NCBI GenBank assembly: GCA_937625935.1
Contig: OW569388.1
Coordinates: 62,001 to 126,000 of the forward strand
DNA: 64,000 bases
Direction of reading: 5' to 3'
Origin: Tetramitus jugosus
Lineage: Eukaryota > Protista > Heterolobosea
Shown in pieces: positions 1 to 64,000 of this stretch. The notes beneath the pieces are model-generated. The model saw only the letters and a list, made by a program, of their open reading frames with translations, had not been told where the DNA came from and ran no database searches. Made by a program: the position numbers and the translations under genes. Each line of letters starts with the position of its first letter. Position 1 is the stretch's first letter.

Positions 1-2
1 AG

Positions 3-1010
3 ATTTGGAACAGTGATTATGCAGCAAGAATTACTGTGATACCTGGCCATCTGGATAGAAAGCACCTCGGGTTGAGTATTAGTACCTTTGAGGAGTTAGC
101 AGCAAAGATGGACATTATTTATCACATTGCTGCTGATACTAGCTATGTTAAGCCATTCTCAGAATTGAAGGCAGTCAATGTATTCGGAACTCATGAGATG
201 ATCAGACTCGCGGCTAGTGGAAACAAACACAAGCCTTTCCATTATTGTTCTTCCATGTGTGTCTTTGGACCAGCATACCATTTCAATGGAAAGGAAGTTA
301 TAACTGAGTCTGACAATTATGAAGAGGCAATGCCATTCATCTACATTGAGAATGGCTATGTGAGAAGCAAATGGGTTGCCGAGTATTTGGTTAGAACAGC
401 AATGAGAAAAGGTTTAGATGCAATGATTTTCAGACCAGGTTTCATCCAAGGATCAGATACTCACGGTGTTCCTAATGTTACAGACTTCTTGTGCAGAATG
501 ATTAAGGGATGCGTTCAATTGGGATGTTATCCAGATTTGCCTTTTAAGTACTGGATGGCTGTTCCAGTCAACTATGTTTCTCAAGCTTTGGTGCACATCT
601 CGTTGACCAAGAAGAGAGAAGCTATTGTGGACACATTCCATCTAGTTTCTCATCGTGAGGATGAACCAAGTAATGTACAGTTGTTTGAGATGCTACAACA
701 GATTGGTTATCCATTACAAAAGGTGTCTATTCAATGTTGGCATGAAGAGTTGGAACGATTGTTAGATGATGAGGTGTACGATAATGCATTGCACCCTGTT
801 GTGATGTTCATTCTAGAGAAGGTTTATGAATCAAGAAACACCATTCTGGAACTTCACTACTTCACACCTGCATGCACCAGTGAAAATGTAGATAGGTTAC
901 TAGAGGGATCTGGTATCACTTGCACAAAGTGGGATAGTAGGATGATGGAGTTTTACGTACGAATGTTCAATGACCAAGGATGGATGCCGTTGCCCCCATC
1001 GTCTGCATGA
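3..1010 (+). CDS. C-terminal thioester-reductase (extended SDR / NAD_binding_4) domain of an NRPS-like, carboxylic-acid-reductase or Lys2-like enzyme; 5' partial
   Basis: Frame is open from position 3, so the gene starts upstream of the window. Motifs DIIYHIAA, NVFGTHEMIRLA, HYCSS, catalytic YxxxK (GYVRSKWVAE), IFRPG and GCVQLG-YP. Confidence 0.8.
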   Translation: MWNSDYAARITVIPGHLDRKHLGLSISTFEELAAKMDIIYHIAADTSYVKPFSELKAVNVFGTHEMIRLAASGNKHKPFHYCSSMCVFGPAYHFNGKEVITESDNYEEAMPFIYIENGYVRSKWVAEYLVRTAMRKGLDAMIFRPGFIQGSDTHGVPNVTDFLCRMIKGCVQLGCYPDLPFKYWMAVPVNYVSQALVHISLTKKREAIVDTFHLVSHREDEPSNVQLFEMLQQIGYPLQKVSIQCWHEELERLLDDEVYDNALHPVVMFILEKVYESRNTILELHYFTPACTSENVDRLLEGSGITCTKWDSRMMEFYVRMFNDQGWMPLPPSSA

Positions 1011-1473
1011 ATTCATTTCACCTACAGTAGATTGGGCAACTCATTTCTAGGGCTCAACTAATCAACAGAGTAAACTTTTAATTATTGAAAAATATGATTG
1101 ATTCTTCTTTCCTGATGTTCTGGAAAACACCTGGCAAAATATCACCTAACTTTCCGATTTGTTGTATTTGGCAGAGAAATTCTCCTTTTTTCGGTGAATT
1201 CATCGCATTGTCCGATGCATCAGAAAAAGAACCCGCAAAGGATGTCATGGTTATAAATAAAAAATTCATATTCTATTCCACCAACACAATCACAGAAAAC
1301 GAAAACAAACAACAACAACAATTCATCCTTTGTGCCCACAACAAAAAAGAACCTTGATTTTTCATCCAATCATCGAATTCATCACCATCACAAAAACAAC
1401 AACACACCACTCTATGCATTCAAGTGCATAATTCTTATTATTACCGAACACAATCGTAAATATTATTTTACCA

Positions 1474-4400
1474 ATGTATCCGTCTTCACCACTACCATCA
1501 TCACAATCACCATCTTCCAACAGACATGCAAATGATTTTGTCTCTTCATCATCATCACAGATAACAACAGCAACTACAACTCATTCGAAGACAAAGAAGA
1601 AAAAGATTGCGTTCTATCATTATCCATCGTATGCGATCGATTGGATATTGAAAAAGACATTCTTTTTTATTGGAAGGTGTTCTGCGACGATTCCAATCAC
1701 AATTGTCTTGCTTTCTGTGCTAGTGACTGCTCTATTGGGGGCAGGTATTGTTTGGATAAAGTTTGAAACTGATCCACAAAAGCTTTGGGTTCCTGATCAA
1801 AGGTATGTTGTAATTTTCGATGTTGTTTGATGTATTGTGTGTTGGTTAGCAGCGACGTTGTGTTTCCGATTGTAAAGTTTAGCCAATGAAAAATTTTTGG
1901 CGCCAAAGAGTGGATTGTTGACCCTCTCCATTTTTTGTATTTTTTACAATTGTTGTTGTTATGATTGATCATGTGACACACAGTGAGACCGTCATGCAAA
2001 AGAATTCGTTTGATCAGGCATTTTCTCCCTTTTATCGTATTGAACAATTGATTGTTGTTCCCAAGGTCAATGAATCACTCTCTGGTGGATCCTCATCTAG
2101 TTCACCCAACGCCATTGATAAAAATGTGCTGTTGGAACTTGCACAGCTAGAATTGGACGTTCAAGGCATTCAAGTGTTCAAGCAAATCAATAGCTCCTAC
2201 ATGCAAACAAAGACATTGAGAGATTTGTGCTTCACGCCGATCCCATCCAAGGGCTGCATGATCCAATCTCCCTTCCAATACTTTCAAAACAATATTCAAT
2301 TGATTGAGTCACAGACGAATGATCAAGTGTTGAAGCACGTGTACAGTTGTGCTTTTGGTGATCAAACGTTAGTGGCCAAGTGCATGAGTGAGATTGGCAT
2401 TCCATTGTACTATAAGCAGGTGATGGGTGGAGCAACCTTTACGAATGTAACCTGTTCTGCCAATGCTCTCCTAGTGACCTATTTGCTCAATAATAGAGCA
2501 GAAGACGATTGGTGGGCAATGGAGTGGGAGCAACAATTTATGAATCTTGCCTCTAGGCAGTTCAAGTACTCAAATATTTACTATACGTCACAACGATCCG
2601 TAGAAGACGAACTGTCAAAGGAGAATGGTGACATTAAGACAATTGCCATCTCCTATGTGTGCATGTTTATTTATGTGGCACTTTCATTGGGTCAATTGCA
2701 TCCAATCAAGTCTCGATTGCTGTTAGGTTTGGCTGGTATTGTCATTGTGATTATGAGTGTAATTGCCAGTGCTGGTATTTGTTCAGTCATTGGTATTAAG
2801 GCCACTCTAATTATTTCAGAAGTGATCCCCTTCTTGATTTTGGCAATTGGTGTGGACAATATGTTTATTTTGGCCAATACGGTCGATGAGATCGAAGAAG
2901 CCACCGGTGGAAAGCTGTCAGTGCCTGTTCTCATCGGAAAAACAATGTCAAAGGTGGGAACGAGTATGCTTTTGGCCAGTATGAGCGAGTTTTTAGCGTT
3001 CATGCTTGGATCGTTGACAAAGATGCCTGCTGTACAAGCGTTTTGCTTCTATGCTGGATTTGCTATTTTGGCAAACTTTGCGCTTCAGGTGACAGCCTTT
3101 ACTGCATTATTGAGTTTGGATATGCGGAGGAGAAGATCGTTTAGAATGGAAATTGAACCATCGATCCGTTTGCCTCATCTCAAGGGTGACTCAATCAGTA
3201 ATCAAATGGTTGTCAAGTACTTTATGAAGAAGGTGTTTGCGCCTATTGTGGTTTCTCTACCAGTGAGTATCATCATTATTATTATCTTTGGTATCACCAC
3301 TGCCTTGTCCATCTTTGCTACGACAAAGTTGAATCAAGGATTGGATCAGGCAACAGCACTGCCCACAAAGAGTTATCAAGTGGAATTCTTCCACAAGCAG
3401 AGAGAATACATGGACCTCGGTCCTCCAGTGTACTTTGTGACCAATGGTACTCAAGTCGATCACACGGATCCAGTCGTTCAAAAGAAATTGTTCCAAAGTT
3501 TTGATTATATTACCAGAACTCCCTACATCGAAAAGGGAAGTGTCTCATTTTGGTTGGATGACTTTAGACAGTACTTGGTTCAATCTGCCTGCAGTGGCAT
3601 TGGATTGCAAAGCGACACCATTCCACCAGAGAACTTTATTCCTTGGTTGAGACAATTTTTGGCCCAGGATGAATGTTGTCACATATTTGGTCAGTTGACA
3701 CCATTATGCGGTTTCAGATACAGACAAGACGTGAAGATTGCCGATGACAATAGTACAATCCTTGCCAGTAGAATGTTGGTTCAGACAACATCGTTGCTCA
3801 CACAGAATGACTTCATTAATTCGATGAAATCTGCATTCTACACATCAGATACGCTCGTGGATTCGGAGCTCGGTTTGAAGGGTACTTTCCCTTATTCAGT
3901 TTATTACATCTATTTCGCACAGTACATGTATTTGCCTCGTGTGGCAGCAACCAATATTCTGATTGCGAGCGGCGCTGTTGTGGCAACAACATTTATTCTC
4001 ATGACATCACCAATCAGTTCAATCTATATTCTCGTGTGTCTCATGATGATTAACATTCATTTGATGGCATTGATGGCAATATGGGGAATCTATCTAAATG
4101 CTCTTTCAGTCGTGAATCTCGTGATGAGTATTGGCATATCTGTCGAGTTCTGTGTCCACATAACCAAGAGCTTCTTGTCCGCAACTGGATCACACAAGGA
4201 GAGAGCAGAAGATGCTCTTGTGAACATGGGTAGCAGTGTTGTGAGTGGTATCACAGTAACCAAGCTTGTTGGTGTTATTGTCTTGAACTTTGCCCAATCA
4301 GAGATTTTCAGAATCTATTACTTTAGGATGTACTTGGGCATTGTGTTGCTCGGTGCGGCACATGGTCTGCTATTCTTGCCCGCTTTGTTGAGACTTGTGG

Positions 4401-4549
4401 GTCCTTCGTCCAGTGCAGAAGAAGGCGACGAACAAGAAGAAGAAGAGTATGTGGAAGAGCATTCTAAACATCCCGAAGATGTTGCCTATTTCCACCAACA
4501 GTCTGTCATTATTGATGAAAACGGAGGAGTAAGATCACACACATTGTAA
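1474..4549 (+). CDS. NPC1: Niemann-Pick C1-like sterol transporter (sterol-sensing domain), lacking the N-terminal luminal domain; 2 exons
   Basis: Exons 1474-1802 and 1984-4549; intron GTATGT...CAG (1803-1983) joins in frame as PDQ-S-ETV. Motifs ETDPQKLWVP, FYRIEQLI, EVIPFLILAIGVDNMFIL, MPAVQAF, GPPVYFV, GISVEFCVH and IFRIYYFRMY. Confidence 0.9.
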
Positions 4550-4840
4550 ACGTCAGCAAATTTTATGTACTAAAAAGTTTAATTTTTTGTTGCGAGGGTG
4601 AACGTTTGTTCCACATGTACCCACAGTACTGTACACTAGTCCGTTGTTGGTTCTGCAGTTGCATTGTTCGTCTTCAATGCACTGGTCGTAGTGACGATTC
4701 TTGCGATTCTTGTTGTTGCCTTTCGCAACAATAGAACACAAATGTCGTCAGTCCATTGTAATTGGATGGAATGCCTAATCTCACACAATCTTACTCTTGT
4801 GAGGTCTCGTATAACAACAACCACCACACAATATAGATAT

Positions 4841-5752
4841 TTATGTCTTCAAAAACTGTCTAAACAACAACTTGAATACCCATAGTAAGCTCTCAAACAC
4901 GCAATTAATGAACCATTGATACGATTTCCGAATTCGCTTCCAGAATCCAAACCTCCTCATGTTTCCATAATATCCTTGCGATTGTTGCTGTTGCTGTAAC
5001 TGTAACTGCTGTTGTTGTTGAAAACTTTGATTCGGCAGTGAAACATTTCGCTTCGTTCTCTGATTGTGCTCTCGTCTTCGCTTCTCTCGAAACAAGTATT
5101 GATCAATACGATCTGCAATGTCCCTTGCAGCTGCTCGATCATCACCCTCTTCTCTCTCTCTTTTTGCTCCTCCTACACTTGCCAATTCTCCGATTTTTCT
5201 CCGAGTGTTTCCAAATTGATCTTTGAATTGGAGCCATCGATCTACCAATGATCTTATCAATTGTTCCTGTCTCGAATAAGCAGCATATGGATTGTGATAG
5301 GATGACTGTTGTGATGATGATGATGATGAATAGCGATTGTTGTTATTCGACATTGTATTGCTATTGATTTTTCGTTGAAGTGCTTGAAACCAATTGGAAT
5401 GTTCCATTTTATCAAACAAGGAAAACATGGTGTTTCGAGTGATTTTTTGAGCAATTTGCCTCCGTTCCCAAGCATCCATTCTATGATGATGATGCTGATG
5501 ATGACCACCACTACGATCATTATTCATCGGATCATCATTTCTCATCATCATCATTTGTTCGTGTTCTCTTTTCATTGTCGGAGTATTGGTTGGATCATCA
5601 TGTTTGTAACCATGGGTTGTTGTTGTAGGTGTGAGATAAATTGTATCAAACAAGTTTTGATGATGACTATGGTTGTTGTTGTTGTGATTAGAGTTGGTGT
5701 CTGAGGGAGACACGAGTGCACTCGAATCTCTAATCATTCTCAGCGTTTTCAT
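4841..5752 (-). CDS. Hypothetical low-complexity (H/Q/N/S-rich) protein with helical segments
   Basis: 303-aa ATG-initiated ORF with the same compositional style as neighbouring genes; no recognisable domain. Confidence 0.6.
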   Translation of the reverse strand: MKTLRMIRDSSALVSPSDTNSNHNNNNHSHHQNLFDTIYLTPTTTTHGYKHDDPTNTPTMKREHEQMMMMRNDDPMNNDRSGGHHQHHHHRMDAWERRQIAQKITRNTMFSLFDKMEHSNWFQALQRKINSNTMSNNNNRYSSSSSSQQSSYHNPYAAYSRQEQLIRSLVDRWLQFKDQFGNTRRKIGELASVGGAKREREEGDDRAAARDIADRIDQYLFREKRRREHNQRTKRNVSLPNQSFQQQQQLQLQQQQQSQGYYGNMRRFGFWKRIRKSYQWFINCVFESLLWVFKLLFRQFLKT

Positions 5753-6093
5753 TGATGCTTGTCACTCTTGATGATAGCTTTTTGGTTTTACGACACGAAA
5801 AGCATTATGATTTTTGAACTTCTGTGCTTTTCGTGCTGCTTCTCCAAACTTGTAACTCAGACCACCCATCAGGTGAAAATTCCATGTTGCTTACGTCATT
5901 TTTCTTTCGGAGTTCTTCCCTTCTCCGCGAAAAAACGGGTATGATAAAAATAGTAGCTAGACATGGTAAGGATACAACGGGGAAGCTTGTTGTCGCTGCA
6001 GAGTGTTCTTTGGAAGGGAAGGATCTGTTAGATTGTGAGATAAAGGAACTGCCATGTTGTACAGAGAAATGCAAGTGATAATTTTGTCCGTCG

Positions 6094-6792
6094 ATGGACG
6101 AAAAAGTAGCCAAGAAAAAAGTAAAGAGATCGAGAATGTTGCGTGTGAACAGAATGTTGATCCCCAAAGTGACAAAGACGAAAATCATTGGATTGCCTAT
6201 TGTGACAGGTCAACTTGGTCTTTTTTCGTACTTTTCTCATTCGAAAGATGACAAGTTGAGTGATTTCAAGGAATCCACGGAGAAGGAGTTGGAAGATGAA
6301 GAAGAAACTTTCAAAGCAGAAAATTTTAGACTTGTAAGGTCGAAACCTGATGGCAACTGCCTGTTCCGATCTGTTGCTTCTGGACTATCATCGAGTGCCA
6401 ATGGCTTCAGTGCTGATCAGCACATGAAGGTGAGACAAAAGGCAGTTGAGTGGATGAGAAACAATATGGAGACAGAGATTGATGGTCTGGCATTCAAACA
6501 TACGATATTTCTTGATCGTGGTCAATCAGTTGAATCGTACTTGAAGTCCATGTCAAAAGAGGGAGAGTGGGGAGACTGGAGTTGTATCCTTGCACTGGCG
6601 CAGAGCTTGAACATTAATTTCAAGGTAGTGTTCGCTCAACAGAATGGAAAGACTGAGTCAGTGATCAATGTGAAACCAACATCAATGAGCAAAGACACTC
6701 AGAAAATGTGGCTGCTGTATCATGATCGCTTCAAGCATTATGATCTACTCGTGCCAAAGGACGATCAACAATTCATGCAATCAAAATTATAA
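6094..6792 (+). CDS. OTU-family cysteine protease (deubiquitinase); start uncertain
   Basis: Catalytic motif PDGNCLFRSVA, WGDW...LALA segment and C-terminal HYD His motif. Confidence 0.85.
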   Translation: MDEKVAKKKVKRSRMLRVNRMLIPKVTKTKIIGLPIVTGQLGLFSYFSHSKDDKLSDFKESTEKELEDEEETFKAENFRLVRSKPDGNCLFRSVASGLSSSANGFSADQHMKVRQKAVEWMRNNMETEIDGLAFKHTIFLDRGQSVESYLKSMSKEGEWGDWSCILALAQSLNINFKVVFAQQNGKTESVINVKPTSMSKDTQKMWLLYHDRFKHYDLLVPKDDQQFMQSKL

Positions 6793-6862
6793 GAACTCCC
6801 TGAATTTGTAAATATTTACAATTACTATTTGTACAGGAGGGAGAACTATCGTCATTAGTGGA

Positions 6863-9577
6863 TTAGGGCTCTGTGTAGTACTTTTTCAAAAATTTTACAA
6901 AATCGACAGAGTACAGCTTCAGTGTCCTTCTACCTGACTTGTCCAAAACAAAGTTCATGATTGTAATATCTTTGTTTTGCTTTTGCACCAGGTCAATATC
7001 GTCCAGATCCACTAGAATAAAAGGATCCTTGTCTGTACCCGTCAATTCCTTGTACTTTGTTATTTTCCTAGGATGAGCAGCATTGTTAGAATTCGCTCCA
7101 GACAGTCTTGGAAGATCCTGTCGAGCGGCATACCACTTTCCTTCCCATTGAATCAAACAAGGATCTACAATCTCATCTTCACTATCTTCATCTAGAATTC
7201 TTCTTGTATCCTTTCTACTCCTTGACTTTTTCGCTGTTCTCGCCATCTGGCTACTGGCCTTCCTCTTGCCTCTCTTTGTGTTCAAGTTCTTGGAACCGAG
7301 GTAAAACTTGTTGTAACAGGAGCAACACACTGCACCAATTTCTCCATCATATCCATCGAAAATCAATTTATACTTTTCTGCGTGCCTTCGTGTAGAGTAC
7401 CTCTTGGAGAAATTTCGGTTGGTTTCTTTGCAGACCACACAGTATTGATTCAGAACCTCAACACTATCAGCACCATGAGTTGCTTCTCGGATGAACTCAT
7501 TTTCCATGTCCTCATCTTCTTCGGAATCCAAGGGTGAATAGGTACGATCTTTGTCCTGTTCATCGTCCGTCTCCACATTATCATCTTCTTCATAATCATC
7601 ATCTACTGGTGCATTCGGCTCCACAACATGTTGATCATTGAAGTTATTACTATCTTGATTATTGTTGTTGATTTTAGAACTAGATTCTTGAGAGTGTGAA
7701 CATTCATCTTTCTCATCATGTGATTGAGAACCATCATTACTATCATCATCATTCAAATTGATTGAAACAATAGCAGAGGAAGGAGAAACCATAACGGAAG
7801 ATTGATCAATCTTTGTCGTCTTCTTCTCTTTGCCTTGTTGGTCAATCGTAGATGGAGCCGTTTCATCCTTGTTTTCGCTCTTTGACTTTTCATTGGTAGC
7901 ACATTCATTGTTTTCTTTGGAGATATCACTCTGAAATACATCGAGAGGAGACGATGGTGATGGTGGAGATTCTGGGAGTGATGTTGGTGTCAGTGCATCA
8001 ATCACATTCATCTCATTTGTCAAGTCTCTACTTGCTTCTTCATTCACAGTCATAGAAGCAGTAGAAATGGGTTTAGAAAGAGCAAGAGTGCTTGCAGTGC
8101 TTGTTCTTCGACTCAATAGTTTTCTTCTGTTAAATCTTCGATTGACTCGATTGTCCACATCTGATGAATTACCACTTGACGGTTGAATGTCACTTGGTTC
8201 TACTTCTGTTTCTTCATTGTCATCCACGACAGTTTCATCTTCATCATCATCATGAATAATTTTAATGTCATTATCAATATTGCCAGATGTGCTGTTGTTG
8301 TTGTTGTGAGTAGTAGTAGGGTTGACTGACTTTTGATGAATAATGGTTCCACTATGAGTACTATTACTACTATTACTACTACTATTATCAGTTGTATTCT
8401 GCTTGTTGGTCAAGTTGTTATTGCTATTATTGACAATTAGAGCTGGAATAGTTGTCAAGTGAGAAAAGATACTTGTTGGATTCTTGTGTTGATCAATCAC
8501 TACTCCTCTTTGCAGTGTTTGAACTTGTTGTTTTTGATTATGCATGGACATGTATTGAACATGTTGTGGTTGCTGTAATGGTTGATTGGTAGGCATGTGT
8601 GAAGGTCTAGGTGGGTTCACTGCCATTGTACTGCCATTGTTTGTATTGTTTGTATTCATAGTACTACTCATAGTGTTGGTTTGATTAGGAGTCATTGGAG
8701 AAGAAGATTGAGAAGACCGTCTCTGTTGTTGTTGTTGTAGTAGTAGTGCCTTGTTTTGTTGGTTTATCACTTGAGACAAGAGTTGAGCATTGGGTGGTAT
8801 AGTTGGTGTACTTGTTGAAGTTGTTCTTTGTACAGTTGATCCATTTGACCTATTCATAGAGGATGATGATGATGATACTGGGAATGTAGAACTTACTCGT
8901 TGATGATGTTGAGATGCTGTTGGTGGTGACGTTGAAGATGATGATGATGATGCAGTAGATGCGACCATGTGATGCAACTGTTGTTGTTGTTGTTGTTGAA
9001 CATGTTTCATGTGACCATTACTACCATTACTACTACTACTACTCATAGCTCGCAATTGTTTTTGTTGTTGTTGTTGTAAGAATTGTTGCTGAAGTAGATG
9101 TTGTTGATATTGTCGTTGTTGTGCTAGAGTAGGTGGTTTTTGGGAATGAACAGAAGCACGAAAAGCAGGTGATTGACTGTACTGAGCTTCCATTCTCTCC
9201 AATAGAGGTATAGTAGCTGAGATGGATGATATTTGTTCACTGATTTTTCTCAGTGAGTGTTCATGAATGAGTCGTTCTCTCTCCAATTGTTGAATTTTCT
9301 GTAGCAAGAGTTGACTACCTGTTGATGATGCTGTTGTTGTTGTTGTTGTGACTGTTGTTGAGGTAGTAGTAGTTGGAGTAAGAACTTTGGATTTGGGTGG
9401 TGCACTACTAGAGGTTGAGTTGGTTTTTGGAGTAGTGTTAGTAGTAGGGTAAGTGTGGTGAGGAGGATGAGGTACTGTTGTTGTTATTATTGTCGTTGTT
9501 GATTTTGTTGGTAGAGTGGTGAGTGTAGATGGGTGCAAGTTATTTTTTGTATTGTTGTTGATGTTAATGTTGTTCAT
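6863..9577 (-). CDS. Large Q/N/T/S-rich probable nuclear protein with a C-terminal Cys4-type zinc-finger-like motif and basic NLS-like segment
   Basis: 904-aa ORF, mostly low complexity. CVVC...CCSCY motif at about 7310-7445 is followed by KRGKRK/KKSRSRK. Confidence 0.7.
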   Translation of the reverse strand: MNNININNNTKNNLHPSTLTTLPTKSTTTIITTTVPHPPHHTYPTTNTTPKTNSTSSSAPPKSKVLTPTTTTSTTVTTTTTTASSTGSQLLLQKIQQLERERLIHEHSLRKISEQISSISATIPLLERMEAQYSQSPAFRASVHSQKPPTLAQQRQYQQHLLQQQFLQQQQQKQLRAMSSSSSNGSNGHMKHVQQQQQQQLHHMVASTASSSSSSTSPPTASQHHQRVSSTFPVSSSSSSMNRSNGSTVQRTTSTSTPTIPPNAQLLSQVINQQNKALLLQQQQQRRSSQSSSPMTPNQTNTMSSTMNTNNTNNGSTMAVNPPRPSHMPTNQPLQQPQHVQYMSMHNQKQQVQTLQRGVVIDQHKNPTSIFSHLTTIPALIVNNSNNNLTNKQNTTDNSSSNSSNSTHSGTIIHQKSVNPTTTHNNNNSTSGNIDNDIKIIHDDDEDETVVDDNEETEVEPSDIQPSSGNSSDVDNRVNRRFNRRKLLSRRTSTASTLALSKPISTASMTVNEEASRDLTNEMNVIDALTPTSLPESPPSPSSPLDVFQSDISKENNECATNEKSKSENKDETAPSTIDQQGKEKKTTKIDQSSVMVSPSSAIVSINLNDDDSNDGSQSHDEKDECSHSQESSSKINNNNQDSNNFNDQHVVEPNAPVDDDYEEDDNVETDDEQDKDRTYSPLDSEEDEDMENEFIREATHGADSVEVLNQYCVVCKETNRNFSKRYSTRRHAEKYKLIFDGYDGEIGAVCCSCYNKFYLGSKNLNTKRGKRKASSQMARTAKKSRSRKDTRRILDEDSEDEIVDPCLIQWEGKWYAARQDLPRLSGANSNNAAHPRKITKYKELTGTDKDPFILVDLDDIDLVQKQNKDITIMNFVLDKSGRRTLKLYSVDFVKFLKKYYTEP

Positions 9578-10017
9578 TGAGTGGGTGGGTAGGTATCTTG
9601 CAATGAGTTTTTTTGTTATGTGTGATTATTTTGCTTTTTGTATTTGTTTTTGCTCCAATGGTGGGCACAAGATGTTTGTGGGGAGAAAATCGTAGATGGC
9701 GGGAGAAAACGGACGGGGAACAGCCAACTGTACTACTGTTTTCCATTGAAGTTCAACATGGGGAAAACGAAAACCCACACTGACTATGCATCCTTCTCAA
9801 GGATCCTTATTCTGGATACGTGAGAAATCTATTGGAGGTTCGCTTTTAGAGCCCATTGAAGGAATATTATTGGCTATTGGGAAGGGAAACCAAACGGAAG
9901 ATTCCATTCGACGAGAGAACTTGCAGAACATCCACAACTCTTGTGCTGTCTGATCAAAAAAAACAACAACAACAACAAACACTCCAACAACTCTCAACAA
10001 CACACCATATCACAACA

Positions 10018-10283
10018 ATGACAACACAACAGATACAACACATTCCAGACTTTGAAGAACATGAGAAACAATATGCAGAAGACTACCTCTTTTCCAATCT
10101 TCAATTCCAAAAATCATCAACAACCAACAATGAATCAACTTCATCATCAACAACATCAACAACAACAACATTTGACTATGAAGAAAATTACATGACCATA
10201 CCAATTGATCACTGGTCATCATGCACCACAATGAAACACACGAGTATACAACTTTTTTATAGACAATACAAGTGTAAACCAAT

Positions 10284-10316
<33 letters not shown>

Positions 10317-11331
10317 TGATTCGAATACAACATTAGTAGAATCACCAAAAGCCATCATTTTCTTGTTTCATGGTGCAGGTAGTCTCAGTGAATTCATTGC
10401 TCCATTGGCCAATCATCTCATGACTCAAAATCAATATCACATTTATATCATGGATCAATTGTGTCATGGAAAATCACGATATATTGATCACCACAAGAAA
10501 CAACAACACAATAATAACAATAATAACAATAACAATAGTAGTAGTAGTAATAGTAGTGATGTAACTCCACCACCTGATTGTCTAGTGCGTGACTATAGGC
10601 ATTTTGATCAATGTATCATTTATTTCATGAATCAAATATTGAAACTTGAATCATCATCACAGTCATCAACCGTATCAACACAACCACCACAACTACCACC
10701 ACCACCAGTGTTTCTATGGGGTGAATCCATGGGAGGTGCCACTGTTCTCTCCACTCTCTTGCATCACAATCTCATGCATCACAGTAACACTCATAACACT
10801 GATAACACTAGTAACACTGATAACACTCATAACACTGATAACACTGATAATGAAATGTTAAAGAATAGAATCAAGGGAATGATTGTATCTGCACCTGCCA
10901 TCACCATACCCAACAAACCCAACACACTAGTCATTGGTGCACTTCGACTCATGAACCGTATTGCTCCTCAAATGAAACCATTGCCCCATGATCCATTCAC
11001 TCACTCTCGCATACGTCGATTTGCACAATACTATGATGAACATGCGAGTACAGTTGCTCCTCTGCCATTGGCTCTCATGACACAAATATTGGACATGTCA
11101 CTGTACTTGGACAAGCATTTGAAATTGGTGAATATGCCCATGTTGTTGATGCATGGACAACAGGACACAACAGTTGATATTCAAGGCAGTTATAAGCTAT
11201 GGGAGTCAAACAGTCATGTGGACAAGGAATTCCTAGTGTATGAAGAGAGTTATCATGCGTTGATTAATGAGTACACAACGTGGCATGCAGTGAACAAGAT
11301 TGCACAGTGGATTCAAGCACGTTTACAATAA
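10018..11331 (+). CDS. Alpha/beta hydrolase, monoglyceride lipase/lysophospholipase-like (Hydrolase_4)
   Basis: Motifs LFHGAG, DQLCHGKS, nucleophile elbow GESMGG, LLMHGQQD and SYHAL. The ATG at 10018 (context CACAACAATG) is preferred over the TTG start at 9856. Confidence 0.88.
10783..10850 (+). repeat. Coding tandem repeat of about 9 nt (NNTAACACT) encoding SNTHNTDNTSNTDNTHNTDNTDN
   Basis: Directly visible tandem units inside the lipase CDS. Confidence 0.85.
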
Positions 11332-11678
11332 AATACTTTTTTTATAAGCGCATCTCTTTCCTTTGGATTAATCATCAAACATTCATGGTGGTGTGCGCGT
11401 ACAATCTGTAATCATCCCATGATCTCAACTGCTGGTTGGTGATCATCGTAGTTGTTGTTGTGGAGAAATGGAAAAAGGAGATTTGCGCGAGAGCGAACCA
11501 ACTGGATTCTATCGCTTTCGAGGAGTGATGACATTTTGAATCTCTGGTCAGTCTGCCACTGCAATCTGAAACAACACCGAAAGAAAACAGTTGTTGCGGG
11601 CCACAACACTCAACACCCACAACCACCACAAATCCATTCTGTTCCACTAACAACTAACCCTAACCCAAAAAGGAAAGG

Positions 11679-13322
11679 ATGACAACTACAATGATGATAA
11701 CATCTGCAGAGCATGAACCTCCACCACCACTATTGCAAGCAAAAGATCAGATGGACGATATTCATAATCAGAACAATAATAATAACGTGGAAGATGAAGA
11801 AGATGATGGCCTGGTATTGCTCAAGGATCAAGATGAAAACAAACAAGAACAACAAGAACAACAACATGCTGATGGTGATGACAGTCATGGAGAAAGGATA
11901 TCCCATGTTTCTCGCCTGGCACACTTTATTCTCCATTTTCATCGCTCCTGGTTCTTTGTTCATTTTCTTTTGTTGCTCAACGGTCAATTGTTTGGTGGTT
12001 TTCAAGTGCTGGCAGTCAAGAGCTTGAGTCAGATGAATCCATTGGTGTTTGCTGCCCTTCGTACCATTATCATTGCTCTGACCATTGCTCCTCTTGCGAT
12101 TTTGGTTGACCGGAACAATCAAGGATTTTGCAGTGAAGGAGCGGAGGAGAACAATGGCGGAGAACAAAACTCCGTAGTTGAATCAGCTGAACAACAAACC
12201 TCAATACAACAAAGAAAGGGAATATGGCAGCGATATTTGAAACCAAGGATACCAAACAATAAGAGAGATGCACTATGGCTCACTGGACTCGGTATGATTG
12301 TTGGAATGAACATTTTGACTTATATTGTCGCTCTGTCACTGATCTCACCGACCATTGTGGCCATTGTATCACCGAGTCAAACAGTGTTTACTTGTCTCAT
12401 TTCTGTGTTGTTGAAACGAGAGGGAAAATCAATTCTCAAGTTTGTCGGTGTGTTTCTGGCTGTGATTGGATCCATTACCATGCTGGTCATTAGTGCCATG
12501 GTCAAGGACAGCAGTAATGTGACTCCTTCAAAGGAATCTACCAGTGCCATCATTGCTGCCATGTCATCGTCAAGCACAATGACAGCTTCCATTCTGTCAA
12601 CAAACAGTCAAATGCCAATCATCTTCATCTCGGCAGACACTTGGAGCAGCCTCAAAACAGTGATTGGTGTGTCTCTGTGCATTGTGAACTCACTGGGATC
12701 ATCTCTCAATCTCGTTTTCCAAAAGTCGTTGCTCGATCGAAAGATTCCACCAATGACACTGACTGCATGGACATCGCTCGTTGCTATGGTGTTCCTATTC
12801 ATCGTAGGTCTATGTTTTGGTTTGACTTCGTTTGATCCCAGAACTGTTCCACTCATTGCATGGATCGGCTTATTGTATGCAGGATTGGTCATTGGAACAG
12901 GAAGTTTCTCACTAGGTGCCTACGCCGCTCGAATCGGTTCTCCTACTCTTCTTTCAGTGTACAACTGCGCCAATCCAATCATTTCCACCGTGTATCTCTT
13001 TGTCTTCCTGGGTCAAACGACAACATGGCTCGTGTCCATTGGAGCAATTCTGATCACCTCTGGTGTGCTCATGGTTGCCTATGCCAAGAAGCGAGAGGAG
13101 AGGAAGAAGGCAGCGGAAGATTTGGAAGCAGAGTTACAGCAACTCGAACAAGCAACAGGAGATCAGGAGAACGTGACAGATGACACTCAGGCACAAGAAG
13201 ATGTCCAAGTGCAGAGCTCGACCACACCCACAGAAACCACAGACAAAGCAACCGAGGATAACAATCCTCTGTCGTCCAGTGCCAGTGGAGAGTACTTGAA
13301 GGTAGTGACTCCACAACAATAA
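11679..13322 (+). CDS. EamA/DMT-family transporter (WAT1/nodulin-21-like)
   Basis: About 10 hydrophobic helices in two repeats; PLVFAALR, SPTIVAIV, SPTLLSVY...PIIS and GAILITSGV. Confidence 0.85.
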   Translation: MTTTMMITSAEHEPPPPLLQAKDQMDDIHNQNNNNNVEDEEDDGLVLLKDQDENKQEQQEQQHADGDDSHGERISHVSRLAHFILHFHRSWFFVHFLLLLNGQLFGGFQVLAVKSLSQMNPLVFAALRTIIIALTIAPLAILVDRNNQGFCSEGAEENNGGEQNSVVESAEQQTSIQQRKGIWQRYLKPRIPNNKRDALWLTGLGMIVGMNILTYIVALSLISPTIVAIVSPSQTVFTCLISVLLKREGKSILKFVGVFLAVIGSITMLVISAMVKDSSNVTPSKESTSAIIAAMSSSSTMTASILSTNSQMPIIFISADTWSSLKTVIGVSLCIVNSLGSSLNLVFQKSLLDRKIPPMTLTAWTSLVAMVFLFIVGLCFGLTSFDPRTVPLIAWIGLLYAGLVIGTGSFSLGAYAARIGSPTLLSVYNCANPIISTVYLFVFLGQTTTWLVSIGAILITSGVLMVAYAKKREERKKAAEDLEAELQQLEQATGDQENVTDDTQAQEDVQVQSSTTPTETTDKATEDNNPLSSSASGEYLKVVTPQQ

Positions 13323-13417
13323 TTAAATAGGATTTATATATATGATTAATTTTATTTGATTGTCATTGTTTGAGGAGATGTTACATAAGAGAATACCAGA
13401 GAGGCCGTTGGTGTGGT

Positions 13418-15418
13418 TTACCACAGACCGAACCATCCCTTCTTCTTTGGTTCTTCCTCTGCTGCTGGTGAACCTGTAGTAGTGGTAGTGGTTGCTGCAG
13501 TCTTGGCAGGCAATTCCACTTCTGGATACTCCACTCCACTGCCAGCAATATCAAAGAAGGTTGGCTTGCATGCAATGCTCTCGAAAGCAGGTGGGAATTG
13601 AGTGACACGGAGCTTGGATGATGCATCCTCGGCTTCTTCTCTGTCTTCTGGCACCTCCAGAGAAGCACTGAGATTGAGTGCTCTCTGTGCGTACTGTGCT
13701 CTCACAAGCACATTCAACTTTCTCAGTTCACTCTCAATGGTTTCAACCTTTGGCAACAAATGGAGGCACAATGACTCAGAGTCCTTGTTGGTCATGGATT
13801 GCAGATCAGAGAGCATTTGTTGACCTCTGAGAGCCAACAATTGACACTCGGCTTCCTTTGATCTCCTGTAGTAGGCCAGTGAAAGGAACAAGACACGCAA
13901 TGTTTGCATGTAGTGAAGTGCATAGGGCGATGCAGCAGCAAACTCTGTAGAGTCCTTCATTCTGTGCAGTGTAGAGTCCAAAATCTTGACAATGTCATAT
14001 GGTCTGACCAATGACTTGTTCTCCACGAATTGTGACTGCTTTTCACCCAAAACATTTCTCACATTCCAAACATTTCTCTTGACAAACACGGCAACCAACT
14101 TTTTGGAGATCCATGTGGCAATCATTTTCAGTTCATTGACTGACAATTGTTGAGTCTTGTTGTCACTTGTAGTCGTAGTAGTAGTGGTGGTGCTATTGTT
14201 GACCAATTCTCTCTGAATCAACTTTTCAGCCTCCATGTAAGCAAACACCAACTGATCAAACACTCTCATGTGACGTGATTCAAAGCTGCTTCCACTTGTA
14301 ATTTCAACAATTTGTGCCTCCAAGTCATAAATCTTGATCAACAGATTGCTCATCTTTGGCAATGAATGAACAGAGAGGACTGTTTTATCATTGATGACAA
14401 TTTGTTCATTTTTACCACCACCACCACCAGTAGCAGCAGCAGTAGTAGCAGTAGTAACATTCACTGGAGCAGCAACAGTAGTGGTTTGATTGTTGAGATC
14501 AAATGATGATTCATCACCAACAACTGAAACACCCAGATTGTAGCTACAGAAACGAATACCAGTGTCCAATTCTTCTCTCTTGCGATTCAAGTACAATTGA
14601 ATCATTCGATCACCATCACCACTCGTTGTTATCTGTTGAATTTGTTTCCACCACTGTTGGAACAAGAGTGCCTTCAATTGAATCAAGTTTTTGAGTGCTT
14701 CTTCAAATGATTCCAATTCCAATTCAATCTGTGCCAACAAATCATTCAAATAGATTTGACTCTCCAACAATAGTACATGCACATGATTCAATGGTTGATG
14801 AACAAATGATGGAAACAATACATTATTTTCACTAGTACTATTATTCTGTTGTTGTTGTTGAGTAGACAATTCATTCATAATCTTGTTCAATTGTTGAGCA
14901 CATGCAAATGATTTTTTGAGACGACGAATCATGTGAAACCGAACTCTACTGTCATTCAATTGAACATTCTCCATGCGCAACTCATTGGCTTGAGCCCAAT
15001 TTTTCTCCGATGTCAACAAAATCAACTCTAGAAAGTGAGTCAATTGAGGTTGAAATTTCCATTCATTCAATGGTTTCTTCATCTTTTGCTCCAGATCAAT
15101 CGAGTGATATTTTGTGCCTTTTCCATGCTTGGAATCGGTTTTGGATCGGAGTTTTGAGAGTCGGCGAATGAGATAGGAACGGTAGCGTTTGTAGTCCATG
15201 AGAGAGACTTGTGAGGAGGTGGTGGTGGTGGATGTGGATGAATGTTCCATGTTGTTGCTGTGTGATGATGATGAGAATGATGTAGATGATGATGCGAGTG
15301 TGCTATCACCACCATGAATCGATCGAAGTCTCATAATGAGTGGTAAAATGGAGAATGATACAGGTGTTGTGGTGTTGGTGTCCACATGATCGTGGATTGT
15401 TGGTTGTGGAACAGTCAT
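13418..15418 (-). CDS. SRP68: Signal recognition particle subunit SRP68
   Basis: Motifs DYKRYRSYLIRRLSKLR, RFHMIRRLKK, IRFCSYN, FPPAFESIACKPTFFDIA and C-terminal KKKGWFGLW. First in-frame ATG is at 15418. Confidence 0.9.
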   Translation of the reverse strand: MTVPQPTIHDHVDTNTTTPVSFSILPLIMRLRSIHGGDSTLASSSTSFSSSSHSNNMEHSSTSTTTTSSQVSLMDYKRYRSYLIRRLSKLRSKTDSKHGKGTKYHSIDLEQKMKKPLNEWKFQPQLTHFLELILLTSEKNWAQANELRMENVQLNDSRVRFHMIRRLKKSFACAQQLNKIMNELSTQQQQQNNSTSENNVLFPSFVHQPLNHVHVLLLESQIYLNDLLAQIELELESFEEALKNLIQLKALLFQQWWKQIQQITTSGDGDRMIQLYLNRKREELDTGIRFCSYNLGVSVVGDESSFDLNNQTTTVAAPVNVTTATTAAATGGGGGKNEQIVINDKTVLSVHSLPKMSNLLIKIYDLEAQIVEITSGSSFESRHMRVFDQLVFAYMEAEKLIQRELVNNSTTTTTTTTSDNKTQQLSVNELKMIATWISKKLVAVFVKRNVWNVRNVLGEKQSQFVENKSLVRPYDIVKILDSTLHRMKDSTEFAAASPYALHYMQTLRVLFLSLAYYRRSKEAECQLLALRGQQMLSDLQSMTNKDSESLCLHLLPKVETIESELRKLNVLVRAQYAQRALNLSASLEVPEDREEAEDASSKLRVTQFPPAFESIACKPTFFDIAGSGVEYPEVELPAKTAATTTTTTGSPAAEEEPKKKGWFGLW

Positions 15419-15657
15419 TGTTGTCGTGATGATAATGATGATTTCGTGTGGATACAAAAAAAAGCTTTTTGTTTGCTGTGTGCTTGGATCAAAAATCACA
15501 CTCGCCACGAAGAAGAAAATTTGTGTTGTAAGGCGGAGCTGAAAATTTCCGATCGGCGGACAATCTTGGCGGTTGTTACTACGATTTCAATTGTGTGAAT
15601 GGAACAGGGGAGTGAAGTTTTATCTCCAGTAGGAGAAGAATATATTGATCTCGCAAA

Positions 15658-17229
15658 ATGAATTCTCGTTCCAAAGTACCTCCAATTGCCAACTTTGATA
15701 CCATTTTATCTTCCACCCACCCCCACTTCACTCTTGAGAGTCAACACATTGGTGGCAGTCGTACGCTCAATCAAGGAGCGATGATCAATGGAAATAACAG
15801 CAGCACTAACACGAGTGTGAACTCTACAGGTAGCAGTGGAAGTACTAGCATCTATCTCGACATTTTACAAAAACACTACTCCCCCATCAGGGCTCCCTTT
15901 CAATCCAACAATAGTATTCACAACAACTCGCCGATCTCTGTTCAAAGTAACAAAGTATCAGCCACTTTGAGTACAAAGAGCAAATCTCCCTCAACGACAA
16001 CTACCATGAATCTTCAATCGTCGTCCAAGTCCAATCATAATCGTGTGGAAGAGATTACTAAAGAAACTCTCCACTCAGTTTCCACTATTTTAAACAAGAT
16101 GAAACAGAGTGAGGAACTGGAGAAAAATAGAGTGAGTAAACGAACGAAAAGAACTTTACCAAGCTCTTTGACGCTGGCAGATGTATCAAAAAAGGATTCA
16201 CCAACTCTGAACCGAAAACGTAACTCGCCAGGAGATAGAATATACCCTGCGACTCATAGAGGTGATGTGCCTCTTCGATATCAACAAATGAAGATGAGAG
16301 CGACCAGTAATGAAAGAAAATCAAGAATCGATTCTCAATCTGTCGAAGAAGAAACTGCAAGATTGAAGTTAGAGTTGAGAAACTTGGATACCGAGTTGGA
16401 AGAAAGATTTCAAATTCCCAAATCGAGTGTATCTCCATTGAATGTAACGAGCGAACTACGAGAGTTGAAATTAAAACAAGACGAAGAAGAAGAGAGGGCG
16501 CAGAAAGATGCCAGATTGCAAATGCAAACTGCTTTACTCAAAGAGGCGAACAACAGAAATGAACGAGTAAACAATTTGCTGTACCGGAATAAGGAGAGGT
16601 ATGACTCTCTAACTCAGGAAATGAAGGAAGTTGAACTTCGGGTTAGCTCTCATTCATCCACGATCGTCTCCCCTCGGACTGACACTACTAACCAACAGCT
16701 AAGAAGAGTATCGCCAAACCAAGATTCGAGAACTGCTCTTTTCACCAAGCTGGCAGAAGTTAGACTTCAGAGAGAACAAAGAAAAAGCGAACCTGCCAAA
16801 CATTCGGATCTGAACAGCGATCATAACAAAATTCATGTCGAGAAAAGGGATAAAGTACCACTTCTTGAAATATCTGCTCCTACTCAGAAAAAGATTGACG
16901 AGAGACTTCAACAATACCGCCACTCGAAAAGAAAACAACTCCAGAAACAAATCATAGTCGGTGAAGAGAAGGAAGAGGAAGGAAATGCAATCAATAAGAT
17001 TGAGGAAAAGAGAAAGGAAAGCCCTGAGAGGACTGAAAGTTCGATCATTATCAAGTCAAGTAGACCAGAATCCCCACGCCATTCTTCAGAGAGTAGATCT
17101 CCGACAAAGGGCAGGGGATCTCGTATCAGAACAAGCCAGGAATGTCGCTCACCCTCCAGAGTCCATGATGCAGCAGACAAAGATATGAATCGAGAACCCA
17201 AACGATTTTTGGATCAATTACTAGATTGA
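15658..17229 (+). CDS. Hypothetical S/T-rich and coiled-coil protein; probably continues into the coiled-coil frame starting near 17225
   Basis: 523-aa ATG ORF with E/K/R/Q-rich heptad segments. Confidence 0.65.
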   Translation: MNSRSKVPPIANFDTILSSTHPHFTLESQHIGGSRTLNQGAMINGNNSSTNTSVNSTGSSGSTSIYLDILQKHYSPIRAPFQSNNSIHNNSPISVQSNKVSATLSTKSKSPSTTTTMNLQSSSKSNHNRVEEITKETLHSVSTILNKMKQSEELEKNRVSKRTKRTLPSSLTLADVSKKDSPTLNRKRNSPGDRIYPATHRGDVPLRYQQMKMRATSNERKSRIDSQSVEEETARLKLELRNLDTELEERFQIPKSSVSPLNVTSELRELKLKQDEEEERAQKDARLQMQTALLKEANNRNERVNNLLYRNKERYDSLTQEMKEVELRVSSHSSTIVSPRTDTTNQQLRRVSPNQDSRTALFTKLAEVRLQREQRKSEPAKHSDLNSDHNKIHVEKRDKVPLLEISAPTQKKIDERLQQYRHSKRKQLQKQIIVGEEKEEEGNAINKIEEKRKESPERTESSIIIKSSRPESPRHSSESRSPTKGRGSRIRTSQECRSPSRVHDAADKDMNREPKRFLDQLLD

Positions 17230-17594
17230 TGCAGAGATAACCAGTGAGTTGAAGAGACAGAATACTCGATTAACAGAAGAACTTCAAAGCATGGGAGATG
17301 CCCATCTAAAATTGAAGAAGGATCACGATGCTCTGAAGAAGGAGAACATGCAACTGCGTTCCGAGAATTCTCACATTCAAAAGAGACTTACAGATGCAGA
17401 GAGAGAGAACGATCGCTCCAAGAACCAGATATCACTACTCGAAAAAGAAATGGAGAAAATGGAAAGCGAAGCACTCCTCATTCTCAGCAACAAAGAGGAT
17501 GCAAAATCAAGAAGGAAGGAACACACTATTGCTTCCACCTATTGCGCAAGTAACAAGATTAAGGTTGACCTTTCCAATCAAGGTGATATCTATG
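17225..17594 (+). CDS. Coiled-coil segment, probably a further exon of the 15658 gene; boundaries uncertain
   Basis: Frame is open from 17225 with strong heptads (LKRQNTRLTEELQ...LKKENMQLRSEN). A probable GTATGT donor lies near 17595. Confidence 0.5.
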
Positions 17595-17957
17595 GTATGT
17601 GTATAGCAGTTATTTTCGTTTCCAAAATCAAAATCGACAACTTTACAAACTTACAATTTTTTTATGATCAGTGTCGTTGGGTGACAAACACAGAATTACA
17701 CTCAATGAATATGTCAGATCTCTGTCTCGAGAATAAAATAGGGACAACACGCACTGTAACTTCAGATTGCGCAAAAAATTTCTCTTGGAAGAACTTGTCA
17801 TGCTGGAAGCTCTGTGAAACAGCACCACAAAAAATGTGGCAAAAAAACAAACCAAAAAACACGCGTGTACACTTTTTCATTTGTTTTCAGTTTTTTTTAA
17901 TAGATAACAATTATCGATACCACCATACCCAATACCAACAACAAAACACATACATAA

Positions 17958-19059
17958 ATGACAAATCCAACTAATCATCAACAACAACAAGAAGAAGTGC
18001 AATCAAAGGTCAAGTTTAGCAATGCTAATTTTCCAATGACTGCTGATGGACGAGTGTATCACTTGGATATCAAAGCAGGTGAAGTTGCCAATAAGTTGAT
18101 TCTTGTTGGTGATTTGGCAAGAGCAAAGCTTTATGCTGATTTGTACTTGGAGAAGGGATACTTTTCACTATTGTCTCACAGAGGGTACGTACCTTTAGTC
18201 ACAGCACTGCAGCTTTTTTTCCGTACCTATGGCTTCACTTTGTGTGGTTTGTTTTTGTGTGGTTGTGAATATTTTTTGTTGGTGACATTTTTGCTGACTT
18301 TGTGTGATTTTTTTCTCTGTTGTTTGTCGTTACGACATGCACATTTTTTTGTATTCTTCTGTGCGACAACAAAAAAGCTTCTTGACAATTACTGGTAAAT
18401 TCAAGGGTCAGGATGTGTCCATCATTGGTACAGGCATGGGTACTGCCATGATTGATTTTTCCATTCGTGAAATTAGGCACTTGTTTGGGCCAAATGAAAA
18501 GCTTGCCATGATCCGTTTGGGCACCTGTGGCTCCCCTCAAGTTGACATTGGATTGGGCACTGTCGTTGTAAACAATGAAGCCGTTCTCATTTCAAGAAAC
18601 CCCGATGCTTTCCGCAATCTTTCCGCGAATGGCGCGCCAACCGTAGACCAAGCGTACCGTGTGAGCCTGCCTTGTCCAAGCAATGAAACATTGACCAATC
18701 TCTTGAGAGACAATCTGGAGAGAATCATTGGTGATAAGAGTGCTGTTGCTGTTGGCATGGATGCCACTGGTGACTCCTTTTATAGCTCTCAGGGAAGAAC
18801 CTCTGATTTGTTTGTTGACTCGAACGAAACACTGATTGATTACTTGTTGAGTCAGTACAAGGTCTGTTCACTGGAGATGGAGACTTTCCATTTGTTTGAT
18901 ATGGCAGAGTGCTCGCGTGGTTCCATTGCCGCCACAGCAGCTGAGATTGTTCTTGCTCAGAGAAAGAGCAACGAATTTATTGATCCAGAGGTGAAGAATG
19001 CCAGAGAGAGACAAGTTGGGCTTGCTGGATTGGAGGCATTGGTTCAATTCTCTTTGTAA
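17958..19059 (+). CDS. Uridine/purine nucleoside phosphorylase (PNP_UDP_1); 2 exons
   Basis: Exons 17958-18184 and 18378-19059; intron GTACGT...AAG restores SHRGFLTITG. Motifs GRVYHL, VGDLARA, GMG, IRLGTCG, DSFYSSQGR and LEMET. Confidence 0.92.
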
Positions 19060-19333
19060 TTCATATTTTGTAATCAAAACAACTGTCTCACACGATTGAG
19101 GTGCGAGCACACAAACCCCTTTCAATAATCATTGTCAGTCCCTTTTCGGGGCAATTGAACGAATGGACCACATTTTCTCATTTTCCGGCATCGTCGTCGA
19201 CTACAGTACTTCGGATGATTCAAACAATCCAAAATTCCTATTTTTGAGGAAGAGCTTGTTGTGTTAGAAATTCTTATCAACTCTAAGGACACAGCGAAGA
19301 ATCGAACAAGAACAAGATCCTTGTAGTTGTGTT

Positions 19334-22300
19334 ATGATGATGATGATTGCACACAAACACAGTGGTGTCTACACAATGTTTAAACTCTTACTGCTCTTGT
19401 TGTGCCTCTCCTTGTTCAACGATGGACATAAGAAGGGAATTTCAATGGTGGTGAACGCCCAATGGTCAAAGCCAGTGTTCTTAAACACCTTGAGCTTCAC
19501 TGCATCAAGTAGTCAAGTACTGACGATTTCAGGAGGATCTAGCATCTACGACACACGTTATCAATACACAACTGAGATGTGGATCAAGCCATCAAGTGCT
19601 TCTCTCTCCAGTAGTGTCATACTATCCTTGAAGGATGGGACGAGTGTATTGAGCCTTTCATCAAGCAAAGTAGTCTGTTCCGATCCATACAACCCAACAG
19701 CATGGAAGGTCACATCAAGTGTAACTATATCTGCAAACACATGGACACACATCGCTTGTACAAGATCGTTCACAAATGTGTTGACTCTGTATGTCAATGG
19801 TATCAGCGTTGGATCCTATTCATCTCTTACCGAAAGAGTCAATGCTGGGGTGGATATCGTTATTGGTTGCTTGGCATCAGGAAGTACCTATTCCAATTGC
19901 TATGCAGGTGAGATTGATGAAATTCGATTCTTTTCAAAAGTTAGAACACAGAGTGAAATTAGTTCAAGGAAGGATAGTACCATTCCAGACACTGAGAGTG
20001 GTCTAATTTGCTACTTAAAACTGGATGAACCTACTGGACAAACACTTGTTGATTCCCAGACCCTAACGTCAAGTATACCAGGATACTTGGGCAGGACCTT
20101 GTCTGTAGAGTCATATGATCCAGTAAGGACTAACAAGAATCCTATTCTTCAGAGCACAATGAGTAGCTATGTCTGGTCTGTGCCAGATGATGGATCACCA
20201 ATTTCTTTCTTTTTACAAATTCCAGAGCTATCACCAGTCAGATTCTCTGATCCAGATGGAGATACATTGTACTATTCATGTATCCAATCAGATGGAACAG
20301 CTCTTCCTGGTTTTCTTGATTATTCGGATGGCGGCTCTTCTCAAACCCTCATGGGTATGGCAACAAATCTCGATGCAGGAACATACAATTTGACCATTCA
20401 ATGTTCTGACAAGATAGGGGTAACATTGGGATGGTTTCAGTTGACGGTAAATAGGGTACCCAGAGTAGTTGTACCGATACCAGATCAAACAGCTTACGTC
20501 GGAAGCATTTTCTCATTCATCGTTCCTGCGGGAACATTTGTAGACAGTGATTTGGGACAAGTTCTAACATTCCAAGCATACGAGACGAGTAAGAGTGTTC
20601 TTCCCTCGTGGCTCTCGTTCAATCCATCAACTCGAACCTTTTCTGGAGCACCAAAGAGCGACGATGGTGGGGAGTGGTCGATTGATGTGAGAGCGACAGA
20701 CAACTACTCTGCTTGGATTTCAAATACATTCACCCTGAAGGTGGTCTGTCCTAATTACTATACTCGATGTGCATTTTATTGGACTCACGATTTTGTTTCA
20801 TCAAATAATCAAGTAGATATAATTACCAATGGATTGAATTTACTCTCTGGTCGTACTGAATGGAGTATTGAAGTTTGGATCCATGCACGAAGGTTCTCTA
20901 GTAGTATCATTGGAAAGGATTCAGTAGGTTCTCCAATTCTTGCTCTAGATAGTAGCGGGAAGCTGGTATTTACAACGGCTTCGGGATTCGGTTTTACTTC
21001 TTCTGCTTCCTTGTCACTCAACACTTGGTGCCATGTTGCATTTAGCAAATCTTCTTCATCATGGGCATTTTATATAGATGGAGTTCAGTCAGGAGCGGGA
21101 TCAAGCTCTGTATCATTTGGGAACATTTCTGGAAACTTATTACTCGGAGCAACGGGAACGTCTCCTTACTCCTCATTCTTCGACGGTCTTCTCGATGATA
21201 TTAGAATATGGAGCGTTGGAAGAACATCTACCGATATTTCGACCAATAGGTTACTAGAGTTGAAAGGAAGTGAACTCAATTTGATTTCATATTGGAAGCT
21301 AAATGATGGAGTAGGGGTTCAATCCATAGCCAATAGCAAATCAGGAGGTCCTATCGGGTATCGAGGCCGAACTACAAGTTCAGAATCATCAGATCCCAAC
21401 ACTAGAAAGTACAACTACCTCCCAACCACTACCACTCTTTTCACAGACGATTCTGTAACTATTACCATTGGTACTTACTCTCGAACTTACAATACTTTCG
21501 TAGACAAGGATTTTGATGATTTCGTCATCACATTGATCCAACAAAGTGGAGCATCTGCTCCTGGGTGGTTAAGTTTAAATAGCGGAGCTCGAACGATAAC
21601 AGGAACACCCGGAGCAAGTGACTATGGTGTGGTTTATCAAAGATTACGAGCAAATGATGGTACAGAGAATGCAGATATAGACTGGAAGACAACTGTGAAT
21701 AGAAAACCAACAGTAACCAGTATCGGGAATATGGTAGTGAACGTAGATCAACAGTGGTCATTCACTATTCCTATAACTACGTTTGTAGATCCCGATAATG
21801 ATGTATTAACATACTCAACATCTTCCCTTCCCGGCTACTTATCATTCGATGCTGCATCCAGAACATTTAGTTGCACTCCTACAAGTAGTTATGTGGGTAC
21901 TTCGACAATCACCGTCACCGTCACGGATGGATACCTTTCATCTTCAGTGTCGACTTCATTCCAGTTAACTGTGAACATGGTTCCAGTGTTCAATTCAATT
22001 GCAAATCAAGTTTGTACCACTGGAATTTCAAAGAGCTTTACTCTACCTTCTTCGTCATTCACAAATCCAGATACAACTGGGACTCTTTCGTTCAGTGCTA
22101 CTATGCAGGATCTATCATCTCTACCATCATGGATTACTTTCAATCCAAGTACAAGGATATTTAATTTCAATGCAGCAACAACAAATTATGGAAATTATGT
22201 AATTCGAGTGAATTGTACAGATGGATATGGTTGGGTGTATGGAGATTTCACATTGGTTGTCAACAGACCTCCCTTATTGACCAATCCAGTGTCTGATGTT

Positions 22301-25300
22301 ATTGTTTCAAATGGAGACTTGTTGAATCTGATCGTACCAGATGGCCAATTTACTGATCCAGATGGACAAACTTTAACAAGAACGGCCAAATTATCTAGTG
22401 GAGCTGCTCTACCTTCTTGGTTGTCATTCATTGGCACAACTTCCAAGAGGTTCTCGGGAACTCCTTCAGAGACCGATGCAGGAACGATAATAGTCAGAAT
22501 TACTTGTAATGATGGTTACACAACTGTGTATGATGACTTCACGGTCAAGGTCAATAGAAAACCGGTTGTATCTGTCCCGATCACTGGTCAATATGTGAAT
22601 CTAGGTTCTTCCTACTCATATAGGTTTCCAGATGGGACTTTTACAGATGCAGACGGAGATAGTTTAACTTACACGGTGACGAAGGTCGATGGCTCGATGT
22701 TACCCTCGTGGCTTTCCTATTCTTCAAAAACCTTTTCTGGAACTCCCTCCACCACTGATTATGGAACGATACCGATTCGCATTGCATGTAGCGATGGCAT
22801 GTCGACCGTGACTCATGACTTTAACTTGAGGGTAAATCGGATCCCTATTGTTCAAAGAACCATTCCCAACGATCACGCAAACACCTTCTACTCATATTCT
22901 TATCTGGTGCCCTCGAACATCTTTTCAGATCCTGACGGTGATACTCTCGTTCTATCAGCCACTCAATCTCCGAATACTCCCCTCCCGAGTTGGTTATCTT
23001 TTAATACGACAACGAGAGAGCTATCAGGACTACCAGTTCCTGAAGACGCAGGTTTGAAAACGATTAGGATTACAGCAACCGATGGAATGGGTTCAATTTT
23101 TACAGAGTTTGTCATCGATGTAAATAGATCCCCAATGTATGTGAACACTATTCCAAGTCAATGGATTATTTGGGGAGACAGTTGGCATTTTGACATGGCC
23201 TCAAACACATTCTTAGACCCTGACGGAGATAAGATGACCTACAGAGCCACCCTCTCTGATGGTAATACTCTGCCTGGTTGGATATCATTTAATCCAATTA
23301 CGTTGGTATTCAGTGGTCCAAACCCACCTGGACCTGGAAACACTTTTATCAAGGTTACTGCTGATGATTCGAAGTCCACAGGAACAGCTGTGTTTCGACT
23401 CGCAGTTGACAGGTATCCGAAAGTGAATATGACGATTCCAAATCAAATCGTTTCTATTGACCGAAGTCCCCTAAACTACAAGATTCCATCAGATACATTT
23501 TACAGTTTGGATTTACATACATTGTATTTGTCTGCAGCAATATCTCCCTCAACAGGTTTGCCATCATGGTTATCATTTGACACGGTCAACAATGTTGTTT
23601 CTGGCTCACCACCATGGAGTGCAGCTGGAACAATTACTCTTCGAGTTACGGCCACTGATACTTTCTTGAGCAATTTTACCGAATTTGACATCCTCATCAA
23701 CAGACCTCCAATTGTAAAGAGCCCAATTTCGTCAAAAGTTATCACGATTGGTAATAGCATATCTATTGGGGTTTTGACTTCTGATCTCTTTGATGATCAA
23801 GACCTCGATAGCCTATTCACTTCGATAAAGCTCAACACGGGAGCTTCCCTTCCTTCGTGGTTGACATACAGCAGCGATCCAATCGGATTATTATCGGGAT
23901 CTCCAGGAATAGGTGACTATGGCACAATGATTGTTCGGATAACTACCTCAGACAAGAAAACAACAACAAATCTGGACTTTTCGCTGCTTGTTAACAGAAG
24001 ACCTCGCTTGACAGTTCCTATTCCACTTCAGAGGCCAACGATATCTCTTCCTTACACCTACACATTCCCCATGAATACGTTTGTTGATGATGATGGCGAT
24101 GAGTTGAGTTTCTTTGTTTCAGCACTACCTGCTTGGCTGAGTTTTAACGCCATGACCAGAACTTTCTCAGGGACGCCACAGTCTTCAGACTTACAAAATT
24201 TCACTGTGCTACTCTCTGCCCTAGATTTGGATTCTAATGTCACTACATCTGTCGGTTTTCGTGTTAACCGAATGCCTGTTGAACAAAAGTCAATCTCCTC
24301 TATGTTCGTCACTATTCCCAATTTTTACTCGTTCTTGGTACCAGAGAGCACTTTCCTTGATAAGGATGGAGACCTTCTCACTATAACTGCAACTGTTTCA
24401 TCTGGGTCCAACCTCCCTGATTGGTTAGTGTTCAACGGGACTCACTTTTTTGGAACGGCATCACTGGATTCAAATGCTGGAATCTTGACCATTCGACTCA
24501 CTGCTAGTGATGGAGTTTCCACGGGAGTATCCGATTTTACATTGGTTGTGAACAGGAGACCGCGTCTTGTTACATATGTTGCTAATACATATATGAACTC
24601 AGGAGCTTTGTTTTCATATCAAGTATCAGCCAGTACATTTGTAGATGATGACGAAAACGAACTCAAGTATGGCTCAAGGTTAGCTAATGGTTCTTCTCTA
24701 CCTTCCTGGTTATCGTTTGATCCAACAACCTTGATTTATCGTGCTAGCCCCATAGATAGCTATGCCGGTTTGTACAACATATCCCTCACTGCCAACGATT
24801 CGATGTCCACAACAACCACATATTTTTTAGTGAGGGTAAATAGATATCCCGTTGTAGAGAAGATGATTCCACAGCAAGTGGTGACAGTAGAAGTGGATCC
24901 ACTCTCGTTTATAATTCCACTTGAGACATTTTCAGATCCTGATGGAGATGGATTGTTTATATCTGCATTAACCAAACCTTCAACCCCATTACCAGCATGG
25001 TTATCATTCAACAGTTCGACAAACACATTCTCAGGTTCTCCGACAATGGTTTTTGCTGGAATAGTAACAATAAGGGTCACGTGTACAGATTCAATGGCGA
25101 GCGTCTTCACAGATTTCAATATATTGGTTAACCGACGCCCTTCCACAGACAAATCCGTACCGAATACTGTTGTAACAGTAGATCATGAATTCTTGTATTC
25201 AGTTCCGAACAACACATTTAGCGACGCTGATTCAAATATTTTGACATATAGCTCTACCCTGACAAATGGGTCCTCGTTACCCCCTTGGCTCTCTTTTTCC

Positions 25301-27829
25301 CCCGCCAATATGAGTTACTTTGGAGCACCTAAATATTCTGATGCGGGTAGATTGATGGTAAAATTGATTGCCAATGATAGTCACTCGATTAGCTATACTT
25401 CATTTGAGATATACATCAACAGAAGACCGATTGTTCTAAACTCTATTGCAAATGCTTTTGTCACCATCGGATATTCTCTCTTGTATGCAGTCTCATCGAA
25501 CACATTTTGGTCGCCGGATGGAAACTCTCTGACCTACTCTACAACTCTCTCTAATGGATCTTCCATACCAAATTGGATTGGATTTACAGAAAGTACAGTT
25601 ACCTACAGTGGTGTTCCTATCTTGGCTAATGTAGCTAATCATACTGTTCGGTTGATAGCGTTTGATGGCTATTCGAGTAACTATTGTGATTTCAATCTGA
25701 CAGTGAACCGAGCTCCTCAAGTTTCTAATTCTATTCAAAATCAAATTGTGAATGCAGCAGAATTTATGAATTTTCAAATTCCATTCAATACATTCTGGGA
25801 TCCTGATGGAAATATTCTCAGTTTGACAGCTACTTTGAGTCCTTCCGGGACTTTGCCTTCATGGATGAATTTCCTTCCTTCCAATAACACCTTGAATGGA
25901 ACTCCAAGTACTTCTAACTTTGGTTCGATTTTACTGAAGATAACAGCCTCAGATAGTATGGCAAGCGTTGCCACGTATGTGAGTATCTTGGTGAACAGAA
26001 AGCCCACCCAAAACTATCCAATTTATAATCAGGTTGTGACGATTGGCTATACATTCTCCTTGCTTATTCCTTCGGGAATGTACTCAGACGAAGATGGAGA
26101 TTCCATTGTTGTCACAGCTGCTCAGAAAGATGGTTCGGTGCTGCCTTCTTGGTTGAAATTTTATCAAAGCAATCTATTTTTTACTGGCACTCCTTCCCAA
26201 AACGATTATGGCATAATACTAGTAAGATTAAGTGCTTCTGATGGAAAGGGTACAACTCACACTGACTTCCAACTCTATGTTAACCGAGCACCTGATGTGT
26301 ACAAACCTATCCCGACCCAAACTGTAACAATAGGCAGTGTCTTCCTGTACAGAATGGACAACAAAACATTTAATGATGCTGACTCGGATGAGTTGACTTA
26401 TTCGGCGACAACCAACTCAGGTGCACCTCTTCCCTCGTGGCTTTTTTTTGACAAAGCAACAGTCACTTTCCACGGTACCCCCGAAGCAACAGATTACGGA
26501 GAGCTAGTAGTTCGAGTTATTGCTCATGATGGTTTCTCTACAGCTCAAGCCACATTTTCTCTCTATGTGAACCGCAGGCCTGTCGTATCAAATCCACTTA
26601 CTGATTCTTATGCAAACATTGGTTCCCCCTACTTCTTTTCTATACCATCAAACACATTTAGTGATGAGGATAACCAGCAACTCATGTTAAGTGCAAAGCA
26701 AGCAGACGGAAGTCTTTTACCTCCCTGGCTGTCTTTTAATCCTGCTTCTAATTCATTACTAGGATTCCCCTCAGCCTCGAATGCGGGTGTGCTATCTCTT
26801 CAAATCCTATGTACTGACGGGTTGGCTGCTGTGTCAACCACACTTTTCATCCGAGTTAACAGAGTTCCTACCATCATGAATTCTATCCCGGCTCAATGGG
26901 TCAATGTGGGACAACCTCTTCACTTTGAACTACCATCTCTGACTTTTGCAGATGCAGATAATGACACTCTCTTCTATTCTGCAACCTTGAGTGACGGATC
27001 ATTACTTCCTTCATGGATGACCTTTTCGAGTGATCACTTTTATGGAGCACCATCTCAGTCAGATGCTCGTCTATTGACAATTCGCGTTACTGCATCTGAT
27101 TCCATGGCAACTGTTTCTCTGGATTTTATTCTGTTGGTGAATAGGCGACCTGTTGTCGCGAAGCCTATCGGTTTGCAATATGTTTCAGTGGGGGATACAT
27201 GGCATTTTGTCATTCCCAATGATACGGTCATAGATCCGGAGGGTCATAGTATTTCTTATTCTGCAGATGTAGTTGGCGATCTAGTTTTACCGGAATGGAT
27301 TATTTTTGATGCGGTGACAAGAACTTTTGTTGGTCGTCCCTCTGAAGGAAGCTTCGGTACCATAAGCATACGGTTAGGAGCAAGTGATTCAATGGATGTG
27401 GAATACACATCCTTCCTTCTTCTGGTCAATAGGAAACCAGTTGTGCAAAATCCGATTCAAGACAAAATTATCGTTGCAGGGAATGTGTTTCTGTTCACAG
27501 TCCCTGACAACACTTTTCTCGAGATGGACAAGGATCAAACTCTCTCATATTCTTCAAAGCTAGCCAATGGCTCTGCATTACCCCTATGGTTGTCCTTTGA
27601 TGCCGTATCCAAATCATTCTCAGGGACTCCCAGTGTAAGTGATGGAGGCTTATGGGAAGTTCGAGTGGTAGCTGAAGATAATTATAGCAACCAATCGTGC
27701 AAGTTTAACCTATTTGTCCACAGGAAACCAGTTGTTGTTCATGAAATTGCAACAAAGAACGCCATTACAGATCAACTCTTCCAGTATCAATTCCCATCAG
27801 ACACATTCAATGACCCAGATTGTCCCTAA
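19334..27829 (+). CDS. Giant secreted protein (chain A): signal peptide, LamG, 2 CADG/He_PIG domains, LamG, 22 CADG domains, then the N-terminal part of one more CADG ending DPDCP
   Basis: Signal FKLLLLLLCLSL...VVNA. Two concanavalin/LamG domains (TTEMWIKP, WTHIA, GEIDEIRF; SIEVWI, WCHVA, GLLDDIRIW). 24 repeats of about 97 aa with NRxP...F-x-D-x-D...LPSWLSF...SGTP. No TM or GPI-like tail. Confidence 0.88.
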   Translation: MMMMIAHKHSGVYTMFKLLLLLLCLSLFNDGHKKGISMVVNAQWSKPVFLNTLSFTASSSQVLTISGGSSIYDTRYQYTTEMWIKPSSASLSSSVILSLKDGTSVLSLSSSKVVCSDPYNPTAWKVTSSVTISANTWTHIACTRSFTNVLTLYVNGISVGSYSSLTERVNAGVDIVIGCLASGSTYSNCYAGEIDEIRFFSKVRTQSEISSRKDSTIPDTESGLICYLKLDEPTGQTLVDSQTLTSSIPGYLGRTLSVESYDPVRTNKNPILQSTMSSYVWSVPDDGSPISFFLQIPELSPVRFSDPDGDTLYYSCIQSDGTALPGFLDYSDGGSSQTLMGMATNLDAGTYNLTIQCSDKIGVTLGWFQLTVNRVPRVVVPIPDQTAYVGSIFSFIVPAGTFVDSDLGQVLTFQAYETSKSVLPSWLSFNPSTRTFSGAPKSDDGGEWSIDVRATDNYSAWISNTFTLKVVCPNYYTRCAFYWTHDFVSSNNQVDIITNGLNLLSGRTEWSIEVWIHARRFSSSIIGKDSVGSPILALDSSGKLVFTTASGFGFTSSASLSLNTWCHVAFSKSSSSWAFYIDGVQSGAGSSSVSFGNISGNLLLGATGTSPYSSFFDGLLDDIRIWSVGRTSTDISTNRLLELKGSELNLISYWKLNDGVGVQSIANSKSGGPIGYRGRTTSSESSDPNTRKYNYLPTTTTLFTDDSVTITIGTYSRTYNTFVDKDFDDFVITLIQQSGASAPGWLSLNSGARTITGTPGASDYGVVYQRLRANDGTENADIDWKTTVNRKPTVTSIGNMVVNVDQQWSFTIPITTFVDPDNDVLTYSTSSLPGYLSFDAASRTFSCTPTSSYVGTSTITVTVTDGYLSSSVSTSFQLTVNMVPVFNSIANQVCTTGISKSFTLPSSSFTNPDTTGTLSFSATMQDLSSLPSWITFNPSTRIFNFNAATTNYGNYVIRVNCTDGYGWVYGDFTLVVNRPPLLTNPVSDVIVSNGDLLNLIVPDGQFTDPDGQTLTRTAKLSSGAALPSWLSFIGTTSKRFSGTPSETDAGTIIVRITCNDGYTTVYDDFTVKVNRKPVVSVPITGQYVNLGSSYSYRFPDGTFTDADGDSLTYTVTKVDGSMLPSWLSYSSKTFSGTPSTTDYGTIPIRIACSDGMSTVTHDFNLRVNRIPIVQRTIPNDHANTFYSYSYLVPSNIFSDPDGDTLVLSATQSPNTPLPSWLSFNTTTRELSGLPVPEDAGLKTIRITATDGMGSIFTEFVIDVNRSPMYVNTIPSQWIIWGDSWHFDMASNTFLDPDGDKMTYRATLSDGNTLPGWISFNPITLVFSGPNPPGPGNTFIKVTADDSKSTGTAVFRLAVDRYPKVNMTIPNQIVSIDRSPLNYKIPSDTFYSLDLHTLYLSAAISPSTGLPSWLSFDTVNNVVSGSPPWSAAGTITLRVTATDTFLSNFTEFDILINRPPIVKSPISSKVITIGNSISIGVLTSDLFDDQDLDSLFTSIKLNTGASLPSWLTYSSDPIGLLSGSPGIGDYGTMIVRITTSDKKTTTNLDFSLLVNRRPRLTVPIPLQRPTISLPYTYTFPMNTFVDDDGDELSFFVSALPAWLSFNAMTRTFSGTPQSSDLQNFTVLLSALDLDSNVTTSVGFRVNRMPVEQKSISSMFVTIPNFYSFLVPESTFLDKDGDLLTITATVSSGSNLPDWLVFNGTHFFGTASLDSNAGILTIRLTASDGVSTGVSDFTLVVNRRPRLVTYVANTYMNSGALFSYQVSASTFVDDDENELKYGSRLANGSSLPSWLSFDPTTLIYRASPIDSYAGLYNISLTANDSMSTTTTYFLVRVNRYPVVEKMIPQQVVTVEVDPLSFIIPLETFSDPDGDGLFISALTKPSTPLPAWLSFNSSTNTFSGSPTMVFAGIVTIRVTCTDSMASVFTDFNILVNRRPSTDKSVPNTVVTVDHEFLYSVPNNTFSDADSNILTYSSTLTNGSSLPPWLSFSPANMSYFGAPKYSDAGRLMVKLIANDSHSISYTSFEIYINRRPIVLNSIANAFVTIGYSLLYAVSSNTFWSPDGNSLTYSTTLSNGSSIPNWIGFTESTVTYSGVPILANVANHTVRLIAFDGYSSNYCDFNLTVNRAPQVSNSIQNQIVNAAEFMNFQIPFNTFWDPDGNILSLTATLSPSGTLPSWMNFLPSNNTLNGTPSTSNFGSILLKITASDSMASVATYVSILVNRKPTQNYPIYNQVVTIGYTFSLLIPSGMYSDEDGDSIVVTAAQKDGSVLPSWLKFYQSNLFFTGTPSQNDYGIILVRLSASDGKGTTHTDFQLYVNRAPDVYKPIPTQTVTIGSVFLYRMDNKTFNDADSDELTYSATTNSGAPLPSWLFFDKATVTFHGTPEATDYGELVVRVIAHDGFSTAQATFSLYVNRRPVVSNPLTDSYANIGSPYFFSIPSNTFSDEDNQQLMLSAKQADGSLLPPWLSFNPASNSLLGFPSASNAGVLSLQILCTDGLAAVSTTLFIRVNRVPTIMNSIPAQWVNVGQPLHFELPSLTFADADNDTLFYSATLSDGSLLPSWMTFSSDHFYGAPSQSDARLLTIRVTASDSMATVSLDFILLVNRRPVVAKPIGLQYVSVGDTWHFVIPNDTVIDPEGHSISYSADVVGDLVLPEWIIFDAVTRTFVGRPSEGSFGTISIRLGASDSMDVEYTSFLLLVNRKPVVQNPIQDKIIVAGNVFLFTVPDNTFLEMDKDQTLSYSSKLANGSALPLWLSFDAVSKSFSGTPSVSDGGLWEVRVVAEDNYSNQSCKFNLFVHRKPVVVHEIATKNAITDQLFQYQFPSDTFNDPDCP

Positions 27830-28095
27830 CTTTCATTCAAAGAACGATTAAACAACTCTCTTTGGTTACTGAGGATTTGGTTGACTATTTGCTTTTTGTA
27901 TCACCATTGTCGTTTTCCACTGCCCTCAGTCAACAGACCATTTGGTCTCTTGGGGTAAAAGGGATCATAAAATGTGCGGACGAAGCGCATTTCTCCTTTT
28001 GGAGAACTCCAACAAAACATTTACAGTATGATATCGGGTCATTTGAAGAGCTCTTCGTAGTCATGCACACAGTACAAGAGCACCAACAAACAATA

Positions 28096-31000
28096 ATGGG
28101 AAGGTCATTCATTCATATCAATGAGAACTCTCACAAGCTTCCTATTCAATTATCTATCATAAAGATATCATTGATATGGCTTCTTGTAACAACAATTGTC
28201 CATTTCACAAATCTTGGCGCTCAGGTGGTAGCAGATAATAGCACTGTTCCATTAGATGCTTGCTTTCCATTAATCTACAGCGCAAGTCTAGCAGATGGAA
28301 GACACTTGCCAGCTTGGTTGTCTTTCTCTTCGAGTGATCGAACTTTCTCGGGTGTGCCTTCTTCGAGCGACATAGGGCAACTCATGGTGAGAATTACTGC
28401 ACAGGATACTCATGGTGCATCTTCGATTACCGATTTTTTTTTAAACGTAGCTGCTCCTGGACAGTCGAATGAAATTACAGACAAGGTTGTCACCATTCCT
28501 TCAACTATCGAATTGACCATCTATGCCCAGTCGTTCCCTGACTTGGACAATCAGACGGTGGTGATGAATTCTTCTTTGGCGGACAGCAGCCCGCTTCCTC
28601 CATGGTTATCATTCTTTCCTACCAACAATACCTTTCTGGGAGCTCCCTCAGTTTCAGATGCAGGGGAGTACTTGGTCAGAGTCAGAGCTCAGGATCAGAA
28701 CAATGGCGTCCAGTTGGCTGATTTTAAGATTCTAGTTAATCGCCGACCAGTGGTGCTGACACCGTTAGGAAATCACATGGTAACTGCGAATCAGCGATTC
28801 CAATACACAATTCAAGTTCCAACGTTCTTCCAAGATCCAGATGATAATTCATTGATGTTATATGTTTCAAGGACAGATGGCACACCATTACCTAGTTGGC
28901 TTTCTTTTTCATCCAATACATTTTCGGGCACCCCTCTTCTAAGTGATAGTGGATACTTGCAAATAGTTGTTCGGGCATCGGATGGGTACGTATCAGTCGA
29001 GAGCATTTTCTCCATATTTGTGAATCAACCACCCTACATCATGAACAGAATTCCAGATAGGTTGATTAATGCAGGTACTACGGTTCAATTTGTGATACCA
29101 TCAAACTCTTTCTCTGATAATGATAGCCCGAGTCTCGAGCTCCATACTCAAATGAACAATGGAGATGTTCTTCCGAACTGGTTGACATTCTTTGGAAATA
29201 ATCAAACCTTTGTTGCCCAACCTCCCAACAATATTCACGGCCCTTTTCTGGTGGAGGTATCAGCAATAGATTCGTTTGGGGCATCAACATCAAGCTCATT
29301 TGTTTTAACTGTGAATAGACCTCCAGTGCTCAACATGTCAATTCCGGTTCTCTCGGTAACTATTGGAGGGGTTGTGACGTACAAAATACCATCTAACACA
29401 TTCTATGATCCAGATGGAAGTTCACTAACAATATCCATTGTTCAACAAGATGGAAGTCCTCTTCCATCATGGTTAACATTTAATCCTATTTCGAACTCCT
29501 TTTTTGGATTTCCTGATACACTGGATGCTGGTGAATGGCATTTAAATGTGAGTGCCACTGATGGGGCAGCATATGTGTCCACTGATTTGAGTTTGATTGT
29601 CAATAGGAAGCCTCAGATTAACAATTTGATTCCTCCTCAGCACGTGACAATCGGATCTACATTTGTATATCAAATTGATGATTCAATATTTGTGGACCCT
29701 GATAACAACACATTAACTCTGACGGCTTCAAAAGCAAATTTATCCCCACTACCATTGTGGCTTTTGTTTTTCAATTCCAACAACACCTTTTTTGGTGTTC
29801 CTGGAGTGAGTGATTATGGTGCAGTCATGATTCGGGTCACGGCATCTGATAACTTCTCGTCAATTTATGTAGACTTTCAACTTCGTGTCAATAGAGCTCC
29901 TTTACTTGTGAACCCAGTCGCAGATCAAGTAGTCAATGTCCAGCATTCGCTTCTGTATACTGTCCCTTTCAATACTTTTTTCGATTCGGATAATGATGTG
30001 CTATTTTATTCAGCCAGTTTGACAAATGGATCAAATCTTCCTTCTTGGCTTCAATTCAATCCTAGCACTCGCAGGTTTACTGGTTTTCCATTGACTGAAG
30101 ATGTTGGGAATTACAACCTGTTACTTACTGCTGATGATGGAATGTCTCAAGTAACATCATCATTTAACATTCAGGTTAACCAAGGACCAGTCGTCATAAA
30201 TTATCCAGGAGCTCAGATTGTAGTTGTGGGAACAAGAAAAGAGTTTAATGTACATGATGTTTTTCTTTCATTGGATGGCTATTCATTGGATCTAACGGCT
30301 GGATTAAACACGGGAGATATTTTACCGATCTGGATTAGCTTTGATAGTTCCAAATCAAAGTTTATATTCACACCGACTGTAGTGTCAAATCCAATAGTAA
30401 TCAAGTTGAGGGCTGCTGATCCATACTCTAGCTTGAGTGTGCTATTTTCTGTGATCAGTCAATGTCCGATAGGGTACAGAGGAGAAGCTTGCCAAACCTT
30501 CGATTGTTATTCTATCTTATCCACCAATTCAACAGTGTGTAGTTCTCGTGGTAATTGCACTGCTCCAGATACTTGTACTTGTTCAACGGGATATGCTGGA
30601 AGCAACTGTGATCGGACGGGATGTTTTGGAGTGCCATGGAATGTTCGTGGTGTTTGTTCTGGTCATGGAACATGCACAGGACCCAATCAATGTGTATGCA
30701 AAAACGGATGGTTAAATTATGATTGTTCTCTCACAAAGTGCAATGGAGTTCTGAACACAAATTCATCTGTTTGTTCTGGTGTTGGTGCTTGCATTGCTCC
30801 GAATTATTGTGACTGTCCTTTGGGTTACTCAGGCTCTAAATGTCAAGATTACTCGTGTTTTGAAGTTAGTACTCATCTTTCTTATGTGTGCGCAGGCAAT
30901 GGTCAATGTGATTCCCCTGATGTATGTGTTTGTAAACCAGGGTATTATGGACTTGATTGTTCATTTTTTGATTGCTTTGGCGTATCTCAAGACAACTCAA

Positions 31001-34000
31001 GTGTGTGTAATGGGCGAGGGGCCTGTGTCGCGCCAGACATCTGTTCATGTTCTACCGGATATTCTCACCCCGATTGCTCTGATTACTCATGCTTCGATAT
31101 ACAGTATTCCATGAATAGTGTTTGCAGTGCCCATGGAGTTTGCACTTCGTTCAACAATTGCACATGTCATGCTCAGTATTATGGATTGGACTGTTCTGAT
31201 TACAAGTGTTATGACAACTTGGCCTCTGATATATCTCGAGTCTGTTCTGGTCATGGAGTGTGTGTCTCTCATGACAATTGTACCTGTTCGGATAGATACA
31301 ATGGTAATGACTGCTCTGAGTACGAATGTTATGGGGTCAGGGCAAAAAATGCCACTGTTTGCAGTGGTCATGGAGTGTGCAGTGGAATCGATCGGTGTAC
31401 TTGTGATCCAGATTACATATTCACTCTTGATTGTAGTAGGACTAGGTGTTTTGGGAAGTTTGACAATGACAGTGCGGTATGTAATGGAAGAGGCAGTTGT
31501 ACAGGGATCAACACCTGTTCCTGTATATCGGGATATGCAGGGTCTAATTGCGAGTTGCATGCTTGTTCGGGAATCGAATTCACCAGTTCTCATGTGTGCA
31601 GTGGGCACGGAAAGTGTTTGGGTCCCAATAACTGTTCCTGTTATCCTGGATACCAAGGCACAGATTGCTCAGTGTATTCATGCTTTGGTGTACAGTCAAC
31701 TGAACCTTCAGTTTGCAGTTCTAAAGGGGTTTGCATAGCCAACAATCTTTGTGCTTGCCTACCGGGATATGAAATAATGGAAAATTGCTCTAGAACAAAG
31801 TGCTTTGAAATATTGGATAATAGTTCATCAGTCTGCAGTGGTCAGGGAGATTGCATCGGATACAACAATTGTATTTGTGATTCTGGTTACTTGGGTGACA
31901 ATTGCTATACACACAAATGTCACAACGTTTTCAAAGATGATAAAGCAGTGTGTAGCGGTCATGGTTCATGTGTTTCTCCTGATCATTGTTTCTGTAGTCT
32001 TGGCTACTCAGGATACAACTGTTCTAAATACACTTGCTATGGTGTTGACTATAACAATGAATCGGTTTGTAGTAGTAATGGTGTTTGTGTATCTCCCGAT
32101 AACTGCCAGTGTTATCCAGGGAGACTGTTCTCGGACTGCTCGAGAACCACTTGTTTTGGACAACTTGACAACGAGACATCCGTGTGTTCTTCAAATGGAC
32201 GATGTACTTCGAAAGACCATTGCAACTGTAATTCAGGATTTGGAGGAGAACAATGTGCTTCTATTGCATGTTTTGGAGTCGTACTTACTGATCCATCTGT
32301 TTGCAGCGAACATGGTCAATGTACCGGACCAAACACTTGCAACTGTGACACTGGTTACTCTGGGATTGATTGCAGTAACTTTACCTGCTACAATTGGGAT
32401 AGATATGATGCTAATGTATGTAGGGGTCATGGTCGATGCTCCAATCTCAATAATTGCACTTGTAGATCTGGGTATCAATACGATTTTGATTGCCATCGAA
32501 CCAAATGCTATTCCATTTTCTCTAATGAGTCTCAAGTATGTTCAGGAAATGGATCATGTGTTGGACCAGATGAATGTGCATGTTATCCAGGATATGGAGG
32601 AGCTCAATGTGATCAACATACATGTCATGGAGTAGTGCATTCGAATCCGGGTGTGTGTTCCAGCCATGGCAGTTGTGTGGGTATTGACAAGTGTACATGT
32701 CAATCAGGCTACAGTGGATCCAATTGTTCAACATATGATTGTTTCGGACTAGATTCAACAGATGTTTCTGCTTGCTCCGGTCGTGGTCGTTGTGTATCTT
32801 CTCACAATTGTCAATGTCCTGTAGGATATCAGATTGAAAAAGATTGCCGCAGAACGACTTGTTTTGGAGCCCTGGACAATAGCTCTTCAGTTTGTTCTGG
32901 ACGAGGTCGTTGTATAGCACTAAACACTTGTCTATGTGACTCTGGATATTCAGGTGCGGCCTGTCAGGATACCGTTTGTTTCAATCGATCTTCGTCGGAT
33001 CCCAAGGCATGTGGCGGTCATGGTGTATGTGTTGCACCCAATGATTGTTCTTGTGAGGCAAATTATTTGGGAAATGATTGTTCGGATTATCAGTGCTTTG
33101 GAGTGCATCGTACGAGTTCGTCGGTATGCTCAGGTCATGGTGTGTGTACTGCAATCAACAAGTGCAAATGTGAACCTGGATATACATTGATAACATGTTC
33201 TCAACCTGTTTGCTATTCAATGTTGAGCACTAATCCATATGTTTGTTCCTCTCATGGCGTATGCAAGGGACCAGATACCTGTGTGTGTGATACTGGATAC
33301 TACAATGCTACCTGTCATTCTTACTCCTGTTTTGGTGTTTCAAGTTTGGACTCAATCAATGTTTGTAATGGACATGGTGATTGTCTTGCTCCAGATGTAT
33401 GCCATTGTGAATCTGGGTACTATGGATCAGATTGTCAAGTGACAAGTTGTTATGGGGTGAGCTCGAATTCCTCCAGCGTGTGTTCTGATCATGGTTCTTG
33501 TGTTTCGACAGACAATTGTCTCTGTGATGACGGATTCTATGGTAGTACATGTGAGTTATGGTCTTGTTTCTCAAAGGAATTATCTGATTTGAATGTTTGT
33601 AGTGGAATTGGAACTTGTGTAAAACCAAACACTTGCGCTTGTGACACTGGTTTTGGAGGAAATGAATGTCAATTCCCATTGTGCTACGGATACACGCGGA
33701 ATGAAACTCAAGTGTGCAACGGCAATGGGTACTGCGAATCTCCCAACTTTTGCGAATGTTCCAAAGATGCACTTGGTGTGGAGTGTGAAGTGAAAGTTTC
33801 AGATTTTGTAATGTCACCCGATGGAAATAAGATGACTGCTACTTTCAACTCAAAATTCAACAATGGCTATGAATTTGAGTGGGGAAGCAGAGATAATTGC
33901 AATTATATCCTCTCTAATGTATCGTTGTTGGGACATGATACTACATGCTCTATCCAAAATGAAACTTTGATCCTTGTCCTCGGGATATTCAGTTCTATTC

Positions 34001-37000
34001 AGTTGTATGACGTGCTCGAGGTCAGAATCTATCCTAAACTGCCACCAAACTCCTCGTTCCAATATCCAGCTCACATTTCCAAGAGCTTGCAAGACAAATT
34101 GATCACTCAAATCCAAGTTCAACCAAACAAAAGTCCAATTATTCCAACAGTCGTTCTATCTGTAGAATCTACGAACGTGTATGATTGTGCACCAGTGGAT
34201 CTTAGTGTACATGTGGAAATTTACTCGTTGAAAAGAACGAACATAGTTCTCTCGTCCAGACATTTTGATTCAGAGACCATGAATCACATGAATTACTATT
34301 TATCTCGAGTGTCTCTCAGTCCCGCGACCACTTCAGTTCACATTCCTTCATCCAGTTTCCTTATAAGCACCAAGAATAGGACAGCAGAATTCCATTTCAC
34401 ACTCTCAGTGAGATCCAATCTGGGTTATGAGTCAGAGTCTTCGATCACCATCCAATACACTCACTTACCTCTCCCAGTGTACAAGACGAAGAGAAACTTG
34501 ATTCTATCAAGGAGAAGCGACGATTATATGGTTGAGACAACACCTGCCCTCGCAACGACATGTGGGAATCCGAACCATTATCCAACCATATCTGAGTGGC
34601 TGCAGTTAAGCGGTGAGCCTATTGTCGGATTCAATTCAAAGGAAGATCGATTCAATTCCTCTTCTTTCCTATTACCTCCATTCTTCTTCCCCAAGGTAGA
34701 TGAATCATACCAATTAACGTTAAGGAGTGCTCTGAGAGATTTTCCATTTGTGAAATCCCAACTTGACATTTTTGTGAGAGTTGTATCACAAGAGTTGAAG
34801 GCTCTGATTGGGGGTGCTGATCGAGCAGAACCCATCTCGAGTGATGTTATTCTCAAGGCCATAGTGTCAGATCCGGATCTGTTAGATGATGCTCCAGATC
34901 ATTTTGAGTGGAGATGCTATGACACAAGAATGCTCTGTCCTGAAGATAGGCATGGTCTTACTCTTGTCATTCCTGCATTCAGTATGCTAGTTGGATACAA
35001 ATCATTCGACTTTAGATACATCAAGGGCAATAGAGAAACCACGGCATCCATTCAAATCAATGTTGTTGCGGCAGATTTTCCTATTGCTCGCATAGAAGGA
35101 GTTCCTTTGAATAATCGAATGAACAACTATGAAGGTTTGCAACTTCTTGCAGTTGTCGAGAATTATCCTTCGAGCAACGTGTACTTTCAATGGGAGGTGT
35201 ACCGCGGAGGATTATTGCTCAACAATAGCACCATGACTACTCCTTCCACCACTTTAGCATCACTGTCCATACGTCCAAACGTGATGACACCTTCAGCAAG
35301 GTACGGTTTCCGATTGACAGTATTCTTAAAACCCGACCTCGCACATCTGTCGTATTATGGTACTCCTGGAGTGGCCGAAGCAGAAATTCAAATCAATACT
35401 CAACCAAAAGACGGTCCATTTACTGTTACTCCTTCTGAGGGATATGCACTCTCAACAGTTTTCAAGCTCGATTGTATGGGTTGGCAGTCTGACACTCAAC
35501 CTTACTTCTTCTCTTTTTCATTTCTCGATGAAATCAATTACTCGTACAACAAGTCAAGAATGCTCTCAATGACTCCTACCCTGAGAGAACAATTGGATGT
35601 TATGTTACCTCAGCCGACCACTCGCGCAGATCATCGGCTATTCATTAAGGTTCGAGTGAGCGATCTCTATGGAGCAACCACAGAGCGAATCATTTCAGTG
35701 ATTGTAAAACCCCATCCAACGATAACGTACAACACTGCATTGAATTCGATTCTGGGTAATTTAACTTTGATAGAAAATGAGAAGCAAGAGGAGCAAGTGT
35801 TTGGTCGTGACTTGGCAGTCTTAACATTTGCTCTCAATCAAGTTGTATCAATCAATCAGTTGAACAGTAGTAACAACTGTACCAATGATTGTTATCAAAG
35901 TCTAGGGCAAGGTACATGCAATAATATAACAACAACATGCACATGCCATCAGGGATATCATGGGGACGACTGTTCATTGACCCCAGATGATGTCGAGAAC
36001 AGAAAGAATGTTCGATTGACCCTCCTTCAACAATATTCCAAATACTCGGAAGTACCCACAATGTCAACAGATCATTTGAATTTTAGATTGCAGACATTGT
36101 CATCCATCACTTCTAAAGTGAGTGAACTATCGATGGACATGGCCATCCTGGGTTCCAACTTTTTAAACAGTACATTGAGCATGAACACTGCCCCAATGAG
36201 TGAGACCCTGGTTAAAGAGACTGCCAATGTGATTAACAACTTGTTTTCAGTGTCTCTTTCTTCTATCGATTCTAGAGTATCTCCAATCGATTCCTATCAA
36301 TTAAGCGTCAAACAATTGACTTCAATCATGTCACTCAAAGAAACAACTGATGTTCTTCTGTCAAATGCTTTGGCCAATAAGGTACAGGGACAGGCAGAAA
36401 CTAAGTTGATCACCTCTAATCTGAAGGCTTGTATTTTCAAGGATTATGCAAGCTTACTAGATGGGAAAACAATATCTATTGTAAATGATGGTTCTTCCCC
36501 AATGTCTCCACCACAGACCCAACAAATCCTAACAATACCCAAGGGATTTGGAACAGAGATGATTTCAAAATTCAATTCCTCCACAGGTGAAAAAGAACCA
36601 ACAATTGGTCTTAGAATCGTGTCTCTGATTGTCAACCCACACGACACTCGATCCCATGCCAGATCCAGAAAAGATCGCATTTCCAGTGATTTATTGAGCA
36701 TTGTGTTTGAGGTGAACGGTGTAGCCACATCAATGACCAATCTAACCAATATGATTGAATTTATAGTACCCGGAACATACTCGTACAATGATGATCCATC
36801 CCTCCCATCTTCTTCTCGCACTGCACCTCTCTGCAAGTACTGGGATCATAGTAAGGGTGTTTGGAGTACCGAGGGAGTGGTCACTCTGAAATTCTCTCCA
36901 ACAAGTACATCATGCCTCACAAGTCACACGACAGATTTTGCAGTGTTTGTGGGGCAGTACATTCCACCGCCCCCACCTTCACCCAGCTCTCAAATACACT

Positions 37001-38028
37001 TGCCCAGTGACTTTGAACCATCGACTCTCGACCGACAAGCATGGAATGTGTTCCCATGGTGGTGGATCTTGGTTGCAGCACTTGTGTCTGGGTGCTTTGT
37101 CTTGGGATTAATGAGTGTGTTAGTGCTCGTAGTTGGCATCATGTCTCGGAAGAGATCTCACATTGAAGATGACTCGTATGAAGATGATGAAGAAGGTATG
37201 ACCTATGAAGACATGGAAGGGGATGAAGAAATCATGAGGAATCATCAACGACCACACAGTAACTGCAGTATGGAGAGTGCTCATGATGATGACATGTCGA
37301 GCGAAACACGAAGTCATTATCTGCACTTTATGTACTCGAGAGCCGACAGTAGGGCATCGGATCTATCGTTGATGGCAGCGCCATATTCAGAGCAGGTGGC
37401 TGATGGCAGAGAAAAGAGATATCAAATGACAGCGAAGAACAAGAATGAATCATCAGCCTTCTTTAACAAGAGTATGATGATGCATGAAGTAGAGTTTGAT
37501 TCCACTGTGATGAATCGAAGAAGGTCTGATGATGACGATGACGAGAATCATGACGAGAATCAGGATGGTGATGATGATGGAGCAACTCATTGGAAACACC
37601 ATGTAAACAATAACGACAACTCCCATGAGAGTTCAACTGAGAACCTCTTTGTCCGAATGGATAGCTTTACTAACTCTTTATACAACAACAATGACAGGTA
37701 CGGCAACCATCGTCTTGGGCAACTAAAGAAGAACCAAGTAGCTCCTCACATGGACGATGATGCAGACTCCACACTGATGGACGACGGTACAGACCTTTCA
37801 GGCCCCACACCACTTGTTATGGACAAGAGATATTCCACGAACAATAATTCAATCAAGGATGATGATTTAATGACCGAGGAGGAAGAGGAAAGTTCATCTC
37901 TCCGCCAACCGAACAAGGAAAGTCACCATGAAGCCCTTCAAATCCCCAGTTCACAGCAATTCCGAAACTTTGTTGTTCGTTATGTGGATGAAGAAGACGA
38001 GGACTCATTGCAGGAGGATGAGAAATAA
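28096..38028 (+). CDS. Giant type-I membrane protein (chain B): putative signal peptide, C-terminal part of a CADG, 7 CADG, 28 EGF-like repeats, PKD/REJ-like region, EGF, GAIN/GPS, single TM, acidic cytoplasmic tail; start inferred (alternative ATG 28063)
   Basis: LPxWLxF repeats to about 30460 and 39-aa VCSGHGxC repeats at 30463-33786. REJ-like motifs (LIGGADR, DPD..FEWRC, INTQPKDG.FTVTPSEGYALST.F). GPS CKYWD...W...CLTSHTTDFA at 36832-36951 and TM at 37057-37143. Confidence 0.85.
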   Translation: MGRSFIHINENSHKLPIQLSIIKISLIWLLVTTIVHFTNLGAQVVADNSTVPLDACFPLIYSASLADGRHLPAWLSFSSSDRTFSGVPSSSDIGQLMVRITAQDTHGASSITDFFLNVAAPGQSNEITDKVVTIPSTIELTIYAQSFPDLDNQTVVMNSSLADSSPLPPWLSFFPTNNTFLGAPSVSDAGEYLVRVRAQDQNNGVQLADFKILVNRRPVVLTPLGNHMVTANQRFQYTIQVPTFFQDPDDNSLMLYVSRTDGTPLPSWLSFSSNTFSGTPLLSDSGYLQIVVRASDGYVSVESIFSIFVNQPPYIMNRIPDRLINAGTTVQFVIPSNSFSDNDSPSLELHTQMNNGDVLPNWLTFFGNNQTFVAQPPNNIHGPFLVEVSAIDSFGASTSSSFVLTVNRPPVLNMSIPVLSVTIGGVVTYKIPSNTFYDPDGSSLTISIVQQDGSPLPSWLTFNPISNSFFGFPDTLDAGEWHLNVSATDGAAYVSTDLSLIVNRKPQINNLIPPQHVTIGSTFVYQIDDSIFVDPDNNTLTLTASKANLSPLPLWLLFFNSNNTFFGVPGVSDYGAVMIRVTASDNFSSIYVDFQLRVNRAPLLVNPVADQVVNVQHSLLYTVPFNTFFDSDNDVLFYSASLTNGSNLPSWLQFNPSTRRFTGFPLTEDVGNYNLLLTADDGMSQVTSSFNIQVNQGPVVINYPGAQIVVVGTRKEFNVHDVFLSLDGYSLDLTAGLNTGDILPIWISFDSSKSKFIFTPTVVSNPIVIKLRAADPYSSLSVLFSVISQCPIGYRGEACQTFDCYSILSTNSTVCSSRGNCTAPDTCTCSTGYAGSNCDRTGCFGVPWNVRGVCSGHGTCTGPNQCVCKNGWLNYDCSLTKCNGVLNTNSSVCSGVGACIAPNYCDCPLGYSGSKCQDYSCFEVSTHLSYVCAGNGQCDSPDVCVCKPGYYGLDCSFFDCFGVSQDNSSVCNGRGACVAPDICSCSTGYSHPDCSDYSCFDIQYSMNSVCSAHGVCTSFNNCTCHAQYYGLDCSDYKCYDNLASDISRVCSGHGVCVSHDNCTCSDRYNGNDCSEYECYGVRAKNATVCSGHGVCSGIDRCTCDPDYIFTLDCSRTRCFGKFDNDSAVCNGRGSCTGINTCSCISGYAGSNCELHACSGIEFTSSHVCSGHGKCLGPNNCSCYPGYQGTDCSVYSCFGVQSTEPSVCSSKGVCIANNLCACLPGYEIMENCSRTKCFEILDNSSSVCSGQGDCIGYNNCICDSGYLGDNCYTHKCHNVFKDDKAVCSGHGSCVSPDHCFCSLGYSGYNCSKYTCYGVDYNNESVCSSNGVCVSPDNCQCYPGRLFSDCSRTTCFGQLDNETSVCSSNGRCTSKDHCNCNSGFGGEQCASIACFGVVLTDPSVCSEHGQCTGPNTCNCDTGYSGIDCSNFTCYNWDRYDANVCRGHGRCSNLNNCTCRSGYQYDFDCHRTKCYSIFSNESQVCSGNGSCVGPDECACYPGYGGAQCDQHTCHGVVHSNPGVCSSHGSCVGIDKCTCQSGYSGSNCSTYDCFGLDSTDVSACSGRGRCVSSHNCQCPVGYQIEKDCRRTTCFGALDNSSSVCSGRGRCIALNTCLCDSGYSGAACQDTVCFNRSSSDPKACGGHGVCVAPNDCSCEANYLGNDCSDYQCFGVHRTSSSVCSGHGVCTAINKCKCEPGYTLITCSQPVCYSMLSTNPYVCSSHGVCKGPDTCVCDTGYYNATCHSYSCFGVSSLDSINVCNGHGDCLAPDVCHCESGYYGSDCQVTSCYGVSSNSSSVCSDHGSCVSTDNCLCDDGFYGSTCELWSCFSKELSDLNVCSGIGTCVKPNTCACDTGFGGNECQFPLCYGYTRNETQVCNGNGYCESPNFCECSKDALGVECEVKVSDFVMSPDGNKMTATFNSKFNNGYEFEWGSRDNCNYILSNVSLLGHDTTCSIQNETLILVLGIFSSIQLYDVLEVRIYPKLPPNSSFQYPAHISKSLQDKLITQIQVQPNKSPIIPTVVLSVESTNVYDCAPVDLSVHVEIYSLKRTNIVLSSRHFDSETMNHMNYYLSRVSLSPATTSVHIPSSSFLISTKNRTAEFHFTLSVRSNLGYESESSITIQYTHLPLPVYKTKRNLILSRRSDDYMVETTPALATTCGNPNHYPTISEWLQLSGEPIVGFNSKEDRFNSSSFLLPPFFFPKVDESYQLTLRSALRDFPFVKSQLDIFVRVVSQELKALIGGADRAEPISSDVILKAIVSDPDLLDDAPDHFEWRCYDTRMLCPEDRHGLTLVIPAFSMLVGYKSFDFRYIKGNRETTASIQINVVAADFPIARIEGVPLNNRMNNYEGLQLLAVVENYPSSNVYFQWEVYRGGLLLNNSTMTTPSTTLASLSIRPNVMTPSARYGFRLTVFLKPDLAHLSYYGTPGVAEAEIQINTQPKDGPFTVTPSEGYALSTVFKLDCMGWQSDTQPYFFSFSFLDEINYSYNKSRMLSMTPTLREQLDVMLPQPTTRADHRLFIKVRVSDLYGATTERIISVIVKPHPTITYNTALNSILGNLTLIENEKQEEQVFGRDLAVLTFALNQVVSINQLNSSNNCTNDCYQSLGQGTCNNITTTCTCHQGYHGDDCSLTPDDVENRKNVRLTLLQQYSKYSEVPTMSTDHLNFRLQTLSSITSKVSELSMDMAILGSNFLNSTLSMNTAPMSETLVKETANVINNLFSVSLSSIDSRVSPIDSYQLSVKQLTSIMSLKETTDVLLSNALANKVQGQAETKLITSNLKACIFKDYASLLDGKTISIVNDGSSPMSPPQTQQILTIPKGFGTEMISKFNSSTGEKEPTIGLRIVSLIVNPHDTRSHARSRKDRISSDLLSIVFEVNGVATSMTNLTNMIEFIVPGTYSYNDDPSLPSSSRTAPLCKYWDHSKGVWSTEGVVTLKFSPTSTSCLTSHTTDFAVFVGQYIPPPPPSPSSQIHLPSDFEPSTLDRQAWNVFPWWWILVAALVSGCFVLGLMSVLVLVVGIMSRKRSHIEDDSYEDDEEGMTYEDMEGDEEIMRNHQRPHSNCSMESAHDDDMSSETRSHYLHFMYSRADSRASDLSLMAAPYSEQVADGREKRYQMTAKNKNESSAFFNKSMMMHEVEFDSTVMNRRRSDDDDDENHDENQDGDDDGATHWKHHVNNNDNSHESSTENLFVRMDSFTNSLYNNNDRYGNHRLGQLKKNQVAPHMDDDADSTLMDDGTDLSGPTPLVMDKRYSTNNNSIKDDDLMTEEEEESSSLRQPNKESHHEALQIPSSQQFRNFVVRYVDEEDEDSLQEDEK
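30463..33786 (+). repeat. Array of 28 tenascin-type EGF-like repeats (about 117 nt / 39 aa), diverged at DNA level
   Basis: Counted 28 (V/A)CxxxGxC cores with C-x-C-x-x-G-Y-x-G-x-x-C spacing. Confidence 0.9.
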
Positions 38029-39173
38029 AGGTGTAACTTCTTCTATTCCAAACCTAATTGAATGACGTCAATCATGATCGATGAAATAATGAGCGATACA
38101 AGACTTGCACAATTCATGCCTAGATGTGCAAAACAACCGTAGCCTGAGTCCATTTTATTTTGTCAAACGATCGTTCGAACCAAAAAACCTCCCGTACAGG
38201 CGAAAAGCAAAATACGAAAATAGAACAGTGATAACGAGTATTTATCTATCTAAAATCAAGTTATGAGTTAAGACGATTAATATTTCATATTTACAAGCTA
38301 ATTAAACGTGTATTAAATTAACTTAAAATAAATATTTCGCATGTTGAGGATAATTTTTAATATTTACAATACAATTAAAATAAATGCTTTGTAGTAATTT
38401 GTTGTCCTCGGTCTCACTATCACCCTTTCCTTGACTCCAGTTCAGTTGACTGGCATGCTTGGAGAGGGAAATGTTGTCGCGACGAGGAGGGCAATTTGCA
38501 CCACAATATCGACCCCAAATTCACATGCGAATATTCGAAATCTTATAACCAGGTTTTGCAAATACTGTTGGCGCCTCAAGCCTTGAATTCACGCGATCTT
38601 CCACTCATAACAAACAGTGTTACACACGATGAACGATGATTTGATAACAGATATTAATTCGCTGCCATATATTGTTACAGTGTTCGACATCAGCAATGAC
38701 ATCAGCAATGAGTCATTCAATTGGTAAATCAATAGGTAAATAGGTGTTGACAAGAAAAAACATCATTCATCATTGTCACAATCAACATCCGTTGTATTTA
38801 CAATATCTACATGGAAGGCCAATAGCATCCATTGAAAGCCAAATAGCTCACGGACCTCCAGTTGCAATACACTCGGCCATCTGCGGTGCTGACTATAAAT
38901 TTTATGGAGACATAATCCGAACGATGTAACTCTTGTCCTCGCTTGAAATACTTGCCGCTCCATCTACCTCCAGTATCTTGACAGGGCTCGTAAGATCTTG
39001 TGGGATAGATTGCAGCCTGGGCAATTGAAACATGGCAATTGGAATTTATCTGGGATCTTGTCCATGGGAGCTATTAGCTCTGCATTTCAGAAGAATGCCT
39101 AATTGCGAAGAAGATGTGACAATGCGAACAGAACGCAGGAATGGTGAGAAGGTGCTGGTTCCGTACAAATGGT

Positions 39174-39539
39174 TCATATTTCAGACAGATCAAGAAACTC
39201 CATAGTTCTGTGACAATAGTATAATCGCTTGTAGTTAAATTGATTGTTAGCTGCTGTGTCTGCACTAGGCGACGCTGCCTTTTTTACATTCCTCCAATAT
39301 TCGAGCTGTTGCCTCATATTTGCAACGTCTTCCTGGAGTTGTTTAATTTTATCATCTTTCTGTTGCATCTCTACTGCATGCTTCTGTTTAAGTTCTGATC
39401 CAAGTGAATATGTGTCGTGCCTACTCTGTGACATTCGTTGAACGAGTTCAGTTAATCGAGAGTTCTCGTCTCTCAACTCATTGAGCTCCTCCTGTTCTCG
39501 TCTCTCAACTGTTGTTTGCTTCGAAATATCGGTACACAC
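39174..39539 (-). CDS. Possible small coiled-coil protein or exon; gene model unresolved
   Basis: Strong heptad stretch (EELNELRDENSRLTELVQ...KDDKIKQLQEDV), but no convincing ATG start or splice model. Confidence 0.4.
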   Translation of the reverse strand: MCTDISKQTTVERREQEELNELRDENSRLTELVQRMSQSRHDTYSLGSELKQKHAVEMQQKDDKIKQLQEDVANMRQQLEYWRNVKKAASPSADTAANNQFNYKRLYYCHRTMEFLDLSEI

Positions 39540-39642
39540 ATGGTTCAGTACTCACATCATCACTTGATCATTTTGCAAGATTCTTGAATTTAGGACTTTT
39601 TTCTCAGTTAGATTGTTGTGCAGTTGAACGACACTTTAATTT

Positions 39643-42468
39643 TTACGAGTCGTTTATTATTGCATGAACGATCTCCAGATGCTCAGATGCGAACTGATAC
39701 TCGCTTTGGAGGGACTGTATTACGGAAATAATCTTACTCTTTTGTTTCATAAGTTCACCAACTTGTTTCTCCTGCTCTTCTGTTTTCACATCGTACTTGT
39801 ACTGACTTCCTTTGAGAACCAGCTGGTACCTGCGAACCATTTCTTTGACCCGCTCCTTTTCGGCAGAGATCCTTGACTTCTCCACGTTCAGCATCTCAAT
39901 CTGATCTCTGAGCCTTTTCATTTCATTCTTCTCCAGCGACACCTGTTGTTCAGCTTGCTGTATTTGCATGGCCGCTTCTTCAGCCTCTTGTTGGTACTTT
40001 CGAATCTGATTGAATGTTTTCTGTGATGCTTGTTTCCGTTTCTCGACTTCTTGATTCAGCTGAACCTCCTGTCGATAGATATTGGCCTTTGTATTTGTTT
40101 GTTTCTTATTTACAGTGACTTGAGATTTACCCTTAATCAAAATTACATCCTTTTTCGCTACGCACTTTTCCATTTCGGCAATCTTTTGTTTCGATTGTCG
40201 TTGTAACTCTTCCAAGCGCTGCTTCATGATGTGAATCTCCTTTTTCATACGTGAAATCTCTTCCTGACCTACTTCTGGATCAAGTGCATCCTGAATCTCC
40301 TTCTGAATCTCAATCTTCTTGTTCCAGGCCATAATCTGTCTCTCTACATCAATCAACTCATCCAACAAATCCTTCTTCTCCTCCTTGATTCGTTCAATAT
40401 TGGCCTCCATCTCTAGGCATTCAGTTTCTCTCTTCTTCAATCGATCCAATATTTCATTCTGTTTTCCATAGTTACTGTCTGCGAGAATCTGTTGCAACTG
40501 AGCATTCTTTGATATCAATTGATTCAATTTTACCAAATCGTGATGCATCTGATTCATCTCAATGCACAGTACCTTGTACTCTTGTTGCTCCTGTTCCGAT
40601 CCACTCTCTAATCTCTTTCTCTTTTGAGTGAGAACACTCTGCTTACTCTGAATATTTTGCAATAAGAGAGACAATTGTTCACTCTCGAACACCAAGCTAA
40701 CGAGCTCTGTCTGTGACTTGGTCCAATCTCTTTTAAACTGCTCATTCGATTTCAACTTTTCATTAATTGCCTTGTTGATGTTATGAATCATGGCTTCGAG
40801 AGGTCCAAAATTTTCTTCTTGTTGGTTGCTCGTTAATTTCTCATACAAGCGATTCAACTTATCCAAATGGTTCTGTTTCCTCTCAATTTCATCATGCCTT
40901 CTCCTAATCTCACTCTCATACTTTTCAATCAAAATATCTTTTTGTTGAATATCTTTCTCCAGTTCATCCACAATGGAATTCAATGCCTTATTGTGATCAT
41001 TTGTTTGCAGTTCATCAACTCGAATCCTTGCTAATTCATTTTCGAGCTGAGAGGCTGACAATTCCTTATCTCTAATCAAGTCCTTCTTCTTTTGTATAGA
41101 GTTCAGAGTGCTTTGATAGTCTTTTTGAAAAGTTGTTTGTTCACTGAACAATTGAAGCAACCCATTCTCAAGCTCTCGAATTTCGTTCGAGGTCTTAGCA
41201 ATTTTCGCCTCCACTGAAGCAATCTCAATATTGATGAGCTTTGACTGCTGTTCCTCTTTCCTAGTTTGCTCTTCAGTTTGATCTAAAGTTGTTTTAAATG
41301 ATTGATATTGGTTATGTTTTTCGAGCAGAGTCTTTGAGATATGATCCAACCTAGTATCCATGTATTTCTTTTCGTTCTCATGCTTGATCAATACGCTGGT
41401 CAATCTTTCATTCTTGTCTTTCTCAATGTTGATTGTTGCCCGATAGCCTTCAATTTCATTATGAATCTCCTTGATCTGCTCCTTTTGTAATCGCAATCCC
41501 TGTTCTGTAGCTTGAAGAGCTTGATCTCTGCGCTGCATGCCCACGTGACTACTCTTCCATTGTTGTATCAATCCCTTCTTCTCGAATCGAGTTGCCTCCA
41601 TCTCGCTTGTTGCTTCAGATAGTAGTTGCTTTGCAATGTCCTTCTCTCCCAACTGTTCCTTAATCTGTGTCTCATAGATGCCAATTTGTTTTTGCAAGTC
41701 TTTCACTTGTGCATTCATTCTGTCAATCAAGATATCCTGATCCTTCTTATCTTTTTCAATCTTTTCCATCTCTTCTTCAGTTTTATAAGTTTTCCTTCGC
41801 TTCACAGCAATATCAGAAACGATTTGTTCATGATACTTCTCTACTCTGATTAACTTTGCAGAAATCTTATCCAATTCGACTTGATACTCATAGACTAAAA
41901 CCAACATGTAAATCCAGTACTCTTGTTCACCAACACATCGAAGAAATCACTTACATCTCTTTCTTTGCATTTCCAATGTTGCTTTTCGTTGATTGGCAGA
42001 CTCAGAGTATTGATTCTTCTTTTTCTCAGCCTCTTCTCTCAGACCCTGTATCATATGAAAATGGTCATGATATCTCTCCAAATTCTCTTGTAATTTGGCC
42101 AGTTGCTGCTGCACAGTGTACAACTCCACACCAACATTTTCCCTGAAAGTGCTAGACTTTTTAATTTTGTCCTCCTACACACATGCAGCAGGATGAGTGA
42201 GCTTAGTGACACTGATAAGTATGAACAAAAACTTAACTTACAGTCTCTTTGATATTCAACAAGAGTTCTTCGTTTTGTCTAGACAATTGTTCAGTGATTC
42301 GTTCTTGGACCGTCCTTAGAATGGGCTGTATGATGCATATTCAGAAATCGTGGTCAGAATGAGGATATCATCCATGTTTCAAGAAAGTGTTCAATACAGC
42401 ATACATACTGAATTGGGATCCATGGCTGCTAGAGCCTCAATCATGGATTCATTGTTTGTTCCCTCCAT
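39643..42468 (-). CDS. CCDC40: Coiled-coil domain-containing protein 40 (axonemal ruler, FAP172); 4 exons
   Basis: Exons 42468-42409, 42325-42242, 42174-41955 and 41894-39643, all GT-AG and in frame. Motifs GVELYTVQQQLAKLQ, QDILID, QQWKSS..GMQRRD, GPLEAMIHN and GQEEISRMKKEIHIM. Confidence 0.85.
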
Positions 42469-42650
42469 GTTTTAGCTAATGTTCTCTGTCTCTCTCAAAT
42501 GGTTTCCTGTTAATTTGTCGGCGGGTCATTGGCGCGAAACGAATCTACAGCTTTCGTCCTATCCGTTGTTCCCGCATTCAGGGCTTCGAGCAATTTTCTT
42601 TTTGGCGGTCACTGAATCGGTCACCAAACGATCATTATTTCAAATCTCCA
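42469..42650. promoter_or_regulatory. Putative bidirectional promoter between CCDC40 and NME5 with E2F-like CG motifs
   Basis: 182-bp gap between divergent ATGs. Contains GGCGCGAAA (42531), TTCCCGC (42569) and TTTGGCGG (42601). Confidence 0.55.
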
Positions 42651-43388
42651 ATGAAGATAGAATTTGATACGAGTAGGGATGTTCAAAAGACCCTGGGCTT
42701 GATAAAACCTGATGCGGTTGACTTGGGGTTCGAAGACGAGATTAAGGAAAGAATCGTGAGTGAGGGATTCACGATTATCCGATCACAGAAGCTCACTCTG
42801 TCCAGAGAGAAAGCAAGTCTGTTCTACCGGGAACACGATGGAAAACCGTTCTTTGAAGGTTTGCTCGACTTTATGACCAGTGGTCCAATTGTTGTGCTGG
42901 TACTGAGCAGACATGATGCGATCAGAGAGTGGCGAACACTCATGGGACCCACTGATGTGAACCTTGCCAAAGAAACACTTCCTAAATCGTTGAGAGCCCT
43001 CTATGGCACAAGCAAGACCTACAATGCCGTTCATGGCAGTGATTCTGTCAATAGTGCAAGAAGAGAGATCAAATTCTTTTATCCTAACAGTAAGTAACGC
43101 TACTCTATAGATACTGTTGTTTGTTGATTATTGACACTGTCCTCTTATTGCCCTGTCGCAGTGAATGTGGATCCAATCCCTTCGAAACAAGAATCGAGAG
43201 ACTATGTACAACAAGAATTGAATACAATATTAATCCAAGCACTGACTCAACTCGCCAAAGAGAAACCAAAGGATCCTGTCCAATGGTTGGCCACATGGCT
43301 GTTGAACAACAATCCAAACAAGCCAAAGATAACAGAATCAATAACTCCTATGATAATTGAAGAGGAGAGTGATGATGAAAAGGAATAA
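42651..43388 (+). CDS. NME5: Nucleoside diphosphate kinase with C-terminal Dpy-30 domain (NME5/RSP23 radial-spoke type); 2 exons
   Basis: TLGLIKPDAV, FMTSGP, SLRALYG and NAVHGSDS. Intron 43090-43161 (GTAAGT...CAG) leads to the Dpy-30 motif LIQALTQLAKEKPKDPVQWLATWLL. Confidence 0.9.
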
Positions 43389-43504
43389 GTAATAACACCA
43401 GGCGAGACTATCGAACCTGTGGCTCTGTAATCAGGTACATAATGATCGATACAAGATCAGTAAAACTACATACAAATAATCTGATTACAAAATCTGTATT
43501 TTTG

Positions 43505-46500
43505 TTAATCACCGCTCCCCATGATCGAAGGATTGAACTGCAGAAAGTCATGCAACTTTTTGCCATTGCTCTTTCCACAAACTTCTTGCAGTTCTTCTAG
43601 CGTCTTCTGACTCAAATCATACAAGCTTCTCACATTCGTCATCACCTTGTAGACATTCTGTTCATTGATGCCTGGTAATCTCTTTAGAAACTCAATTGCA
43701 CTGGAGGAAGCAGCTTGATCATCGTCTTGATCGGCCTCTGCAGAACCAATAGCTTGAGCTGTCACGGGATCAGGCTCTAATTCCTCTTCATCATTCGCAG
43801 CAGCATCATACCCTAGTTGCTTGATACGATTCTTGTTGCTGTTTGCTGCAGTATGTTGTGCTTTGAGCATCAGAAACATTTGTGCAGTGAAACCTGGTGA
43901 GCGACTCCAGAGCAATTTTAACTTGGGGAAATGAATTGTGAGAAGAACAAGCTTGCTGCTCATGAGATTGCCATCAATCTCTCTCCTATACTCCCATCGA
44001 TTGGTTAACACAAATGATTGTTTCTCCTCGAATTGTATCAACAGAGCTGCCTGTGGATAGTGTTTGAGCATGCTGTTCGCCTGTGTGAACAGACGACCAC
44101 TGGAGAAACTCTGCCAGAGATCAGACGTAGACTTTCTCTCCACGCACAAACTACGAGTCACTATATAATCACCAACTGATATCTGAACGGGAATAACTTG
44201 AATACCGTGCATGTTCAACAGTGAAGGCAATGTGCTTCTAAACTCTCTTGCATCGACAATCACAGTAGGTGCCTTCTTCCTTCCTGAGGAAGTTCGATCA
44301 AGGCTACTACTGGCTCCACCAGCACGCCTCGTCGAAAGTGACGACGATTGATTTGCAGAACCTTGTTGCTGCTGTTGTTGTTGCTGCTGATGGTACTGCG
44401 AGAGGAGCGAATCAACTGAAGGTATCGCCAACTTGGCCTTCTGCTTAATGAGATGCTTGAAGCACTCTGTCTCTCTCTGTACAGAAGAAACGTATTGCAC
44501 GTGCTCTACACTCTCTTCTGAGAACATGATCATGTATAGTCTCAGTGGCATACCTGGATTCAATGCCTTGAACATCTCTGCTCTTCTCAAATACTCGACA
44601 TCGGAATCATAGAGAATGACAAACGATGGTCGATGCATGTGAAACAACCTGTATGCGTCACTCGAGTCAAACGATTCAATAATCAACTGAATAGAACCTG
44701 CTCTGTTACTCTCACTATTATCACTACTGCTACTACTGCTACCGCTACTATTACTATTACTACTCACCTGAGCTGTAGAGGATGAATGAGAACCGATAAT
44801 CTCAAAATAATCATCCAGTTTCATTTTACTATCGTCATCATAATTATGTTGCTGCTGCTGTTGCTTGATTTCCTCCTCCAGTATCAAATGCTGACCCAGT
44901 GCTTGCATCTCTTGTAGTTTACTCAATGGATGATGATGACTCTCATCTCTTGTTGTTTCACTCTGTTGTCTCTTTCTCTTCCTCTGGTTACCAAAGAGAG
45001 TAGCAGTAGCAGTAGTCGTACTACGTAATGACGAGGAAAGACTTTGCTTTCCACTGTTTTTCCTCTTGGTTGTCGCTTTGGTTGTTTTTGTCACTTTTTG
45101 CTGTTTGGGTACTGCAGGAGGTGACTTGCTATTCTTCTTGCTATTCTTATTACTATTACTATACTGATTGCTGTGATACGATTGATAATAAGTGTTACTA
45201 GTTGTATTGTTAGTATTGAGTAATGTAGATTGTTGTTGAGATTGCATGTATTGACTGTGAAACATTCCCTTCATGATTCTGTGCAGGAATCTGTGACTGC
45301 CCATGGTCAAGAATTGATTCAATTGTATACATGTCTTGTCATCTCTTGCCAACAATAACACTCGATTCGATAATCTGTTATTATTAGTATTAGTATTAGT
45401 ATTATTATTGTTATTAGTGTTGGTATTGTTGTTGATATTGTTGTTCGTGTGATCCAACAATGATTCAATCTCATCCAACACATCATTCAACACTTGCCAT
45501 TTCGGACTCTGTTCCAACACTAACTTTGGTATGAATTGTGGTTGCTGTTGTTCACTAGCATTGTTAGTCGTAGTAGTAGTAGCAGTGTTATTGTTATTGT
45601 TGTTGTTATTGTTGTTTGGATACATTTGAGTCAATGTTTGTTGCTGTTGCTGTTGCTGTTGCTGCATTGTGAGATTATCGAGTGGTTGTGGAACAAATGT
45701 GTACAGTCTGTGTTTTGCATGAACAAAAATCTCATTGGCCTCATCACTCAACAACCAACTGTAACTATTCACTACATCACCCTTGTTACCACTACTACTA
45801 CTACCACCACCATAACTACCACTTCCATAACTACTACTAGTATGACTACTACTAGTATGACTACTCAACGTCTTCAATGATTGTAAATAATTGTAAAATG
45901 TGACACAATCATAACGAATCAAATAAAACAACAATCGTCTCAACTCTTTCAAATTATCAATCAATTGTTTGGTTGATTTGCCTACAGTGTTCCACACTGG
46001 CATCAAATAATTGCGAATCATTCGATCATATGGTGTCAAATAACTCACTCTACTATTATTATTACTACTATTATTATTATTACCACTATTACTATTATCA
46101 TTATTATTACTACTACTACTACTATTACTACTACTATTGTTACTTGACAACAACAAGAGAGAATCATGACAGTGTTGTAATGATGGATGCATGTATATCA
46201 ATTGATTCAGCACTCCATTCATCAATCGTACGATACATGATTCAATCTGTTTCATGAGATGTGTCATTGGTTCATGAATCTCTACAATGTCAGGCTCACC
46301 ATACAATTCTAGATCCTGAATGACTTGTAATCGGAATCTGGGCCACAGATTCAAATGCTGTACCATTAACAGTTTCATATTGTTTTCAATGGATTGATTT
46401 CTATTATTGTTATTGTTATTCTGATGAGGTGCAGTAGTAGTAGAGTTTGTTGATGTGGTAGTTGTGGTGGCATGAGTATAGAATGGAGAATAGTGTGATG

Positions 46501-47263
46501 CTTCTTGTGTAAATGCTCTAATAAAAATCTTGTATGACGATTGAGATGATGATGATACAGTGGATGACATAGATGTTTGTTGTTGATATTGTTGTTGATG
46601 ATGATATTGTTGTTCCAATTGTCTCAAATGACGAACAATAAAACTGATATTGTGTGATTCGTCCTGTACGAGATGACTATTGTAAATGATGAGTCCTCTG
46701 ATGCGATCAATGGGCAACAATCGAGACAATAAATCAACAATTAATATTCTACTTGTAATGAACAATACTTGACACGAGTATGCTCCTCCTATATCCATAT
46801 TGTTGTTATTTCTACTACTCTGACTATTTTGACTACCACTACTACTACTATTATTATTAATATTATTATTAGTTGTTGTTGTTGTTGTTGATGTTGTATA
46901 AATTTGTTTTCGTTCAGCAGTAGTAAATTGTGAAGTAATGTATTTGGGTAGGTGCATCCATGATATTCCCTGTTCTAACAATGAATGACACATGTAATGA
47001 TACAGTGATCCACCACCACCACCACTACTCTCACTGCTCATACTATCACAATCCAATACAATAATCACTTGTTGTTGTTGTTGTTGTTGAAGATATGTAG
47101 TAGTTGATGTTGTAGTAGTTGTAGTAGGTGATGACATGTATGATTTGATCATGACTGAAATGACTTGTTCCAATTGGAGTCCCTTGGCACAAACAGTCAA
47201 ACAATTGTTGTATTCCAATATTTGATTCAACATTTGAATCTGAAAGGGTAACAGAGAAGCCAT
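43505..47263 (-). CDS. ERCC4: DNA repair endonuclease XPF/ERCC4/Rad1
   Basis: LLPFQ start, TSRILIVDLL, LWPRF, LEQSPKW, VIVDAREFRS, GDY, ERKSTSDL, LHFPKL-like LTIHFPKLKLLWSRSP and HhH region LKRLPGI. ATG at 47263. Confidence 0.93.
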   Translation of the reverse strand: MASLLPFQIQMLNQILEYNNCLTVCAKGLQLEQVISVMIKSYMSSPTTTTTTSTTTYLQQQQQQQVIIVLDCDSMSSESSGGGGGSLYHYMCHSLLEQGISWMHLPKYITSQFTTAERKQIYTTSTTTTTTNNNINNNSSSSGSQNSQSSRNNNNMDIGGAYSCQVLFITSRILIVDLLSRLLPIDRIRGLIIYNSHLVQDESHNISFIVRHLRQLEQQYHHQQQYQQQTSMSSTVSSSSQSSYKIFIRAFTQEASHYSPFYTHATTTTTSTNSTTTAPHQNNNNNNRNQSIENNMKLLMVQHLNLWPRFRLQVIQDLELYGEPDIVEIHEPMTHLMKQIESCIVRLMNGVLNQLIYMHPSLQHCHDSLLLLSSNNSSSNSSSSSNNNDNSNSGNNNNSSNNNSRVSYLTPYDRMIRNYLMPVWNTVGKSTKQLIDNLKELRRLLFYLIRYDCVTFYNYLQSLKTLSSHTSSSHTSSSYGSGSYGGGSSSSGNKGDVVNSYSWLLSDEANEIFVHAKHRLYTFVPQPLDNLTMQQQQQQQQQTLTQMYPNNNNNNNNNNTATTTTTNNASEQQQPQFIPKLVLEQSPKWQVLNDVLDEIESLLDHTNNNINNNTNTNNNNNTNTNTNNNRLSNRVLLLARDDKTCIQLNQFLTMGSHRFLHRIMKGMFHSQYMQSQQQSTLLNTNNTTSNTYYQSYHSNQYSNSNKNSKKNSKSPPAVPKQQKVTKTTKATTKRKNSGKQSLSSSLRSTTTATATLFGNQRKRKRQQSETTRDESHHHPLSKLQEMQALGQHLILEEEIKQQQQQHNYDDDSKMKLDDYFEIIGSHSSSTAQVSSNSNSSGSSSSSSDNSESNRAGSIQLIIESFDSSDAYRLFHMHRPSFVILYDSDVEYLRRAEMFKALNPGMPLRLYMIMFSEESVEHVQYVSSVQRETECFKHLIKQKAKLAIPSVDSLLSQYHQQQQQQQQQGSANQSSSLSTRRAGGASSSLDRTSSGRKKAPTVIVDAREFRSTLPSLLNMHGIQVIPVQISVGDYIVTRSLCVERKSTSDLWQSFSSGRLFTQANSMLKHYPQAALLIQFEEKQSFVLTNRWEYRREIDGNLMSSKLVLLTIHFPKLKLLWSRSPGFTAQMFLMLKAQHTAANSNKNRIKQLGYDAAANDEEELEPDPVTAQAIGSAEADQDDDQAASSSAIEFLKRLPGINEQNVYKVMTNVRSLYDLSQKTLEELQEVCGKSNGKKLHDFLQFNPSIMGSGD

Positions 47264-47430
47264 TTGATTGATTCTTGTATTTGTTTGTGATTGCAATGAT
47301 CGATCTCGAGTGCTTGTTTTTTCTCGAACTTTCAACAAGAGATTGAACATTCAATCATTGCTGTGAAATTTGACCAAACCAAAAAAAACTTGATTGCAAC
47401 ACAACAACAACTACTTGCACGTCGAGAAAA

Positions 47431-48945
47431 ATGGACACCAATGAACAACCACAACAAATTCAAATTCTAAGAGCCAATCTATTGCCTCTTCTACAACCCA
47501 AATCACCTACAACATCACCTACAACATCCTCCTATCTACTACCAGGCAGTTCCATTCACTCCAATCAACTCATTATTCAATCCTATGGTGGTCAAACACT
47601 GTACATGATTGATCACGTATACATTTACAAGATTCAATTATCATCATCACCACTGTCATCTTCATCCACCACCTATGAATTCATGCCAACAAAGAATCCC
47701 ATGATTCCATTCCCATTCCACTCTCCATCCATGATTCAATCCATGGAATGCGTATTTACTCATCCTGATTATTTCACTTCTAATAGTACTCATTCTAATA
47801 GTACGATTCGATGGAGTCACATACAACATGATCAAGTACATGATCGAATGGCATGTGTAGATGAGAATGGTCAATTGTTTTTATTTGAATTCACTAACAG
47901 TAGTCATCATGAGAATGATCATAACAACAATACTACCAATGAGAATGATGAACAAGAGGAACAAGAGGAACATGAGGAACAAGAGGAACAAGACAATAAT
48001 AAGAGGACAAAGAGACAAAAGAATGAAAATAGAATTCATCCCACTCTCATTTACAATATCAATTCATCATCATCATCACCATCTACTACTGACAGTACTA
48101 CTACTGACAGTACTACTACTAATCAACATGCAAATCATGGTGAATTGGGATGGTGTAACGTGTCATTTGATGCCATTGATTCTAATTTGATTTATATTGC
48201 AAGACACTGGTACAGAGATGTCATTGTTCTCAACGTGAAATCCACTCCTACCATTGTTCATGTGATTCACACGAGTCAGAGACCAACAGCCATTCATGCA
48301 TTCCCTATTCAAAGTAGTGGTACTTTAGTGAATCAAAAGAATAACAATGGTGCTGTTGCAGCATCATCTTATTTGGCAGTTGCAGAGACCAATGTAGTCA
48401 TGATTTATCACATTGAACAATCATCATCTTCATGTGATAAATCATCCATTGTCATCAAATGTGTGACTAGTGTTGCCAAGTGCAGAGGAACCATTTATTC
48501 CATTACGAGTGATTACAAGGCTCATCAGCAGACGAAGAAGCATGCCAATTGTTTGGCTGTGACGGGATCTGATCGAACCATTTACCTGTTTGACACAAAA
48601 AAGTGGGCACCGAGAGCCAAGTGGCAAAATGCAATCAAGTACTCTCCCAGTTGGATTCAAATGTCATTGCCATCCAACAGTAGCGCTGTTGATTCTGCTT
48701 CTCTGATCTATGTTGCAGGTATTGACAATAGTGAACTCAAGTGTGGTCAATCCATATTGAATCAATCCATCAACAAGAGATCCATTGGAAACAATAGCAA
48801 CAGCATCTATGCAGATAGTCGATGGTTGGGATTGGCTCACTATCAATCACCAACATCTGGTCAGGAGATGATTGTGGGCTTGAGTCAGAGTGGAGGTCTC
48901 TATGTCATTCTCAATCCTAATCTATCGGCCATTGCTGCTCAGTAA
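47431..48945 (+). CDS. Probable WD40/beta-propeller-like protein
   Basis: 504-aa ORF with beta-rich blades (LAVTGSDRTIYLFD, MACVDENGQLFLFE, GLSQSGGLYV) separated by low-complexity loops. Confidence 0.6.
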   Translation: MDTNEQPQQIQILRANLLPLLQPKSPTTSPTTSSYLLPGSSIHSNQLIIQSYGGQTLYMIDHVYIYKIQLSSSPLSSSSTTYEFMPTKNPMIPFPFHSPSMIQSMECVFTHPDYFTSNSTHSNSTIRWSHIQHDQVHDRMACVDENGQLFLFEFTNSSHHENDHNNNTTNENDEQEEQEEHEEQEEQDNNKRTKRQKNENRIHPTLIYNINSSSSSPSTTDSTTTDSTTTNQHANHGELGWCNVSFDAIDSNLIYIARHWYRDVIVLNVKSTPTIVHVIHTSQRPTAIHAFPIQSSGTLVNQKNNNGAVAASSYLAVAETNVVMIYHIEQSSSSCDKSSIVIKCVTSVAKCRGTIYSITSDYKAHQQTKKHANCLAVTGSDRTIYLFDTKKWAPRAKWQNAIKYSPSWIQMSLPSNSSAVDSASLIYVAGIDNSELKCGQSILNQSINKRSIGNNSNSIYADSRWLGLAHYQSPTSGQEMIVGLSQSGGLYVILNPNLSAIAAQ

Positions 48946-49011
48946 GAACTAGACCCAACGAAACAAGAATAAAAGACACTGGAGAAAACGAATGATCAAT
49001 ATTGTACACTT

Positions 49012-51430
49012 TTAATGTGAATCGATGATTAATCGGTCTACACCCATCATGGATGGTTGTTGCAATGATGGAACTGATTGTCTCAATCCGGTAAATGGCC
49101 TAACCATTGGTGGAACAGAAGGAACACCTACACTGCCAGTATTGTTGCCAAAGGTCGAAGTGTTGGTATTGGAAGCCGAGAGAAGTGCTTGTTGGTCCTT
49201 CAATTGTAACTTGCATTCTAGAATCCTATTCATGTTGTTCATCCACGAGATTTGTTTGAGTGCTGGTTCATAGTTCTCCTTGATCTCCCTCTGTTTATCT
49301 CTCAGTTCCTTACTGTCGTCCTCTAGTTTGGTCAACTCGGCTGTGAACATACTCTTATAGTCCTTAAAGTGGACATTCAATTGTTTCTTACCCTCTCGGA
49401 AGTCTCTTTCATCATCCACTCTCTTCTTTTGATTCTTATTAATCAAATATGTACAGTTAATTTGGTGATAAATACTCTCTGCCCTCTCGATATCAGCTTG
49501 AAGTTGGGCCATCTCATCCAAGTTCTTGTTTCGTTCTGACTCATACTCGATTCGAGTGTTCTCATACACAGCTTTCTTCTCTGAATACTCGTGCTCCAGG
49601 TTCTGCATCTCTTGTCGAGCTTCTCTGAGTTTAGAAACCTTTGGTTTGTAAAGGGCTTTCTTACTGTTGATCTGGTCATTAATTTCTTGTACAACCTTGG
49701 AGATTTGCTCCAGTGTCTGTCCTTTCAACTCATCAATGTTACCCTTGGCCATGGATACATGTTCTAAATTCTTCTGTACGTCTCTGAATCCAGAAACACC
49801 GTGTTTCTTCTCCAAATCTTGCAATAGGTCCTCGATGTTAGTATCCCTCGATTTTAGAATATCCTCTGTTCTTTTCAGGATAGCAGTCTCGTTCTTAATC
49901 AATGCTAGCTCTTGTTTCATTTCTCGACACTTATTAGCTGTATTCATAATATCAATTTTATACTTTTCGAATTCTTCCTTGGTTGGCACTTTCTTCCCCT
50001 CATATGTTTTTAACTCTTCCTCGAGCTCTGCCTTCTTGTCGTCTAACTTTTTCGATTCCTTAATGTAGTGATCCAATTTTTTCTGCAAGTCTTTCTTCTT
50101 TGCAATCATCATTTTACTAAAAGACATCATTCGGTCATCCCCTTCCACTTCTGTTTGATCTTTTTCGTTGTTTTTGTCTTGTAAAATAGATATCTCTTCC
50201 TTCAATCGTCTCATGTCGTTCTCGATAGTGTTAAACAAGTCTGATACTGAACTTAGATTTTTCACTTTCCTCAGAATATCTGATTGTACTTTGAGTTGTT
50301 CTATTGTGGATGGTAGTTGATGTTGGGACATCTGTTGGTATTGTTGAACCTGCTCTTCCAATTGAGTTACCCTAGATAGAATGTCTCCTTCACCAACATT
50401 CTTTTGAACTTCTTCTAGCTTAAGAATAGTTTCTGATAAGAGTTCTTGTGCAGCAGATAGCTTTGCTTTCTGATCGCGTTCACTCTGGGCCAATTTTTCC
50501 TCCGTCTCTACCTCCTTTCTTAATTCTCTGGTCATTTCAATGATTTTAGCAGGTTGAGTCTATTCATATGGAAGAAATGAGTGAGTTACTAATGAACGTC
50601 TTCCTCTTGAAAAAAATAAACATACTGTCATATCCTTGATTTTCTTCTTCAAGTCATCAATTTTGATTACAAGTTGATCTTTCTCCTTTTCTTGGGCGAT
50701 AATTTCATTCTTTAATTGATCGGGAGAAGATACTTTTCCTCTTAGGTCATGTACCACTTGATGTACTTGTTTGAACTGATCCAGTAGTTGTTTGTATTGA
50801 TTATACACCTCGGCGACATCTGTAAAGAACAGGTTAACAATTCCAATAATAGTTGAGTGACAAAAAACAACTTCTTACCATCAAAACTGAACAGTTCATT
50901 TGGTATTTTAACCTCTACCAGATATTTTGACAAATACACTTTTGTTTTGTAATCTTCAACTCGTTCTAGTATTTGGAAGAAAATGGGATACAGAATCTTT
51001 CGATCCCCATGTAACAAACCCTGAGAAAACTCTTGCCTATGATGACATTCGTGTCAATCTTTGAGCTAACAAAGAGAAAGAATCTTACATGTACATACGG
51101 TGGTATCTGTTTCACATATCTCATGTTCAAAATATTCGCTAGGAAATGTGTAACTCTTCTCACAGTATCCTCTGCACTCTCCTTTGATAAATCAACCCTC
51201 TGTTCCGGACTCAAATAGCTCAACAATTGTTGAAATAGAGGTAATAACTCTTGATTGTGAGTCAATTCATCAAAAGTAACCAATGTTAGCTTCAAATTCA
51301 ACACTTGGTTCAACTTGTTCACCATGAAGGCAATGTCATCTGATCCATGACCTCTGACTCGATTCAAACCAGAGGATGTCCCAGGTCTTCTGCCTGCACT
51401 ACTATTCAACATTGACCGAGCCGTCTCCAT
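49012..51430 (-). CDS. IFT81: Intraflagellar transport protein 81; 4 exons
   Basis: Exons 51430-51099, 51036-50879, 50819-50626 and 50559-49012, all GT-AG and in frame. N-terminal CH-like LTLVTFDEL, GDRKILYPI, VYLSKYL, GVSGFRDVQ..LE.VS and KGQTLEQIS. Confidence 0.9.
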
Positions 51431-51621
51431 TGTTGTGTCACAGTGCTGCTTTTCTCTTTGATTCGTAAATGTTTGCTGGCACTAATTTTGGCGCCAACAC
51501 AACACCCGCACAATCAAATATTGAAGCATGCAAAGAGAAATTTTTCGATCTTCCGAAACAAAAACAAAAACAACAACCCTCCATCCCAACCCTACTCACA
51601 ACAACCAACAGTAACCATCAC

Positions 51622-52711
51622 ATGTTCTCACCATCCACATTCTATCTCACACAAGAAGAACTCCGAAATCTTCCCTCTGTACAAGAAAATTATACCCTAC
51701 CATCCATCACCACCACTACATCCAACAACAACACGAATACAACAAACAATGATCACAATCAAAACTATACAGTCATACCATTGATGACAACTAATCAATC
51801 AGGTCACATGAATGTTGGTCCCATATCCATCACTCAAGAATTAGCCTACAGAAAATATACATGTGCGTTTATTCAGGAGGCAGGAGTCAATTGTAAGATT
51901 CCTCAATTGACGATTGCAACTGCTCTTGTATTCTTTCAACGATTTTATGCATTTCATCGATTTCAGGATCAAGACAGACATGTATGTTTTTTTTGTATTG
52001 TTTTTTGTATTGTTTTTTTGTATTCTATGATGATCATGTAATAACATGTGTGTTTGTATATAGTTGGTAGCCACCACATGCATCTTCCTGTCCACCAAAG
52101 TAGAAGAAACACCACTAAAGATGGAAGTGGTCATACAAGCGAGTTACTTTGTTCAGCACAAGAAGGAGATTGTCATTGGTTCACCAGAGTACAAGCAACT
52201 GGAGGACAAGGTGTTGAGAATGGAACGGTTATTGTTGCAAACATTGAAATTTGATCTCAAGGTGGAGCATCCGTATCGTCACTTGTTGGCATTCCTCAAG
52301 AAGATTAACTCAACGGACAAGAGATTGGCTCAGACAGCGTGGAACTTTGTCAATGATAGTCTGAGAACGACACTGTGTCTCCAGTTCCCACCAGAGAAGA
52401 TTGCTGCATCAGTCATTTATCTGGCTGCAAAGTACATGGACATTATGGATCAGTTGCCATCCAATTGGTTGACTCAGGTGAACACGGATCAGGAAACAAC
52501 AGAGAACATTAGTACACAGATATTGGACTTGTACGAGGGATCAGAACACGCAACAAAGATTAAGCAGAGCGGTGGTGCGACTACTGCTCCGACCACTACT
52601 ACTACTGCTTCTTCTACTGGTAGCAGCAAGACAACAAATGAACAAGGATCTCATGATGAGCAGACCAGCAATGAAACGACAACGAACAGCAGCGAGATGA
52701 AGTGCGAATGA
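51622..52711 (+). CDS. Transcription cyclin (cyclin T/K family); 2 exons; start uncertain (alternative ATG 51469)
   Basis: TIATALVFFQRFY. Intron 51982-52063 joins to LVATTCIFLSTKVEE, followed by ERLLLQTLKFDL.VEHPY and LAQTAWNFVNDSLRTTLCLQF. Confidence 0.88.
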
Positions 52712-52738
52712 ACATTTTCTCAAATAAAAAATTTTGGT

Positions 52739-54916
52739 TTATTCCTGAGCGGTTGTAGTTGCATCTGAAGATTGTTCCTGTGGCGTATTGGTTGATTCAC
52801 CAGCAGGTTCTTGTTGTTGCTCTTCTAGTTTGGCAGTAGCTTCCTCACTCGGCCTCACAGCGTCATCTGCCTTCACAGCAGGTGCTTCTGCGTCCTGTTT
52901 TGCTTCATCAGATGATGGCAGAGTCTGTTGTTCCATACTGTCATGCTTCATTGCTACTCCAGCAGTGTTGTTATTCTCCGTAGCTAAAGCGGCAGTGGTA
53001 GTGGCAGCAGATGTCTCTTCCGTCTTTTGTGCAGCATCAGGGATCAACTTTTTTGCCCACCAGTGATCATTGCTATTGTTACATTGCCTCCAAAAGTCAT
53101 AGCGCATATTGTCTGATTCGTCATCCATCACTGCGATATTCTGTATCAATCCATTCAGTGCTTCATTATTCTTTGATTGAATTCTATTGATCAACAAGTT
53201 CCAGGTACTGTGATTGACGCAGGCAGCACTAGCAGAGAGGGAGAATGTTTCCAATGCAGACGCATCAAAGTACTTCTTTGCTTGTTCCAACAATTGAACA
53301 AAGTTGTTGATGGCATCGGTGCCGGCACTCAACTCTCCAATATCCTGTGTCACAATCTTTTGAATCACTTCATATCGTTGTTGAATATATTGAGACAGCT
53401 CTGTATTCTGTGACAACAATTGAGAAGATGCTTCGATAATGCTCTTTTGACATGCAGTGTACTGTCTCATGAAATCCCGTTGTGTTTCATCAGTCGTAAC
53501 AACTGCACCACCATCAACAACACCGACAGTCACATAGTCCAACACGCTCACCCATGTCATCAAGTCAAACAACTTGATAATAGAGTCACTGGATGCATAA
53601 TTCTGTTCACCTTGCTCCACAATGCACTTCTTGATAAAGTTTAGCGTATTTTCGCTGACAAACACTCTGAGTTCATACAGTTCTGCACTTGGTGCCGTCA
53701 TATTGTTTTGATGGTAGGCAGAGTAGAATGAGTTGAGAACCTTCTTGTCGAGGCACTCGTACAACACATAGGCCACACAGTCAACAATTTGAAGATGATC
53801 CATTTGAGCGCACAATAGTGCTTCAATGACTCGAGTCAAATGATTCTTGCTGCATTCGATACTCTGCATGGAAATGATCATTTGAGAGTTGTCTGTCAAG
53901 TGTTGTCTCTCCAATATCAGTGCATCAATGATTTTCATGACTTGAGACTCGTGTGGATTACTAGTCTTGATTCGCTTGGTCGGAGAAGCCATCTCAGAGT
54001 ACATGTCCTGTTGTTGTTGTTGTGTTTCTTCACGTGGTCTCTTCAAATCACCACTGCCACCAGTACTGCTGCCACCACCACCACCACCACTCGAGTAATC
54101 TGAAGATGTCGATGAGGATGATGACGATGATCCGTTCATGACATGACCTGATGACGATGATGGCTGTTGTTGTTCATGTGGTGATAGTTGCTGCTGTTGC
54201 TGTTGTTGTTGTTGCTGCTGCTGCTGATGCATCATGTATTGTAATTGTGTTTGTTGCATCTGCAATAGAACATTGCCCAATTGTGCCAATGGCAACTGAG
54301 AGATTTGAAGGTATTGGATGTACATTTGTTGTAGTTGACTAGGCACGGGTTGACCCTGTTGTTGCAACAGATTAATTTGTTGGTGCAACAGCATGTATTG
54401 TTGATGGAATGCTGCAATGACTTGTTGTTGTTGTGGTGGCAATTGCATCAATTGTTGTTGCTGTTGTTGAAATAGTTGTGCTTGTTGAGCTTGTTGTGCT
54501 TGTTGATAAAAGTCTGTGCCAGAACCACCTGTTCCTCCTGCACCACCACCACCTCCACTTCCACCACTACCACCGACTGCTTCATCATCTGGCTGTGGAT
54601 TGTGATAATAGTTCCAGATTCTCTCGGCCACAGGTCTCTTGTTACCAGTGACCTTGAGATTCAATTGTCGACAAATGTTTTTCAAATCAACCAACTTGTA
54701 GTTGCTAATCAACTCCTCGACAGATTCTCTAGAGTGATCACCTGATGTGACATTTTCTTGTTCATTGTCACTGCCACCACCACCGCCACCATTGGATCCT
54801 TCATCATTGGTAGGTGAAGATTCTTCTTCTTCTTCCTCATCATGTTGTTGAGTGGATGATGGTGCTTGTTGTTGTTGTAATGTGACTGGTGATTGTTGTT
54901 GTTCCATGGCTGACAT
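52739..54916 (-). CDS. SAP-domain (DNA-binding) protein with Q-rich region and helical C-terminal domain
   Basis: SAP motif YKLVDLKNICRQLNLKVTGNKRPVAERI; NLS-like KRPR and KRIK. Confidence 0.75.
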   Translation of the reverse strand: MSAMEQQQSPVTLQQQQAPSSTQQHDEEEEEESSPTNDEGSNGGGGGGSDNEQENVTSGDHSRESVEELISNYKLVDLKNICRQLNLKVTGNKRPVAERIWNYYHNPQPDDEAVGGSGGSGGGGGAGGTGGSGTDFYQQAQQAQQAQLFQQQQQQLMQLPPQQQQVIAAFHQQYMLLHQQINLLQQQGQPVPSQLQQMYIQYLQISQLPLAQLGNVLLQMQQTQLQYMMHQQQQQQQQQQQQQLSPHEQQQPSSSSGHVMNGSSSSSSSTSSDYSSGGGGGGSSTGGSGDLKRPREETQQQQQDMYSEMASPTKRIKTSNPHESQVMKIIDALILERQHLTDNSQMIISMQSIECSKNHLTRVIEALLCAQMDHLQIVDCVAYVLYECLDKKVLNSFYSAYHQNNMTAPSAELYELRVFVSENTLNFIKKCIVEQGEQNYASSDSIIKLFDLMTWVSVLDYVTVGVVDGGAVVTTDETQRDFMRQYTACQKSIIEASSQLLSQNTELSQYIQQRYEVIQKIVTQDIGELSAGTDAINNFVQLLEQAKKYFDASALETFSLSASAACVNHSTWNLLINRIQSKNNEALNGLIQNIAVMDDESDNMRYDFWRQCNNSNDHWWAKKLIPDAAQKTEETSAATTTAALATENNNTAGVAMKHDSMEQQTLPSSDEAKQDAEAPAVKADDAVRPSEEATAKLEEQQQEPAGESTNTPQEQSSDATTTAQE

Positions 54917-55699
54917 TTGCTGTATTTTTTATTTATTGTTGTTATTGTATTGTGAGAGAAAGAGAGAGACCAGAAACCAATCAAACGATTTTTTGGTGTA
55001 TGTGATCCAAAATATTTGTGTTGTTTGTTGAGTTCGAGAGACGAGCAAGGGTATATGTGAGTGTGTGAGTGTAGTTCAAACTGGAAAAAAATTTTTGTTC
55101 TCTTTCGAATGGAATTGAATAGGAGGACAAATTATTTTTTCTAATTTTTTGTTTCGATCAATTTTTGTTTCTATAACAGCGCTCTTGAGTTTTTTTCTTG
55201 TTTCTCCCCAAGAAGAGAAAACGGTGGTTAACAGCTTTTCCCTCTAAAAAATTACAACGTTGGTTGAACAATCAGATTTGTAAACGCTCCGATTGAACTT
55301 CAAGGAGATCACTGAAGCGGGGCGGGTTGGCTGAAAACGGATCTGAACAAAAAGCAGGTTGACGTGTTGATTAGAACCGTGTTTGCGCAAACTGTAGATG
55401 AGAACCTACTTTTTGTTATTCGATTGAGATTGACTTGTCGGATGTGCTTTACTGATGAGTGACTTCATTCACTATTCTTTGAGATTGACCTGGACAGCCA
55501 GTCCGTCGTTCATAAAACTCCACTGTGACCGAGAAACAACAGCAGAAGTTTCAAGTTCCGCCTGAAGCATTGTTTTCTTCCTTTTCGTCGGAGTAAATAA
55601 CTCTGAACCGGAAATAAGCTTTGAAAAAGCAAAAGGAAGAAACAACAAAAAACAGAGAGAAGATATATCATCGATAAAAGCTGCAAATTCATCCAATCC

Positions 55700-57049
55700 A
55701 TGGTCTACCTAATCCAACAGATATTGGATCATTGGCTAACGACCACTCTGATCATCACAAACACTGTCATATGGTTCTGTGTCAATCAATTTCGAGTCCC
55801 CACACAATCCGTCTCATTCAACTATAAGCTCATTGTTGCGGATGGTCAGTGGTGGAGAATTGTGACAAGTGCATTCTCTCACTATTCATTTATGCACATT
55901 TTGTTCAACATGTTCTCACTCTGGAGTTTCCGCTTCTTAGAAGTGCTGTATGGTCAGGTTCTCTATGTTGAACTCACACTGTTGTTGTTGATTCTCAGCT
56001 CAGTGTTCACTCTGTTGTTCTACAAGGCATTGATGCGATTTTTACACTGGAATCACTATTATGAACATGTGCATGCAGTGGGCTACTCTGCTGTCATCTT
56101 TGGTCTGTTGACTGTTGGATCACTTTTGAATCCCAAGGGAAAAATTGAATTGTTGTTCGGTTTGAAAATACCGTCCATGGTCGTTCCCTTTTTCTATCTT
56201 GTTGTGAGTAGTCTGTTGTTCCCACAGGCGAGTTTTGTGGGTCATTTGAGCGGTATATTGGCGGGTCTGACGGAGCGCTTTGTCTTCTCTTACTGGCTAT
56301 ACAAGATTCCCTATCACATCTCGCTGATTGTCATGTCTGTTGGCTTCTTGATTGCCATGGCATGGAGCTTGAAGCTTCATAATCGATTTTTCAATCGCGG
56401 TAATGGAGGAAGAGGCAGCTCAGATGGTAGTGGTGCTGTCGATAGTACCATTATTGGCGATACGAGTATTGTTGGAAGTGTATTCCCCGGTATTTCAAGG
56501 TTGAATCCTTGGAGGCGTAATGTTGGATCCAGTAGTGGTGGATTTACAATGCTGAATGGTATGCTAGTGCCAAGAAATTCTGCCTCTGCTGGACTAAGCA
56601 ACGGACAACCCATATCGGGAAGAGTTCTAGGTAGTGCATCTCCTGCTGATCGCACCAATTCATCATTGATTAACAATGCAGGGCAAGCTGCTCTTGCTCG
56701 ATTCAACGCTAGCAGTAACAGTAGTGCACAGACGATCAGTCCATCTGCTTCTCAATCGAACCAAGGAGCCACTACCATTTCAATTGAGCAACAACCCTAT
56801 ACGTTTGTTGATTTAACCTCAGAATATCACGGATCTAATAGCGTTGAACAAGATCAGTCCCCCAAACAAGCAAGGAATGTTATTGTTCACAGCAGTACCA
56901 ATAGCAATCCTCACTCCATCAATAATGTGAGCAACAATGGCATGAAGCAGAATGATGATGCTATTTTTGATCTCCAGTATCAAGATACATTGCTACATGA
57001 TGAAACTGAGGACCATTTATTGCTTCAAAGAGGTCATGACAGCCATTAG
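55700..57049 (+). CDS. Rhomboid-family intramembrane serine protease (RHBDD1-like) with long disordered C-tail
   Basis: WWRIVTS, HILFNM, catalytic GYSAV and GHLSG. Confidence 0.88.
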   Translation: MVYLIQQILDHWLTTTLIITNTVIWFCVNQFRVPTQSVSFNYKLIVADGQWWRIVTSAFSHYSFMHILFNMFSLWSFRFLEVLYGQVLYVELTLLLLILSSVFTLLFYKALMRFLHWNHYYEHVHAVGYSAVIFGLLTVGSLLNPKGKIELLFGLKIPSMVVPFFYLVVSSLLFPQASFVGHLSGILAGLTERFVFSYWLYKIPYHISLIVMSVGFLIAMAWSLKLHNRFFNRGNGGRGSSDGSGAVDSTIIGDTSIVGSVFPGISRLNPWRRNVGSSSGGFTMLNGMLVPRNSASAGLSNGQPISGRVLGSASPADRTNSSLINNAGQAALARFNASSNSSAQTISPSASQSNQGATTISIEQQPYTFVDLTSEYHGSNSVEQDQSPKQARNVIVHSSTNSNPHSINNVSNNGMKQNDDAIFDLQYQDTLLHDETEDHLLLQRGHDSH

Positions 57050-57147
57050 TTTGTTTAGTTGTAAATAATGCGTTGTTCGAAAATTACCTTCTTCGCGCTC
57101 TTTTTTTTACAGAGAAACTTGAATCATTTTCGAAGCTGAAAGAACTG

Positions 57148-57540
57148 ATGGAACTTCAAAATCAAGACATGGAAGAGATAGGTAACAGTTCACCTCAAGT
57201 GGGTGTACAAGCTAACAGTCAACACGAAGCAGATAATAGCTGGTTTCAGACGGTCTCTCATTTCATAAACAAGATGCTTGATGGTATGTTTTATGCAAAT
57301 TTAAGAACCTTGAGGAATTCTCTGACTCAACTCGATTCAAATCTCATTGCAGGAGGGGAATGGCTGGGGGAGCAACTTATGGGAATTTTAGGTTACACTG
57401 ACTCCCGGTTTCAAGACGAGATCCACCAACATGAACTCCAATCGTACTTGAGGAAATTGAATGAAGGAACTGACGATAATCAAAAGCAAGAAACAAAAGA
57501 AGCAGAGCTGACAGATCCAGAAGGTTTTGACTACAAATAA
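57148..57540 (+). CDS. Small hypothetical protein, possibly FAM177-like
   Basis: ATG at 57148. GEWLGEQLMGILGYTDSRFQDEI resembles my recollection of the FAM177 core (GEKLAxxLGITxPKYQYAI); not verified by search. Confidence 0.5.
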   Translation: MELQNQDMEEIGNSSPQVGVQANSQHEADNSWFQTVSHFINKMLDGMFYANLRTLRNSLTQLDSNLIAGGEWLGEQLMGILGYTDSRFQDEIHQHELQSYLRKLNEGTDDNQKQETKEAELTDPEGFDYK

Positions 57541-57885
57541 AGGAATTATCTGATTTCCATTGAAACTCATGATACAACATGCCCGTGATTCAATGGTAGG
57601 GAATACAACTGAAACTTCTGTTTACGGAACGGAGTCAGGCTTTTGACCCCAAACCGCACAGCGAGTCACCCAACGATGAATTGAAGTTGATCTGCTTTAA
57701 CTCACTTCGTCCCACTTTAAAGTCATCATCGAACTTTTAAGCATAACTGACTGTCAGCTTGGTATTTGACCGCCCTTTTGTAAAGTGGAACGGAAATCTA
57801 TTTTTGATTTTATTGCGATCAAGCGAACACAACAAAATAATCCATCCCCATTCTGTGGTGCCAAACAACAACAAACACATAAAGA

Positions 57886-58855
57886 ATGTCTCGACTCCAA
57901 AACTTGCACCCCCTTGTGACTCAATTCAAGGAGGCCGTGGATAAAGATCCTTCCAAGGCAATGACATTGCTCACTCAATTAAAGGTATATTTTGAGATCT
58001 CAACGCACACATGTTTCACTCTCTCGTTTTTTGATATCAATCAATATCTTTTTGTGAATGCTAACAATTGTGAATATTTTGTCTCATTTTACTTTGCGTC
58101 GGATACGACTCTTATTGAAACATCACACCAATATTATGATCTTGTTGTAGAAACGATTTATTACATTGAGTACCTTTTTACCAACCGGTACTGCCACCAC
58201 AGTGAGCACCCTCACAAAGGAACAAAAGGAAGAGGTGCAACTCGTGAGAGAAACACTAGAGTATGCAACTCTGCTCTGTGCCAAATTGAGAGACTTGTCC
58301 GCATTTGAACTCAATTTCAGTCAAGTCAAATCGTACTTTTCACGAACAGACATTGAAAAATCAGACAGAGAGTACTTGATATTGGGATTGAACTTGTTGC
58401 GATTGTTGTCTCAGAACAGAATTGCAGAGTTTCACACCGAATTGGAGCTCATTCCTATTGCTCAACACTCGAACATGTACATTAAGCAACCGATTGAAAT
58501 TGAGTTGTTTTTGATGGAGGGATCGTATCACAAGCTACGAAATGCACGTGACAAGGTACCTGCTGACGAATACCTGGTGTTCATGGACATTATGATGGAA
58601 ACAGTGAGAAAGGAGATTGCAGACTGCATGGAGAAGGCTTACAAGTCACTCGATTTGTCCGACGCTCAAAAATTATTGTTTGTTGACAGTGCATCCCAAT
58701 TGTCTCAATTTGTACAGATGAGAAACTGGAGTGTCAATGGTACGGTCATTCACTTTGTGAACCCAAATGAAGCAAAGAGTACATTTACTGACGGTGCAAA
58801 CGATATCATTGGAAGAACATTGACCTATGCCAAGGAATTGGAAAGAATTGTGTAA
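57886..58855 (+). CDS. RPN12: 26S proteasome regulatory subunit Rpn12/PSMD8; 2 exons
   Basis: Exons 57886-57984 and 58151-58855. Motifs LGLNLLRLLSQNRIAEFHTELE, LMEGSY, TVRKEIA.C.EKAY and YAKELERIV. Confidence 0.95.
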
Positions 58856-58998
58856 AAAACCGAATAACAATCACTGTGAATGAACAACACACGCTCTTCT
58901 CTGACCTTGCTTTTTTGAAGCTTCACCCAAAATGAGATCTGATCCAATTTTCTTCTTTATTCAAAAACAACAAACACACATTCCGAGAAGCAACATTG

Positions 58999-60183
58999 AT
59001 GATGCGCCATAACAATTTGAAGAGCGTGAACCGATGCTTTGCCACAGTACGAACAATAATGGGCCATCACCGCCCGTGCACAGTACCCTCCATCACAACA
59101 ACAATTCAATCTTTCACTCCACAACAACAACCAATGATGATCCACAGCAACAACAACAATATGATGACGAGTTGTTGTTACTATCACACAAACATTGTTC
59201 ATCAACAACAACAACAACAACAACAGAACAATATAGAAGATGAACATGAGGATGATGACAATATCGATAATGAGCCCATGTCTCTCTTTGATCGCATCAT
59301 TTACATGGTTCAACTGGGATCCATCAAGGACAATAAACAAGAATTGGAACAATTGTTGGAAGATTGTTTGGTGAATGATGACAAGAAGAGTGAATTCTAT
59401 GGAAATCGATCCAAGCAAATTCAATTGATGAATGCAGTGTTTAGTTATGCAATTGATTGTGGAAATGTTGCCATTCTGCAGTACATTCTCAATCGTCATA
59501 ACAACAATAGCAATAGCAACGAATTGCTGGATTTTCGTACAATGATTGACATGGATGGTGAGAGCTTGTTGAACGAGTTGGAGAGTGCCATTGGAGCAGG
59601 TGGTGAGAGAAGAGTGCCAGTGGTTCAATTGTTGATGAATCGGTTGGGCGAAATGGATCCAACAGGCAAGTTGAGCTTTAGACATTTGTTGACTCATGTG
59701 TACAGTGGTGATTTGGCAATGACCAAGTTCCTATTGGAGAATTATTATCAGAATCCAGTGTTTTTCCATTCGGTCAACCCGAATCATCACAATAGAGAAA
59801 CTGGCAACACAATCTTGCATTTGGCTGCTCAAAATTTTAGAGTCGACACTGTTCGATACTTGTTGGAAGAGCAAAAGCATGCCAAAATTCAAATGAATCA
59901 TCGTAATGTCTCTTCATTTACTCCTCTGGAATCATTGATTCATCGAGTGGTGCTGAGATCGGAGAACAGACAAGCGGTAGATACAATCTTGTTGAAAAAT
60001 GAAGAGCATCAAGCAGCATTGGAAACGGCAGCCTTGTTGGACAAGCATGGATCCACCATTTCCAATCATGCAATCATTGAGAGAGCAGGAAGTGATTTTG
60101 TACTCTTGTTGGAGAAACAATACGAGGCGGCAAAGGAGAACTTTGAGGAGAGTGTCAACTTTCACAAGCAATTCAGCGAATAA
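58999..60183 (+). CDS. Ankyrin-repeat protein, possibly with a mitochondrial-type presequence
   Basis: TGNTILHLAAQ...VRYLLE, AIDCGNVAILQYIL and FTPLE motifs. The N-terminus is R-rich and acid-free. Confidence 0.75.
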   Translation: MMRHNNLKSVNRCFATVRTIMGHHRPCTVPSITTTIQSFTPQQQPMMIHSNNNNMMTSCCYYHTNIVHQQQQQQQQNNIEDEHEDDDNIDNEPMSLFDRIIYMVQLGSIKDNKQELEQLLEDCLVNDDKKSEFYGNRSKQIQLMNAVFSYAIDCGNVAILQYILNRHNNNSNSNELLDFRTMIDMDGESLLNELESAIGAGGERRVPVVQLLMNRLGEMDPTGKLSFRHLLTHVYSGDLAMTKFLLENYYQNPVFFHSVNPNHHNRETGNTILHLAAQNFRVDTVRYLLEEQKHAKIQMNHRNVSSFTPLESLIHRVVLRSENRQAVDTILLKNEEHQAALETAALLDKHGSTISNHAIIERAGSDFVLLLEKQYEAAKENFEESVNFHKQFSE

Positions 60184-60214
60184 AGATATCGTTCGCTCAA
60201 TATGCTTCACTATT

Positions 60215-61954
60215 TTATTTAGATGCTGACTCGCGTATACAACGAGGGCATTTGCAGAAGAAGAGGTACTTGGAGTAGAGAGCCTTTCGTCGATTTCTCA
60301 CATCCATTGCGTCATCAATATAAGAAATACAGATTTCATCATCCTTGTGGATGTCTTTGAGGGCAACTACACGAACGGATCGGTCTGTTCGAGAACACAT
60401 TGTAACAACATTCGGTTCACATGAATGATTCATACAGTTATGAAATGAGAATACTCCCGTTCCCGTCACACACAATCTCTGTAGCTTCTGACTGTATTGA
60501 AGAACAATCGGTAGGAGAGCATCAGCAGACTTGGCACCCACAATTGGTAGTTTCTCACTCTGACATATTTGTTTCAGCAGTGGAAGTGAAATGGTATCTT
60601 TCTGACTCACAAGCTGCTGCAACATGAGATGCACGTCTGTAATGGGATGCAGTGTCGATGCATTCCTAAGAATGAGTCCATTCAATTGTCGATACACATG
60701 AACATTAAACAAATAATCTTCGATTGCTGTTTTGTTCTCCTCACTCAATCCACTCACATTCATCATGATACTCTCCTTGATGAGTTGAATCGCGAGGGAA
60801 TCTCTCTCATGGAGCTCTTTGTTGGCAATAAATCGTTCAAACACATCAAAGCAATCCTCCAAGATCAACGAAATGTGTTGATCTGAATCTATCGGTTGTT
60901 GTAATCGAGTGATCACCCGTTGCACAACAAATGCCAACATTTTCGATATCAAGAGAGGATTAGTTCGCTGTTGTAACATTGACATTCTCTCCAATATCAC
61001 ATAGGGATGAGGATCTTGTTCGGTTCGCTTTGTTTTTGTGCACCGCGTACACAACAAGTTATGATACTGATCCCAGGACACACTCCTACACTTTTCACTA
61101 CAATATCGAACAAGGTTACACTCCTCACACGCAATCGAATTCTTGACACTCAATCCCTTCCACTCAATTCTACTATCCACTCCTCCATTGTCATTCAAAA
61201 TACTTGATGAATCACCACCAGTGCACAATGATCGAACACACTCCAACGCACTATCAAACGTAAATCGCTTCAAGCAATGATGACAAAAATTGGTATCTGC
61301 AGTAGCATTCGTCGCCGTCGTCATCATCATTTGTACATTGGCAGTCGAAACAATCGGTTCTTCCTCAAACACCACTTCACCACTCTTTACAACACTCTCT
61401 CGCTTCGAAACAACAACTTTTCCCAGAGTCGCATCTCTGAATGCAATCGCAACACCACTCGTACCAACACCACCTTCATCAGATGATAATCCTTGATTAT
61501 AGCGCAATTCAACCAACAATGGCTCTAATTTCTTATTCAATTCTTCATGGTACCACTTGTTTTCAAATTCCAAAATTTCATCATTCACCTTCTTATTACT
61601 TGGATTGACCAATTGTTTCTTCCAATATTGATTCAATGTTTCCATTGCTTGATCAATATTGTGCTTCAATGAGATCCATCTTTGTTTTTGCTTCAAAATT
61701 TCAAATTTTGTTTCTTGTGTCTTTTGCCATTGATGAAACCACGCTTGTTCTTCCTGCTGTTGTTGGTTTTTATCATCATCAACAACACTCTTGTCTTGTT
61801 GTCGATTCTTGAACAACAAATGAGAGAGAATGAGATGATTGCACTGCTCAATGAGAACAAGTGATGCTTGTTCGTCGTTGTTGTTGTTTGAGGCTTGTTG
61901 CAATAGTGTCTCACATTGATGCAAGAGATTTTCATCGTGTTGATGAACGCTCAT
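60215..61954 (-). CDS. SET and MYND domain lysine methyltransferase (SMYD family); start uncertain
   Basis: GEVVFEEEP, MYND CHHC...CEEC..VRYCSEKC....W...H...C, NHSCEPN, EICISYI and post-SET FFCKCPRC. First in-frame ATG is at 61954; the frame is open to 62122. Confidence 0.9.
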   Translation of the reverse strand: MSVHQHDENLLHQCETLLQQASNNNNDEQASLVLIEQCNHLILSHLLFKNRQQDKSVVDDDKNQQQQEEQAWFHQWQKTQETKFEILKQKQRWISLKHNIDQAMETLNQYWKKQLVNPSNKKVNDEILEFENKWYHEELNKKLEPLLVELRYNQGLSSDEGGVGTSGVAIAFRDATLGKVVVSKRESVVKSGEVVFEEEPIVSTANVQMMMTTATNATADTNFCHHCLKRFTFDSALECVRSLCTGGDSSSILNDNGGVDSRIEWKGLSVKNSIACEECNLVRYCSEKCRSVSWDQYHNLLCTRCTKTKRTEQDPHPYVILERMSMLQQRTNPLLISKMLAFVVQRVITRLQQPIDSDQHISLILEDCFDVFERFIANKELHERDSLAIQLIKESIMMNVSGLSEENKTAIEDYLFNVHVYRQLNGLILRNASTLHPITDVHLMLQQLVSQKDTISLPLLKQICQSEKLPIVGAKSADALLPIVLQYSQKLQRLCVTGTGVFSFHNCMNHSCEPNVVTMCSRTDRSVRVVALKDIHKDDEICISYIDDAMDVRNRRKALYSKYLFFCKCPRCIRESASK

Positions 61955-62401
61955 TCTTCTCAGCTCTGTTTTGCGAGATCGCAGAATGTTTTTTTGGGAG
62001 AGGTACTTTGTGTGAATTTGCAAGCTCTCCAAAAGGAGTTGATCGTATGCAATTTCGTCAACAGGACAATGTACGTAAACTGTAGATAAGGTAGCACACA
62101 ACAATCCAGAACCGAACGACACTTGTCAAAAAAAAGGCAATTACGAAAAAAATCTGGCGAGCCTTCAATTGTCAATCAGGATAGTATTGCGGACATGCCG
62201 CCAACAAATTATTTTTGTGCCCCAGACTGCTGAGCGGATTCTCAAAGCATAATCCCCTATCAGAGTTCACTATGTGTTTGTGGGAGAAGCATCACACAAC
62301 AACCCATCACACAAAAGAAACAACATCACCACTCTCAAGATCCTCTTATCAAGAGCTAAATACTGAAGTTAGTTCCTTATACTGTTGTCCAATTCATCAC
62401 A

Positions 62402-62875
62402 ATGCATATTGAAGACCAAGAACGGATACCATTGAAGGGTTCTTCCACCACCATCAGTGCAATTGACAGAGTACGGAACGCAAATAGTATGAGTACTCGC
62501 TCTCCAGCATCTCCAGTATGCAGCTCTTCTGCCTCAGTGGCATCTCCACCACATCTACAGGAAAGCAAGGACGATGACGACGTCGAAACCACTCACTACT
62601 ACTACAACTCGACTGAGGAGCGATATCTTTCCAATCAGAAGCGATTTAATTCAATTCTCAAGGAGGAGAATCAAGAGGATAGTAGCAACAGCAGAAGTAT
62701 TTTGTCCAGACTTAAGATTCTGGTCTACCTAGGATTGATGTGCTTGGTACTGTTAGTAGGTCTAGTGGCTATCAGTGCATTCTTTTTCGTGTTTCGGGTT
62801 GTGAGCACCAATCACACGCCCGTGAAAACGAGTCCTGCAGTGAAAGATCCTTCTCCCTCACCAAAATTTGTCTAA
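62402..62875 (+). CDS. Small hypothetical single-pass membrane protein
   Basis: 157-aa ATG ORF with one hydrophobic helix (ILVYLGLMCLVLLVGLVAISAFFFVF). Confidence 0.6.
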   Translation: MHIEDQERIPLKGSSTTISAIDRVRNANSMSTRSPASPVCSSSASVASPPHLQESKDDDDVETTHYYYNSTEERYLSNQKRFNSILKEENQEDSSNSRSILSRLKILVYLGLMCLVLLVGLVAISAFFFVFRVVSTNHTPVKTSPAVKDPSPSPKFV

Positions 62876-63102
62876 TTCTTGCGGGATTGATTGATGATTG
62901 CGTAATCAACTCTTTCATCCTTAAATCTAGATATCGAGGAAAACAGCGACCGAAACGTGTTGGCCTTGAAATCATTTGTACCTCTACGATGTCCATTATA
63001 ATTCTCTCGGCAATCAACGAACCGAACCGAGAGTGACAACTATTTACTGTGAACGAAGTCTAAATAGATAACAACTTTTTCATAAATAACTTAACATTCA
63101 AT

Positions 63103-63999
63103 TTACTTTTTCGAGAGGCATTTTCGTTCAAAAGTGCCCAGCTCTTTGACATCAGTGCCACTGGCTTGTCTCTTCTCTACTAATTCAAGTTCTGAATACC
63201 ACCGTTCGAACATTTGAGACTGACGGAATGTCTCAAAGAATATCTTCTCCTTTCTGCCCTTGCTCTTCAAGAATTTTGTTTCATTGAAGACAAAGTTAGT
63301 GTCCTCCTTCGACATATAGCTTCTATAGTCACCAAAGTGTTCAATGAAGAAGCATAGGAAGGCATCAGCGACATCTTCGTTGTTAATCTTGGCACTTGCC
63401 CTAATGGTTTGAAGCTTTTTGGTCAATGCAGCAAAAGATTTTGCAGGCAGAATCTTGACATCGTCTCCTCCTTCAATTTTGTCACTATCCAAGTCAATAA
63501 TCACAACTTCCTCCATTGGTAACGTTTCAACAATACCTTTGTGTATGCTGAGCACACCAACAATAAACGGAACAGGTGAGCAAACATATTCCAACAGTGG
63601 CTTTGGAACCACTGGTATGAACACATGTTGCCAAGTGAATGGATAGACCATAGCCATACAAGAGTGGGTAATTGCAGACAAAATTGTGATCTCCCTAGAA
63701 TAAAATATGACTCTGCGCTCCAGTAAGAGCGAGGTAAACAGAGACAGTATCGAATTTACACTCAACTTTTGGAATAAATGACCAAAATCAATCTGTACAA
63801 TACCATGAAAAGATAGAGAAGGGGTAAGACTAAATGCGACCAAAATGGCACAAGAGAAAAACAAAGAGATACATACATATTCTAGCATTGGATCAGATGC
63901 ACCGGGCCGAGTCAATCGAATCTCTTCCATTTTTCCAGTCTTCAAATCTTGAGATTTGACTTGCACAGTCATACCAGGCTGCGGGAATGGATTTGCCAA
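63103..63999 (-). CDS. DENN-domain protein (Rab GEF), 5' partial; probable in-frame intron 63876-63793
   Basis: LLLERRVIF, YPFTWQHVFIPVVP..LLEYVCSPVPFIVG and dDENN-like FFETFRQSQMF. Runs off the window end. Confidence 0.9.
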   Translation of the reverse strand: MANPFPQPGMTVQVKSQDLKTGKMEEIRLTRPGASDPMLEYVCISLFFSCAILVAFSLTPSLSFHGIVQIDFGHLFQKLSVNSILSLFTSLLLERRVIFYSREITILSAITHSCMAMVYPFTWQHVFIPVVPKPLLEYVCSPVPFIVGVLSIHKGIVETLPMEEVVIIDLDSDKIEGGDDVKILPAKSFAALTKKLQTIRASAKINNEDVADAFLCFFIEHFGDYRSYMSKEDTNFVFNETKFLKSKGRKEKIFFETFRQSQMFERWYSELELVEKRQASGTDVKELGTFERKCLSKK

Positions 64000-64000
64000 C

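Follow-up and report, generated by a model that had tools for sequence, protein, structure and literature searches.

A cadherin-like repeat divided between two genes in Tetramitus jugosus and its possible reassembly as a disulfide-locked domain

Two adjacent genes, A and B, of the free-living soil amoeba Tetramitus jugosus carry complementary, non-overlapping strands of one CADG repeat, as judged by matches to an unsplit ortholog and a strand map. On sequence comparison, the two halves, one in A and one in B, together correspond to a single ancestral domain, and the gene pair is a derived fission by about 430 inserted bases. We lean slightly towards the reading that the two chains would reassemble through the shared domain with an interchain disulfide, rebuilding the receptor. 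The fuller proposal, which we put somewhat below even, is a natural disulfide-locked split cadherin-like domain with a new signal peptide, a selected Cys pair, a Ca site shared by both chains, and an excess tip released by reduction.

The locus and its unsplit ortholog

The window (the whole stretch of DNA analysed, 64,000 nucleotides) contains the following features of the two genes.

19334-27829, + strand: gene A, encoding a signal peptide, LamG, two CADG/He_PIG repeats, LamG, 22 CADG repeats, and strands A, A', and B of a 25th repeat
19334-19459, + strand: signal peptide of A, starting at one of the ATGs in 19334-19376, cleavage after V-N-A
27428-27718, + strand: repeat 24 of A, adjoining the split repeat
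27719-27826, + strand: N-terminal portion of the split domain (36 aa), made up of strands A, A', and B with the D-P-D loop
27830-28095, + strand: non-coding spacer, 266 nt, the 3' flank of A and presumed promoter of B
27847-27852, + strand: possible poly(A) hexamer, ATTAAA here and AATAAA in allele L044
28096-28233, + strand: newly gained start codon of B with a signal-like leader (46 aa, 12-residue hydrophobic core)
28261-28263, + strand: Cys opening the half domain of B, the only Cys in its first 790 residues (reference allele)
28270-28449, + strand: C-terminal portion of the split domain (60 aa), spanning strands C to G
28450-30462, + strand: seven intact CADG repeats of B (Pfam)
30463-33792, + strand: about 28 EGF-like repeats of B; the ortholog has more
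34699-35730, + strand: REJ domain of B (Pfam PF02010, E 8e-36)
36826-36951, + strand: predicted GPS motif of B with a variant H-T-T site (Pfam PF01825, E 3e-8)
37060-37143, + strand: single transmembrane segment of B, a hydrophobic segment in the sequence

Gene A (19334-27829, forward strand) encodes 2,831 aa and terminates in F-N-D-P-D-C-P-stop, the TGT at 27821-23 encoding Cys2830, its penultimate residue, at the break, and the TAA at 27827-29 being the stop. The B frame is open from 27814 to 38028 on the same strand; following D-A-C-F-P (TGC 28261-63), the split repeat picks up at L-I-Y (28270), and past the transmembrane segment an acidic low-complexity tail runs to 38028. Pfam recovered 24 He_PIG stretches and two LamG domains in A, and seven He_PIG stretches, EGF repeats, REJ, and GPS in B; the CADG/He_PIG repeats score above the PF05345 cut-off and are assigned to the cadherin-like beta-sandwiches. 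The sequence-only reading had A without a membrane anchor and B with a single transmembrane segment, and by hydrophobicity a membrane segment was found only in B, with none at the end of A. The leaders of both chains are signal-like by hydropathy, that of B also by a crude rule. The signal peptide of A was assigned from sequence, ortholog alignment, and hydropathy, the ortholog reading S-N-A then Q-W at its cleavage position.

A metagenome protein of 6,395 aa, P0121, is an unsplit, colinear ortholog of A plus B. Gene A aligns colinearly to its residues 27-2824 at 47% identity and B aligns from 2828 to 6295. Because this ortholog is unsplit and colinear and its repeat at the junction position is intact and Cys-free, the arrangement in T. 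jugosus is read as a derived fission by insertion, the direction being a parsimony argument from the one ortholog found. Two short-query searches and a metagenome locus scan returned no sister-species junction. A homolog search with the C-terminal region of A gave matches dominated by bacterial repeats.

The break, its spacer, and the start of gene B

The same break is found in DNA from groundwater, in two RNA runs from soil, in a JGI contig, and in a second allele, and no joined or spliced form or nearby indel was present in any run or allele examined. It is thus genomic and common to alleles, neither an error nor an intron, as judged from contigs, in which a rare spliced form could escape. 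The sequence-only reading had allowed for an assembly indel near the break; DNA, RNA, and JGI contigs agree in lacking one. The probability of an assembly or sequencing error is negligible, since groundwater DNA contigs are identical over 27668-27847 and 27818-28013 and both soil RNA runs and the JGI contig share the same stop. The end of A is also identical at the break in P0175/L044.

The same reading had allowed for a spliced 27822-28255 joint (giving DPDYACFPL), and neither of the two RNA runs contained one. Those 434 nt could still be an intron that itself contains a poly(A) site, in which case most transcripts would end inside it and yield secreted A while a few would be spliced into a full-length receptor, as for the secreted and membrane forms of IgM. 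The GT..AG borders fit the frames, an intron would account for the free spacer indels, for A exceeding B, and for B keeping an intact frame, and contigs drop rare variants, so that a minor spliced form could escape notice. We nevertheless consider it unlikely: its donor reads GTCCCT, whereas the likely introns of the window start GTATGT or GTAAGT and are 66-82 nt long and mostly 70-78% AT; RNA contigs cross the donor unspliced (depth 38.5 and 13.2) and likewise, at B-level depth (3.3), the acceptor; no such joint is listed in the RNA-run contigs; and in-frame-only indels and a signal-like peptide inside an intron would be coincidence.

The A:B depth ratio was 7.4 and 9.4 in the two soil RNA runs vs 1.0 in the DNA run. 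The high-depth RNA contig ends at 27844, after which depth falls 7-9 fold, contigs being blind to starts, ends, and strand. In these RNA runs the B-level signal is low and could come from DNA.

The spacer occurs once in the genome (a single match), has an intergenic-like codon score, and differs among alleles by frame-breaking indels and stops; frameshifting indels number at least three in its 266 nt vs none in about 2.7 kb of coding sequence. The poly(A) hexamer is weak evidence for the end of A, since among 18 other gene ends of the window only 3 have one. No source for the spacer was found in the genome (as DNA or protein), the window, or the ESM Atlas, and a transposon insertion was rejected, there being one copy only and no terminal inverted repeat. 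A 4-nt AGAT repeat lies at 27817 and 28254, which chance could produce.

Because spacer indels and stops break the frame and the leader has only in-frame indels (-9 at 28135, +3 at 28230), B starts, on the comparison of its alleles, at ATG 28096 with a signal-like peptide. The second allele has an in-frame TAA five codons upstream of this ATG. The leader passes a crude signal test that 2.7% of random peptides pass, and in both alleles positions -3 and -1 of its cleavage site are occupied by small residues (V-V-A in the reference, V-S-A in the other). The frame constraint on the leader agrees with the earlier proposal that B has its own ATG at 28096 and a signal-like leader; the alternative start at ATG 28063 proposed with it is lost in the second allele. 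Derivation of the leader from the decayed first half of a repeat was rejected (score 0.1, 141 of 500 shuffles scoring equally high).

Two further explanations bear on the B frame. A programmed -1 or +2 frameshift at CCC-TAA would yield a single chain in which an insert of 145 aa separates the two Cys, and the reference B frame does overlap the end of A and lies open for 94 codons before the ATG (chance 0.004). Other alleles, however, interrupt that frame with TAA, at 27853 and upstream of 28081, and with frame-breaking indels, which refute it for the second allele and L044, and with intergenic-like codon use, no slippery heptamer, and no protein look-alike a frameshift is exceedingly improbable. 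Alternatively, B might be silent or decaying and only A functional, as the low and possibly DNA-derived depth of B in the RNA runs and the seven replacement vs four silent changes among the listed B variants (a biased subset) would allow. This too is very unlikely, given that B runs for 9.9 kb without stops or frameshifts beside a spacer with several inter-allele indels, and that its leader indels keep frame. Both parts of the fission are kept by selection: A is under purifying selection (pN/pS 0.16, p 2e-6, for its last 664 codons compared with allele L044), and B is intact with in-frame-only indels.

The split domain and its two cysteines

The claim that A ends midway through its 25th repeat and that B resumes it is borne out by ortholog repeat 2791, the best match of both halves (score 107 for the half in A, next 74; 177 for that in B, next 141). 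Identity to the ortholog is 56% for the A half and 53% for the B half, the neighbouring repeats averaging 49% and 47%, and the B half retains the core motifs. In an AF2 model of the ortholog the cut maps to the B-C loop; the ortholog repeat pair reached pLDDT 98, with SraP as best fold match. From the mature start of B, AF2 folded strands C-G confidently (pTM 0.64), a result uninformative on stability because its alignment came from intact repeats.

A Cys stands at both broken ends and in none of the 2,030 intact loops of all fetched homologs, nor in this loop of any intact repeat of A or B, as the earlier claim had it. Its description of the intact loops as DxD is not strictly true of all of them, repeat 24 reading E-M-D-K-D and the repeat at aa 2029 W-S-P-D-G. 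With random junction codons the chance of Cys at both ends is about 0.007, for windows picked post hoc. The two Cys share one loop alignment column; both may have been copied from a single ancestral codon, in which case the chance estimate would not apply.

Repeat 24 is the most diverged repeat of A from the ortholog (33% identity, others 41-60%) and carries a second Cys, C2789 (27698-27700), that the ortholog does not have. In the linker ahead of the split repeat, the conserved Asn is replaced by His (H2796). Against L044, the tail of A has two replacement and no silent changes, both at variable positions. Conversion of repeat 24 from the repeat at aa 373 was unsupported by best matches or tree.

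The main competitor of reassembly, distinctly less probable though substantial, is fission into two independent proteins, the Cys pair being junction noise or a duplicated codon. A would then be a freely secreted LamG-CADG rod, acting as an adhesin of the matrix, the cyst wall, or the substrate, and its tail Cys would pair with C2789 or with a second A chain. B would be a shortened membrane receptor whose half domain is vestigial. The great excess of A over B RNA, the accelerated change and additional Cys of repeat 24 with the lost linker Asn, the two replacements in the tail of A, and the lack of any direct sign of A binding B all suit independence. Against it, an open-core half sandwich opening a secreted chain would be expected to be retained or lost, yet this one is kept at 53% identity, and Cys are present at both ends.

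Proposed reassembly and known systems

Under the favoured reading of reassembly, the ancestor would have been a single-chain receptor of about 6,400 aa with a LamG tip, a rod of 32 calcium-stiffened CADG repeats, an EGF stalk, REJ-GPS, and one transmembrane segment. As the alleles and the ortholog show, about 430 bases were inserted in the T. jugosus line where repeat 25 has its B-C loop, and this insert now houses the stop and 3' end of A and the start and signal-like peptide of B. Both chains would enter the ER, where the last 36 residues of A would give strands A, A', and B to the five-strand half of B, association leading to folding, and the junction Cys pair would form a disulfide replacing the lost backbone link. 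The rebuilt receptor would keep the LamG rod on the cell, with surplus A, as RNA depth suggests, secreted free, dimerised, or held back.

The completeness of the halves proves nothing by itself, since any single insertion leaves both complete, and in a young split the halves would not yet show erosion. The Asn to His change in the linker and the unusual divergence of repeat 24 count against reassembly, and C2789, as an alternative possible partner of C2830, counts against an A-B disulfide. Since RNA depth on A exceeds that on B 7-9 fold in the two soil runs, most A may be free.

No second locus with a half domain or partner was found in the genome, and the tip swapping suggested by the sequence-only reading is unsupported, there being no alternative tip or stalk locus. 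Three He_PIG matches, one each on contigs C2, C8, and C17, belong to unrelated proteins of the tandem-repeat/VWA kind and offer neither a tip nor a stalk.

That reading had also likened the split to donor-strand complementation in pili, which fits less well, as A would donate three strands and not one. Chaperone-usher pili also complete an Ig-like fold with another chain, by one N-terminal strand, non-covalently, guided by a chaperone, and forming polymers (e.g. PMC6615685). In A and B the donor would be a C-terminal tail of three strands, there is only one junction, and paralogous subunits are absent; the pair falls outside a class defined by a single N-terminal donor and polymerising paralogues. 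Receptors cleaved in SEA or GAIN domains (dystroglycan, MUC1, polycystin-1, adhesion GPCRs) have two chains sharing one domain and arise from one gene by proteolysis. A and B differ from them in having two genes and two signal peptides, B itself carrying REJ and GPS.

Precedents for parts of the arrangement exist in VpreB/lambda5, split cox2, and Aga1/Aga2. To our knowledge, Aga1p and Aga2p share no domain and have no known single-chain ancestor. This yeast a-agglutinin resembles the proposed pair in that a secreted adhesion subunit is disulfide-tied to a separately encoded anchor (e.g. PMC6081942). In VpreB and lambda5, one Ig-like domain is completed by strand complementation between two separately encoded secretory chains; the secreted VpreB domain, which lacks a strand, is unfolded until its partner supplies it, and assembly is tied to ER quality control (PMC12859133). 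One strand is donated there, whereas A would donate three in a CADG fold, and the disulfide described joins lambda5 to the heavy chain and not VpreB to lambda5 (PMC12859133). A and B have a Cys pair at the cut and an unsplit ortholog, and their assembly is a proposal. Insertional fission of cox2 into cox2a and cox2b in Campsomeris, known also in chlorophycean algae and alveolates, likewise cut one gene into two complementary, separately expressed genes, and Cys enrichment is reported in a split product (PMC5374615). That case concerns a mitochondrial enzyme subunit cut between membrane and soluble domains, whereas A and B derive from a nuclear secreted-receptor gene cut inside a domain, the second part of which needed a new signal peptide. 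By analogy, gene fission with association-induced folding of the VpreB/lambda5 type would fit better than the pilus comparison.

Fissions are usually described between domains, whereas this cut lies inside a secreted one, and in the part of the literature covered no such split-domain case was found for a protist surface protein. The unsplit ortholog is a built-in control and the split is common to several wild alleles, so that the rescue of a broken gene can be tested directly, from its new start and signal peptide to complementation and a disulfide that stands in for the peptide bond. If the halves assemble, they would make a natural covalent tag and catcher, 36 and about 65 residues long, and the amoeba could regulate or shed its adhesin tip apart from the stalk.

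The cadherin-like modules of SraP (PDB 4m00), the top fold match for the CADG/He_PIG repeats, lie in single chains and bind one calcium per junction, which stiffens the rod (PMC4047093). By analogy, the split repeat would draw its Ca ligands from both chains, the loop Asp residues of A and the F-G loop Asp of B (28405-07); a difference from SraP is that the linker ligand position is His in A.

Origin of the break in repeat 25

The genome that we searched is a 26,350,207-base assembly of 56 contigs, with the window at C45:62001-126000; the published HiFi assembly of Tetramitus jugosus CCAP 1588/3C, a free-living heterolobosean amoeba, represents one haplotype of two and comprises 26.3 Mb in 55 scaffolds plus the mitochondrion (PMC11106597). 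Genes in the window are eukaryotic (NPC1-like, SRP68, BRE1, XPF). ORF A (19334-27829, + strand; 2,831 aa) encodes a signal peptide, two LamG domains, and 24 whole CADG/He_PIG repeats, and its C-terminus, D-P-D-C-P-stop, lies 36 residues into a 25th repeat. In the downstream ORF B this repeat restarts at L-I-Y, preceded by D-A-C-F-P, and is followed by seven whole repeats, about 28 EGF-like repeats, REJ, GPS, and one transmembrane (TM) segment. The sequence-only reading had described this break between A and B correctly, in both sequence and domain content. No further CADG rod, tip, or half domain was found in the genome, where the A/B locus is single copy, and the tip swapping once suggested for it has no partner gene there.

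The top match to B's first 1,035 residues was P0121, a 6,395-aa protein on a 74.6-kb JGI metagenome contig, residues 27-2824 of which are colinear with A (47% identity) and residues 2828-6295 with B. Its junction loop, F-S-D-P-D-G-N-A-L-I-Y, is ordinary and free of Cys. The tail of A and the half domain of B have their best match in the same P0121 repeat (scores 107 vs 74 and 177 vs 141), so an insertion of about 430 bases has interrupted a single domain, and three loop residues were replaced. Gene fission is the parsimonious direction on the single ortholog found, since fusion would require two half domains existing beforehand. The spacer (27830-28095) is 266 nt, a normal intergenic length for the window; it occurs once in the genome and lacks terminal repeats.

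The split in other alleles and the separate start of B

Contigs of four public runs (X1, X3, X6, X8) were compared over 26500-29500. Those of X3 (groundwater, probably DNA) cover 27668-27847 and 27818-28013 and are identical to the window, X6 and X8 (soil RNA) cover the stop of A without gaps, and in L044, an independent JGI contig, the A-type protein P0175 stops where A does and carries the junction Cys too. An assembly error was rejected because the break is the same in all of these; the junction indel that might have explained it away was found in none, and the split is genuine. In X1, one loose contig end starts with GATC and maps to 18982, and the run looks like a Hi-C library; its two alleles, of similar depth and both split, were taken as the reference culture's two haplotypes, so X1 was not counted as independent evidence. 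The split is fixed in the alleles sampled. The two X1 alleles are far less alike in the spacer, where one stretch differs at 8 of 21 bases and there are several indels, than in coding DNA, where the difference is about 4-5%. This points to deeply diverged alleles in the species.

In the reference allele, B's frame runs open through the 94 codons upstream of ATG 28096 (chance 0.004), which invited a frameshift reading that fails on stops and indels in other alleles. The second X1 allele and L044 carry a TAA at 27853 in B's frame; the former has moreover lost a net 62 nt at 27900-27988, and through a further 17-nt deletion it lacks ATG 28063 and reads an in-frame TAA five codons upstream of 28096, by which the start first proposed, 28096, is upheld as B's own. 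X8 has a 109-nt skip over unread letters there, and the spacer scores -0.11 in codon use, like intergenic DNA (mean -0.10) and unlike coding sequence (mean +0.10). The only indels 3' of 28096 are -9 and +3; the +3 form, present in all four runs, changes V-V-A to V-S-A at the predicted cleavage site, with the -3/-1 rule still satisfied. The hydrophobic core of B's leader is 12 residues long (KD 2.52; A: 2.62), and the leader passes a crude signal test that 2.7% of random peptides also pass.

An intron at 27822-28255, the alternative that the sequence-only reading had named, would be GT..AG and compatible with both frames. Its donor is GTCCCT, unlike those of the window's likely introns (GTATGT or GTAAGT, 66-82 nt):

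17595, + strand, likely short intron
43090, + strand, likely short intron
51982, + strand, likely short intron
about 50625, - strand, likely short intron

The spliced joint was not listed among contigs of the compared runs, contigs being prone to drop rare forms. Unspliced contigs of the RNA runs span the donor at depths of 38.5 and 13.2 and the acceptor at 3.3, the depth of B downstream, which may be DNA. The intron as proposed is not supported. A rarely spliced, IgM-like intron with an internal poly(A) site could be among the forms that contigs drop, and the B-level depth could be DNA; the atypical donor and the unspliced contigs at both ends make it very unlikely.

A and B are two separately maintained ORFs, both under selection. 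A's last 664 codons differ from L044 by 19 silent and 10 replacement changes (pN/pS 0.16, p 2e-6), the spacer has at least three frameshifting indels against none seen in roughly 2.7 kb of coding DNA, and the frame of B is intact over 9.9 kb. Since the spacer polymorphisms are younger than the insertion, both ORFs have been maintained since the split. The A/B ratio of mean contig depth, a poor measure of expression, is 7.4 (X6) and 9.4 (X8) in the RNA runs and 1.0 in X3, and a deep X8 contig ends at 27844; contig depth thus hints at a separate and more abundant transcript for A.

Structure and possible reassembly of the split domain

In an AF2 model of P0121 repeats 24-25 (pLDDT 98), the cut falls in the loop between strands B and C, so that A is predicted to carry strands A, A', and B, and ORF B the complementary strands C to G. 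Among solved structures the nearest fold is that of the SraP cadherin-like pair, a rod stiffened by one calcium at each junction (PMC4047093); by analogy, the calcium site before repeat 25 would draw its loop Asp residues from A and an F-G loop Asp from B. Identity to P0121 is 56% and 53% in the two halves (same parts of whole repeats, 49 +/- 9% and 47 +/- 6%). Neither half has decayed, which falls short of proof as the age of the split is poorly constrained.

Cys occurs in 0 of 2,030 whole loops of fetched homologs, while both broken ends carry one, at the column of a P0121 Gly. This is expected from random junction codons in about 0.7% of cases, and both codons may have been copied from a single ancestral Cys. 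A's junction Cys is confirmed in other alleles, and B's is seen in the reference allele. A disulfide is geometrically plausible: its D-C, S-S, C-F-P-L path would be about one residue longer than a normal loop, and equally long loops exist in A repeats at aa 373, 881, and 2699. Repeat 24 of A is its most diverged (33%) and has an extra Cys, C2789, absent from P0121; the linker Asn is replaced by His in A.

Both chains would be secreted, their halves would fold upon association, a disulfide would form between the junction Cys residues, and surplus A would be released. We give such reassembly about an even chance, and reassembly with the disulfide somewhat less. It is favored because B keeps a half domain directly after its new signal peptide, and because ER quality control would be expected to retain a secreted chain that opens with half a sandwich of five strands and is not completed, as it does the incomplete domain of VpreB (PMC12859133). 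That A and B are independent products seems to us less likely.

If reassembled, A/B would resemble VpreB/lambda5 in strand complementation between two gene products and Aga1/Aga2 in its tether; in origin it resembles split cox2, an insertional fission (PMC5374615). It is not pilus-type, contrary to the chaperone-usher likeness first drawn. In the papers searched we found no protist surface protein combining all three traits. Were the GPS motif (36826-36951) to cleave, the receptor would have three chains; the motif lacks one canonical Cys and has the cleavage site H-T-T-D, as in P0121.

Related genes and other observations

A 1,239-codon short paralog of the B stalk lies at C46:80440-84160 (signal peptide, one EGF, REJ-GPS; 28% identity), with about eight further REJ/GPS genes elsewhere in the genome. 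The heterolobosean-like JGI protein P0244 (L045) has one CADG repeat grafted onto an EGF-REJ-TM stalk, so this combination is not restricted to the A/B locus. At 17200-17260, a + strand ORF stops at TGA 17229 and another frame opens at 17225, with no obvious consensus intron. Three paralogous proteins of about 2,420 aa each (L036-L038; C2:223000-229400, C8:443000-453000 on the - strand, and C17:86000-96000 on the - strand) have bacterial-style tandem Ig-like repeats, a VWA-like domain near the end, no membrane anchor, and the C-terminus G-A-N or G-A-V.
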